Of a DNA stretch of 36,610 bases, positions 1 to 36,610 are shown piece by piece (the stretch's first letter is position 1; each line of letters starts with the position of its first letter). The DNA is from an uncultured Muribaculaceae bacterium (GTDB taxonomy: Bacteria; Bacillota_I; Bacilli_A; RF39; UBA660), in contig CAZWXX010000001.1 in assembly GCA_964637865.1 (NCBI GenBank), positions 1-36,610 of the forward strand, written 5' to 3'. The notes beneath the pieces are model-generated. The model saw nothing but the letters and a program-made list of their open reading frames with translations, had not been told where the DNA came from and made no database searches. A program made the translations under genes and the position numbers.

Positions 1-2115
1 TGTGGTCCTACTGCTAAAACAAAAAAAGTATGGGGACGATGTGAAGAGCTTTTAAAAGAAGAATTAAAAAAACACGTTTTAGATGTTGATACTGTTCATA
101 TGTCAGGAATTGACGCTTATGATGCTGGTTATATTGATAAAGAAAATGAAGTGATTGTGGGACTTCAAACGGATGCACCTTTAAAGAGAATTGTGAATCC
201 TTATGGTGGTATTCGGATGGTTTATCAAGAGTTAGATGCTTATGGTTATAAACTAGACTCTACAGTGGACAAATATTTTAATGAATTTCGTAAGACTCAT
301 AATCAGGGTGTGTTTGATGCTTATAATGAAGAGATTAGAAAGTGTCGTCATGTTGGTCTTTTAACAGGTCTTCCTGATGCTTATGGAAGAGGACGTATTA
401 TTGGAGATTATCGTCGTGTTGCATTATATGGAATTGACTACTTAATGGAGAAGAAGATGGAAGACTTAAATCAGCTTATAGGACCAATGACGAATGATTT
501 GATTCAACTTCGAGAAGATGTTTCTATGCAATATCGTGCGTTAGAGCAGATGAAGAAAATGGCATCTCGTTATGGGTTTGATATTAGTAGACCAGCTCGT
601 AATGCAAGGGAGGCAATTCAGTGGACTTATTTTGCCTATCTTGCTGCTGTAAAAGAGAATAATGGGGCAGCGATGAGTTTAGGAAGGGTTGACGACTTCT
701 TTGATATTTATATTGAAAGAGATTTAGAAAATGGTAGTTTAACAGAAGAAGAGGCACAAGAGTTAATTGATCAGTTTGTGATTAAACTACGTTTGGTTCG
801 TCATTTACGTACACCTGATTATGATGAATTATTCTCAGGAGACCCCACTTGGGTTACTTGTTCACTTGCTGGAATTACAGAAGATAAACGTTCTAAGGTT
901 ACCAAAACTTCTTTCCGAATTTTACATACACTTACTAATTTAGATCCTGCACCAGAGCCTAATATGACAGTATTATGGAGTGAAGCGTTACCTGAGACAT
1001 TTAAGAAATATTGTGCAAAGATGAGTATTGAGACCGATGCCATCCAATATGAAAATGATGATGTGATGCGTCCTTTATATGGTGATGACTATGCGATTGC
1101 TTGTTGTGTTTCAGCAATGCGTGTTGGTCGTGATATGCAATTCTTTGGTGCTCGTTGTAATTTAGCGAAAGCGCTACTTTATTCTATTAATGGTGGCGTG
1201 GACGAGATGAAGGGTGACAAAGTTTTAGATGTTCCTACTATTATGGATGAAGTTTTAGATTATGATAAAGTAAAGGATGCTTATTTTGCAGTGTTAGAAA
1301 AAGTGGCGGGAATTTATTCTGATGCCATGAACGTGATTCATTATATGCATGATAAGTATGCTTATGAAGCAGGACAGATGGCACTACATGATACTCATGT
1401 TCGTCGTCTTATGGCATATGGGGTTGCAGGACTTTCTGTTGCCATTGATAGTCTTTCTGCCATTAAGTATGCACGTGTTAAGCCAATTCGTAATGAAGAG
1501 GGCGTTAGTATTGACTTTGAGATAGAGGGAGATTTTCCTAAGTTTGGAAATGATGATGATAGAGTGGATGATATTGCGAAAGAGGTGCTTGATAAATTTT
1601 ATAAAGAATTATGCAAGCACAAACCATATCGTAATGCAGAGCCTACTTTATCTGTTTTGACGATTACTTCAAACGTTGTTTACGGAACGAAAACTGGGGC
1701 TACTCCTGATGGACGTAAGGCAGGAGTTGCCTTTGCACCTGGTGCTAATCCAATGCATGAGCGAGATGCGAGTGGTGCGCTTGCTTCCTTAAACTCTGTT
1801 GCAAAGCTTAAATATGCAGAGTGTTGCCGTGATGGTATTTCTAATACATTCTCTATTGTGCCATCTGCTTTAGGTAGTACAAAGAAAGAGCAAATTGAAA
1901 ACTTAGTTAGTGTGTTAGATGGGTATTTTGCACAAGGTGCACATCACTTGAATGTTAATGTTTTAGATCGTGAGACGTTAGAAGATGCAATGGAGCATCC
2001 TTCAAAATATCCACTTTTAACGATTCGTGTTTCTGGTTATGCGGTACGTTTTAATCGACTTACTCGGGCTCAACAAGAAGAAGTAATTGCTCGTACCTTT
2101 CATGGTAAGATGTAG
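1..2115 (+). CDS. pflB: Pyruvate formate-lyase (formate C-acetyltransferase), 5'-partial
   Basis: Frame +1 is open from nt 1 ([13 protein letters not shown]... precedes the track Met at 100), so the true start lies upstream of the window. Near-colinear with E. coli PflB as recalled: [22 protein letters not shown], catalytic Cys pair in [10 protein letters not shown], glycyl-radical loop TIRVSGYAV (Gly codon 2035-2037). Confidence 0.97.
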
Positions 2116-2116
2116 T

Positions 2117-2845
2117 ATGGAAAAGGTAGCAAGCATTTCTTCGATTGAGACTCTTGGGTTGGTTGATGGTCCGGGTATTCGAACGGTAGTCTTCTTTAAT
2201 GGTTGTAAACTTCGATGTAAGTATTGTCATAATCCTGAGATGTGGCAAATGGGAACAAAAAATATGACAGTTAGTGAACTTGTCTTTAAAGTAATTCGTA
2301 ATAAGCCTTATTATAGAAGAAGTGGAGGGGGAGTTACTTTTTCTGGAGGAGAACCATTATTACATGCTGACTTTTTGATAGATGCTTCTAAAAGACTAAA
2401 AGAAGAGGGTATTTCTATTGCACTGGATACTGCTGGTGTTGGTATTGGGCGATATGAAGAGATTTTAGAAAATACTGATTTGGTAATTTTAGATATTAAA
2501 CATTTAGAGCGTGATGGTTATCGGGACTTAGTTGGGTATGATTCTATGGATGAATTTTTTACGTTTGTTCGTGTTTGTCAAGAGAAAAAGAAGCCTCTTT
2601 GGATTCGACAAGTAGTAGTTCCTGGAGTTCATGATAATGATATTTACATGAATCAGTTAGTTGCCTATTTAAAACAATTAAATTATATTGAACGAATTGA
2701 ATTTCTTCCGTATCACAAACTTGGGAGTGAAAAGTATGAGAGCCTTGGAATAGAAAATCCATATAAAGATAAAAGAGCAATGAATGAAGAGAAATGTCAA
2801 GAGTTATATCGTAAGTATATTGAAACTAATTTTTCGCATTTATAG
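2117..2845 (+). CDS. pflA: Pyruvate formate-lyase activating enzyme (radical SAM glycyl-radical activase)
   Basis: Radical-SAM CX3CX2C (CKLRCKYC) preceded by the activase motif GLVDGPGIRTVVFF. ATG 2117 lies 1 nt after the pflB stop; the track start at 2087 is inside pflB and is probably not used. Confidence 0.93.
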   Translation: MEKVASISSIETLGLVDGPGIRTVVFFNGCKLRCKYCHNPEMWQMGTKNMTVSELVFKVIRNKPYYRRSGGGVTFSGGEPLLHADFLIDASKRLKEEGISIALDTAGVGIGRYEEILENTDLVILDIKHLERDGYRDLVGYDSMDEFFTFVRVCQEKKKPLWIRQVVVPGVHDNDIYMNQLVAYLKQLNYIERIEFLPYHKLGSEKYESLGIENPYKDKRAMNEEKCQELYRKYIETNFSHL

Positions 2846-2846
2846 T

Positions 2847-2877
2847 AAACAGGTGTTTTTATATCTGTTTTTCTTTT
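2847..2877 (+). terminator. Weak candidate intrinsic terminator after pflA
   Basis: AAACAG (2847-2852) pairs with CTGTTT (2865-2870) around a 12-nt loop, followed by TTCTTTT. The stem is short and AT-rich. Confidence 0.3.
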
Positions 2878-2903
2878 GCAAACTTTTATTTTTGTACTAT
2901 AAT
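2876..2903 (+). promoter_or_regulatory. Sigma-A-type promoter for the 2937-5930 operon
   Basis: -35 TTGCAA (2876-2881), 16-nt spacer, -10 TATAAT (2898-2903), about 34 nt upstream of the TTG start at 2937. Confidence 0.6.
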
Positions 2904-2936
2904 ATAGATAATCAATTTTTATTGGAGGGGATACTT

Positions 2937-3191
2937 TTGAAAAACTTGGAAGAAAGGGTTTTTAAAATCGAGGAGAGAAATAGACGTGTAGAACTTGATA
3001 AAGAATGGGAGACTTGCTGGACTAGAAAGATTTGCATTATGATTTTAACTTATATCGTTGTGCTTATTTATTCTTATTTGGTGCGACGTTATGATAATAT
3101 ATTTTTAAGTTCTTTGGTTCCTGTAATTGGGTTTACGTTATCGACGTTGTCTTTGAAGTTTGTAAGAAAAGTTTGGGAGAGTAAAAAATGA
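2937..3191 (+). CDS. Small membrane protein (84 aa): charged N-terminal helix plus two predicted TM helices, function unknown
   Basis: TTG 2937 sits 6 nt after the RBS GGAGGGG (2924-2930). The longer track ORF from 2784 starts inside pflA and runs through the promoter. Hydrophobic stretches ICIMILTYIVVLIYSYLV and LSSLVPVIGFTLSTLSL. The stop overlaps the next start (ATGA at 3188). Confidence 0.6.
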   Translation: MKNLEERVFKIEERNRRVELDKEWETCWTRKICIMILTYIVVLIYSYLVRRYDNIFLSSLVPVIGFTLSTLSLKFVRKVWESKK

Positions 3192-3778
3192 CAGAAATTA
3201 TCAAAAATGACGTTATATGTTATGAAACACTAAATATTCCAGATGGAAAAAGGATTATTGATTGTTTACAGAAAGATACTATATGGCAGTTTCGACTTTT
3301 AAGAGTTTCTCATGAAGAGTTTGAACGAATTCAAAAAGCACAAAAGGAAGATAAGCTTTTAGGACATTATGATGCTTGTCCTATTGTTGGTTATAATCCT
3401 ACTATTAAAGGAGAACATGGCTTTCAAAGTAGTGGAGGGTTAAAACTTTCTAGTGATGATAAAGATATTTTAGGATCTTTTGTAGTGGAAGAAGATAAAA
3501 TTATTTATACACCTAGTTGCAAGTTTTATGAAGAAAGGGATTGTTTTGTTTATTCTAAAACAGATTATTATACAACTCTTTCTATGCCAGAGGTTTTAGA
3601 GCAAGAGCTTATGGAAAAAGAACAATTTTTAATTTATATGGGAGAACAATTAAATGGACTTCGTTATGAAAACATATTTGAAAGTGTTAGCCGAAGTGAA
3701 ATGATGAAATATGCTGTGAATCCTGATAAAGGAAAAGAGGCTTATCAAAAAATCTTAGATAGAAAGATAAGTTATTGA
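3188..3778 (+). CDS. Hypothetical cytoplasmic protein, paralog A of a tandem pair
   Basis: 196-aa ORF translationally coupled to the upstream small membrane protein. About 45% identical by eye to the next ORF. Shared blocks: IIKN..I.YETL, LKLSS, KIIY.P..KF..ERD, YYTT, FLIYMGE, NPDKGK.AY. No motif I recognise. Confidence 0.75.
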   Translation: MTEIIKNDVICYETLNIPDGKRIIDCLQKDTIWQFRLLRVSHEEFERIQKAQKEDKLLGHYDACPIVGYNPTIKGEHGFQSSGGLKLSSDDKDILGSFVVEEDKIIYTPSCKFYEERDCFVYSKTDYYTTLSMPEVLEQELMEKEQFLIYMGEQLNGLRYENIFESVSRSEMMKYAVNPDKGKEAYQKILDRKISY

Positions 3779-3813
3779 GTTAATCTTTATTAATATGAGG
3801 AGGAAAAGTTGAG

Positions 3814-4362
3814 ATGAAACAGATAATTAAAAATAATAGAATAGATTATGAGACTTTAACAATTCATGAGAATACAAGAGTACTTGAATATTTGAAACAG
3901 GATACTTATAGTAGCTTTTTGTTACAACATGTTTCAGAAGAAGACTTTCAATTGTTGCAGAAAACAGATGATTCTCTAAATCTTTATGCGAATCCATATA
4001 TTGCTGGATATAATTCTTATCAACAAGGGAATTTAAAATTATCTAGTGAGAATGCAGATATCATGGGGACTTTTGTTTTGGATGATGAGAAAATAATTTA
4101 TATGCCTCAAAGTAAATTCTCTGATGAGAGAGATTTTTATATCTATAGTGGAGTTGAATATTATACAACGATGACGATGTCTGAGATATTAGAAGAAGAA
4201 TTAGCAATTGATCGCAAGTTTTTAATTTATATGGGAGAAGAGGTTAGAGTTTATACTCCTTGTCCCATATTTGAAGAAGTTAGTCGTGATGAGATGGTAG
4301 AGTATGCAATCAATCCAGATAAAGGAAAGCTTGCTTATGAAAAGAGAAAAAGATTATTTTAG
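3814..4362 (+). CDS. Hypothetical cytoplasmic protein, paralog B of a tandem pair
   Basis: 182-aa ORF with RBS GAGGAGGA (3797-3804). Colinear with paralog A apart from a ~12-aa deletion around KGEHGFQSSGG. Confidence 0.75.
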   Translation: MKQIIKNNRIDYETLTIHENTRVLEYLKQDTYSSFLLQHVSEEDFQLLQKTDDSLNLYANPYIAGYNSYQQGNLKLSSENADIMGTFVLDDEKIIYMPQSKFSDERDFYIYSGVEYYTTMTMSEILEEELAIDRKFLIYMGEEVRVYTPCPIFEEVSRDEMVEYAINPDKGKLAYEKRKRLF

Positions 4363-4381
4363 AGAAAGTGGTGTGTAGTAT

Positions 4382-5254
4382 ATGAATCAGGCTAGTGAAT
4401 GGGAAGATTATGAATTACTGGATTGTTCTAATGGTGAAAAGTTAGAGCGTTGGGGACAATATATTTTACTTAGACCAGATCCACAGATTATTTGGGATAA
4501 TGGAAATTTGTATCAAAAATATAAAGATTCGATTGATGCTATTTACCATCGTAGTAGTCAGGGTGGAGGTTATTGGGAAAACTTTTCAAAGGTTCCTAGT
4601 GAGTGGAATATTCGTTATAAGACTTTAAAATTTCATATTAAGCAGATGGGATTTAAACATACAGGTCTTTTTCCAGAACAAGCAGTGAATTGGGATTTTA
4701 TGATGGATAAAATAAAAGGAGCTAATCGACCTATTAAAGTTCTTAACTTATTTGCTTACACTGGTGGCGCTAGTGTTGCGTGTCTAAAGGCAGGGGCAAG
4801 TGTTACTCATGTGGATTCTTCGCGGGGAATGGTTGATTGGTGTAAGGAAAATGTTCGGATGAATGGACTAGCGGACAAGCCGATTCGCTATTTGGTGGAT
4901 GATGTTTTGAAGTTTGTAGAACGTGAAATTCGTCGAGGTAATAAGTATGATGCAATTGTGATGGATCCTCCTAGTTATGGAAGAGGAGCTAATAAAGAGG
5001 TTTGGAATATAGAAAAGGATTTAACTCATTTAATTCATTCATGTGTAGAAATATTAAGTGATAAACCATTATTCTTTTTAATCAATTCTTATACAACAGG
5101 ACTTTCTGCAACGACTCTTGCCAATGTCTTAGAAGTAACCGTTAAGAAAAAATATCAAGGGGTGATATCATCAGGAGAAGTAGGACTTCCTATTACAAAT
5201 AGTAGCCTTGTTCTTCCTTGTGGTATTTATGGAAGATGGGAAAGCGATGAATAA
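4382..5254 (+). CDS. Class I SAM-dependent methyltransferase (RlmI/PF10672-like core without PUA domain), probable RNA methyltransferase
   Basis: SAM motif I VLNLFAYTGGASVA, motif IV MDPPSY, and an N-terminal W.DYELLD...GEKLERWG block typical of this family. Confidence 0.8.
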   Translation: MNQASEWEDYELLDCSNGEKLERWGQYILLRPDPQIIWDNGNLYQKYKDSIDAIYHRSSQGGGYWENFSKVPSEWNIRYKTLKFHIKQMGFKHTGLFPEQAVNWDFMMDKIKGANRPIKVLNLFAYTGGASVACLKAGASVTHVDSSRGMVDWCKENVRMNGLADKPIRYLVDDVLKFVEREIRRGNKYDAIVMDPPSYGRGANKEVWNIEKDLTHLIHSCVEILSDKPLFFLINSYTTGLSATTLANVLEVTVKKKYQGVISSGEVGLPITNSSLVLPCGIYGRWESDE

Positions 5255-5930
5255 ATTGAATATATTATATGAAGACAATCATATTATTGTTGTTGAGAAA
5301 CCTGTTAATGTTTTGAGTCAAGGTGATGTTACTTTAGATATGGATTTACTTAGTATGGTAAAGTCTTATATTAAGGAAAAGTATCAAAAGCCTGGTGAAG
5401 TTTATTGCGGGCTTGTTCATAGACTAGATAGACCAGTTGGCGGAATTATGGTTTTTGCAAGAACTTCGAAAGCGGCAAGTAGACTTAGTAAAGAGTTGTC
5501 GACGTCATTTCAAAAGAAGTATTTAGCAGTTGTTGTTGGTATTATTAAAAAAGATGAGGGTACTCTCGTTGATTATTTGAAGAAGCTTGATAATGGAAAT
5601 ACGGTTGTTACGAATGAGAAAGAGGGAAAGAGAAGTGAACTTTTTTTTCGAGTGTTAGAAAGAAATTATGATAAAAACGAGACACTTGTAGAAGTTACAT
5701 TAAAGACAGGAAGACATCATCAAATTCGTGTACAGTTTGCAAATTATGGATATCCTTTATGTGGGGATCAGCGGTATAACCGACAGGATAGGACACAAAT
5801 TGCTCTTTATGCTTATTATCTTTCCTTTATTCATCCGGTTAAAAAAGAAAAAATGGAATTTTTCTTGACACCTAATAGGCAGAAATATTGGACAGACTTT
5901 ACATTGTCAAATTTTGTCAAATTAAAATAA
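5247..5930 (+). CDS. RluA-family pseudouridine synthase (no S4 domain)
   Basis: Catalytic-Asp motif HRLDRPVGG and the GRHHQIRVQF motif. ATG 5247 overlaps the upstream stop (ATGAATAA). The track start at 5208 lies inside the upstream gene. Confidence 0.88.
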   Translation: MNKLNILYEDNHIIVVEKPVNVLSQGDVTLDMDLLSMVKSYIKEKYQKPGEVYCGLVHRLDRPVGGIMVFARTSKAASRLSKELSTSFQKKYLAVVVGIIKKDEGTLVDYLKKLDNGNTVVTNEKEGKRSELFFRVLERNYDKNETLVEVTLKTGRHHQIRVQFANYGYPLCGDQRYNRQDRTQIALYAYYLSFIHPVKKEKMEFFLTPNRQKYWTDFTLSNFVKLK

Positions 5931-5933
5931 TGT

Positions 5934-5962
5934 TTGCAATGGCAACATTTTTTTGTTATTAT
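5934..5962 (+). promoter_or_regulatory. Candidate extended -10 promoter (overlaps a weak hairpin plus T-run after the RluA gene)
   Basis: -35 TTGCAA (5934-5939), 17-nt spacer, TGtTATTAT (5954-5962). The same stretch, TTGCAATGGCAA followed by T7, could act as a weak terminator. Confidence 0.35.
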
Positions 5963-5998
5963 TGTAATAGAATAAAATACGAGGGAGATAGATGTGTT

Positions 5999-7339
5999 AT
6001 GATATTAGCAATGAACTTTGACTTCAGTTGGTTTTTAACAATACCTGGAATGTTAATTACTGGTGGAGTTTTATTACTGATAATAGCTTTAATTATTTTT
6101 ATTGCTACATCTAGTAAGAAAGATAAAAAGAAAAATAAGGATCAAAATGCAGAGGTGAATGCTACAAGTCAAGTTGGAGCACAGGCTATGGTTGATAATT
6201 CTCAAGTAATGGCTGTTCCTATGGCACCAGATGTTACTCCGCAAGCTGCAGCAATTCCTGAAGTTCCTGATATGAATATGGGAGCAAGTATGGATGTTCC
6301 TCCTGTTATGGGTGGAGGGGCGCCTACTATGGTAGAAGGTGGCATGAGTATGCCTAATACTCCAGTAATGCCTGGATTAGGAGGGATGCCTGATGCTGTT
6401 CCGGATATTGCACCTATGAATACTAGTATGCCTTCTATGGATGCTAATCCTATTCCTATGCAAGAGCCTACTATGGAACCTCTTGCACCAACTGTTGATT
6501 TAACTCCACCAACTGAGCCAGCACCTTATGTTGTTTCTCCAGTTCAGGAAGCATCTCCTCCTGCTACTGAATCTGCTCCTGTTAATAATATGTCAAGTGA
6601 GTCTATTAGTCCAGTAGTAGAGGTAGCACAACCTTCTATTTCTATGCCTGAAGTAGCAGCACCTACTGTAGAAGTTAGTCCAACACCTGAGGTTGCTCCA
6701 GTGCAAGAAGTGCCACAAGCACAACCTACGATTTATGGAGGAGCAAATCCAGTTGTTCCAGAGATTAATGTTGATAATCAACCTCATCAAATATATGGAG
6801 GGGCTAATCCTTTAGAAAATACACAAGCTATTCCAGCTGTTTCACCAGTAGTAGATACTGTTCCTTCTGTTGCTCCTGAAACTGCTCCAGCAACTGTAGT
6901 AGTACCAGAAAGTAGTCCAATTTCTTCTCCTACAGTAGTGGAGGAAGGTGTTATTTCTCCTTCTATTCCTCAAGTAGATACAGTTCAGCCAGAACCAATA
7001 GCTTCTCCTGCTGGAGTAGGTGTTGTACCAACACCAGTAGTACCTTCTTTTGAAAGTACTTCAACTCCTGTTGTATCTCCTGAGGTAAATACGCCAGTTG
7101 TTGAAACTGTTGCACCTACTAGTGTTGTTCCTACTATCCAAGAAGTTTCAGTTTCTTCAACACCAGTAGAACAACCAGAAATGGTTATGCCTCAGCAAGC
7201 TCCAGTAGTGCCTCAAGTAGAAGCTTCTACTTCAACTCCTGTAGTTACTCCAACTTCCCCTGTACCAGAAGTTCAACCAATTCAGCCGATTCAAGCGAGT
7301 GTAGAAGCTACGGCTCCAGTAGAAGTTGTAGAAATATAA
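5999..7339 (+). CDS. Membrane-anchored low-complexity (Pro/Val/Thr/Ser/Ala/Met-rich) protein, function unknown
   Basis: RBS GAGGGAG (5981-5987) then ATG 5999. Single TM FLTIPGMLITGGVLLLIIALIIFIA followed by a basic cluster KKDKKKNK. About 400 aa of P/V/T/S/A-rich sequence follow, with an early Met-rich segment and a duplicated IYGGANP motif. The track start at 5888 overlaps the RluA gene. Confidence 0.7.
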   Translation: MILAMNFDFSWFLTIPGMLITGGVLLLIIALIIFIATSSKKDKKKNKDQNAEVNATSQVGAQAMVDNSQVMAVPMAPDVTPQAAAIPEVPDMNMGASMDVPPVMGGGAPTMVEGGMSMPNTPVMPGLGGMPDAVPDIAPMNTSMPSMDANPIPMQEPTMEPLAPTVDLTPPTEPAPYVVSPVQEASPPATESAPVNNMSSESISPVVEVAQPSISMPEVAAPTVEVSPTPEVAPVQEVPQAQPTIYGGANPVVPEINVDNQPHQIYGGANPLENTQAIPAVSPVVDTVPSVAPETAPATVVVPESSPISSPTVVEEGVISPSIPQVDTVQPEPIASPAGVGVVPTPVVPSFESTSTPVVSPEVNTPVVETVAPTSVVPTIQEVSVSSTPVEQPEMVMPQQAPVVPQVEASTSTPVVTPTSPVPEVQPIQPIQASVEATAPVEVVEI

Positions 7340-7346
7340 AATTTAT

Positions 7347-7368
7347 GCGAGTGTTGACTCGCTTTTTT
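7347..7368 (+). terminator. Rho-independent terminator
   Basis: GCGAGT (7347-7352), loop GTTG, ACTCGC (7357-7362), then TTTTTT (7363-7368), 8 nt after the stop codon. Confidence 0.8.
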
Positions 7369-7373
7369 GTGGT

Positions 7374-7400
7374 ACAAAAAGAGCTCTCGATGGGAGAACT
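7374..7400 (-). terminator. Candidate terminator for the convergent minus-strand gene
   Basis: On the minus strand AGTTCTC-CCATC-GAGAGCT (7-bp stem with one G-U pair) is followed by CTTTTTGT, 9 nt after the stop at 7409-7411. Confidence 0.5.
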
Positions 7401-7408
7401 TTCATATT

Positions 7409-9280
7409 TTATTTTGCAATTGAAATTGTATATGGAGTAGTATTACAACTAGTTATTTTATTTCCAGGTTTTAGTCCTGAAACATAGGAACCTGGACTCA
7501 TTCCAGTGTCACTTACGCCAATTACACTTATTTTTACATTTTGATAGTTATTAGCAAAGTAGGAATATAGTGCATTACTAACAGCAGTGTATCCATCATT
7601 GTTCATGAAAACATTTGTGAGTTGTGATGTTATTGTGTATGTTTGTTCTTTACATGTTGGTTGTGTATTGTTTGTGTTATTATTGTTATTACTATTATTG
7701 TTGTTACTATTGCTATTATTTGTTTTATCTTTATTTGTATTTGGTGTTACATAATTATTATTGGTTGTATTCGTTTTCTTTTTTCCCGTTGATAAAGTTA
7801 TCGTTATTGTAGTATTTTCCGCAACTTCACTGCCTTCTTTCATTGACTGAGCTAAAACGATATCTTTTTCTACTTTTTCATTATCTTGATAGATGAAATT
7901 ATAATTTATATTTACTTCTTTTAATTTTGTTATTACTGCCTGCTTTTTTAACCCTATTAACTTTGGTACCTTTGTCTTTTTTCCTTGAGAGATTGTTACT
8001 ATAATTGTTTCATTATTTTTTATTGTTTCTCCTTCTTTGTGAGAAGTTTTTATAATTTCTCCTTTTTTTACTAGACTATCAAATTCATATTCTTCTTGAA
8101 AGGTAATACCATATTTTTCAGCCCAACTTTTTAGTTCATCTAAGTTGTTTATTTTTGGCATTTTTAATTTTCCTTTGGATAATGTGATGGATACTAATGT
8201 TTTTTGCTCAATAATATCTCCTTTATTATAATTTGCTTTTATTACCATATTATCTTTTATTTTATCATCGTATTGATCTGTAAATTCTATTTTTAACTTA
8301 TTTTTAATAATCCATTCTGTAATTTCTGCCATGTTCATCTTTTTTAAATCTGGAACTTTAATTTTTGGTCCTTTAGAGATTGTTAGTTTAATTTTTGTAT
8401 CATTTGGTTTTATTATAGTTCCTATTTTTTCACTTTGTTTTGTTATATAATCTCTTTTGATTTTTGTTGAAAAGTCTTTTTCTAAATCATATAAAATGGC
8501 ATGCTGTTTTAGCCAAAATTCCGCTTCAAATTTAGTTTTGTTAGTTAAATCAATTAGTTTTATATCAGTGATTTCTTCTTTTTCTCCTAGTGAAAACGTG
8601 AGTTTTAGTGGATCACTTCGTTTTCTATTTCCATTTCCAACTTGCTCGATTACTGTGTTTTTTAATTTGGCAGATTCTATGAATTCTATTTCTACATTAT
8701 TTAAGTTGTTTTCTTTTACAAATTTTATTACTGCTTCATCACTCCAAGTTAACATATTTGGAATAATTACATCTTTATCTGGATTTGGTCCTTCACTGAC
8801 TGCTACAGTTAAATTTTTAACTTTTTTCAAATCCGTATCACTTGTTATATTTTGACCAATGATGTTATATTCTTCTACCATATCACTATATTCATAAATT
8901 TGTGTTAGTTCAATATTGTTTTTTTCAGCATATTTTACTACTTCTGTTAGACTTTTATTTGTAAAGTTTTCTAGTTTTTTGTTTGGTAGATTTAATAAAT
9001 TGAATTGTAGAGTAAGTTCAAAAAAGTTTAAAAGAATTAAGGTAAGTGATGCTAGAATTGTAGGAGTTTTTCCTTTTCTTCCTGCGATTATTCCTGTGAA
9101 TATAAAGAAAATCACAAATACTGTGGATAAAAGAAGTGTAATTAGGTTTTCTAATTCTATACTTTCATTTAATCCTTTGTATAAACTACTTCCAAACAGC
9201 ACTAATGTTGATAAAAGTGCTAATGTTAAAAAGAAGTAGCATACTTTATTTTTTTTTCTTTTTGATTTTTGTTCTTCCAT
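7409..9280 (-). CDS. Membrane protein with six tandem PASTA-like repeats, a poly-Asn/Ser/Thr linker and a ~80-aa Cys-containing C-terminal domain; no kinase or transpeptidase domain
   Basis: RBS AAGGAGGG upstream of ATG 9280. Three N-terminal TM helices. Six ~65-aa repeats share the PASTA-like pattern (K)VP.L.g....a...l.......f......v..g.vi.q....G..i.....i.i.iS.G, each ending EGP, SLG, SKGP, SKGK, SQGK or STGK. Asn-rich linker TNNSNSNNNNSNNNNNTNNT. Confidence 0.8.
   Translation of the reverse strand: MEEQKSKRKKNKVCYFFLTLALLSTLVLFGSSLYKGLNESIELENLITLLLSTVFVIFFIFTGIIAGRKGKTPTILASLTLILLNFFELTLQFNLLNLPNKKLENFTNKSLTEVVKYAEKNNIELTQIYEYSDMVEEYNIIGQNITSDTDLKKVKNLTVAVSEGPNPDKDVIIPNMLTWSDEAVIKFVKENNLNNVEIEFIESAKLKNTVIEQVGNGNRKRSDPLKLTFSLGEKEEITDIKLIDLTNKTKFEAEFWLKQHAILYDLEKDFSTKIKRDYITKQSEKIGTIIKPNDTKIKLTISKGPKIKVPDLKKMNMAEITEWIIKNKLKIEFTDQYDDKIKDNMVIKANYNKGDIIEQKTLVSITLSKGKLKMPKINNLDELKSWAEKYGITFQEEYEFDSLVKKGEIIKTSHKEGETIKNNETIIVTISQGKKTKVPKLIGLKKQAVITKLKEVNINYNFIYQDNEKVEKDIVLAQSMKEGSEVAENTTITITLSTGKKKTNTTNNNYVTPNTNKDKTNNSNSNNNNSNNNNNTNNTQPTCKEQTYTITSQLTNVFMNNDGYTAVSNALYSYFANNYQNVKISVIGVSDTGMSPGSYVSGLKPGNKITSCNTTPYTISIAK
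7664..7800 (-). repeat. Imperfect trinucleotide (AAT/AAC/AGT/ACA) simple-sequence tract encoding the poly-Asn/Ser/Thr linker
   Basis: On the plus strand this reads as ATTATTGTTATTACTATTATTGTTGTTACTATTGCTATTATT...; translated on the minus strand it gives TNTTNNNYVTPNTNKDKTNNSNSNNNNSNNNNNTNNT. Confidence 0.7.
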
Positions 9281-9369
9281 ATGATACCCTCCTTATTTTC
9301 TATCTTTATTATATAATAAAAGTGTCAAATTATGAAGTTTTGGACATGATTGTTTACATAAGTGGACAG

Positions 9370-9399
9370 TTGCGTTTCTTCATAGATTTTTGTTATAAT
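9370..9399 (+). promoter_or_regulatory. Extended -10 promoter for the phosphatase gene (and possibly the downstream locus)
   Basis: -35 TTGCGT (9370-9375), 18-nt spacer, TGtTATAAT (9391-9399), 30 nt upstream of ATG 9429. Confidence 0.55.
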
Positions 9400-9428
9400 G
9401 TGATTAGTGATAGTAGGGAGAAACTGGT

Positions 9429-9923
9429 ATGAAAATAACTTTAATTCGTCATGCAGAAAGTACTTATAATGAAAAGAAAATTTTTCAAGGACAAGCGAAT
9501 TGTGGATTAAGTAAAAAAGGCTTTGTGGATACAATAGAAAAAGCAAAAAATTTTCTACAGGACTTTGATGTTTGTTTTTGTTCTCCACTTGATAGGACAA
9601 GAGTGACGGCAGAGACTTTGGTCCCTTATTTAGATATTATTTATGATGATAGATTAAAGGAACGTTCCCTTGGAGATTTTGAAAATCTTCTTATTACTGA
9701 TGAGAGAAAGGCATATCTTCAAACTCATATTCCGCCAAATGGCGAGACTTTTTACGAACTAGATTTACGTGTTATTAGTTTTTTAGATACACTTAAAAAT
9801 GAATATTCTGGCAAAAATGTTTTAGTTGTTACACATGGTGGGATTATTTATACACTTTATAGAGTGTTGGGGTTAGAAGTTGATTATGTCGATAATTTAC
9901 AAATGCTCACGATTGAAATTTGA
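9429..9923 (+). CDS. Histidine phosphatase family protein (phosphoglycerate-mutase-like, short form)
   Basis: N-terminal catalytic motif ITLIRHAESTYN (RHG/RHA motif) and second catalytic His in VVTHGGII. Confidence 0.85.
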   Translation: MKITLIRHAESTYNEKKIFQGQANCGLSKKGFVDTIEKAKNFLQDFDVCFCSPLDRTRVTAETLVPYLDIIYDDRLKERSLGDFENLLITDERKAYLQTHIPPNGETFYELDLRVISFLDTLKNEYSGKNVLVVTHGGIIYTLYRVLGLEVDYVDNLQMLTIEI

Positions 9924-9936
9924 TTTTTAAGAAAGG

Positions 9937-9961
9937 AATCTAATTTAGACTTAATTAGATT
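9937..9961. repeat. AT-rich inverted repeat (weak terminator or operator candidate)
   Basis: AATCTAATT (9937-9945) and AATTAGATT (9953-9961) flank a 7-nt loop. Only TT follows, so it is not a convincing intrinsic terminator. Confidence 0.3.
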
Positions 9962-9973
9962 TTGGTGGAAAAT

Positions 9974-10921
9974 ATGAAATTTAGTATTATTGTTCCTGTG
10001 TATAATGTTTCGTCTTATATTGAAAAATGTCTTTTGAGTTTGAAAAAGCAACAGGGAAATCACTTTGAAGTACTAGTTGTAAATGATGGTAGTACGGATA
10101 ATAGTTTAGAAATTATTAAAAAATGTGTCGGTAATGATAAAAGGTTTACTATTTATACGAAAGAAAATGGTGGTCTTAGTGATGCTCGTAATTATGGGAT
10201 TGAGCGTGCAAAGGGAGAATATTTATTATTTGTAGATGGGGATGATTTTGTTCATAAAGATTATATTAAAACTTTGGAGGGTGTGATTTCTTCTTATGAA
10301 CCTGATATGATTCGTTTTCAGGCTTTTCGATATTATTATGAGAACAATACTTCTGAAATTTGTTTAGGAGATGTATTTTCTTTAAAGGGAATGGATGCTT
10401 TTCGAAGATTATGTGGGGATAATTATTTTGTTACAGCATGGATTTATGCTTATAAGCGAAGTTTTTTTGAGAAGTATCATTTTCGTTATGAGAAAGGGCG
10501 AAATCATGAGGACTTCGGGCTTACACCTTATGTTGTCTTAAAAGCGAGTGAAGTAATTTCGATTCCTAATGCTTTATATTATTATGTAGAACGTGATGGT
10601 AGTATTACGACGAGTGGGGATACTGATAAAATTAGAAAACGAGTAGAGGATGCCTTTTACTTGTATGATAAATTGATGGAAAAAGTAGAAAATGATAATG
10701 AGATTGGTGATGATGATAAAGCCTTTGTTTATAGTTATTTATCTAATGCCATGCTTGGAATGGGAAAGAGACTACCTCGAGATGTTTTTCAATTTTATAT
10801 TGGTGAGATTAATTCCCGAAAGATTTCTTCTTATTTACTAGAGGATAGTATAGGAAGAAAAATTAAAAAAGTACTTAGTATGTATTTTACGACATTTTAT
10901 ATTAAGTATTTTGCAAAGTAG
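9974..10921 (+). CDS. Family 2 glycosyltransferase
   Basis: MKFSIIVPVYNVSSYIEKCL, NDGSTDNS and DGDD motifs (GT-A fold, DXD). ATG 9974 is preferred over the TTG at 9962. Confidence 0.88.
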   Translation: MKFSIIVPVYNVSSYIEKCLLSLKKQQGNHFEVLVVNDGSTDNSLEIIKKCVGNDKRFTIYTKENGGLSDARNYGIERAKGEYLLFVDGDDFVHKDYIKTLEGVISSYEPDMIRFQAFRYYYENNTSEICLGDVFSLKGMDAFRRLCGDNYFVTAWIYAYKRSFFEKYHFRYEKGRNHEDFGLTPYVVLKASEVISIPNALYYYVERDGSITTSGDTDKIRKRVEDAFYLYDKLMEKVENDNEIGDDDKAFVYSYLSNAMLGMGKRLPRDVFQFYIGEINSRKISSYLLEDSIGRKIKKVLSMYFTTFYIKYFAK

Positions 10922-10938
10922 GAAAGGGTGTTTTAGAT

Positions 10939-11913
10939 ATGGTAAAGGTGAGTATTATTGTTCCTGTTTATAATGTGTATCCTTATTTAGATAAATGTTT
11001 AGATAGTTTAGTGAATCAGACTTTAGGGGATATTGAGATTATTGTTGTGAATGATGGAACGAAAGATCAGTCTCAAGAAATTATTGATCGTTATGCTAAG
11101 AAAGACAAACGTATTGTTGCCTTAAAAAAGAAAAATGGGGGTCTTAGTGATGCTAGAAACTATGGGTTAAAGTATGCTAAGGGCGAGTATATTTCTTTCA
11201 TTGATAGTGATGACTATGTGGATGTTACTATGATTGAGAAAATGTATCAAAAAGCAAAGAGTGAAAATTTCGACTTGGTAGAGTGTGATTGTTATTGGGA
11301 GTATCCTGATAAGTTAGTTTTAGATCAGTCTAGAATTCTCGATAATTATTTTGTGGATATTAGAGTGATGGCGTGGAATAAGCTTTATAAGCGGAGTTTA
11401 TTAGAGAAGACTGGTATTTTATTTCCAAAGGGACTTCAATATGAAGATATTAGTTTTTGTTATCAACTTCTCCCTTATGTCAAGAAAATTGGATATGTGG
11501 ATGAAGCACTTTACTACTATATTCAAAGGGATACTTCGATTGCTAATACTACGAGTTCTAAAGTAAGAGAAGTTTATGATAATATTCAACTGGTTCTTAA
11601 GTTTTATAGAGAAAAGGGATTTTATAAAAAGTATGAAAAGGAATTAGAATATGTTACCATGAAACTTATTTTAGGACGTAATTTTTATCGTATTTGTGCA
11701 TTAAAAGACAGAAAACTTAGAAAACAGTATTTAGAGGAAGGGTATCATATGTTAGAAGAGAACTTTCCAAACTGGAAGGAGAATCATTATCTACAGAGTA
11801 GAAATGATATTCATCATCGTTATTATAAGCATTTAAATCTTTTTACTTATAAACTCTCTTCTATTATTTTTCATTATGCAGGAGATTTTATTGTTGCTAA
11901 GGTTAGGAGGTAA
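10939..11913 (+). CDS. Family 2 glycosyltransferase
   Basis: VSIIVPVYNVYPYLDKCLDSLVNQT, NDGTKDQS and DSDD motifs. Paralogous to the preceding GT2. Confidence 0.88.
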   Translation: MVKVSIIVPVYNVYPYLDKCLDSLVNQTLGDIEIIVVNDGTKDQSQEIIDRYAKKDKRIVALKKKNGGLSDARNYGLKYAKGEYISFIDSDDYVDVTMIEKMYQKAKSENFDLVECDCYWEYPDKLVLDQSRILDNYFVDIRVMAWNKLYKRSLLEKTGILFPKGLQYEDISFCYQLLPYVKKIGYVDEALYYYIQRDTSIANTTSSKVREVYDNIQLVLKFYREKGFYKKYEKELEYVTMKLILGRNFYRICALKDRKLRKQYLEEGYHMLEENFPNWKENHYLQSRNDIHHRYYKHLNLFTYKLSSIIFHYAGDFIVAKVRR

Positions 11914-11915
11914 GT

Positions 11916-13337
11916 ATGCAGAAAGTAAAAGAAAATTTTCAAATAGAGTATTTGTTTTATCTCTTTTTAGTGATTTCACCTTTTTTGGATGCTTTTAGTT
12001 ATTGGTATCGAGAGTGGTTTCCTAATGCAGTTTTATCTCCAACTACTATTTTAAGACTTGTGATCCCTTGTGGTTTGCTCTTGTTTATTTTTATTACGCA
12101 AAAGAAGAGTCGAGGCTATTTGCTTATTGGTGGGGGCGTGTATTTTCTCTATGCTGTTTTTCATCTTTTGATTTATCAAAAGTTTTTGACGGAAAGTGCT
12201 TATGGTAGTGTTTTTCACGAGGCACAATATATTCTTAATTATACTTATATGATAATGGTATTTTATATTTGTTTTCATTTTAGTCAGGAGAGAAAATTAT
12301 CTAAGATTTATCAGGCGCTTACTCTTTTTTTAGCTGGGTATGTTGTTCTTTTATATTTAGCCCTTATAACTGGAACATCTTCTTCTACTTATATTGATGG
12401 AGTTGGTTATAAAGGATGGAATGCCTCAGGTAACGCGATTGGGTCGTTGCTCCTTATTACTCAAGTGATTTTACTTCCTTACTTTTTTAAGGAGAAAAAG
12501 TGGTACTATTTTATTCTACTTGGTTCCACTGGTGTTTATTTAATGGTATTTTTAGGAACTCGTGTTGGACTTTTAGGATTTCCTCTTATTTTGATTTTTT
12601 ATTTTATTTGTTTTCTGTTGGGAAAGAAAAAGAAGAAAGTTCTATCTCGTAAAAAGGTTCTTGTATCCATTCTTGTTTTTGTGACTTGTCTTGTTGGTGC
12701 CGTTTTTCTAGGGACTCATTCGTCTACATTAAAGCGTCAAAAGAATTTGGAGGAAGAGCAGAATCAAGTCGTTGACAAGAAGACACAAGAAGTTTCTCAT
12801 ATTACGGGTGATGCACTAGACTATGTTAAGAAAATCGAAGCGGGTAAGATGGATGCACATTTTATGGATCAAGCACAACAGAAGTCTTTGGTAGAGATGA
12901 AGAAGACTGCTGACAGACTAGAACTCGATAATAGTAAAAGACGTATTCAGCAACTCCTATATCATACTTATTTGGTGAAAAATCAGAAAAGTATTAGTAG
13001 AATTCTATTTGGAAATGGATATCTTTCAAGTTATAGTGAGATGACTTTAGAGATGGAACTTGCTTCTCTTCTTTATAACTTTGGGCTTTTTGGATTTATT
13101 CTTTATTTGGGATTTTTCCTTATTATATTAGTGAAATCGTTTATTACTTTATTTAAGCATTTTGATAGGCGTGATGTTTCCTATTTATACTATTTGTTTG
13201 GAGTAGCACTTGTTTATGGCTTATCACTTATGGCAGGATATACATTCTTTCACGTTTCCTCAATGATAGTGATTGTTCTTTTACATATTTTATTAGATGA
13301 TGAATGTAGAAAGGTGGAGAAGACTTGTGATGATTAG
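11916..13337 (+). CDS. Polytopic membrane protein, O-antigen ligase / Wzy polymerase-like
   Basis: About 10-12 TM helices with one large charged loop (KRQKNLEEEQNQ...KRRIQQLL) before the last TM bundle, the Wzy_C/O-antigen-ligase architecture. AGGAGG RBS lies inside the end of the upstream gene. Confidence 0.6.
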   Translation: MQKVKENFQIEYLFYLFLVISPFLDAFSYWYREWFPNAVLSPTTILRLVIPCGLLLFIFITQKKSRGYLLIGGGVYFLYAVFHLLIYQKFLTESAYGSVFHEAQYILNYTYMIMVFYICFHFSQERKLSKIYQALTLFLAGYVVLLYLALITGTSSSTYIDGVGYKGWNASGNAIGSLLLITQVILLPYFFKEKKWYYFILLGSTGVYLMVFLGTRVGLLGFPLILIFYFICFLLGKKKKKVLSRKKVLVSILVFVTCLVGAVFLGTHSSTLKRQKNLEEEQNQVVDKKTQEVSHITGDALDYVKKIEAGKMDAHFMDQAQQKSLVEMKKTADRLELDNSKRRIQQLLYHTYLVKNQKSISRILFGNGYLSSYSEMTLEMELASLLYNFGLFGFILYLGFFLIILVKSFITLFKHFDRRDVSYLYYLFGVALVYGLSLMAGYTFFHVSSMIVIVLLHILLDDECRKVEKTCDD

Positions 13338-13752
13338 AAAGTGCAGAATGGAAGATGAAAGGGCAGTATATGAGCTTATTTGTGAGTTAAAAGAGAAAGA
13401 GTTTAATTATGATAACTTTTCTACTGCTTTTCAAAATAAGATGAGTGATGATAGGAATTACTATATTTTATGTATAGAAGGAGATACTCCTATTGGCTTT
13501 TTAAGTCTTTCTATTGATTATCAATTGCATCACGCAAGTAAAGTGGCAACAGTAGAAGAACTTATTGTTAGTTCTAGATTTCGAAGTCGTGGTGCTGGGA
13601 AGGCTCTACTTCAAAATGCAGTTTTCTATGCAAAGGAGAAAAATTGCGACGTGATTGAACTTACAAGTGGATTTAAAAGAGAGAAGGCGCACGAGTTTTA
13701 TATTCGTAATGGCTTTTCTAAAGGTAGTTTTAAGTTTAAAATGAATTTATAA
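13330..13752 (+). CDS. GNAT N-acetyltransferase, PhnO-like (aminoalkylphosphonate N-acetyltransferase family)
   Basis: Colinear with E. coli PhnO as recalled: VYELICELKEKEFNYDNF vs VYALICELKQAEFDHHAF, LHH block, EELIV..RFRSRGAGKALL (acetyl-CoA loop), ELTS..KREKAHEFYIRNGF. ATG 13330 overlaps the upstream stop by 8 nt. Confidence 0.75.
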   Translation: MIRKCRMEDERAVYELICELKEKEFNYDNFSTAFQNKMSDDRNYYILCIEGDTPIGFLSLSIDYQLHHASKVATVEELIVSSRFRSRGAGKALLQNAVFYAKEKNCDVIELTSGFKREKAHEFYIRNGFSKGSFKFKMNL

Positions 13753-13755
13753 CTT

Positions 13756-13819
13756 TTAAAAAGTGTATATTAAAATCCTTAAAAAATGTATATCAAGTTT
13801 GTTAAAAAATGTATATCAA
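13756..13819 (+). repeat. Three 18-bp direct repeats at a 23-bp period (candidate regulator binding sites)
   Basis: TTAAAAAGTGTATATTAA (13756-13773), TTAAAAAATGTATATCAA (13779-13796), TTAAAAAATGTATATCAA (13802-13819). The last copy ends 3 nt before a candidate -35. Confidence 0.85.
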
Positions 13820-13822
13820 CTA

Positions 13823-13851
13823 TTGAGATAAGTATGTTTTTGTGATAGTAT
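13823..13851 (+). promoter_or_regulatory. Candidate extended -10 promoter for the ATPase gene
   Basis: -35 TTGAGA (13823-13828), 17-nt spacer, TGaTAGTAT (13843-13851). This leaves a ~100-nt leader before ATG 13954. Confidence 0.45.
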
Positions 13852-13953
13852 TTATATAAGAAATATTTTATTTTGTGGCTTTAAAATCTATATAAAAAAG
13901 GAAAGGAATTTAATATAGGCTATTTTAGCTAGCATTAAATTGTGTGTGATGAT

Positions 13954-15228
13954 ATGAAAGTTGCTTTGAATGAGTATTTACCTAGATTATTAGATGAAAA
14001 ACTAGATGAGTATTTAAAAGTATTTGGTGCTTTATCAGTAGAAGGACCTAAATGGTGTGGAAAAACTTGGACATCTTCTAAACACGCGCAAAGTGCGGTT
14101 TATTTTGATGATGAAGAAACAAAAGAAAAGGCACTACTTGATTTAGAACTTGTATTAAATGGGGAAGCTCCCGAATTGATTGACGAATGGCATTTGGTTC
14201 CAAAAGTTTGGGATCGAGTAAGACGTAAATGTGATGAAGATTCCAAAAAAGGGAAATATATTTTAACTTGTTCTACTGAGCTTAATGATGATGCTAAAAA
14301 GGCTATTTTTCATTCTGGTGCTGGTAGAATTGGTAAAATTAAAATGCATACGATGTCTCTTTACGAATCACAAGATTCTACAGGAGAGGCTTCTTTAACG
14401 GCAATGCTTGAAGGACGTCAGAAAAACGTTAATGTTAAAATACCTGAACTTACAGAAATTGCTCGTCTTATTATTCGAGGTGGTTGGCCTAGTAATATTA
14501 AAGTGGACTCTAAAAACGTAGGTTTAATTCCTAAAAGTTATATAGAATCTATTCTTGATAAAGATATGAATGATGATAAAAAACGCGATAAAAATAAAAT
14601 GAGAATGTTACTTCGTTCCCTTGCAAGAAATGAAGGGGCGATTGCTAGTAACCAAACACTTATTAAAGATACTCAAGAATATGCAACGGAAGATGAATTT
14701 ATTGAAAGCCGAATTACGGTTTCTGATTATTTGGATGTTTTAGCTCGGCTTCATTTAATAGAAAATCAGGAGTCATATCGAGAAAATTATCGTTCTAAAG
14801 AAAGAATTGGCAAATCTCCTAAAAGACATTTAACTGATCCGTCACTTGCGTGTGCTGTACTTAATTTAACAGAAGAAAAACTACTAAAGGATTTGAACAC
14901 ATTTGGTTTTATGTTTGAATCTCTTGTTGAAAGAGATCTAAGGATTTATATGGAATATTTGGATGGTCATTTTTATCATTTTCGTGATAATGTAACTGGG
15001 CTTGAAGTGGATTCTATCTTAGAATTTGCTAATGGGGACTATGCTGCAGTAGAAATTAAACTTGGCTATAATAAAGTAGAGGAAGCGAAAAAAGAATTAT
15101 TAAAATTTTATGATAATATGGTAACGAAACCTAAATTTATGTGTATTATTACTGCTAATTTTTCATCGGTTGTTAAAGACTCTGAAACAGGAATTTATAT
15201 TCTTCCAATTACAGCGTTACGACCTTAG
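13954..15228 (+). CDS. AAA+ ATPase (COG1373 / AAA_14 plus DUF4143 type) with a C-terminal PD-(D/E)xK nuclease-like motif
   Basis: Walker A GPKWCGKT, Walker B ELIDEW, C-terminal GLEVDSILEF...AAVEIKLG (D...ExK). The start could be ATG 13954 or GTG 13942; neither has a good RBS. Confidence 0.8.
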   Translation: MKVALNEYLPRLLDEKLDEYLKVFGALSVEGPKWCGKTWTSSKHAQSAVYFDDEETKEKALLDLELVLNGEAPELIDEWHLVPKVWDRVRRKCDEDSKKGKYILTCSTELNDDAKKAIFHSGAGRIGKIKMHTMSLYESQDSTGEASLTAMLEGRQKNVNVKIPELTEIARLIIRGGWPSNIKVDSKNVGLIPKSYIESILDKDMNDDKKRDKNKMRMLLRSLARNEGAIASNQTLIKDTQEYATEDEFIESRITVSDYLDVLARLHLIENQESYRENYRSKERIGKSPKRHLTDPSLACAVLNLTEEKLLKDLNTFGFMFESLVERDLRIYMEYLDGHFYHFRDNVTGLEVDSILEFANGDYAAVEIKLGYNKVEEAKKELLKFYDNMVTKPKFMCIITANFSSVVKDSETGIYILPITALRP

Positions 15229-15269
15229 TTGGTTTTAAAGAGAATGATGAATATGAGGGAGAAAAGTTT

Positions 15270-16370
15270 ATGAAAAAAATTGTATTTGCGATTACTAGTT
15301 TGCAACTAGGTGGTGCTGAGAGAGTTTTAGTTGATATTGTGAACCGTCTAAAAGATGATTATGATATTACGATTTTTACTTTGTATGGAGAAGGGGAGAA
15401 TTTATCTCAAATGGATAAAAAGGTGAAGTGTGTTAGTTTGTATGAAACTTCTTATGAGGCGAGAAGTAAATTACAAAAAATTTTTACTTCTATCTTCATG
15501 GCTTTTCCTATTTTGTGGAAAGTACTTTACTGCAAACATTTTAAAGACAAGTATGATATTGAGATTGCCTTCTTAGAAGGACCTGTTACTTGGATTTTAT
15601 CTTGTCCATCACGTGCTAAAAAAATTGCTTGGATTCATAATGATTTAGAAAGGTTCTTTGATGGTGGAGTCTTTAATAAATGGAAGCATCATTTAAATAA
15701 AAAGGCTTATCGGAATTATCAAAGATTAGTCTTTGTATCGAGGGATAACGAACGTGTTTTTGATAAGTTATATTCAGATATTAAAGGGGAGCATAGACTT
15801 ATTTATAATTATATTGATACCAAAAGAATTGAAGAGTTATCTTTAGAAAAAGTAGACATTCCTTATAAGAGTGGTGCACCTATCTTTGTTAGTGTTTGTC
15901 GGTTAGTTAGTCAAAAGGGACTTGAAAGATTGATTCATGTTCATAAAACATTAATTCAAGATGGTTATTTTCATAGAATTTATATTGTTGGTGGAGGTCC
16001 TTTGAAAGTAGAACTTCTAGACATGATTGATAAAGAAAATGTAAATGATACTTTTATCTTACTTGGAAAGAAAGAAAATCCTTATCCTTTTATTCGAGCA
16101 GCTGACTACTTTATTTTAGCGTCTTTTTATGAAGGATATGGTATGGTACTTGTTGAGGCTCAAATATTAGGTAAGCCTATTTTAATTACTGATACTGCGG
16201 CAAGAGAGGCGGTAGAAGGATATGAAGATACTCTTATTATGAAAAATAGTGAAGAAGGAATTTATAAAGGAATTAAAAAAGTACTTACAGGAAATATGAA
16301 AAAAGGAAAGAAGAAAAAATATCAAAATGATTCTATTATTTGTGATATAATAAATGTATTAGAAAAATAG
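15270..16370 (+). CDS. Family 4 (GT-B, Glycos_transf_1) glycosyltransferase
   Basis: N-terminal ITSLQLGGAERV and C-terminal EX7E region SFYEGYGMVLVEAQILGKP. Confidence 0.88.
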   Translation: MKKIVFAITSLQLGGAERVLVDIVNRLKDDYDITIFTLYGEGENLSQMDKKVKCVSLYETSYEARSKLQKIFTSIFMAFPILWKVLYCKHFKDKYDIEIAFLEGPVTWILSCPSRAKKIAWIHNDLERFFDGGVFNKWKHHLNKKAYRNYQRLVFVSRDNERVFDKLYSDIKGEHRLIYNYIDTKRIEELSLEKVDIPYKSGAPIFVSVCRLVSQKGLERLIHVHKTLIQDGYFHRIYIVGGGPLKVELLDMIDKENVNDTFILLGKKENPYPFIRAADYFILASFYEGYGMVLVEAQILGKPILITDTAAREAVEGYEDTLIMKNSEEGIYKGIKKVLTGNMKKGKKKKYQNDSIICDIINVLEK

Positions 16371-16393
16371 TCTTGTTAGAGTAGAGGAGTTTT

Positions 16394-17299
16394 ATGAAAA
16401 TATCAATTGTAACAGCAACTTATAATCGTCGAGATCTTCTTGTTAGAGTATATGAAAGTATTTTAGAAAATAGTAAGAGTTATTCTGATATAGAATGGCT
16501 TATTATGGATGATGGTAGTAAGGAGAGACTTGATGATGTTATCAAAAAATGGAAAAAGGAAGCCAGTTTTCCTATTTTTCTATTTACTCAGGAAAACAGG
16601 GGGAAGATGGCAGCGATTAATACTTTAATTCCAAAGACTACGGGGGATATCATTATTGAAATGGATGATGATGACTACTTTGTTTCTAATATTTTTTCAA
16701 AAATTGCTCTTGATTATGAGAAAATTATAGATGATGAAGAAGTATATGGTGTGATCTATGAGAAAAAGTTAACGAGTCATAATCGTCCCATTGATTCTTC
16801 CTTTGATGGAAAAGTGTTTACTCTTTATGATTTACATTATAAAGAAAAGTATGATTTTGATATGGCTCTTACTTTTAAAGGGGATTATAGGCGAAAGTTT
16901 TCTTATCCACTGGAACGTGGTGAGAAGTTTGTAACAGAAGCTAGAATGTACTATAAGATGGATCAGGGCATGAAGGGGTTTTTTATAAGGACTTTTCCTA
17001 TTATGATTTGTGAATACAGGGAAGATGGATATACAAAAGGTATTGAAAAATTGTTTAAAAATAACCCTTATGGGTATTATGAATTTTTTAAGGAAGTGTT
17101 TTCTTATTCACAAAAAGGAATTTTATTTTCAAAGAGACTTTATAATATTAAACATTTTATCTTGTTTGGGTATTTGACGAATCGTTCTTTTTTTCAGATG
17201 GTAGTTGTTCCTCGAGGTGTGAATAGAATTTTATTTACTGTTCTATATTTTCCTGGTATAATGTTTTTAGTTCAAAGATTTAAGAGAAATTATAAGTAA
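16394..17299 (+). CDS. Family 2 glycosyltransferase
   Basis: KISIVTATYNRRDLL, MDDGSKE and EMDDDDYF (DXD) motifs. Confidence 0.8.
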   Translation: MKISIVTATYNRRDLLVRVYESILENSKSYSDIEWLIMDDGSKERLDDVIKKWKKEASFPIFLFTQENRGKMAAINTLIPKTTGDIIIEMDDDDYFVSNIFSKIALDYEKIIDDEEVYGVIYEKKLTSHNRPIDSSFDGKVFTLYDLHYKEKYDFDMALTFKGDYRRKFSYPLERGEKFVTEARMYYKMDQGMKGFFIRTFPIMICEYREDGYTKGIEKLFKNNPYGYYEFFKEVFSYSQKGILFSKRLYNIKHFILFGYLTNRSFFQMVVVPRGVNRILFTVLYFPGIMFLVQRFKRNYK

Positions 17300-17339
17300 A
17301 ACTTAGAAATTTATTTAGTTGAAATTGTGGGGGATTTGG

Positions 17340-18464
17340 ATGAATAAAGTGAATGAACGACAATCAAATTATGAATTGTTGCGTATTGTATCTATGCTAT
17401 TTATAATTTTGTGGCATGTAATTTTTCATGGTGAAATATTAGATAATTGTGAAAATGAAGTACTACGATTATTTTTTTTATTCATGGCTTTTGTAGTTCA
17501 TGTGCACGTAAATTCATTTGTTTTAGTTACTGGTTATTTTCAATCTCAAAACAAATTTAAACAATCTAGTGTATGGTCTCTTATTAATGCAAGTTTATTT
17601 TATAGGATTGTTTTTGTTATTTTATTTTCATGTTTGGGATTAGTCACATTAACAAATTTAGAATTATTACAGCGTACTTTTATTTTAAATATTGAAGATT
17701 ATTGGTTTATTACTACTTATCTTATTTTGTATTGTTTAAGTCCGTTTTTAAATAAATTTATTCGTTATGTCGATAAAAGACATTATGAAAAGTTATTGTT
17801 ATTACTTTTTTTTCTAATGTCTGTTATTCCTTATTTATCTGGAAATAGAATATTTAATAATAATGGTTATACATTATATAATTTTATTTTTCTATATTTA
17901 ATTGGTGGTTATCTTCGAAAATATGATATTACTAAAAGCTTTATTTTAAAAAGAATTTCTAAATCTCTTTTGCAGATTATTTTGATTTGTTGCTTTTTCT
18001 TTTGTGCATGTTTAAATTTTTCGATATATGAGACTTCACATTTTTTACTTGGAAGTCATCCTATTATTGATGATGTTGCTAATAATTTTATTTCTATGTC
18101 TTTTTCTTATAGTAATCCAATGATTATGATACAAACTATTGTATTTTTTCTATTCTTTGGTACTCTAAATTTTCAAAGTAAAATCATTAATTTTTTATCT
18201 AAGTTCACTGTAGAAGTTTACCTTATTCATAGTAACATTTTTGTAAATCGACATTTATATCAATGGTTGGGGATTTCTGGTGTATCAATTATTTCATATA
18301 GTTTTATTGGAAGGGTATTGGTTGTAGTATTTTTTATTTATGTTAGTTGTTCGATTTTAGGATTTCTTCGACAATCTTTATTTCGATTTATTTATCATAG
18401 AAAACTAGCATATAAAATTCGAAAAAAATATTATAATTTTCTAAATAATATTTATATAAGTTAA
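17340..18464 (+). CDS. Acyltransferase family 3 (AT3, OafA/WecH-like) membrane O-acyltransferase
   Basis: N-terminal NYELLRIVSMLFIILWHV (AT3 catalytic-His motif) and about 10 TM helices. ATG 17340 follows the RBS GTGGGGGA. Confidence 0.82.
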   Translation: MNKVNERQSNYELLRIVSMLFIILWHVIFHGEILDNCENEVLRLFFLFMAFVVHVHVNSFVLVTGYFQSQNKFKQSSVWSLINASLFYRIVFVILFSCLGLVTLTNLELLQRTFILNIEDYWFITTYLILYCLSPFLNKFIRYVDKRHYEKLLLLLFFLMSVIPYLSGNRIFNNNGYTLYNFIFLYLIGGYLRKYDITKSFILKRISKSLLQIILICCFFFCACLNFSIYETSHFLLGSHPIIDDVANNFISMSFSYSNPMIMIQTIVFFLFFGTLNFQSKIINFLSKFTVEVYLIHSNIFVNRHLYQWLGISGVSIISYSFIGRVLVVVFFIYVSCSILGFLRQSLFRFIYHRKLAYKIRKKYYNFLNNIYIS

Positions 18465-18482
18465 AAGATTTGTAGGCATTTA

Positions 18483-18512
18483 TTGTAATGATAATTTATT
18501 TTATGATATAAT
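18483..18512 (+). promoter_or_regulatory. Internal extended -10 promoter ahead of the amino-sugar block
   Basis: -35 TTGTAA (18483-18488), 18-nt spacer, TGaTATAAT (18504-18512), within a 78-nt intergenic gap. Confidence 0.55.
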
Positions 18513-18542
18513 GAAATTGATAAAGATATTGGGAGTGATAAA

Positions 18543-19670
18543 ATGATAGCATTTAATAAACCTTCTATAACTGAAAAAGAAATTTCTAATGTTGTAGATT
18601 GCTTGAATGGGGGAAAGTTATGTGGTGATGGTAAGTATACACAACTTGTGAATGAATGGTTTGAAAATCAGGGTATTTCTAATTTTTTGTTAACTACTTC
18701 TGGTACTGCATCTTTGGAAATGGCAGCCTTGTTATGTGATTTTCAAGAAGGGGATGAAGTAATTGTGCCTTCTTATACTTTTGTTTCTACAGTAAATGCT
18801 TTTGCACTTCGTGGGGCAAAACCTGTATTTGTAGATATTGATTCTAAAACTATGAATATTGATGCTGATAAGATAGAGGCGGCTATTACAGAAAGAACGA
18901 AAGCAATTTTTCCAATTGATTATGCAGGTGTTGTTTGTGATATGGATAAAATTACATCGATTGCAAAAAAATACCATCTTCTTGTTGTAGAAGATGCTGC
19001 GCAAGCGGTAGGATCTTATTATAAAGGAAGACCGGCAGGTACTTTTGGTGATTATGGCTGTTATAGTTTTCATGAAACTAAAAACTATGTTATGGGTGAA
19101 GGCGGCGGTTTTATTGCTAATAATGATGAATGCTTTTTGAATGCTGAAATTATTCGTGAAAAGGGAACTAATCGTAGTCAATTTATGAAAGGTTTTGTGG
19201 ATAAATATACTTGGCATAAAATAGGATCTTCTTATTTGCCTTCTGATATTTTAGCAGCCTTGTTATATGGCCAATTAGAACGATTTGATGAGATTATGGA
19301 GAAAAGAATGCATGTCTGGAATACTTACCACGAGTTTTTAAAACCATATGAGGAAAAAAAATTGTTACTTCGTCCTTTTATTCCGGAAGAATGTCAACAT
19401 AATGCTCATATGTATTATATAATTTTGCCTACTGCTGAGAAACGTGATGAGATGATTTCGTATTTGCGTGAAAATGATATTATAGCGCCATTTCACTATA
19501 TTCCGCTTCATTTATCACCCGTTGGGAAAAAATATGGTTATAAAGAGGGTGATCTTCCTATTACAGAGGAATATGCTGCTAGACTTATTAGACTTCCCTT
19601 ATCTGCTGAGATGACAGAAGAAGAAATTTCTACGGTTTGTAAGACTTTAGCAAAGAAGTTGGGTGATTAG
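18543..19670 (+). CDS. wecE: dTDP-4-keto-6-deoxy-D-glucose 4-aminotransferase (DegT/DnrJ/EryC1 family, WecE-like)
   Basis: Colinear with E. coli WecE as recalled: GKLCGDG, SGTASLEMAALL, PSYTFVSTVNAF, PLP-Lys motif FHETKN, IREKGTNRSQF, VDKYTW..IGSSYL, NAHMYYI, FHYIPLH. C4 stereochemistry (Fuc4N vs Qui4N) cannot be inferred. Confidence 0.88.
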   Translation: MIAFNKPSITEKEISNVVDCLNGGKLCGDGKYTQLVNEWFENQGISNFLLTTSGTASLEMAALLCDFQEGDEVIVPSYTFVSTVNAFALRGAKPVFVDIDSKTMNIDADKIEAAITERTKAIFPIDYAGVVCDMDKITSIAKKYHLLVVEDAAQAVGSYYKGRPAGTFGDYGCYSFHETKNYVMGEGGGFIANNDECFLNAEIIREKGTNRSQFMKGFVDKYTWHKIGSSYLPSDILAALLYGQLERFDEIMEKRMHVWNTYHEFLKPYEEKKLLLRPFIPEECQHNAHMYYIILPTAEKRDEMISYLRENDIIAPFHYIPLHLSPVGKKYGYKEGDLPITEEYAARLIRLPLSAEMTEEEISTVCKTLAKKLGD

Positions 19671-19671
19671 T

Positions 19672-20193
19672 ATGTTAGAAAATGAAATATTAGAGTTGCG
19701 ACCTATTTCTGTAGAAGATACAGACAATATTTTAAAATGGAGAAATAGCAAGGAAGTTAAAAAGTTTTTCTGTATGCAAGAAGATTTAACTAGAGAAGGA
19801 CATTTATCATGGTTAGAAAATAAAGTTAAAACAGGGAAAGTTGTTCAATATATTATTCATGTAAAAGATTCTGATAAAGATTTGGGGTCTGTTTATATTA
19901 GAAATATTGATAAAGAACATTCAAATGGAGAATTTGGTATTTTCATTGGTGAAGTTTGCGATAGAGGTCATGGTTATGGAACAATGGCTATGAAGCTTAT
20001 TTGTGATTATGCTTTTAAAAAGTTACATCTTCATAAGATTTATTTGAGAGTTTTAGAAGATAATAAAGGAGCGATTGCTAGTTATAAGAAAAATCAGTTT
20101 GAAGAAGAGGGAATTTTTAAAGATCATGTGTATAATCCAGAAGTTGGTTATTTAAATCTAGTATTTATGGGAAGGATTAATCCGTATGAGTAA
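19672..20193 (+). CDS. GNAT N-acetyltransferase, PseH/RimL-like (probable amino-sugar N-acetyltransferase)
   Basis: LELRPISVEDTDNILKWRNSKEVKKFF...HLSWLENK pattern as in PseH-type enzymes, plus acetyl-CoA loop RGHGYGTMAM. ATG starts 2 nt after the wecE-like stop. Confidence 0.78.
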   Translation: MLENEILELRPISVEDTDNILKWRNSKEVKKFFCMQEDLTREGHLSWLENKVKTGKVVQYIIHVKDSDKDLGSVYIRNIDKEHSNGEFGIFIGEVCDRGHGYGTMAMKLICDYAFKKLHLHKIYLRVLEDNKGAIASYKKNQFEEEGIFKDHVYNPEVGYLNLVFMGRINPYE

Positions 20194-21124
20194 AATATCT
20201 TATGTTATTCCCTGTTATAGATCTGAACATACTATAAAGGATGTAGTATTGGAATTAGAAAAATTGATGGTTAGCGAATTGAAAAAGTATCAGTATGAAA
20301 TTATTTTGGTAAATGATGGTTCTCCTGATGATCTTCATTCTGTTATTCAAAAAGAGTTTTCAAACGATTCTCATGTTCAATATATTAGACTTGCCAAAAA
20401 TTTTAGTCAACATAATGCAGTTATGGCAGGACTTAATCATGCTAAGGGAAGTATTATTGTATGTTTGGATGATGACGGGCAGACTTCTGTTTTAGAAATT
20501 CCTAAATTGGTTTCTGCTTTAAATGATGATATTGATGTTGCATATGCTAAATATCCTAATAAAAAGCATAGTTGGTTTCGTAACCTTGGTAGTAAATTTA
20601 ATGATTATATGTTAAAGACTATGTTAGATAAGCCTAAAGATTTATATATTTCTAGTTTCTTTGCTATGAAAAGTTATGTGAAGAATGAAATGATCAAATA
20701 TTATAATCCTTATCCTTATTTAGGTGGACTTATTCTTCGGATTACGAATCGAATTATAAATGTAGAAGTAAGCCATTTTGATCGTGTTGAAGGTAGTTCA
20801 GGATATACTTTTAAAAAACTTTTGAAATTATATGTTAATGGATTAACTAATTTTTCTGTAAAGCCATTACGGGTTTCTCTTACATTTTCTTTTCTTTTTA
20901 TTCTAATTGCTGTTATATTTGGTATTTATTTAATTGTTAATAAGATTATTAATCCTTTAACTCCAATGGGATGGACTTCTACGATGATTTTGATTTTATT
21001 TATTGGTGCTGCTATTACTTTTCTATTAGGGATCATTGGGGAATATGTTGGAAGAATTTATATTTCTATTAATAAAATTCCACAATATGTAGAATTGCGA
21101 GATGATGAAAATGCCAAAAATTAA
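20186..21124 (+). CDS. Polyprenyl-phosphate glycosyltransferase, GT2, ArnC-like
   Basis: YVIPCYRSE, VNDGSPDD, NFSQHNAVMAGLNHAKG (ArnC NYGQHSAIMAGFSHVTG), LDDDGQ, SWFRN, two C-terminal TMs and GEYVGRIY (ArnC GEYIGRIY). 8-nt overlap with the upstream GNAT. Confidence 0.85.
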   Translation: MSKISYVIPCYRSEHTIKDVVLELEKLMVSELKKYQYEIILVNDGSPDDLHSVIQKEFSNDSHVQYIRLAKNFSQHNAVMAGLNHAKGSIIVCLDDDGQTSVLEIPKLVSALNDDIDVAYAKYPNKKHSWFRNLGSKFNDYMLKTMLDKPKDLYISSFFAMKSYVKNEMIKYYNPYPYLGGLILRITNRIINVEVSHFDRVEGSSGYTFKKLLKLYVNGLTNFSVKPLRVSLTFSFLFILIAVIFGIYLIVNKIINPLTPMGWTSTMILILFIGAAITFLLGIIGEYVGRIYISINKIPQYVELRDDENAKN

Positions 21125-21455
21125 AAATCTTATTTTTATTCATATTGCTTTTCTTATTTATTCTATTGCCTCTTTTCTTTCAAAATGTGCTGGAACGAGC
21201 AATAATTTTCTTTTTTTCCTTTTCTTTTATGGATGTAGTTTCTTATGTCTTGGAATTTATGCTATTCTTTGGCAAAAAATTTTAAATAAAAATTCACTTA
21301 TTTTTTCTTATTTAAATAAAGGTATTACTTTGTTTTGGGGATTACTTTTTGGCTTTTTCTTTTTTCAAGAAAAGGTGAAATGGAATATGATAGTTGGAAT
21401 TGTTATAGTTATATTAGGAATTGTACTAGTTAGTTCTGAGGAGGAAACATCATGA
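21102..21455 (+). CDS. Small 4-TM EamA/SMR-like membrane protein, ArnE-like flippase subunit candidate
   Basis: 117 aa with four hydrophobic helices. C-terminal half ...FQEKVKWNMIVGIVIVILGIVLV resembles ArnE ...[23 protein letters not shown]. Overlaps the upstream GT2; the start could be 21102, 21105 or 21111. Confidence 0.65.
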   Translation: MMKMPKIKNLIFIHIAFLIYSIASFLSKCAGTSNNFLFFLFFYGCSFLCLGIYAILWQKILNKNSLIFSYLNKGITLFWGLLFGFFFFQEKVKWNMIVGIVIVILGIVLVSSEEETS

Positions 21456-21766
21456 TTATTTTATTTCTTTTTTCCGTAATGATTGCTAGTATTAGTCAGA
21501 TACTTTTGAAGCTTGGAAGTAAAAATGAAAAAAATTTATATATTAATAAATATACGATTGGTGGTTATTTCATTTTGATTATTTCTACCTTTTGTACTGT
21601 TATGGCTTATAAAAAAATTCCTTTATCTACAGGGGTATTACTTGAAACTTTAAGTTACATTTTTGTGCCATGTCTGAGTTTTCACTTTTTAGGAGAAAAA
21701 TTAAGTCGAAAAAGAATAATTGGAATGGTTGTTATTGTGATTGGAATTATAATTTTTAGTTTGTAG
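21452..21766 (+). CDS. Small 4-TM EamA/SMR-like membrane protein, ArnF-like flippase subunit candidate
   Basis: 104 aa. N-terminus LFSVMIASISQILLKLGS vs ArnF LFSVIIASVAQLSLGFAAS. ATGA overlap with the preceding gene; RBS GAGGAGGA. Confidence 0.65.
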   Translation: MIILFLFSVMIASISQILLKLGSKNEKNLYINKYTIGGYFILIISTFCTVMAYKKIPLSTGVLLETLSYIFVPCLSFHFLGEKLSRKRIIGMVVIVIGIIIFSL

Positions 21767-21774
21767 GAGGAATT

Positions 21775-22695
21775 ATGAAAGGTATTATATTAGCTGGTGG
21801 AAAGGGTACAAGGCTTTATCCAATGACAAAAGCAGTATCCAAACAGTTACTTCCTTTATATGATAAACCAATGATTTATTATCCACTTTCCATTTTGATG
21901 CTTGCTGGTATTAAAGAAGTGTTAATTATTTCGACACCTCATGATTTGGATCAATATAAAAAACTACTTGGTGATGGTAGTGATATTGGTATGACTTTTG
22001 TTTACAAAGAACAAAAAGAGCCAAATGGTTTGGCGGAAGCATTTATTATTGGGGAAGACTTTATTGGAAATGATAGTGTATGTTTGATTTTAGGAGATAA
22101 TGTTTTTTATGGATCTACTTTACAAGAAAAATTGAAAGTAGCTTCTAATCTTACAGAAGGAGGTATTATTTTTGGTAGTTTAGTAGACGATCCTACTGCC
22201 TTTGGTGTTGTAAAATTTGATGATGATTTTAATGCTTTATCTATTGAAGAAAAACCAGAAAATCCACAATCTAAATGGGCAGTACCAGGACTTTATTTTT
22301 ATGACAATGATGTTATTGAAATTGCTAAAGGTGTAAAGCCATCTGCTAGAGGTGAAGTAGAGATTACTTCCATTAATAATGAATATTTACGTCGTAAGAA
22401 ATTAAAAGTTATTACTTTAGGTAGGGGAGTAGCGTGGTTAGATACTGGTACTCCTAAGGGAATGAGTCAAGCAAGTAGATTCGTCGAAATTATTCAAGAA
22501 CGGCAAGGACTTTATATTTCTTGTATCGAAGAAATTGCTTATTATCAAGGATTTATTTCTAAAGATCAATTAAGAAAATTAGGCGAAAATTTGAAAAAAA
22601 CTGATTACGGTCAATATATATTAGGAATTGCGAATAGCAAAGAGGAGGAAAATTATGAAAATATTAGTAACTGGTGGGGCAGGATTTATAGGTAG
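21775..22695 (+). CDS. rmlA: Glucose-1-phosphate thymidylyltransferase
   Basis: MKGIILAGGKGTRLYPMTKAVSKQLLPLYDKPMIYYPLS is the canonical RmlA N-terminus. RBS GTAGGAGGA. The 3' end overlaps rmlB by 41 nt. Confidence 0.95.
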   Translation: MKGIILAGGKGTRLYPMTKAVSKQLLPLYDKPMIYYPLSILMLAGIKEVLIISTPHDLDQYKKLLGDGSDIGMTFVYKEQKEPNGLAEAFIIGEDFIGNDSVCLILGDNVFYGSTLQEKLKVASNLTEGGIIFGSLVDDPTAFGVVKFDDDFNALSIEEKPENPQSKWAVPGLYFYDNDVIEIAKGVKPSARGEVEITSINNEYLRRKKLKVITLGRGVAWLDTGTPKGMSQASRFVEIIQERQGLYISCIEEIAYYQGFISKDQLRKLGENLKKTDYGQYILGIANSKEEENYENISNWWGRIYR

Positions 22696-23665
22696 TAACT
22701 TTCTACATTATATGGTAGATAAGTATCCTAATTATCAATTTGTTTGTTTAGATGCTTTAACTTATGCGGGAAATTATAATAACATTAAAGAATTAGAAGA
22801 ATGTTCTAATTATAAATTTGTAAAAGGGGATATTACAGATACTTCTTTTGTTGATCAATTATTTCTTGATGAGAAATTTGATTGGGTTGTAAATTTTGCA
22901 GCGGAGAGTCATGTAGATAATTCTATTAAAAATCCTGGTGTGTTTTTAACCACTAATATTTTAGGAACGCAAGTACTAATGGATGCTTCTCGTAAGTATG
23001 GTATTAAACGTTATCATCAAGTATCTACTGATGAGGTTTATGGCGATTTGCCACTTGATAGACCTGATTTGAAGTTTACTGAGGAAACACCAATTCACAC
23101 ATCTAGTCCATATTCATCTAGTAAAGCAGGAGCGGATTTACTTGTTGGTGCTTATTATAGAACTTATGGTCTTCCTATTACAATTTCACGTTGTTCTAAC
23201 AATTATGGTGCTTATCAATTCCCAGAAAAATTGATTCCTGTTGTCATTAGTAAAGCGATGAATGATGAAAAGATTCCTGTTTATGGAAAGGGAGAAAATG
23301 TTAGAGATTGGATTCATGTTCATGATCATAATGTTGGTGTTGATTTGATTTTGCATAATGGTCGTGTTGGTGAAGTTTATAATTTAGGCGGACATTCTGA
23401 AAAGACTAATTTAGAAGTAGTTAAAACGATTTTAGATACACTTGGAAAAAGCGAGGATTTAATTGAATTTGTCGCAGATCGACCTGGTCATGATTTGCGT
23501 TATGCAATTGATTCTACAAAGGCAGAAAAAGAATTAGGTTGGGAAAGAACTTTTAATTTTGAGGATGGAATGAAAGAGACGATCAAATGGTATGTAAATA
23601 ATCAGAAGTGGATTGAAGATATAAAAAACGGAAGCTATAAGGAGGCATACATACATGATAAATAA
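22655..23665 (+). CDS. rmlB: dTDP-glucose 4,6-dehydratase
   Basis: MKILVTGGAGFIGSNF (NAD Rossmann motif), catalytic YSSSK, HVDNS and RPGHDLRYAID. RBS AAAGAGGAGGA precedes ATG 22655. Confidence 0.95.
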   Translation: MKILVTGGAGFIGSNFLHYMVDKYPNYQFVCLDALTYAGNYNNIKELEECSNYKFVKGDITDTSFVDQLFLDEKFDWVVNFAAESHVDNSIKNPGVFLTTNILGTQVLMDASRKYGIKRYHQVSTDEVYGDLPLDRPDLKFTEETPIHTSSPYSSSKAGADLLVGAYYRTYGLPITISRCSNNYGAYQFPEKLIPVVISKAMNDEKIPVYGKGENVRDWIHVHDHNVGVDLILHNGRVGEVYNLGGHSEKTNLEVVKTILDTLGKSEDLIEFVADRPGHDLRYAIDSTKAEKELGWERTFNFEDGMKETIKWYVNNQKWIEDIKNGSYKEAYIHDK

Positions 23666-25355
23666 ATTTAAAAAATATATTAGTAATCATAAATTCTATT
23701 TAGGAGTTATGATTTTCTTTACATTATGTTTGTCTATTATTGTTTCGCAAGTTGTACTGTATGCTGATGATTTTTCATTGCATGCAAAAGCATTAAAATA
23801 TGATATTAATATTGTATTACATGAGTTTTCTTATATATACTCCCATTGGGGTGGGGGACCTACTCCAGGATTTGCAATTATTGTCTTAATGTTAGGGTTA
23901 ACTTTTTGGAAAATTATGAATATTATTATGATTTCATCTAGTGTTCATATGTTTGTAAATATGGTTATTCCTAAGAATAAAAGAAATGATAAAAATCGAT
24001 CATTGGTTGCATTTATTGTTTGGTCGTTTATCTTTTTAATGAATATTGGAATATCTAGGGAAACTATGTTTTGGTTTGATGGTTCTATGGCCTATGTTTT
24101 AACTACTTTTCTTTCTATCAGTTATATATATTGTTGTTATAAATTTATTTTAGAAGGAAAAAAAGTGCTTAATTGGCATTATGTTGCAATGTGTGTATTA
24201 GGATTTTTTGCTGGCTGGAATGGTCCTCAAGCAGGTGCAATTACGGTTTTAATTGGTTTTCTATTTGTTTTATGGCAGAAATTTATAAAGAAAGAAAAAG
24301 TTAATAAACTTATTCTTATTAGTAATTTTTTTCTTTTAGCGGGATTTATTATTTTATATATTGCGCCGGGTAATGCTATTCGTGCTGCTACTTTTAAAGA
24401 GTATAGTGCATTAGGATTTTTGGATAAAATTATTTATAGATTAGATGTTGTGGTTGATTTAGTAACAAATTGTACTGCTCATAGTCATTTTATGTTACCT
24501 ACTTATTTTTATATGTTTGCTATTTTATTAGTTGGAGTTTCTTGTGCGATTAAAAATAAAATTGCTAAAAGGGACAAAAAACTATATATGCTTTCCATTA
24601 TTATTAGTATTGCTTATATATTTTTATATGGTTTATATCTATATGGTGGACAAAATCATATGATTTATAGTTTTTTACATGAGATTTTTAATTATACGAT
24701 TGAAGGAAAAAATGGTGTTTTTGATATTCTTATTTTGTATTTCAATTATGCATTTTTTATTTCATTTCTTTTATCTTTGCTATATTTGTCATGGCAAGTT
24801 TCTAAAAATAGAAATCAAATTATGCTTTTTATAGCTTTTATAGGTGCTATCGGAACACAGGTTGCGATGTTAATGGCGCCTTATTCACCACCACGTTCTA
24901 TTTATATTACTATTATATTTTTTGTTTTGGCAATTGCTATTTTAGTATATGAATTACGAGATAATAAAGAAGTACTTGCAATTTGTATGATTAGTGGTTT
25001 ATGTTTTTACCAGATAGAATATGCTTTATGGTTGATTATTATATTTATTCTTCTTCATTATCTTCCACGTAAAGTAAATTACTATTATTTAGTATTCATT
25101 ATGATTTTAGTACCTGTAATTTCTACTATTATGATTACTTTTAAAGGCTATCGTATGTCTAGACGAGATAATATGTTTAATTTACAACAAATTGAAAAGT
25201 TTAAAGATAAGGGACAAAAAGGTACACTCGTGTTTTATAAATTACGTGATGAAAACTTTGCTTTTACACCACTTTATTCTGATGCTCAATGGATTCGAGA
25301 TGATGTTATAAAATATTTTAATTTAAAGAATAATGTTAAAATTAAAGTGAAATAA
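23655..25355 (+). CDS. Large polytopic membrane protein, candidate GT-C-fold glycosyltransferase (DUF6056-like)
   Basis: 566 aa with at least 12 predicted TM helices. Acidic YADDF motif lies immediately after TM1, the position of catalytic Asp residues in GT-C enzymes. ~70-aa hydrophilic C-terminus. RBS AAGGAGG; 11-nt overlap with rmlB. Confidence 0.5.
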   Translation: MINKFKKYISNHKFYLGVMIFFTLCLSIIVSQVVLYADDFSLHAKALKYDINIVLHEFSYIYSHWGGGPTPGFAIIVLMLGLTFWKIMNIIMISSSVHMFVNMVIPKNKRNDKNRSLVAFIVWSFIFLMNIGISRETMFWFDGSMAYVLTTFLSISYIYCCYKFILEGKKVLNWHYVAMCVLGFFAGWNGPQAGAITVLIGFLFVLWQKFIKKEKVNKLILISNFFLLAGFIILYIAPGNAIRAATFKEYSALGFLDKIIYRLDVVVDLVTNCTAHSHFMLPTYFYMFAILLVGVSCAIKNKIAKRDKKLYMLSIIISIAYIFLYGLYLYGGQNHMIYSFLHEIFNYTIEGKNGVFDILILYFNYAFFISFLLSLLYLSWQVSKNRNQIMLFIAFIGAIGTQVAMLMAPYSPPRSIYITIIFFVLAIAILVYELRDNKEVLAICMISGLCFYQIEYALWLIIIFILLHYLPRKVNYYYLVFIMILVPVISTIMITFKGYRMSRRDNMFNLQQIEKFKDKGQKGTLVFYKLRDENFAFTPLYSDAQWIRDDVIKYFNLKNNVKIKVK

Positions 25356-25366
25356 TACTTTCTTTC

Positions 25367-25395
25367 TTGCAAATAATAGAGTTTTATAGTATAAT
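25367..25395 (+). promoter_or_regulatory. Near-consensus sigma-A promoter
   Basis: -35 TTGCAA (25367-25372), 17-nt spacer, -10 TATAAT (25390-25395), 30 nt upstream of ATG 25425. Confidence 0.65.
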
Positions 25396-25424
25396 AATGC
25401 CCAGTTATTTAAGGGGGATTTTTG

Positions 25425-26135
25425 ATGAAGAAAAAAGAGATAGAGATATTAAAAAGTAGAAATTTGATTGTAAAGGTTGTTTTAGTTTGTATTATTATCT
25501 TATTGAGTTTTATGCTAGTGTTACAAAAAATGACACTTAGTAAAGAAATATTATATAATCCATATGATATTAAAACGGCTGATATGGATAATTTTGTTTT
25601 ATTAGGTGATTCTATTACTGCTGGCTATCCAGTAGAGGAATTTTTTGATGATTTGCCAGTTGTTAATAGTGGAGTGAACGGTTATACTACAACTGATATT
25701 TTAGATCATTTAGAAGAGATGGTTTCTGTTTATAATCCTACTAAAGTATTTTTATTAATAGGTGTTAATGATATTCGTGGCAATGTTGATATTAAAAAAG
25801 TTGTTGATAATATCTCAAAAATTATTAATCAAATAAAAAAACTTAGACCTAGTGCTAAAATTTATTTGGAATCTATTTATCCAATCAATGATACAGATCA
25901 AGATTCTATTGATCATGATGCTGTAGCAGGACGAAAAAATAGTGATATTCAATCTATTAATAAGCAGTTAGCTAAGAAATATAAAGATAGTGATGTTACT
26001 TATATTGATGTTTATAAGGAATTGGCTGATAAAGATGGAAACTTGCAGTTGAAATATACTCAAGAAGGTGTTCATATGAGTTCCTTGGGCTATTTAAAAG
26101 TTACAAAAGTGTTACTTCCTTATTTTCAAGATTAA
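25425..26135 (+). CDS. Membrane-anchored SGNH/GDSL hydrolase-type esterase/acyltransferase
   Basis: N-terminal TM IVKVVLVCIIILLSFMLVL. SGNH blocks: I LLGDSITAG, II GVNGYTT, III LIGVNDI, V QEGVHMS. RBS AAGGGGGA. Confidence 0.85.
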   Translation: MKKKEIEILKSRNLIVKVVLVCIIILLSFMLVLQKMTLSKEILYNPYDIKTADMDNFVLLGDSITAGYPVEEFFDDLPVVNSGVNGYTTTDILDHLEEMVSVYNPTKVFLLIGVNDIRGNVDIKKVVDNISKIINQIKKLRPSAKIYLESIYPINDTDQDSIDHDAVAGRKNSDIQSINKQLAKKYKDSDVTYIDVYKELADKDGNLQLKYTQEGVHMSSLGYLKVTKVLLPYFQD

Positions 26136-26169
26136 GTATTAATTGTACACTAATATATAGGAGGGTAAG

Positions 26170-26640
26170 ATGATAAAAGTGATGTTTATTTCTTCAACTG
26201 GAGGACATTTGTCGGAGTTATTGCAGTTAAATTCTTTGTTTTCAAAGTATGATTATCAAATTGTAACAGAAAAAACTAAAAGTACTAAAAATTTAACTAA
26301 AAAGTATTCAGGTCATATAAATTATCTTATGTTTGGAACAAAAGATCATCTTTTTACTTATCCATTTAGACTTTTCTATAATTGTCTGAAAAGTTTTTAC
26401 TTTTATTTGAAATATCAACCTGATGTTATTATTACTACTGGGGCACATACTGCTGGTCCTATGTGTTGTTTAGGAAAGATATTTGGTAGTAAAATTATTT
26501 ATATTGAATCCTTTGCTAATATAAATACAAAAACGTTGACAGGAAGAATTATCTATCATTTTGCTGATTTATTTGTTGTTCAATGGAAAGGAATGCTTGA
26601 ATTATATCCTGATGCTATTTATGGGGGAAAGATTTTCTAG
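26170..26640 (+). CDS. Alg14-like / PssD/Cps14F-like glycosyltransferase accessory subunit
   Basis: 156 aa. MFISSTGGHLSELLQL and ITTGAHTAGPMC motifs typical of the N-terminal half of a split MurG/GT28-like enzyme. Confidence 0.8.
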   Translation: MIKVMFISSTGGHLSELLQLNSLFSKYDYQIVTEKTKSTKNLTKKYSGHINYLMFGTKDHLFTYPFRLFYNCLKSFYFYLKYQPDVIITTGAHTAGPMCCLGKIFGSKIIYIESFANINTKTLTGRIIYHFADLFVVQWKGMLELYPDAIYGGKIF

Positions 26641-26648
26641 GAGGAATT

Positions 26649-27539
26649 ATGATATTAGTTACATTAGGAACACAAGATAAAGATTTTTCTAGATTGTTGA
26701 GTGCAATAGAAAGAGAAATTAATAGGGGGAGTATTCAACAAAAGGTAATTGTACAAGCAGGGTGTACACGATACAAGTCTAATGCTATGGAAGTATTTGA
26801 TTTAATTTCTTCTGATGAATTAGATCGTTTAATGCGAGAAGCGGATATTGTAATTACTCATGGTGGTGTTGGTTCTATTATTACAGCATTAAAATATCAT
26901 AAAAAAGTTATTGCAGCAGCACGATTAAAAAAATATGGGGAACATACTAATGATCATCAAACACAAATTGTTAAGGAGTTTGCTAAACAAGGATATTTAT
27001 TAGAATTGCGTGATTTTAATAGTTTAGGGAAATTATTAAAAAAAATAGAAAAATTTTCTCCTAAATCTTATCACTCAGATAATGATAAAATGATTCATTT
27101 GGTGGATGATACTATACAAAAGTGGAGTGTAAATGGCATTTTTTCTAGAAGTCAGAAATTGCGTGAATTATTTTTGTATCTGTTTTTTGGTGTTTTTACT
27201 ACTGTTATTAATATTTTGACATACTATATTTTTGCAAGGCTATTTTCTGTTTATTATCAACTAAGTAATATAATTGCTTGGATTCTATCAGTTTTATTTG
27301 CTTTTATCACTAATAAATTATTTGTATTTCAAAGTAAGAAAGTATCAGTTGTTGATAACTTAAAGGAAGTTTTTTCTTTCTTTATCTTTCGGATTTTGTC
27401 TCTTCTTTTTGATATGTTCTTTATGTATATAATGGTTTCTTTTTTAAGTATAGATGATTTAGTTTCAAAAATTATTGTTAATGTTTTAGTTATTATTATA
27501 AATTATTTGATTAGTAAAATTCTTGTTTTTAAAAGGTAG
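26649..27539 (+). CDS. Fusion protein: Alg13-like (Glyco_tran_28_C, PssE/Cps14G-like) catalytic subunit plus a C-terminal GtrA-like 4-TM domain
   Basis: N-terminal ~160 aa: MILVTLGTQDKDFSRLL, ADIVITHGGVGSI, GEHTNDHQTQIV. C-terminal ~125 aa: four TM helices with GtrA-like LFLYLFFGVFTTVINILTYYIF...NKLFVF...ISKILVFK. Confidence 0.75.
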   Translation: MILVTLGTQDKDFSRLLSAIEREINRGSIQQKVIVQAGCTRYKSNAMEVFDLISSDELDRLMREADIVITHGGVGSIITALKYHKKVIAAARLKKYGEHTNDHQTQIVKEFAKQGYLLELRDFNSLGKLLKKIEKFSPKSYHSDNDKMIHLVDDTIQKWSVNGIFSRSQKLRELFLYLFFGVFTTVINILTYYIFARLFSVYYQLSNIIAWILSVLFAFITNKLFVFQSKKVSVVDNLKEVFSFFIFRILSLLFDMFFMYIMVSFLSIDDLVSKIIVNVLVIIINYLISKILVFKR

Positions 27540-27547
27540 GTGTTCTT

Positions 27548-28495
27548 ATGAAAAAAGATAAAATATCTGTAGTAATTCCTTGCTATAATGAAGAAGAGGC
27601 TATTCCTATTTTTTATGATTCAATTAATAAAATTTCTAAAAAGATGGATCAAGTTCAATTTGAATTTTTATTTATTAATGATGGAAGCTTTGATAGTACT
27701 CTGGAAAAGATCAAAGAATTAGCTACGAAGGATAAAAGGGTACGATATTTATCATTTTCTAGGAACTTTGGAAAAGAGGCTGGTATGTATGCAGGATTTG
27801 AAAATGTGACTGGTAATTATGTTGCGATTATGGATGTAGATATGCAAGATCCACCGGAAATGCTTTTAACGATGTATAGAGAAATTCAACAGGGAGATTA
27901 TGATTGCATTGGGTTACGTACTAATTCTCATGAAGGATATTCTTTTTTACGAAAAATATGTACAAAATGTTGGTATAAATTGATTGGAACTATCTCTTCT
28001 ATTCAACAGGTTCCAGGTGCTCGTGATTTTAGGTTAATGAAACGTCAAATGGTAGATTCTATCATTGCTATGAAAGAATATAACCGTTATTCAAAAGGGA
28101 TTTTTGGTTTTGTTGGTTTTTCTACTAAATGGATTGTTTATGATGCACCTGCTCGAGTAGTTGGAAAGACTACTTGGAACTTTTGGAAACTATTTAAATA
28201 TGCATTAGAGGGAATTCTTGCTTTTTCAACTACGCCTCTTGTATTATCGGCTTTTATTGGTTTATTTTTTTGTTTTATTTCATTTATTGTAATTTTTGTA
28301 ATTATTGTTAAGACTCTTATTTGGGGGGATCCTGTTGGAGGGTGGCCTTCTCTTGCGTGTATTATTATGTTTGTTAGTGGCATTCAGTTGTTTTTTTTCG
28401 GGATTATGGGAATGTATTTGTCAAAAGCATATTTAGAAGTAAAAAAACGTCCAATTTATATTGTTAAAGAAACAGAAAAGGATTTAAAAAAGTAG
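27548..28495 (+). CDS. Polyprenyl-phosphate glycosyltransferase, GT2, GtrB/CsbB-like
   Basis: ISVVIPCYNEEEAI, INDGSFDST, SRNFGKEAGMYAGF, DVDMQDPPE, two C-terminal TMs. Confidence 0.87.
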   Translation: MKKDKISVVIPCYNEEEAIPIFYDSINKISKKMDQVQFEFLFINDGSFDSTLEKIKELATKDKRVRYLSFSRNFGKEAGMYAGFENVTGNYVAIMDVDMQDPPEMLLTMYREIQQGDYDCIGLRTNSHEGYSFLRKICTKCWYKLIGTISSIQQVPGARDFRLMKRQMVDSIIAMKEYNRYSKGIFGFVGFSTKWIVYDAPARVVGKTTWNFWKLFKYALEGILAFSTTPLVLSAFIGLFFCFISFIVIFVIIVKTLIWGDPVGGWPSLACIIMFVSGIQLFFFGIMGMYLSKAYLEVKKRPIYIVKETEKDLKK

Positions 28496-28521
28496 AATTC
28501 TATTTAAATAGAGGTGAAAAT

Positions 28522-29472
28522 ATGAAAAAGTTATTCCTTGCTATTTTTGTTAGTTTATACTTATTTCTTTTTTTATTTCTTTTTTTGTTTTATAGTCCTT
28601 TTTCTATTTTTAGGGATTATTTTATCACAACAGTTATGACTACTAAATCTCATCAATATTTTGCTAAAATATTTTATCATGATAGAGATATTTTAAAAGT
28701 AATATCTTCTCATAAAATATTTGAGGTAAAAGATATTACTGATTTGAACAAAATTGAAATAAATAGTAAACGTAAAAATAAACTCTATCAAAAAAAGAAA
28801 ATTTATGGTTATGGTTATACAGGTTATTTAATTGAAGTTTATAATCCTAGTAGAGTGCATATTGTTACTTCTTCGAAATTAGGGAATGAAGGTGAAACTG
28901 TATTGGATATTTCTAGGAGAGAAAATGCAAAAATTGTTATGAATGCTGGTGGATTTTTTGATCCTAATTGGTCTAGTAATGGTGCTATTCCTCATGGAAC
29001 TGTAATCAGAAATGGAAAAATTATTAGTCGGTATGGTATTTCTAATGTTGGTGGAGGATTTGTTGGACTTACTAAAGAGGGAAAATTATTTTTAGGTAAT
29101 GTTACAGAGGAGGAGGTTTTGAGAAAAGGAGTCGTTGATGCCATCCAATTTGGTCCTTTTTTGATTATTAATGGAAAAACTAGTACAGTGATTGGAAATG
29201 GTGGTTGGGGAATTGCTCCTCGAAGTGTTATTGGACAAAGAAAAGACGGTACAATTTTGTTGTTAGTGATTAATGGGCGGATTCCTTCTAGTATTGGTGC
29301 TACTATGCAAGATCTTATTGATATTATGAGAAGAGAAAAGGCTTATAATGCAGTTAATATGGATGGTGGTTCTTCGTCTTCTTTAGTTGTTCACCAAAAA
29401 GTGATTAATTATCCAGTAGGAGGAGGGAAAAGTGGATTACGAAAATTACCTGTTTTTTGGATTGTAAAGTAA
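28522..29472 (+). CDS. Membrane-anchored phosphodiester glycosidase family protein (NAGPA / DUF2233-like)
   Basis: N-terminal TM (LFLAIFVSLYLFLFLFLFLFY) then NAGGFFDP, FGPFLIINGK, APRSVIGQRKDGTILLLVINGR and NMDGGSSSSL, the NAGPA-domain pattern. Confidence 0.78.
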   Translation: MKKLFLAIFVSLYLFLFLFLFLFYSPFSIFRDYFITTVMTTKSHQYFAKIFYHDRDILKVISSHKIFEVKDITDLNKIEINSKRKNKLYQKKKIYGYGYTGYLIEVYNPSRVHIVTSSKLGNEGETVLDISRRENAKIVMNAGGFFDPNWSSNGAIPHGTVIRNGKIISRYGISNVGGGFVGLTKEGKLFLGNVTEEEVLRKGVVDAIQFGPFLIINGKTSTVIGNGGWGIAPRSVIGQRKDGTILLLVINGRIPSSIGATMQDLIDIMRREKAYNAVNMDGGSSSSLVVHQKVINYPVGGGKSGLRKLPVFWIVK

Positions 29473-29491
29473 ATATTATTGTTGTGTTTTT

Positions 29492-29519
29492 AACTTTCTT
29501 GAAAAAGTTCTTTTTTTTT
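29492..29519 (+). terminator. Weak candidate terminator overlapping the next promoter
   Basis: AACTTT (29492-29497), loop CTTGAA, AAAGTT (29504-29509), then C plus T9 (29511-29519). The stem is only 6 bp and AT-rich. Confidence 0.35.
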
Positions 29520-29527
29520 ACTATAAT
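29499..29527 (+). promoter_or_regulatory. Sigma-A-type promoter for the export/polymerisation block
   Basis: -35 TTGAAA (29499-29504), 17-nt spacer, -10 TATAAT (29522-29527), 33 nt upstream of ATG 29560. Confidence 0.6.
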
Positions 29528-29559
29528 GGTATTAGTTTTAAAATCAGGAGTGAAGTTGG

Positions 29560-30654
29560 ATGAGAAAGAAAAAATTATTATTTTTAGGATATGATTTAAG
29601 AATTGGGGGAATAGAAAATGCCCTTATTGCTTTACTACATAATATTAATTATCAAAAGTATGATGTAACATTAATATTAGAAAAAGTTAATCCAAATGAA
29701 ATAAAGAGAGTTCCAAGTCAAGTTAGAATACAAGAATATAAAGTTAGTAATCATTCTATTTTGTTTTTTCGAAAGATTTCTAATCTTTTCAGAAGAATTC
29801 GTTTTTTTATAAAAAATTATCATCGTTATCAATTCTCATGTAGTTATGCTACTTATTCTATTCCAGGTAGTGTACTTGCTCGAATTGCATCATCTAATAA
29901 TAGTCTTTATGTTCATAGTAATTATGCTCAGTTATATAATAGAACAGAGTTTGTAAACTTTTTTAATCATTTGAAAATAGATAAGTTTCGGACTATTTTC
30001 TTTGTATCTAATGAATCAAAAGCTGATTTTTTAAAGTATTTTCCTTTCTTGGCTACTAAGACTGTTGTATGCAATAATTTTATTGATGGACACTTAATTT
30101 TGGAAAAATCATTACAAGAGATTAATATTGAGAGAAAGTCACAATTTGTTCTTACTTTTGTTGGACGTTTAGATGATACTTCTAAACAATTAACGAAGTT
30201 GTTTTCTGTTATAGAGTATTTAAAGTCTCATCATGTTTCTGTAGAATGTTGGATTGTAGGTGATGGACCTGATAGAGAAAAATATGTAAAAATTGTTAGA
30301 ACTATGAAATTAGAAAAATCAATTTTATTTTTTGGAAGGCAAAATAATCCATATCCTTATATGAGAAAAAGTGATTTTATTATTCTTACTTCTAAGTATG
30401 AGGGATTTCCAGTTGTTTATTTGGAAAGTATTATTTTAAAGAAAAAAATTATTTCTACTATTGATGTTAGTGATGAATTTATATCTATTCCAAATCGATT
30501 TGGTTATATTATTTCGCAAGATGAAGAAAAAATGAAAAAAGAAGTTTTTGATATTTTAGAAGATGACTCTTTAGAATATGAAAATATTGATTTTTCTATT
30601 TTGAATAAGCAAAAGCAGGAGATATTAGAAGCTATATTTGACCAATTGTGTTAA
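29560..30654 (+). CDS. Family 4 (GT-B) glycosyltransferase
   Basis: LRIGGIENAL N-terminus and C-terminal EX7E region SKYEGFPVVYLESI. Confidence 0.85.
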   Translation: MRKKKLLFLGYDLRIGGIENALIALLHNINYQKYDVTLILEKVNPNEIKRVPSQVRIQEYKVSNHSILFFRKISNLFRRIRFFIKNYHRYQFSCSYATYSIPGSVLARIASSNNSLYVHSNYAQLYNRTEFVNFFNHLKIDKFRTIFFVSNESKADFLKYFPFLATKTVVCNNFIDGHLILEKSLQEINIERKSQFVLTFVGRLDDTSKQLTKLFSVIEYLKSHHVSVECWIVGDGPDREKYVKIVRTMKLEKSILFFGRQNNPYPYMRKSDFIILTSKYEGFPVVYLESIILKKKIISTIDVSDEFISIPNRFGYIISQDEEKMKKEVFDILEDDSLEYENIDFSILNKQKQEILEAIFDQLC

Positions 30655-30710
30655 TTTGGTTGGAGATTAAAACTTTTTTTGATATAATGTTTTTGATAGA
30701 AGGAGGATTT

Positions 30711-31511
30711 ATGATAAAAAATGTATTACAAAATTTTAAAAGATATTCATTTTTAATGCAACAGATGATTATGCGCGACTTTAAAGTTAAATATAAACGT
30801 TCTGTACTTGGGGTACTATGGAGTTTACTATATCCGTTACTTATGATGATAGTAATGGCTATTGTATTTTCGCATATGTTTCGTTTTTCGATGGAAGGTG
30901 TGAATTATTTAGTTTATTTGATGACAGGACTTGTTGTATGGAATTATTTTTCAGAGGCTTCTAATTTAGGAATGACATCTATTGTATCTAATTTTGCTCT
31001 GATGACAAAGGTTTATATTCCAAAATATATTTTTCCTTTAGCAAAATGTTTATTTGTAGGAATTAACTTTTTGTTGTCTCTTATCCCACTATTGCTTATT
31101 ATTTTATTTACTGGAAGTGCTGATACTAAATGTGTAATTAATATATACTATTTACTTCTTCCATATGCTTTTATTTGTCTTTTATTCTTTACAGTTGGAA
31201 TCAGTTTTATTACTTCTACTATTTCCGTGTTTTTAAGAGATATGTTTTATATTTATGGAATTATCTTAACTATTTGGCAGTATTTTACTCCTATTTTCTA
31301 TGATATAAAAATGCTTCCTCAAAATTTACAAGTTTTATTTCAATTAAATCCAATATATCAATTTTTGACATTTATTAGGACGATTATTATTTATAATCAA
31401 TTACCATCTTTACAAAACATATTGATGTGTGCTTTGTATGCAATTGGAACCTTTATCATTGGATGTATTGTTTTTAGAAAAAATCAAGATAAATTTATTT
31501 ATTATGTATAG
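30711..31511 (+). CDS. ABC-2 type polysaccharide/teichoic-acid export permease (TagG/Wzm-like)
   Basis: RDFKVKYKRSVLGVLWSLLYPLLMM signature of ABC-2 glycopolymer exporters, six TM helices. RBS AGAAGGAGGA precedes ATG 30711; the track start at 30648 overlaps the upstream gene. Confidence 0.88.
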   Translation: MIKNVLQNFKRYSFLMQQMIMRDFKVKYKRSVLGVLWSLLYPLLMMIVMAIVFSHMFRFSMEGVNYLVYLMTGLVVWNYFSEASNLGMTSIVSNFALMTKVYIPKYIFPLAKCLFVGINFLLSLIPLLLIILFTGSADTKCVINIYYLLLPYAFICLLFFTVGISFITSTISVFLRDMFYIYGIILTIWQYFTPIFYDIKMLPQNLQVLFQLNPIYQFLTFIRTIIIYNQLPSLQNILMCALYAIGTFIIGCIVFRKNQDKFIYYV

Positions 31512-31520
31512 GAGGAGTAT

Positions 31521-32258
31521 ATGATTAAGATTAAAAATGTTTCGATGAAGTTTAATTTAGGTATTGAGAAGAATAATTCGTTTAAAGAAACTTTCATTCG
31601 TTTTTTTCAATTTAAAAAAAAGGATAAGCCTGAGGATTTTTGGGCACTTAATGATCTTACTTTTAGTGTGAAAAAAGGAGAAGTTATTGGTTTGGTTGGA
31701 AGCAATGGGGCTGGAAAAAGTACATTATTAAAAGTAGTTAGTGGTGTTATGAAACCTACAAAAGGAAAAGTGGAAGTTCATGGAGTGATATCTCCTATGA
31801 TTGAATTGGGAGCAGGATTTGATGCTGATTTAACTGCACGGGAAAATATTTATTTAAATGGAGCAGTACTTGGCTATTCAAAAAGTTTTTTGGATTCTAA
31901 GTTTGATGAGATTGTTGAATTCTCAGAATTACAAGATTTTTTAGATGTACCGATTAAGAATTTCTCATCTGGTATGACTGCAAAACTTGCTTTTTCTATT
32001 GCAACTATTGTAGATCCTGAGATTTTGATTGTGGATGAAATTTTGTCTGTAGGGGATATTAAATTTCAAGAAAAAAGTCGTCAGAAGATGATGGAATTAA
32101 TAAAAGGTGGAACTACAGTTCTTTATGTTTCTCATTCATTGCCATCTATTCGTGAATTATGTACTAAAGTTATTTGGATAGAACATGGTAAAATGGTAAA
32201 AATGGGAGATGTTAATGAAGTTTGCGATGAATATTATAAAGCGCAAATGGGGTCGTAA
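31521..32258 (+). CDS. ABC transporter ATP-binding protein (TagH/Wzt-like, short form without C-terminal carbohydrate-binding domain)
   Basis: Walker A GSNGAGKST, signature FSSGMTAKLAF, Walker B ILIVDE, H-loop VSHS. Confidence 0.92.
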   Translation: MIKIKNVSMKFNLGIEKNNSFKETFIRFFQFKKKDKPEDFWALNDLTFSVKKGEVIGLVGSNGAGKSTLLKVVSGVMKPTKGKVEVHGVISPMIELGAGFDADLTARENIYLNGAVLGYSKSFLDSKFDEIVEFSELQDFLDVPIKNFSSGMTAKLAFSIATIVDPEILIVDEILSVGDIKFQEKSRQKMMELIKGGTTVLYVSHSLPSIRELCTKVIWIEHGKMVKMGDVNEVCDEYYKAQMGS

Positions 32259-32267
32259 GGAGGTTCT

Positions 32268-34076
32268 ATGAAGAAATATATTCATTATTGTTGGTTTGGA
32301 GATAAACCATTTCCTAAATTAGCACAAAAGTGTTTAGAAAGTTGGCAGAAATATTTGCCCGATTTTGAGATTATGAAATGGTCTGAAGAAAATTTAGATT
32401 TAGAGGAATGTCCTTTTGTTAAAGGTGCTTATGAAAATAAAAAATGGGCATTTGTTGCAGATTATGCAAGGGCGAAGGCTTTAAAAGAATATGGAGGTAT
32501 TTATTTTGATACAGATATGGAAGTTTTGAAGCCAATTGATTATTTATTTGATCATGAAACATTTTTGGGAATTGAAGAAAGTGGTTATGTTGCTGTTGGA
32601 GTTTGGTATGAACAAAATACTAATGCATTTTTGCCGACAAAATTACTAGAAATTTATCGAAAATTTGAATCTTTTGATGTTGATAATATGACTAGTTTAT
32701 CTATTCCAATTTTGATTAGTGAAATTTTAAAACCATTAGATTTGCAATATGGTTTAAATAAAGCTCAAGTTTTAGATCATGATATTGCTATTTATCCACG
32801 TGATTATTTTTATCCATATTCTTATAATCGAGATAATAATTTGTTTACCGATAATACTTGTATGATTCATTATTATGATGCCAGTTGGCTTCCTTTAAAA
32901 AGTAGAGTAGAGTCTCAATTAGTACGTAGTTTGGGTAAAAAATGGGCTTATCGTATTATTAACTGTTATCGTCGATTGCATTTGCTTATGATTAAAATTG
33001 CTAAGGTTGTATTATTTCCATATGTTATTTATCGTCGCTATAAACGTTCACAAGAAAATATTACTGATTCTTATTTAGATAGACTTAGTAATACAATTTC
33101 ATCTATTTCACAAGTGCAGGGGGATTATATTACAATTTATAATTCATATTGGTATGGTGTTACTAGTGCTACTAAAGAATTATTCTCTAATTTAGTTGAT
33201 TGTGGTGAAATCTATCGTAAGAAAGATTGTGTTGCCATTGGAAATGCTATTTTAAATTCTGGAGTGAAACAGGTTGTTTTTAGTGCTTTTGCTGATGGTT
33301 GGAAGGATCTTATTATTTATATTAAGAAAAAGGACGCTTCCATTAAGATAAAAACATTTTGGCATGGAAATCATTCTCAGGTTTTAGATACATATGGTTG
33401 GAATCGTAATTTGGAAATTATTGATTTACATCAGAAAAAATATGTGGATGTTATGGGAACTTGTAAGAAGAGTTTAATAGAATTTTATCAAAATCAAGGT
33501 TATACTTCTAAATTTATTACTAATAAAGTGAATACTAAAACTTTTGTATCAAAAAAGAAAAAAAGGAAAGATGATAAAATTCGAATTGGGTTGTATGCTG
33601 CTAAATGTGATGATTGGCGCAAGAATATGTATTCTCAAATGGCTGCTGTTTCTTTAATTCCAAATGCTGAAATTGATATGGTTCCACTAAATGACGCTGC
33701 TAAAAGTTTTGCAGAACGTTTTCATATTCAGTTGGTAGGAGTGGAAAAGTCTTTACCAAGAGAACAATTGTTAGAGAGAATGTCTCAGAATGATGTGACT
33801 ATGTATGTTACTTTTTCTGAATGTGCCCCTATGTTGCCTTTAGAAAGTTTTGAAGTAGGTGTACCTTGTATTCTTGGCAATAATCAGCATTATTTTGTCT
33901 CAGATAAACTTGAAAATGAGATTATAGTAAAAAATGAGGATGATGTTTTAGAAATAAAAGAAAAAGTGGAAAATTGTATAAAAAATAAAGATAAAATTTT
34001 AAAAATGTATGAAAGTTTTAAGAAAAAAAATAATGAAAATGCAAAGAAAGATGTAGAAGATTTTCTTCGTATGTGA
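32268..34076 (+). CDS. Bifunctional glycosyltransferase: N-terminal GT32-type DXD domain (Gly_transf_sug) plus C-terminal GT4-like domain
   Basis: N-terminus: IHYCWFGDKPFP, AFVADYARAKAL, GGIYFDTDMEV (DXD). C-terminus: FSECAPMLPLESFEVGVPCILGNN with an intact EX7E. Confidence 0.75.
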   Translation: MKKYIHYCWFGDKPFPKLAQKCLESWQKYLPDFEIMKWSEENLDLEECPFVKGAYENKKWAFVADYARAKALKEYGGIYFDTDMEVLKPIDYLFDHETFLGIEESGYVAVGVWYEQNTNAFLPTKLLEIYRKFESFDVDNMTSLSIPILISEILKPLDLQYGLNKAQVLDHDIAIYPRDYFYPYSYNRDNNLFTDNTCMIHYYDASWLPLKSRVESQLVRSLGKKWAYRIINCYRRLHLLMIKIAKVVLFPYVIYRRYKRSQENITDSYLDRLSNTISSISQVQGDYITIYNSYWYGVTSATKELFSNLVDCGEIYRKKDCVAIGNAILNSGVKQVVFSAFADGWKDLIIYIKKKDASIKIKTFWHGNHSQVLDTYGWNRNLEIIDLHQKKYVDVMGTCKKSLIEFYQNQGYTSKFITNKVNTKTFVSKKKKRKDDKIRIGLYAAKCDDWRKNMYSQMAAVSLIPNAEIDMVPLNDAAKSFAERFHIQLVGVEKSLPREQLLERMSQNDVTMYVTFSECAPMLPLESFEVGVPCILGNNQHYFVSDKLENEIIVKNEDDVLEIKEKVENCIKNKDKILKMYESFKKKNNENAKKDVEDFLRM

Positions 34077-34086
34077 GGTGTTTTTT

Positions 34087-36108
34087 ATGATAGATAAAAC
34101 AAGTGATATTATTTATAATTTGGATTATGTTGTATGTTTACCTGCATATGATCAATCTTTATTGGAATCATTTATTTTTACTTTCCAACATGTGATGATG
34201 ATTGAAAATAATGAAAATGATATTCAAAGTACTATTCAATTTTTTAAGAAGAATAATATTAAAAAAGTTATATTTGTAGATTATTATTTAGAATATCAGG
34301 TTATTCTTAATGGAATTGGTCAAATTGACGTTGCCTTTATTTTTACTCGTTCGTTAGCAAGTTTAAGTGATTATATGTTTAAACTTGCATTTGAGGGTAT
34401 TTTTAACATATGTGAGACTCGAAAAGTTGGAAAAATTGGTGTTTTGAATCATGGGTTATATGAAGTTTTAAAAAATCAGAAGTTTCCTGTTTATGAAATA
34501 GCTTTAGATGTAGCAAAATTGGAGTGTTCAGATACCTTTGATAAGACAGTTGGACTTTTAAATAATCAAAATGATACATTACATAGTTTTTATAATGAAT
34601 TGAGTGCACTAAAACTAAATGGTAATTTTTCTGCTAAGTTGTTGGAGCCTAATCAAATTACAGAAAAGTTTGTTAAAACATTTGAAATTCCTGTAGAAGA
34701 AGTATTTGATCTTGAGAATCTTATTTTAGAAAATTCTCTTAATTTAATGGTTAATTTTACTAATAATGATATTTCTTTATTTCTAAAAAGTATGGATGCC
34801 GGTATTCCTTGTATTGTTGGTAATAATGATTTTCTTGTTCAATATCCTGTTCTTCAAAAATCACTGATGGTAGAAAGTGATGATGATATTAATGAGATTG
34901 CACAAAAAATGGATTTTGTTTTGGAAAATAAAGATGAAATAATGAAAGAATATAAGAAATTTCGTTATGAATATCAAAATATTTCTAGGCAAAGTGTTAT
35001 TGATTTTTTAGGTTATGAACCAGAATGCTCTAGTTTAGTGTCAAGCGATTTATTATTATCAGTTGTGGTGCCAGTTTACAATGTAGAAGATTATATAGAA
35101 GAGTGTTTAAATTCTATTATTAAAGCTAGAATTCCAAGTATGGAAATTTTAGTGATTAATGATGGATCAACTGATTCTAGTGAAGAGAAAATTTCTCCAT
35201 TTGTAGAACAGTATCCAGATTTAATTCGATATATTAAACAAGAAAATCATGGTCTTGGAAATGTTAGAAACGTCGGTATGCATCATGCAAAAGGAAAGTA
35301 TATTGCTTCTATTGACTCTGATGATACAGTCCATTCTAATTTCTTTAAAGAGGCGTTGCCTTATCTAGAAAGTGATATTGATGTTGTATTTTGTGATTGG
35401 TTATCTATTCCAGAAAATGGAGATTCTTTTGAAACGGCAGCAATTGATTTAAATCTAAAGAATTTGAATAGGTATCAAAACTTTCTTTATACTACGATTA
35501 TGCCATCTACTTGTAATAAAATTTTTAAGAAGCAGTTATATTCTGATATTGACTTGAAGTTTGTAGAAGGATTGAAATTTGAAGATTTAGGAACTAATCC
35601 AGTTATATTATTACGCGCGCAGACGTTTAAATATATCAATAAACCATATTATGAATACAAAATTCGTGGTAATTCTATTATGAGAAGTGGTGTTGGCTAT
35701 CATATGATGGATATTATTCAGTTGCTTAATGATCGAATTCATAAAAATATTTCTAAATTTTCAGTAGATTTAGATGAATTTTATTTTTATACTTATTATT
35801 GGCGAGTTGAAGAAAGCGTTATCAATTTGCTTTATGATTTAACTAGTAAAGAAATTGATGATTTTGTTGAATATATGGAAAAGTCCATTGGTGGAATATT
35901 GGATTCTTTATTTGATAATCCTTTTGTTATTAAATTTTTTAAAACACTATCTAAAGATGAGCAGCGGTTTTATAAAATGAGAAACGAAGCATGGAAAAAA
36001 CGTAAATTTGCTAGCTTTATTAAGAAATGTTTAAAAGATGATAGTTTTTATAAACTAACTGCAGTTAAAATTTTGTATTCTATGGATGATAGTAGGTTAT
36101 TTAAATAA
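34087..36108 (+). CDS. Bifunctional glycosyltransferase: N-terminal GT4-like (apparently degenerate) domain plus C-terminal GT2 domain
   Basis: The N-terminal domain is paralogous to the C-terminal domain of the preceding protein (NNDISLFLKSMDAGIPCIVGNN) but lacks both Glu of EX7E. C-terminus: LSVVVPVYNVEDYIEECL, NDGSTDSS, IDSDD. ATG 34087 follows the RBS TGAGGTG. Confidence 0.75.
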   Translation: MIDKTSDIIYNLDYVVCLPAYDQSLLESFIFTFQHVMMIENNENDIQSTIQFFKKNNIKKVIFVDYYLEYQVILNGIGQIDVAFIFTRSLASLSDYMFKLAFEGIFNICETRKVGKIGVLNHGLYEVLKNQKFPVYEIALDVAKLECSDTFDKTVGLLNNQNDTLHSFYNELSALKLNGNFSAKLLEPNQITEKFVKTFEIPVEEVFDLENLILENSLNLMVNFTNNDISLFLKSMDAGIPCIVGNNDFLVQYPVLQKSLMVESDDDINEIAQKMDFVLENKDEIMKEYKKFRYEYQNISRQSVIDFLGYEPECSSLVSSDLLLSVVVPVYNVEDYIEECLNSIIKARIPSMEILVINDGSTDSSEEKISPFVEQYPDLIRYIKQENHGLGNVRNVGMHHAKGKYIASIDSDDTVHSNFFKEALPYLESDIDVVFCDWLSIPENGDSFETAAIDLNLKNLNRYQNFLYTTIMPSTCNKIFKKQLYSDIDLKFVEGLKFEDLGTNPVILLRAQTFKYINKPYYEYKIRGNSIMRSGVGYHMMDIIQLLNDRIHKNISKFSVDLDEFYFYTYYWRVEESVINLLYDLTSKEIDDFVEYMEKSIGGILDSLFDNPFVIKFFKTLSKDEQRFYKMRNEAWKKRKFASFIKKCLKDDSFYKLTAVKILYSMDDSRLFK

Positions 36109-36147
36109 AAGGTAATGGAGAATATTAAAGATAAAGGAGTTGAAAAT

Positions 36148-36610
36148 GTGAAAAAAAAGTTGATTTTATTTTTATTCTTTTTATTATTGTGGTTTTTTTC
36201 TTCTGATGTTTTTGCTATTCCTAATGATAATGAAGAAAATGTCTCTAATCAAGTTAAAGATTATGTAGAAACAAAACTTGTTACTATTGATGGTAAAAAA
36301 TACTTATTGGGTCCTGATGGAAAGCGGCAAGGTGGATTACAAACTATTGATGGGAAAACTTATTTCTTTAGCTGGGTAGATGGAAGTATGAAGTATGGAA
36401 TGCTTTATATTAATGATTATTTTTACTACTTTGATGAAAATGGAGTTATGCAGACGGGGCTAGTTACTTTGAATGGTGAAAAATACTTATTTGGAACAGA
36501 TGGAAAGCGGCAAGGTGGTTTGCAAACTATTGATGGGAAAACTTATTTCTTTAGTTGGGTAGATGGAAGTATGAAGTATGGAATGCTTTATATTAATGAT
36601 TATTTTTACT
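36148..36610 (+). CDS. Secreted protein with cell-wall-binding (CW_binding_1 / choline- or glucan-binding type) repeats, 3'-partial
   Basis: Not in the ORF track because it is open at the window end. RBS AAAGGAG (36133-36139) then GTG 36148. Signal peptide KKKLILFLFFLLLWFFSSDVFA. Repeats of the G.kYyF..dG.m..G type follow (IDGKTYFFSWVDGSMKYG, NDYFYYFDENGVMQTG). Confidence 0.75.
   Translation, partial: MKKKLILFLFFLLLWFFSSDVFAIPNDNEENVSNQVKDYVETKLVTIDGKKYLLGPDGKRQGGLQTIDGKTYFFSWVDGSMKYGMLYINDYFYYFDENGVMQTGLVTLNGEKYLFGTDGKRQGGLQTIDGKTYFFSWVDGSMKYGMLYINDYFY
36280..36610 (+). repeat. 183-bp (61-codon) tandem repeat, at least 1.8 copies, continuing past the window edge
   Basis: 36292-36474 aligns with 36475-36610. 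From GATGGAAAGCGGCAAGGTGG onward only a handful of substitutions are seen (ATTAC/TTTGC, GCTGG/GTTGG). Confidence 0.9.

Follow-up and report, generated by a model that had tools for sequence, protein, structure and literature searches.

In Salmonella the gtrLT2_I operon, a three-component system of GtrA, GtrB and GtrC, puts one Glc residue onto the O antigen as a side branch (PMC3688519, PMC2909390). In the CsbB/GtcA/YfhO, Lactococcus CsdAB-CflA and Streptococcus GacIJKL systems, wall polymers that Firmicutes export by ABC transporters are decorated by a GT-A polyprenyl-phosphate glycosyltransferase (GT) together with a flippase and a GT-C enzyme; the sugar donors of the Gram-positive multicomponent systems described are UDP-Glc, UDP-Gal or UDP-GlcNAc, and their flippases are GtrA or Wzx (PMC9574508). 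Pentofuranose three-component systems, as in Citrobacter youngae O1 and relatives, pair a GT-C enzyme with a small 4-TM EmrE/ArnE-like protein that is the proposed flippase of the Und-P-sugar (PMC11127046). Wxc region 3 of Xanthomonas campestris (wxcK to wxcO) provides a dTDP-derived FucNAc side branch on an ABC-type rhamnan, and this branch is lost in mutants of wxcK (aminotransferase) and likewise in mutants of wxcN (small membrane protein) (PMC4878081). Two further points of comparison are the Arn (Pmr) pathway of Enterobacteria (ArnB, ArnA, ArnC, ArnD, ArnE/F and ArnT) and the Fuc4NAc branch of enterobacterial common antigen (ECA; RffH, RffG, WecE, WecD and WecF).

The locus described here belongs to an uncultured low-GC gut Firmicute and was analysed in a window of 36,610 nucleotides, the whole stretch of DNA under study. 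Surrounded by an ABC-2 transporter and many GT genes, a context shared with the Gram-positive multicomponent systems, lies a block of eight genes that a sequence-only reading had taken for an Arn-like lipid-carrier pathway. We consider it probable that the eight genes form one operon encoding a self-sufficient module for extracytoplasmic glycosylation, three-component in type and equipped with genes for the supply of its own sugar. The window also codes for a 483-aa membrane-anchored protein rich in Pro, Ser, Thr and Val (5888–7339) and for a PASTA protein containing a tract rich in Asn, Ser and Thr.

Gene layout and nucleotide-sugar supply

All eight co-directional ORFs of the sequence-only reading are present at the same coordinates (Table 1) and are as tightly packed as it had described, neighbours overlapping by 4–41 nt or lying 8 nt apart. 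No terminator-like site is found at the gene junctions of the block, and the sole + strand match inside it (18995–19010) falls within the aminotransferase gene. The promoter attributed to the block does have a matching site, located in the 78-nt gap upstream of the operon, and a GGGAG ribosome-binding site precedes the aminotransferase gene at 18531–18535. Sites of this kind show no enrichment in such an AT-rich sequence, however, with 73 found against 93 ± 10 expected from shuffles; the site is a plausible candidate only, indistinguishable from background.

Table 1. Positions and supporting matches of the features of the block
Feature	Position	Strand	Support
Candidate sigma-70-type promoter	18483–18512	+	TTGTAA, 18 nt, TG-extended TATAAT; 10/12 positions matched
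WecE-type dTDP-4-keto-6-deoxy-D-glucose 4-aminotransferase, 375 aa	18543–19670	+	NF008687 equivalog, 546 bits (cut-off 375)
GNAT N-acetyltransferase, 173 aa from ATG 19672	19672–20193 (ORF from 19663)	+	TIGR03585 (PseH), 99.4 (cut-off 93.1)
GT2 with C-terminal two-TM hairpin, ArnC/GtrB family	20186–21124	+	Full-length structure matches
S1, 4-TM EamA-half protein, 117 aa, putative ArnE-like flippase subunit	21102–21455	+	EamA, 5.7e-4
S2, 4-TM EamA-half protein, 104 aa, putative ArnF-like flippase subunit	21452–21766	+	EamA, 37.1 bits vs 28.2
RmlA, glucose-1-phosphate thymidylyltransferase	21775–22695	+	TIGR01207, 448 bits (cut-off 361)
RmlB, dTDP-glucose 4,6-dehydratase	22655–23665 (ORF from 22628)	+	TIGR01181, 467 bits (cut-off 365)
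566-aa polytopic protein, DUF6056 / GT_STM0557_N, putative GT-C transferase	23655–25355	+	PF19528, 96.5 bits vs 27

The profile-based assignments of RmlA, RmlB and the WecE-type aminotransferase are secure, all three exceeding curated equivalog cut-offs, and they bear out what had been read from the sequence. The RmlB ORF opens with TTG; the TIGR01181 alignment begins at ORF residue 11, and translation probably starts from the ATG at 22655 (MKILVTGG). RmlA and RmlB would together produce dTDP-4-keto-6-deoxy-D-glucose. The aminotransferase (DegT/WecE) also passes TIGR02379 (515 bits, cut-off 435), matches PDB entries 6blg and 4piw at E about 1e-120, and shares 53% identity with WecE of E. coli across 371 aa; its predicted product, by amination at C4, is dTDP-4-amino-4,6-dideoxy-D-galactose (dTDP-Fuc4N). 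Family searches of window ORFs of at least 100 aa gave no match for RmlC, RmlD or WecF, in agreement with the sequence-only reading; rmlCD may lie elsewhere in the genome, beyond the window.

Acetylation of the 4-amino group is predicted to fall to the GNAT enzyme, giving dTDP-Fuc4NAc (dTDP-4-acetamido-4,6-dideoxygalactose). Its ORF opens with GTG, and its homologues are 173 aa long. It scores 78.6 bits against Acetyltransf_3 and passes the PseH model, in line with the PseH/RimL-type label it had received. PseH transfers its acetyl group to N4 of a different nucleotide-linked 4-amino-4,6-dideoxyhexose, so this match supports the N-acetylation step. Against the pathway reading, the closest solved relatives of the GNAT are polyamine acetyltransferases: its best PDB matches are of the SpeG type, and the PseH structures 4ri1 and 4xpk match more weakly. 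An acetamido-dideoxyhexose is retained from the earlier proposal of Fuc4NAc or Qui4NAc, narrowed to what is probably Fuc4NAc.

The predicted nucleotide sugar is that of the ECA branch, RmlA and RmlB being equivalent to RffH and RffG and the aminotransferase orthologous to WecE. Unlike in ECA, the acetyltransferase shows no similarity to E. coli WecD (RffC), and there is no counterpart in the window of the cytoplasmic WecF, which acts on Und-PP-linked lipid II. Amination followed by N-acylation of a 4-amino-sugar nucleotide is also the sequence of events in Arn, whereas the Arn donor is UDP-GlcA-derived and is acylated by the ArnA formyltransferase. The Gtr cargo differs again, being UDP-Glc-derived glucose.

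Lipid loading and the small membrane proteins

The GT2 enzyme has the polyprenyl-phosphate GT architecture of the ArnC type that had been ascribed to it. The structures of ArnC (9hwj, 1.6e-39, residues 2–302) and GtrB (5ekp, 1.6e-30) align with it end to end, TM hairpin included. It is 31% identical to E. coli ArnC over its full length and keeps the DxD, SWFR and GEYxGRIY motifs, its NFSQHNAVMAG, SWFR and GEYVGRIY aligning with NYGQHSAIMAG, SWFR and GEYIGRIY of ArnC. It is nearer ArnC than GtrB (139 vs 110 bits), and in this it departs from Gtr; a second GT2 of the window is clearly GtrB-like (230 vs 115 bits). The ArnC donor is likewise a 4-N-acylated sugar. Because the GT2 falls under every equivalog cut-off, ArnC and PgfS among them, its dTDP-sugar donor is read from gene context alone.

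Downstream of the GT2 gene are S1 and S2, which are paralogues (hhalign 95.5%) and weakly resemble ArnE and ArnF in sequence. Both stay below the curated NCBIfam cut-offs, S1 for ArnE (4.9e-6, 26.7 against 92) and S2 for ArnF (4.3e-7, 30.4 against 99). The S1 family nevertheless aligns with ArnE in hhalign (probability 94.7%, E 5.7e-8), and S2 is 26% identical to E. coli ArnF over almost its full length (E 1e-4), its LFSVMIASISQILL motif aligning with LFSVIIASVAQLSL of ArnF; in hhalign, S2 is no nearer ArnF than EmrE. Neither protein has the TM1 glutamate equivalent to E14 of EmrE, the catalytic residue of SMR drug-efflux proteins. What survives of the proposed ArnE/ArnF-like pair is therefore a leaning to ArnE/F rather than to SMR, with the N-terminal motif aligned, and not membership of the curated families. 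The pair recalls Arn and, as a small 4-TM EmrE/ArnE-like flippase candidate accompanied by a GT-C enzyme, the pentofuranose systems. The latter differ in having a single small protein, Ribf or Araf as cargo, and a lipid-linked donor made from PRPP, where the present module would use a GT2 and a nucleotide sugar. In Gtr the flippase is GtrA (PF04138), to which S1 and S2 show no similarity.

The 566-aa polytopic protein

The last gene of the block encodes a protein of about 15 TM segments with a small C-terminal alpha/beta domain, modelled by AF2 with pLDDT 90.7 and pTM 0.92. Its family, DUF6056, has newly been renamed GT_STM0557_N in Pfam after Salmonella GtrC (STM0557), and this membership is what links it to the Gtr scheme. 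The ADD motif singled out earlier is indeed found directly behind TM1 (VVLYADD), and D38 and D39 are invariant in 27 homologues, as are WGGGPTP, WxDG, APGN, R243, R262 and R414. All of these residues map to predicted outside loops; the positive-inside count is 26 K/R for the loops facing inward and 9 for those facing outward.

A polytopic transferase encoded in the same single operon would complete the Arn-like set, but the proposed likeness to ArnT is rejected at the sequence level: the family profile shows no detectable similarity to E. coli ArnT (hhalign probability 0.2), and the protein gives no PMT or PMT_2 match. The profile also matches neither PDB sequences nor YfdI. A Foldseek search of the PDB with the model returned nothing at E ≤ 0.001, and ArnT, PglB and PMT are absent among the 50 matches listed, of which only EmbB is structurally meaningful (probability 0.93, TM 0.35, E 0.09). 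Foldseek thus lends weak support to a GT-C fold in this model, and the assignment rests on family label, motif and topology. The protein is a putative transferase of sugar from Und-P to an acceptor outside the membrane.

Conserved synteny, acceptor and proposed pathway

The genes for the aminotransferase, GT2, S1, S2 and DUF6056 protein are found as a group in about 14 different loci, in MAGs of gut Clostridia and Bacilli and in one Saccharibacteria-labelled MAG, with DUF6056 identities of 29–53%. The order WecE-GNAT-GT2-S1-S2-(RmlAB)-DUF6056 is seen in L001–L005, L008–L013 and L016–L019; RmlAB is found on either side of the GT-C gene or is missing, and S1 and S2 are always paired and adjoin the GT2. 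Since the core genes recur in many independent loci with differing flanks, their clustering is not due to chance. The sequence-only reading had named a lack of synteny in relatives as grounds for rejecting its proposal, and the proposal withstands this check. The weak fold evidence and the EmrE match of S2 would suit a scheme free of lipid monophosphate, in which a cytoplasmic transferase places dTDP-Fuc4NAc on an Und-PP-linked chain, S1 and S2 are unrelated small transporters, and the DUF6056 protein is a polymerase, ligase or other membrane protein. We regard this as very unlikely: the GT2 has the full GtrB/ArnC architecture with TM hairpin and juxtamembrane motif, S1 and S2 do not have the SMR glutamate, and the strict co-occurrence of GT2, S1, S2 and DUF6056, down to 29% identity in the last, would be hard to explain.

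In L014, L015 and L020 an ATP-grasp and SDR pair takes the place of the GNAT, and the subtype of the GT2 changes along with it. The exchange suggests an acyl group that stays on the sugar as the variable epitope, which argues against a true Arn analogue, where N-acetylation would be transient, the sugar deacetylated after lipid loading, and the cationic 4-amino sugar on the wall would lower susceptibility to cationic peptides. Such an analogue would follow the protect-then-deprotect logic of the Arn pathway (E. coli arn operon annotation) and would suit a GT2 and an S1/S2 pair nearer to ArnC and ArnE/F than to the Gtr components. It is nonetheless highly improbable, as a tblastn search of the window and of L001–L020 gave no ArnD homologue, and the only loci in which a Polysacc_deac_1 gene was found, L006 and L010, carry it apart from the module.

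In a Firmicute, which has no lipid A, the acceptor must differ from that of Arn. Streptococcal GtrB/PgfS-type systems suggest protein as one acceptor for the same lipid-carrier chemistry, by O-glycosylation of disordered Ser/Thr-rich surface regions; a modification of this kind has been described for proteins (PMC12041528). PgfS is the second-best NCBIfam match of the GT2 (136.8 bits, E 9e-40), and the two Ser/Thr-containing proteins noted above offer candidate substrates. This is an unlikely alternative: the PgfS score is far under the cut-off of 500, the candidate substrates are not co-conserved with the module, and GtrC, the only genetically characterised namesake of DUF6056, acts on polysaccharide. 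Moreover, most relatives with visible flanks carry the module in glycopolymer-assembly loci, with an ABC-2 transporter and several GTs. The abundance of extra GT genes around the block could instead point to the Und-P-sugar as a primer, elongated by cytoplasmic GTs, exported and transferred en bloc by the polytopic protein, for which Lactococcus WpsA/B-WpsJ is a precedent; known systems of that kind, however, use a 12-TM Wzx flippase rather than 4-TM EamA-half proteins (PMC9574508). The module also moves among loci as a compact unit independent of any particular extra GT, and we consider priming less probable still than protein modification.

In the preferred reading, side-chain decoration of a polysaccharide, the ArnC-like GT2 would load the sugar onto undecaprenyl phosphate at the inner membrane face, with Und-P-Fuc4NAc as its predicted product, and S1 and S2, as an ArnE/ArnF-like heterodimer, would flip it. 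The DUF6056 protein, as a GtrC-type GT-C enzyme with its DD motif in the first outside loop, would then add the sugar to its acceptor, most likely the wall glycopolymer that the surrounding locus encodes and that an ABC transporter exports. Enzyme family, membrane topology and linkage of the genes are observed here; the GNAT substrate, the dTDP-sugar specificity of the GT2, flipping by S1 and S2, catalysis by the GT-C enzyme and the acceptor are predictions.

A dTDP-derived N-acetyl-amino-6-deoxyhexose as side branch is shared with Xanthomonas wxc, there on a Gram-negative O antigen. In wxc the sugar is the isomer with a 3-acetamido group, WxcN resembles GtrA, and we know of no lipid intermediate demonstrated in that system. 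As regards a dTDP-derived sugar, the wxcK and wxcN branch provides precedent in part. Literature searches found no polyprenyl-phosphate GT2 using a dTDP-sugar, which weighs against the proposed pathway. The novelty claimed for a dTDP-derived 4-amino-6-deoxyhexose is narrower than implied (PMC11127046, PMC4878081). What sets the block apart from the Gram-positive multicomponent systems is the dedicated dTDP-amino-deoxysugar pathway and the ArnE/F-like pair within the module.

As a bioinformatic inference the pathway logic holds: it fits every HMM and pairwise result and is strongly reinforced by the conserved synteny. ArnT-likeness, the promoter and the likeness to ArnE/F are points on which the original proposal lacked support or went too far. 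The module introduces no new principle and appears to be a conserved variant within a familiar class, that of three-component glycosylation.

The eight-gene block and its recurrence

Envelope-glycan functions, with almost all genes on the + strand, occupy the window (G+C ∼28–30%) from ∼9.9 kb onward. All eight open reading frames of the block in question are found exactly where the sequence-only reading had placed them; they encode a WecE-type aminotransferase, a GNAT acetyltransferase, a GT2 glycosyltransferase, two small membrane proteins (S1 and S2), RmlA, RmlB and a 566-aa polytopic protein. Neighbouring genes either overlap by 4–41 nt or are 8 nt apart, no terminator-like sites were seen at their junctions, and the sole + strand terminator-like match inside the block (18995–19010) lies within the aminotransferase gene. 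The GNAT reading frame opens at GTG 19663, and ATG 19672 gives 173 aa, matching the homologue length; that of RmlB opens at TTG 22628, whereas its match to the family model begins with MKILVTGG, at position 22655. The block had also been credited with its own promoter. A promoter-like site, TTGTAA-18-TATAAT with a TG extension, is present in the 78-nt gap upstream, but because such matches are fewer in the window (73) than in shuffled sequence (93 ± 10) it is a candidate only.

Positions of features discussed in the text (window coordinates unless a locus or accession is named)
Feature	Position	Remark
Pyruvate formate-lyase ORF	100-2115	
Pyruvate formate-lyase activase	2087-2845	follows pyruvate formate-lyase ORF
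Tandem paralogous ORFs	3188-3778; 3814-4362	
Low-complexity membrane-anchored protein	5888-7339	
PASTA-repeat protein	7409-9280 (-)	convergent with preceding gene
O-antigen-ligase-like protein	11916-13337	
AAA_14/DUF4143 ATPase	13942-15228	
Acyl_transf_3 gene	17319-18464	flanks the block
GDSL/SGNH gene	25422-26135	flanks the block
Second lipid-carrier branch	26170-28495	
GtrB-like GT2 of second branch	27548-28495	
ABC-2 permease and ATPase	30648-32258	candidate acceptor-polymer export genes
Large glycosyltransferases	32268-36108	candidate acceptor-polymer genes
ATP-grasp/SDR variant modules	L014:5017-11701; L020:2048-8754; L015:9986-18522	
DUF6056 homologue region	L006:8001-17695	
Additional lipid-carrier elements	L001:11715-16668	
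Acyl_transf_3 and GDSL/SGNH homologues	L001:17728-19672	adjacent
Enterococcus phage Efs 1-1-1 relative	OR846611.1 33527-33955	

The strongest evidence that these genes form a module comes from synteny. Among loci encoding homologues of the 566-aa protein, which belongs to the DUF6056 family, the identical eight-gene order is found on five metagenome contigs (L001–L003, L008 and L009), with DUF6056 identities of 44–53%. More distant homologues (29–35% identical) occur in gut MAGs labelled Clostridia, Bacilli, Clostridium sp. and Candidatus Saccharibacteria, and in most of these loci the WecE-GNAT-GT2-S1-S2-DUF6056 set is kept. The RmlAB genes precede the DUF6056 gene in L010 and L012, follow it in L013, L016 and L018, and are missing from the neighbourhood in L004, L005, L011, L017 and L019. 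The block is thus conserved across genomes, recurring in many loci with differing flanks, and glycopolymer-assembly or ABC-transporter genes lie nearby in most of those with a visible flank.

In the window, the block lies between two genes of the Acyl_transf_3 and GDSL/SGNH families. Since the homologues of these two genes adjoin each other in L001, where the block is located elsewhere, the block seems to have entered as a cassette that split an O-acetyltransferase pair. L008, too, has the block in a different place with respect to the conserved large glycosyltransferases.

Three loci (L014, L020 and L015) have an ATP-grasp enzyme and an SDR in place of the GNAT; in L015 the ATP-grasp and RmlB form a single 717-aa fusion protein. 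In this variant the 4-amino sugar may be unchanged but carry a different N-acyl or aminoacyl group. The GT2 proteins of these loci are 60–79% identical to one another and ∼29% identical to that of the window, and represent a different subtype. WecE, S1, S2 and DUF6056 are constant, and the N-acylating enzyme and GT2 change together, as they would if the GT2 recognised an N-acylated 4-amino sugar as its cargo. A rival proposal, that deacylation in the style of Arn exposes a cationic amine, is opposed by tblastn searches with E. coli ArnD and Polysacc_deac_1 queries, in which none of the loci had a deacylase inside the module. On this result an ArnD-like step is set aside as unlikely, and the acyl group is probably retained.

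Several loci show further variations. L015 (JAFWSN010000002.1), which carries DUF6056, RmlAB, GT2, WecE, S1 and S2 genes, belongs to a MAG labelled Candidatus Saccharibacteria: either the genes reached a CPR episymbiont by horizontal transfer, or the contig was wrongly binned or labelled. L006 has a 30%-identical DUF6056 homologue that lacks the WecE/GNAT/S1/S2 module. The 3,4-ketoisomerase FdtA and a DegT aminotransferase are encoded close by, a hint that this version may handle a 3-amino-3,6-dideoxyhexose; the homologue is followed by two more ∼570-aa proteins with no Pfam matches. L001 additionally carries a polytopic protein of the DUF2142 family, a short GT2 with a DUF2304 protein (the GacI/GacJ architecture) and a triplet of a second GT2 and two EamA proteins, so that several lipid-carrier glycosylation modules are stacked in one locus.

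A walled Gram-positive host would fit the PASTA domains, the NAGPA gene and the TagGH-like ABC transporter, and relatives of the PASTA-domain protein (∼49% identical) occur in MAGs labelled Firmicutes or Bacilli bacterium. This 623-aa protein has five PASTA repeats and an Asn-rich tract, with no kinase or transpeptidase domain; its convergent neighbour encodes a 483-aa membrane-anchored protein, nearly all of it Pro/Val/Thr/Ser-rich low complexity, with no Pfam match. Two tandem paralogous ORFs of 196 and 182 aa, also without Pfam matches, have similar N-termini (IIKNxxIxYETLxI) and lie between the pyruvate formate-lyase activase region and an rRNA-type methyltransferase. The pyruvate formate-lyase ORF gives 671 aa from an internal ATG, compared with ∼741 aa in homologues, and its Pfam match starts from profile position 53; the true start of the gene is therefore probably close to the left edge of the window or beyond it. 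Midway through the glycan locus, an AAA_14/DUF4143 ATPase gene stands between GNAT and GT1 genes, out of functional context.

Sugar-nucleotide enzymes, GT2 and the paired membrane proteins

RmlA, RmlB and the aminotransferase all score above their curated equivalog cut-offs (447.9 versus 360.65 bits for TIGR01207, 466.9 versus 365.1 for TIGR01181, and 546.3 versus 375 for the WecE model NF008687, respectively), which confirms the families first proposed for them. The aminotransferase is 53% identical to E. coli WecE across 371 aa, its full length, and WecE provides its nearest solved structures (PDB 4piw, 4.3e-120). The initial choice between Fuc4NAc (4-acetamido-4,6-dideoxygalactose) and Qui4NAc is narrowed by this similarity toward Fuc4NAc, and the galacto product dTDP-Fuc4N is the better guess for the aminotransferase, C4 stereochemistry being beyond proof by sequence.

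The GNAT narrowly passes the PseH model TIGR03585 (99.4 versus a cut-off of 93.1); its best solved relatives are polyamine acetyltransferases, with PseH structures weaker. PseH catalyses N4 acetylation of another nucleotide-linked 4-amino-4,6-dideoxyhexose. The ECA pathway differs in that its acetyltransferase is WecD, to which the GNAT of the block shows no homology. Its gene position, between WecE and GT2, points to the 4-amine of the nucleotide sugar as its putative substrate.

Alignment of the GT2 with solved structures is end-to-end and includes the C-terminal TM hairpin: residues 2–302 match ArnC residues 8–309 (9hwj, 1.6e-39; 139 bits) and residues 3–302 match GtrB residues 27–325 (5ekp, 1.6e-30; 110 bits). 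The protein is 31% identical to E. coli ArnC, with which it has in common the motifs LDDDGQ (DxD), SWFR and GEYVGRIY (GEYxGRIY), and it combines a GT-A domain bearing DxD with juxtamembrane helices and a C-terminal two-TM hairpin, as in polyprenyl-phosphate glycosyltransferases. The ArnC-type assignment thus stands for architecture and motifs, but orthology with ArnC is ruled out by a score of 156.4 bits against the equivalog cut-off of 529 (NF007986). From these comparisons we conclude that it is a polyprenyl-phosphate glycosyltransferase of a distinct subtype, leaning to ArnC.

A second lipid-carrier branch in the window comprises Alg14, Alg13 fused to a GtrA domain, and another GT2, which is plainly GtrB-like (230 bits for sll0501 versus 115 for ArnC). 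No obvious partner GT-C gene adjoins this branch, and just one other large polytopic candidate, an O-antigen-ligase-like protein, was seen in the window.

S1 and S2 are paralogous 4-TM EamA-half proteins (hhalign 95.5%) whose genes overlap by 4 nt, and both are present in all 14 distinct loci that bear either. The S1 family profile is closest to ArnE (hhalign 94.7%, compared with 82% for MdtI and 53% for EmrE). S2 is 26% identical to ArnF over nearly its whole length (E 1e-4), with an N-terminal motif in common, although by hhalign it is not clearly nearer to ArnF than to EmrE. The two also have the architecture of ArnE/ArnF, being an adjacent paralogous ∼110-aa 4-TM pair of the DMT superfamily, encoded in an operon with a polyprenyl-phosphate GT2 and lacking a TM1 glutamate. 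The proposed ArnE/ArnF-like pair is therefore sustained in order, size, pairing and absence of this glutamate, but the curated cut-offs are missed (26.7 versus 92 bits for NF011625; 30.4 versus 99 for NF002816), and the resemblance, though real, is remote.

Other functions for the pair were considered. SMR drug/H+ antiporters need a glutamate in TM1 (E14 in EmrE); the equivalent position is Tyr in S1 and Ala or Ser in S2, and no TM1 glutamate occurs in S1, S2 or their aligned homologues. As the Multi_Drug_Res Pfam match of S2 is also below its cut-off (18.4 versus 23.7 bits), we reject this assignment. Similarity to GtrA was not found, either against E. coli YfdG (hhalign probability ≤0.2) or as a PF04138 match. 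A role as GacJ-like activators is likewise rejected, because S1 and S2 are EamA-type whereas GacJ relatives are DUF2304 proteins, one of which occurs separately in L001, adjoining the short GT2.

The DUF6056 protein

The 566-aa protein matches PF19528 (DUF6056) over residues 13–322 (96.5 versus 27 bits, E 2e-27); all its homologues have this domain too, and the family profile retrieves 2303 cluster representatives at E ≤ 0.001. The newer Pfam label of this family is GT_STM0557_N; STM0557 is gtrC of the Salmonella gtrLT2_I operon, which adds alpha-1,4 glucose onto O-antigen galactose (PMC2909390, PMC3688519).

A confident AF2 model built with 27 homologues (pLDDT 90.7, pTM 0.92) has ∼15 TM helices and, at the C-terminus, a small alpha/beta domain. 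The ADD motif predicted just after TM1 is there: D38 and D39 (VVLYADD) are invariant in the 27 sequences and start the first of two short helices directly after TM1. Further invariant residues are WGGGPTP 65–71, W140xDG, APGN 237–240, R243, R262, Q402, P409 and R414. All lie in loops predicted to be outside, with the N-terminus predicted inside and Lys/Arg residues numbering 26 in inside loops versus 9 in outside loops. In the model, this pattern of residues and topology, including the acidic motif, is that expected of a GT-C enzyme.

Comparison with known structures gives little further guidance. Foldseek against the PDB returned no match at E ≤ 0.001; among the matches listed only EmbB (7bvc_B), a GT-C arabinosyltransferase, stood out, and weakly (probability 0.93, TMq 0.35, with transporter noise at ∼0.1), and none of ArnT, PglB or PMT, which might be expected, was among them. 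A profile HMM of the 27 homologues found nothing among PDB sequences, and hhalign gave a probability of 0.2 against E. coli ArnT and no similarity to the GtrC-like E. coli YfdI, which itself has no Pfam match. Even at E ≤ 10 the protein matches PF19528 alone, whereas E. coli ArnT matches PF02366 at 211 bits. With no PMT/PMT_2 domain and no ArnT profile similarity, membership of the ArnT/PMT family (GT83/GT39) is rejected; the protein belongs instead to the GtrC-type DUF6056 family, and its original description as ArnT-like survives as a functional analogy only.

Related proteins are also found in phages. The one good match in BFVD, uninformative for function, is the uncharacterised V5UQY6 of Oenococcus phage phiS13 (Foldseek E 6.6e-10, TM 0.53/0.65). 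Searches of phage genomes by tblastn gave two weak partial matches in unannotated records, including one in Enterococcus phage Efs 1-1-1 (E 3e-7). In lactic acid bacteria, such relatives may act as glycosyltransferases of lysogenic conversion.

Proposed pathway and its significance

Given the observed family assignments, topology and linkage, we consider the following overall logic probable. RmlA and RmlB would produce dTDP-4-keto-6-deoxyglucose, from which WecE would form dTDP-Fuc4N and the GNAT dTDP-Fuc4NAc. The GT2 would then generate undecaprenyl-phosphate-linked Fuc4NAc (Und-P-Fuc4NAc), S1/S2 would flip it, and DUF6056 would move the sugar outside the membrane; its likeliest acceptor there is the polymer that the ABC transporter of the locus exports. 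The linkage of DUF6056 to GT2 and S1/S2 is what points to a polyprenyl-phosphate-linked donor, and that no lipid-monophosphate route operates at all is the least likely alternative. The rival schemes differ mainly on what receives the sugar and what then becomes of it: the acceptor might be a protein, as in streptococcal PgfS-type systems, or the lipid-linked sugar might prime a larger unit. Transfer onto the exported polymer is the reading we prefer.

Three- and four-component extracytoplasmic glycosylation is well established, with Gtr and Arn as Gram-negative examples; the principle is not new, and the module is a variation on it. The Firmicute systems described so far, CsbB/GtcA/YfhO, CsdAB/CflA and GacIJKL, combine a UDP-Glc, UDP-Gal or UDP-GlcNAc donor with a GtrA or Wzx flippase (PMC9574508), and small EmrE/ArnE-like flippases have been proposed in pentofuranose systems (PMC11127046). 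In Xanthomonas, a dTDP-derived FucNAc side branch is genetically documented to need the aminotransferase wxcK and the small membrane protein wxcN (PMC4878081). In the open-access literature we found no description of a dTDP-Fuc4NAc or dTDP-Qui4NAc module, of Und-P-Fuc4NAc or Und-P-Qui4NAc, or of an ArnC-like/ArnEF-like pair in Firmicutes; DUF6056 is mentioned there only incidentally, with no characterised member beyond the Salmonella GtrC namesake. This absence is weak evidence, since most subscription journals lay outside the search.

More speculatively, and with rather less confidence than in the pathway itself, we propose that this may be the first recognised polyprenyl-phosphate glycosyltransferase module family to use a dTDP-activated N-acyl-4-amino-4,6-dideoxyhexose. 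Its N-acylating enzyme (GNAT for acetyl, or ATP-grasp for acyl or aminoacyl groups) would be interchangeable, with the GT2 subtype co-varying, and it would give gut Firmicutes, perhaps along with Saccharibacteria, a plug-in cassette with which to vary a surface epitope extracellularly. DUF6056 would then act as the GT-C enzyme dedicated to this cassette, and the role of ArnE/F-type heterodimers would extend from lipid A modification to the flipping of Und-P-aminosugars in general.

If the pathway is confirmed, the donor range of GtrB/ArnC-type enzymes would widen from UDP-sugars to dTDP-deoxyaminosugars, a function and a sugar could be assigned to the large uncharacterised DUF6056 family, and ArnE/F-like pairs would act outside polymyxin resistance. 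The module could also provide a glycoengineering part for periplasmic addition of Fuc4NAc to an existing polymer. Being compact, portable and present in uncultured lineages that are abundant in the gut, it may plausibly generate surface differences between strains, which would affect phage receptors and immune epitopes.

Follow-up and report, generated by a model that had tools for sequence, protein, structure and literature searches.

This study focused on a window of 36,610 nucleotides (the whole stretch of DNA analysed) from an uncultured gut bacterium with a small genome, in which the donor-side half of a split GT-B glycosyltransferase is joined, within one reading frame, to a GtrA/GtcA-type membrane domain. 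The acceptor-side half is encoded by pssD (26170-26640, + strand; 156 aa, without a membrane helix). After a gap of 8 nt comes the fusion gene of PssE/Cps14G (Alg13-like) and GtrA (26649-27539, + strand; 296 aa), and then a CsbB/GtrB-type GT2 with C-terminal membrane segments (27548-28495, + strand; 315 aa); all three ORFs of a preliminary description of this DNA were recovered. That description had offered two functional options for the membrane domain, a translocation component or a membrane anchor, and each gained support: the domain looks functional, has no second GtrA beside it in the genome's gene set and lies next to a GT2, its usual partner, while relatives in which it has decayed keep a tether. 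The best reading, held with moderate confidence, is a working GtrA that serves the adjacent GT2 and also anchors PssD/PssE at the membrane.

Split MurG-like GT-B enzymes include PssD/PssE of Rhizobium leguminosarum, Cps14F/Cps14G of Streptococcus pneumoniae type 14 and the eukaryotic Alg14/Alg13 pair, and by family they act on polyprenyl-diphosphate-linked sugars. As in all three, the halves described here come from two adjacent genes, and the donor half resembles yeast Alg13. Residues 5-155 of PssD aligned with the whole NCBIfam PssD/Cps14F model (NF041549, positions 1-151) at 176.2 bits, above the equivalog cut-off of 110, and the Pfam Alg14 match scored 67 bits. The protein starts with MIKVMFISSTGGH, and no hydrophobic segment in it passed a Kyte-Doolittle scan, all of which agrees with the earlier view of an Alg14/Cps14F-like subunit lacking an N-terminal transmembrane helix. 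In almost every related locus examined, PssD lay directly before PssE, the exceptions being two loci with another ORF between them (L088, L099) and one for which no PssD ORF was listed (L115). In eukaryotes, the N-terminal membrane anchor of Alg14 recruits a soluble Alg13, whereas here PssD is without a hydrophobic segment and the membrane domain sits on the Alg13-like half. The suggestion that the GtrA domain replaces an anchor normally supplied by the Alg14-type subunit nevertheless fails, because a helix-free N-terminus is normal in bacterial PssD (the 151-position model aligns from residue 5).

The donor-side Rossmann half occupies residues 1-155 of the fusion (26649-27113, + strand). It matched the NCBIfam PssE/Cps14G model NF041548 at 129.6 bits (equivalog cut-off 120), with residues 2-155 aligned to positions 1-145 of 146, while Pfam Glyco_tran_28_C (PF04101) spanned residues 1-143; the motifs ITHGGVGSI and GEHTNDHQ are both present. 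A profile of 35 fused proteins matched yeast Alg13 (2ks6) at E 2.3e-5, Foldseek matched this half to C-terminal domains of GT-B enzymes, and in a PDB sequence search Alg13 was the one match to the N-terminal half, while the membrane half had none. The protein departs from the single-domain soluble form of PssE (~150-165 aa) in being 296 aa long, with a membrane domain of 140 aa. Stand-alone PssE relatives of 158-165 aa aligned to fusion residues 1-157, ending at the last helix of the PssE part, which AF2 places at residues 145-161 (27081-27131, + strand). By analogy with the C-terminal helix of Alg13, this may be the GT-B cross-over helix that touches PssD.

The GtrA/GtcA-type domain follows at residues 177-294 of 296 (27177-27530, + strand), matching Pfam GtrA_DPMS_TM (PF04138) over profile positions 2-117 of 117 at about 78-81 bits, against a cut-off of 26.1. 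Four hydrophobic segments were found in the fusion protein by Kyte-Doolittle scan, and the AF2 model has membrane helices at 164-198, 203-226, 234-265 and 270-293. The HMM and helix data uphold the GtrA-like nature of the C-terminal region, and the occurrence of NF041548 and PF04138 in a single 296-aa ORF bears out its continuity with an Alg13/Cps14G-like domain. The N-terminus of GtrA is predicted to lie inside and the inner loops are lysine-rich, which fits a cytoplasmic PssE, and both ends of the domain are predicted to be cytoplasmic. With a pTM of 0.54, the model does not define a fixed placement of the two domains relative to each other. In Listeria GtcA, 15 residues are highly conserved, and two of these, R95 and N132, were found to be essential (PMC7389260). 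All 15 are kept in the fused domain at a constant offset of 153 (Y177, G181, T184, T185, N188, A218, N222, V226, F227, F244, R248, K274, N285, S289 and F294), the essential pair corresponding to R248 and N285. The set is invariant, 15/15, among the 35 fused proteins, and 14-15 of the 15 are retained in 14 related fused proteins. Apart from the fused domain, the 1.32-Mb genome had no PF04138 match, and the fused domain was likewise the sole match in 11 of 14 other genomes with an intact fusion, the remaining three having a second GtrA.

A sequencing or assembly artefact can be dismissed as the origin of the fusion. The best 120 of 1887 database matches all carried both PF04101 and PF04138 (54-64% identical, 288-303 aa), from assemblies held by NCBI, ENA, JGI and Logan, and the frame was also uninterrupted in other genera: full-length matches were found in four more genomes from the genus itself and in 11 genera beyond it, or 12 of 150 sampled genera of the family, two of the 12 having a decayed tail. 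The architecture forms about 20-25 database clusters at 50% identity. By these counts it is fairly common, which the preliminary description had named, together with prior characterisation, as grounds for refutation; no characterisation of it was found. A literature search for GtrA or PF04138 joined with Alg13/Alg14, Cps14G, PssE or Glyco_tran_28_C found no paper describing the fusion, and a lipocone/VanZ paper mentions neither GtrA nor Alg13.

The unfused precursor arrangement was found among relatives. Sister genera carry pssE and gtrA side by side as separate genes; in one genus (G023) a 158-aa pssE ends in TAG and is followed directly by the in-frame ATG of a 145-aa gtrA, the two lengths adding up to that of the fusion proteins, and in another (G024) the genes abut or overlap. 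Stand-alone, tail-free PssE is the commonest state in the family, and in these compact genomes of about 1-1.4 Mb, neighbouring genes abut or overlap. A PssE-domain tree of 46 rows was built for counting fusion events; its backbone did not resolve, 19 of the 43 inner branches being open. The fused state was clustered on it (7 changes versus 13.4 with shuffled labels), and only this clustering and the genus clade are solid, with a single origin neither shown nor excluded.

Related PssE proteins also carried degenerate versions of the domain. Ten of them, from at least nine genera, had a C-terminal tail in which no more than 6 of the 15 signature positions were kept, along with 3-4 hydrophobic segments; a separate intact gtrA, often beside a GT2, was present in eight of these ten genomes, and the remaining two were without a CsbB-like GT2. 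PssE was found fused to VanZ, DUF6056 and PMT_2 membrane modules as well, and PssD to an O-antigen-ligase-like protein. The earlier premise that GtrA is a stand-alone small protein held only in part: within this bacterial family GtrA is often fused to YfhO or to a GT2 (YfhO::GtrA, GT2::GtrA), and a structure has been solved for archaeal type-III DPMS, in which a glycosyltransferase is joined to a GtrA-like domain (PMC12992685).

The GT2 directly downstream (PF00535, 102 bits) was confirmed as GtrB/CsbB-type by its GT2 domain, by full-length alignments to ArnC (125 bits) and to PgfS (283.6 bits, where the equivalog cut-off of 500 was not reached), and by C-terminal membrane segments within residues 219-287. 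It is presumed to be an undecaprenyl-phosphate sugar synthase, the usual partner of GtrA. Of the 25 related loci, 11 had a CsbB-like GT2 (57-79% identical) as the next gene after the PssE fusion, which was intact in 10 of them and decayed in 1. When the intact-fusion genomes were considered, this genome included, an orthologue was present in 14 of 15 and directly downstream in 10. Exactly two polyprenyl-phosphate-type GT2s are encoded in the genome, one beside an ArnE/F-like small-protein pair and the other beside the fused GtrA.

No dedicated GT-C transferase was found within the block, in accord with the preliminary description, which had pointed to the protein at 23655-25355 (+ strand), a DUF6056 polytopic membrane protein (PF19528, 96.5 bits), as the nearest candidate. 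This second part stood less well, since contig C73 carries a YfhO and contig C12 another DUF6056 protein, both unlinked to the module and both candidates too; as the sole GT-C candidate the protein at 23655 is unsupported, and it is more likely a member of an upstream Arn-like module. The possibility of a second GtrA domain hidden on the YfhO gene, which is cut by the contig end, was also considered and ruled out: YfhO proteins in four of five other genomes of the genus (843-864 aa) are without a GtrA tail, and the genome has no other PF04138 match.

Further downstream, all on the + strand, are a membrane-anchored NAGPA-type phosphodiester glycosidase with an N-terminal membrane segment (28522-29472; PF09992, 144 bits), a GT4 glycosyltransferase (29560-30654; PF00534 and PF13692) and an ABC-2 permease with its ATPase, resembling the TagGH glycopolymer exporter (30648-32258; PF01061 and PF00005). 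The glycosidase is a conserved module member, and most related loci have it following the PssD/PssE(-GtrA) genes. In relatives, a GT4 lies directly upstream of pssD, with the order GT4-PssD-PssE seen in loci L001-L004 and L106-L124, and orthologues of the ABC-2 permease and ATPase flank the module in genomes G001, G003 and G004. The exporter genes belong to the setting of the glycopolymer pathway where PssD/PssE probably acts.

Taken together, these data suggest a history in which loss of the stop codon between the neighbours pssE and gtrA would have produced the 296-aa protein. The four-helix domain would still work as a GtrA/GtcA, bringing the undecaprenyl-phosphate sugar made by the CsbB-like GT2 to the outer face, where an unlinked GT-C (YfhO on C73, or a DUF6056 protein) would attach it to a wall or membrane glycopolymer. 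The same domain would tether PssD/PssE to the membrane; by family, that enzyme would add a sugar to an undecaprenyl-diphosphate-linked acceptor, probably at an early step of the ABC-transporter-dependent glycopolymer pathway whose genes surround it. The mechanism of GtrA is usually described as flipping, and is still debated. For Rv3789, for example, a function in recruiting or anchoring, and not as a flippase, has been argued, according to the passage of PMC12992685 that cites this work. As counterpoints to the best reading, one intact-fusion genome (G120, 93% complete) had no detectable CsbB-like GT2, and the three intact-fusion genomes with a second GtrA stand apart from the rest. The genomes compared are also related to one another and come mostly from metagenome bins; their pattern of intact and decayed forms does not amount to independent tests, and a missing gene may mean an incomplete genome. 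The fusion could, further, be merely tolerated and not selected.

Such tolerance is the core of a neutral explanation, considered rather unlikely, under which the GtrA domain serves the GT2 only and its attachment to PssE is an accident between operon neighbours that brings PssD/PssE no gain, and is tolerated because both termini are cytoplasmic. It would sit well with the single stop codon that separates the unfused arrangement from the fusion, with the compactness of these genomes, with the prevalence of tail-free PssE and with the lack of a fixed domain interface in the AF2 model. It fits poorly with the retention of decayed tails as 3-4 hydrophobic helices (10 proteins, at least nine genera) despite a separate GtrA in eight of the genomes, and with the repeated fusion of PssE to unrelated membrane modules. 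In another reading, the GtrA-like domain would be only a tether, or polyprenyl-lipid docking module, for PssD/PssE, without a role in handling the GT2 product. Fusions, intact or decayed, without an adjacent GT2 do occur (G005, G041/L001, G092, G078, G120, G046, G107 and L002-L004); in G120 the domain is intact with the CsbB-like GT2 absent, G023 has adjacent pssE and gtrA genes and no CsbB-like GT2 at E<=1e-20, and the role proposed for the GtrA protein Rv3789 in the passage cited above would be a precedent. A pure anchor is nonetheless improbable: the 15 of 15 invariant signature residues, many of the conserved positions being polar and intramembrane (N188, N222, R248, D255, N285), would be unneeded for anchoring and are lost precisely in tails whose genome has a separate GtrA, and the present genome has a CsbB-like GT2 and YfhO yet no other GtrA.

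It is also conceivable, although very improbable, that synthesis and translocation are coupled, with the GtrA domain binding, presenting or flipping the undecaprenyl-diphosphate-linked compound that PssD/PssE itself uses or makes. Characterised GtrA proteins are tied to monophosphate-linked single sugars and not to diphosphate-linked glycans, a polymer ABC exporter is already encoded at the locus, and most PssD/PssE pairs function without any GtrA. The intact signature, moreover, tracks the presence of a CsbB-like GT2, pointing to the canonical partner. What such coupling would explain is the adjacency or fusion of pssE and gtrA without a nearby GT2 in several genera, and it has a parallel in the type-III DPMS of Pyrococcus furiosus, one of the best fold matches, whose catalytic domain sits on a GtrA-like membrane domain and for which crystal data suggest flipping of its own product (PMC12992685).

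The proposed working GtrA with a second, anchoring function can be set against several known systems. Donor halves of the PssD/PssE and Cps14F/Cps14G type are without the 140-aa C-terminal membrane domain seen here. GtrA-GtrB-GtrC of Shigella phages and CsbB-GtcA-YfhO of Bacillus subtilis and Listeria are three-component systems, which the present locus resembles in its full-length four-helix PF04138 domain, its 15 GtcA residues, its adjacent GT2 and the presence of YfhO elsewhere in the genome. It differs in that the GT-C partner is unlinked, and in that GtrA, elsewhere a stand-alone protein of 120-150 aa, is here the C-terminal domain of a cytoplasmic half-glycosyltransferase belonging to a different pathway step. 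As in P. furiosus type-III DPMS (PDB 5MLZ, 9EP0), which was among the best Foldseek matches of the fusion (E 7.4e-5), a catalytic domain is covalently attached to a GtrA-like four-helix domain; that of PfDPMS, however, is a GT2 of GT-A fold making a polyprenyl-phosphate sugar, whereas the present one is a GT-B half dependent on a second subunit. PfDPMS also has polar-pocket residues that ordinary GtrA proteins lack (PMC12992685). In the YfhO::GtrA and GT2::GtrA fusions, GtrA is likewise C-terminal on another enzyme of lipid-linked glycosylation, but these join it to its own pathway partners, while PssE is an enzyme from outside the three-component system.

One practical value of these results lies in annotation: the source name shown for one protein of the PssE::GtrA type was "hypothetical protein", and many metagenomic ones were unnamed in the databases searched. 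If the coupled explanation were true, the scope of GtrA would widen from monophosphate-linked single sugars to diphosphate-linked glycans, and the fusion would be a bacterial counterpart of the proposed self-flipping archaeal DPMS. Whether GtrA is a flippase, a lipid-binding recruiter or both is debated, and in this lineage the roles can be told apart along a natural series, running from separate genes, through an intact fusion as the sole GtrA, to decayed fusions reduced to their membrane helices in genomes with a second GtrA. The series provides constructs for separating the residues used in lipid-sugar handling from those used in anchoring. It also points to bacterial Alg13/Alg14-type enzymes, which are without the anchor of eukaryotic Alg14, repeatedly gaining membrane attachment by fusion to the next-encoded membrane protein.

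The three open reading frames lie on the + strand at the coordinates first assigned to them, and the families proposed for them in the preliminary description were borne out by profile searches. The gene at 26170-26640 is an Alg14/Cps14F-like pssD of 156 aa (NF041549, 176.2 bits, cut-off 110; Pfam Alg14). The next, at 26649-27539, specifies a 296-aa protein in which a PssE/Cps14G (Alg13-like) half at residues 2-155 (NF041548, 129.6 bits versus a cut-off of 120, with Pfam Glyco_tran_28_C also matching) is followed at residues 177-294 by a complete GtrA_DPMS_TM domain (PF04138, 78.4 bits versus a cut-off of 26.1, profile positions 2-117 of 117). The third, at 27548-28495 (315 aa), is a GtrB/CsbB-type GT2 with C-terminal membrane segments, alignable from one end to the other with both PgfS and ArnC. 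A hydrophobicity scan detected four hydrophobic segments in the fusion protein and none across the 156 aa of PssD. The reported lack of an N-terminal helix in PssD is therefore correct but is no oddity of this gene, being usual for bacterial PssD, since the alignment to the NCBIfam PssD model starts at residue 5. An AF2 model of the fusion protein (mean pLDDT 84.6, pTM 0.54) placed a Rossmann domain at 1-134 and a helix at 145-161, with four long helices following essentially without a linker; stand-alone PssE proteins terminate at the helix corresponding to 145-161.

The PssE::GtrA fusion is not an artefact, and the concern that it might be sequencing-derived can be dismissed. Searching 5.8 billion proteins produced 1887 matches, and the best 120 of these all carried both Pfam domains (288-303 aa, 54-64% identity) and came from NCBI, ENA, JGI, and Logan assemblies; the sole source name shown among the matches listed was a "hypothetical protein" of a Bacilli bacterium bin. 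The fusion was uninterrupted in four other genomes of the same genus. Its taxonomic spread, a check suggested earlier, was surveyed across the family using one genome per genus, and a stop-free, full-length match was present in 12 of 150 genera, two of which (G046 and G050) proved to have decayed tails, with the GtrA signature mostly gone. Clustering at 50% identity gave about 20-25 clusters of PssE proteins with a membrane tail, 240-310 aa in length. A literature search found no paper describing PssE/Alg13-like::GtrA, which is a real, conserved, and apparently undescribed architecture made of well-known families.

The source genome is a 1.32-Mb bin (90.7% complete) of a low-GC Bacilli lineage, and the window is a single long, same-strand glycopolymer locus. 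It encodes several GT2 and GT4 enzymes, a Wzy/ligase-like protein, an Arn-like module (comprising an aminotransferase, a GNAT, an ArnC-like GT2, two small EamA-like proteins, RmlA, RmlB, and DUF6056), and an SGNH protein. These are followed by PssD, PssE::GtrA, GT2, a NAGPA phosphodiester glycosidase, and a GT4, and then by an ABC-2 exporter and a pair of large multi-domain glycosyltransferases. The RmlB frame as listed (22628-23665) opens with a TTG and shares 68 nt with the end of rmlA; translation probably begins a few codons further on, at the ATG preceding MKILVTGGAGFIG. An AAA_14/DUF4143 ATPase gene (13942-15228) breaks up the otherwise tightly packed locus. The most constant gene downstream of PssD/PssE(-GtrA)/GT2 is the membrane-anchored NAGPA-type glycosidase (28522-29472 in the window), found also, sometimes in two copies, in the related loci L090, L093, L103, L106-L111, L115, L116, and L124. 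GT2 and NAGPA are separated in many relatives by an unannotated protein of about 190 aa without a Pfam match, and in one relative (G046, L111:6982-7575) the PssE fusion is followed by a gene whose product has the prepilin-type N-terminal methylation motif (PF07963). On contig CAYJJI010000018.1 (L009) of a Bacteroidota-labelled Muribaculaceae bin, a PssD/PssE pair with GT4 genes on both sides shares 58% and 47% identity with the proteins of the window, owing either to horizontal transfer or to mis-binning of the contig. Genome-wide, PssD/PssE occurs as a single pair and GtrA as a single domain, and the two polyprenyl-phosphate-type GT2s of the genome are both within the window. Outside it are one YfhO (contig C73), another DUF6056 (contig C12), one Bac_transf initiating transferase, and two PF00953 proteins.

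Both glycosyltransferase halves pass the curated cut-offs of the PssD and PssE/Cps14G families, but characterised PssE/Cps14G proteins are single-domain and Alg13 is soluble, whereas this PssE carries a membrane domain. That domain passes all sequence tests for GtrA/GtcA, although it is not stand-alone. GtrA had been described as a small separate protein in Gtr/CsbB three-component systems; in this family, YfhO::GtrA and GT2::GtrA fusions are frequent, so GtrA fusions per se are not rare. A C-terminal GtrA domain was often seen on open frames of about 960-1017 aa (e.g., G006:C18:44391-44771, G166:C11, G091:C6, and G049:C60), one database representative of which (P0234) is YfhO::GtrA. Bacterial PssD and PssE repeatedly gain membrane or partner attachment through fusion, as shown by metagenomic relatives joining PssE to DUF6056 (P0202, 663 aa), a PMT_2 GT-C (P0153, 641 aa), or GT4 (P0150, 517 aa), by one in which a VanZ membrane domain lies between the two halves, brought together again in reversed order (P0160, PssE::VanZ::Alg14, 487 aa), and by sister-genus PssD proteins fused to an O-antigen-ligase/Wzy-like membrane protein (G022, L096:5312-7150, 612 aa) or GT4 (G021, L095:6409-8010, 533 aa). 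The closest solved glycosyltransferase-GtrA fusion, also among the top fold matches, is the archaeal type-III DPMS. Its membrane domain may flip the enzyme's own product (PMC12992685), but its catalytic part is a GT2 of the GT-A fold, which the PssE half is not. The novelty here is the partner joined to GtrA.

The most likely reading, to which we give about even odds, is that the fusion protein has a dual role, tethering PssD/PssE to the membrane and still working as the GtrA of the adjacent CsbB-like GT2. Among 1000 GtcA homologues, eight residues are conserved in >99% and seven more are highly conserved, and R95 and N132 of GtcA are essential (Rismondo et al., PMC7389260). All 15 occur in the fusion protein, each numbered 153 higher than in GtcA (Y177, G181, T184, T185, N188, A218, N222, V226, F227, F244, R248, K274, N285, S289, and F294), are invariant across an alignment of 35 fused proteins, and are kept at 14-15 of 15 in fourteen related fused proteins of other genomes. 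Many are polar and lie within predicted membrane helices, a signature beyond the needs of a simple anchor. No PF04138 match besides the fused domain was found in this genome or in 11 of the 14 other intact-fusion genomes, the remaining three having a second GtrA. Concealment of a second GtrA in the contig-end-cut YfhO was ruled out, as YfhO was found in four of the five other genomes of the genus and has no GtrA tail there (843-864 aa). A CsbB-like GT2 orthologue accompanies the intact fusion in 14 of 15 genomes, immediately downstream in 10 and at another site in the genome in 4; none was found in G120 (93% complete). In the window's genome, the two GT2s can be assigned one to one: the fused GtrA is next to the CsbB-like GT2, and the ArnE/F-like pair is next to the ArnC-like GT2. 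A pure anchor seems an unlikely reading, and a coupled machine acting on the PssD/PssE lipid substrate the least probable of those considered.

A tether useful in itself is suggested by ten related PssE proteins (G002, G042-G044, G046, G050, G064, G088, G097, and G106) that have a GtrA-aligned C-terminal tail with just 1-6 of the 15 signature residues. All ten lack R248 or N285, and each tail still contains three or four hydrophobic segments, in many cases exceeding the intact domain in hydrophobicity. Eight of these genomes have a separate intact gtrA, directly adjoining a GT2 in G042 and G044 (a CsbB-like orthologue) and in G097 (a more distant paralogue), while no CsbB-like GT2 was found in the other two, G043 and G046. 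Thus, once the work of GtrA is supplied elsewhere or not required, the signature decays and the membrane helices are kept. The genomes compared are mutually related and mostly bins, so the intact and decayed counts are descriptive and carry no statistical test.

Stand-alone PssE proteins of about 160 aa occur in most other genera. In the sister genus G023, pssD is followed by pssE (158 aa) and then gtrA (145 aa), with no CsbB-like GT2 found at E<=1e-20, and the pssE-gtrA junction reads ...ATA TAG ATG GAG..., so that a single base change in the stop codon would give a protein of the fusion's length; in G024, pssE and gtrA lie end to end or overlap. A neutral fusion of neighbouring genes is a less favoured reading than the dual role though more plausible than a pure anchor. 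The PssE-domain tree was too poorly resolved for fusion events to be counted. What the analysis offers of most use is a natural series comprising split genes, intact fusions, and decayed fusions.
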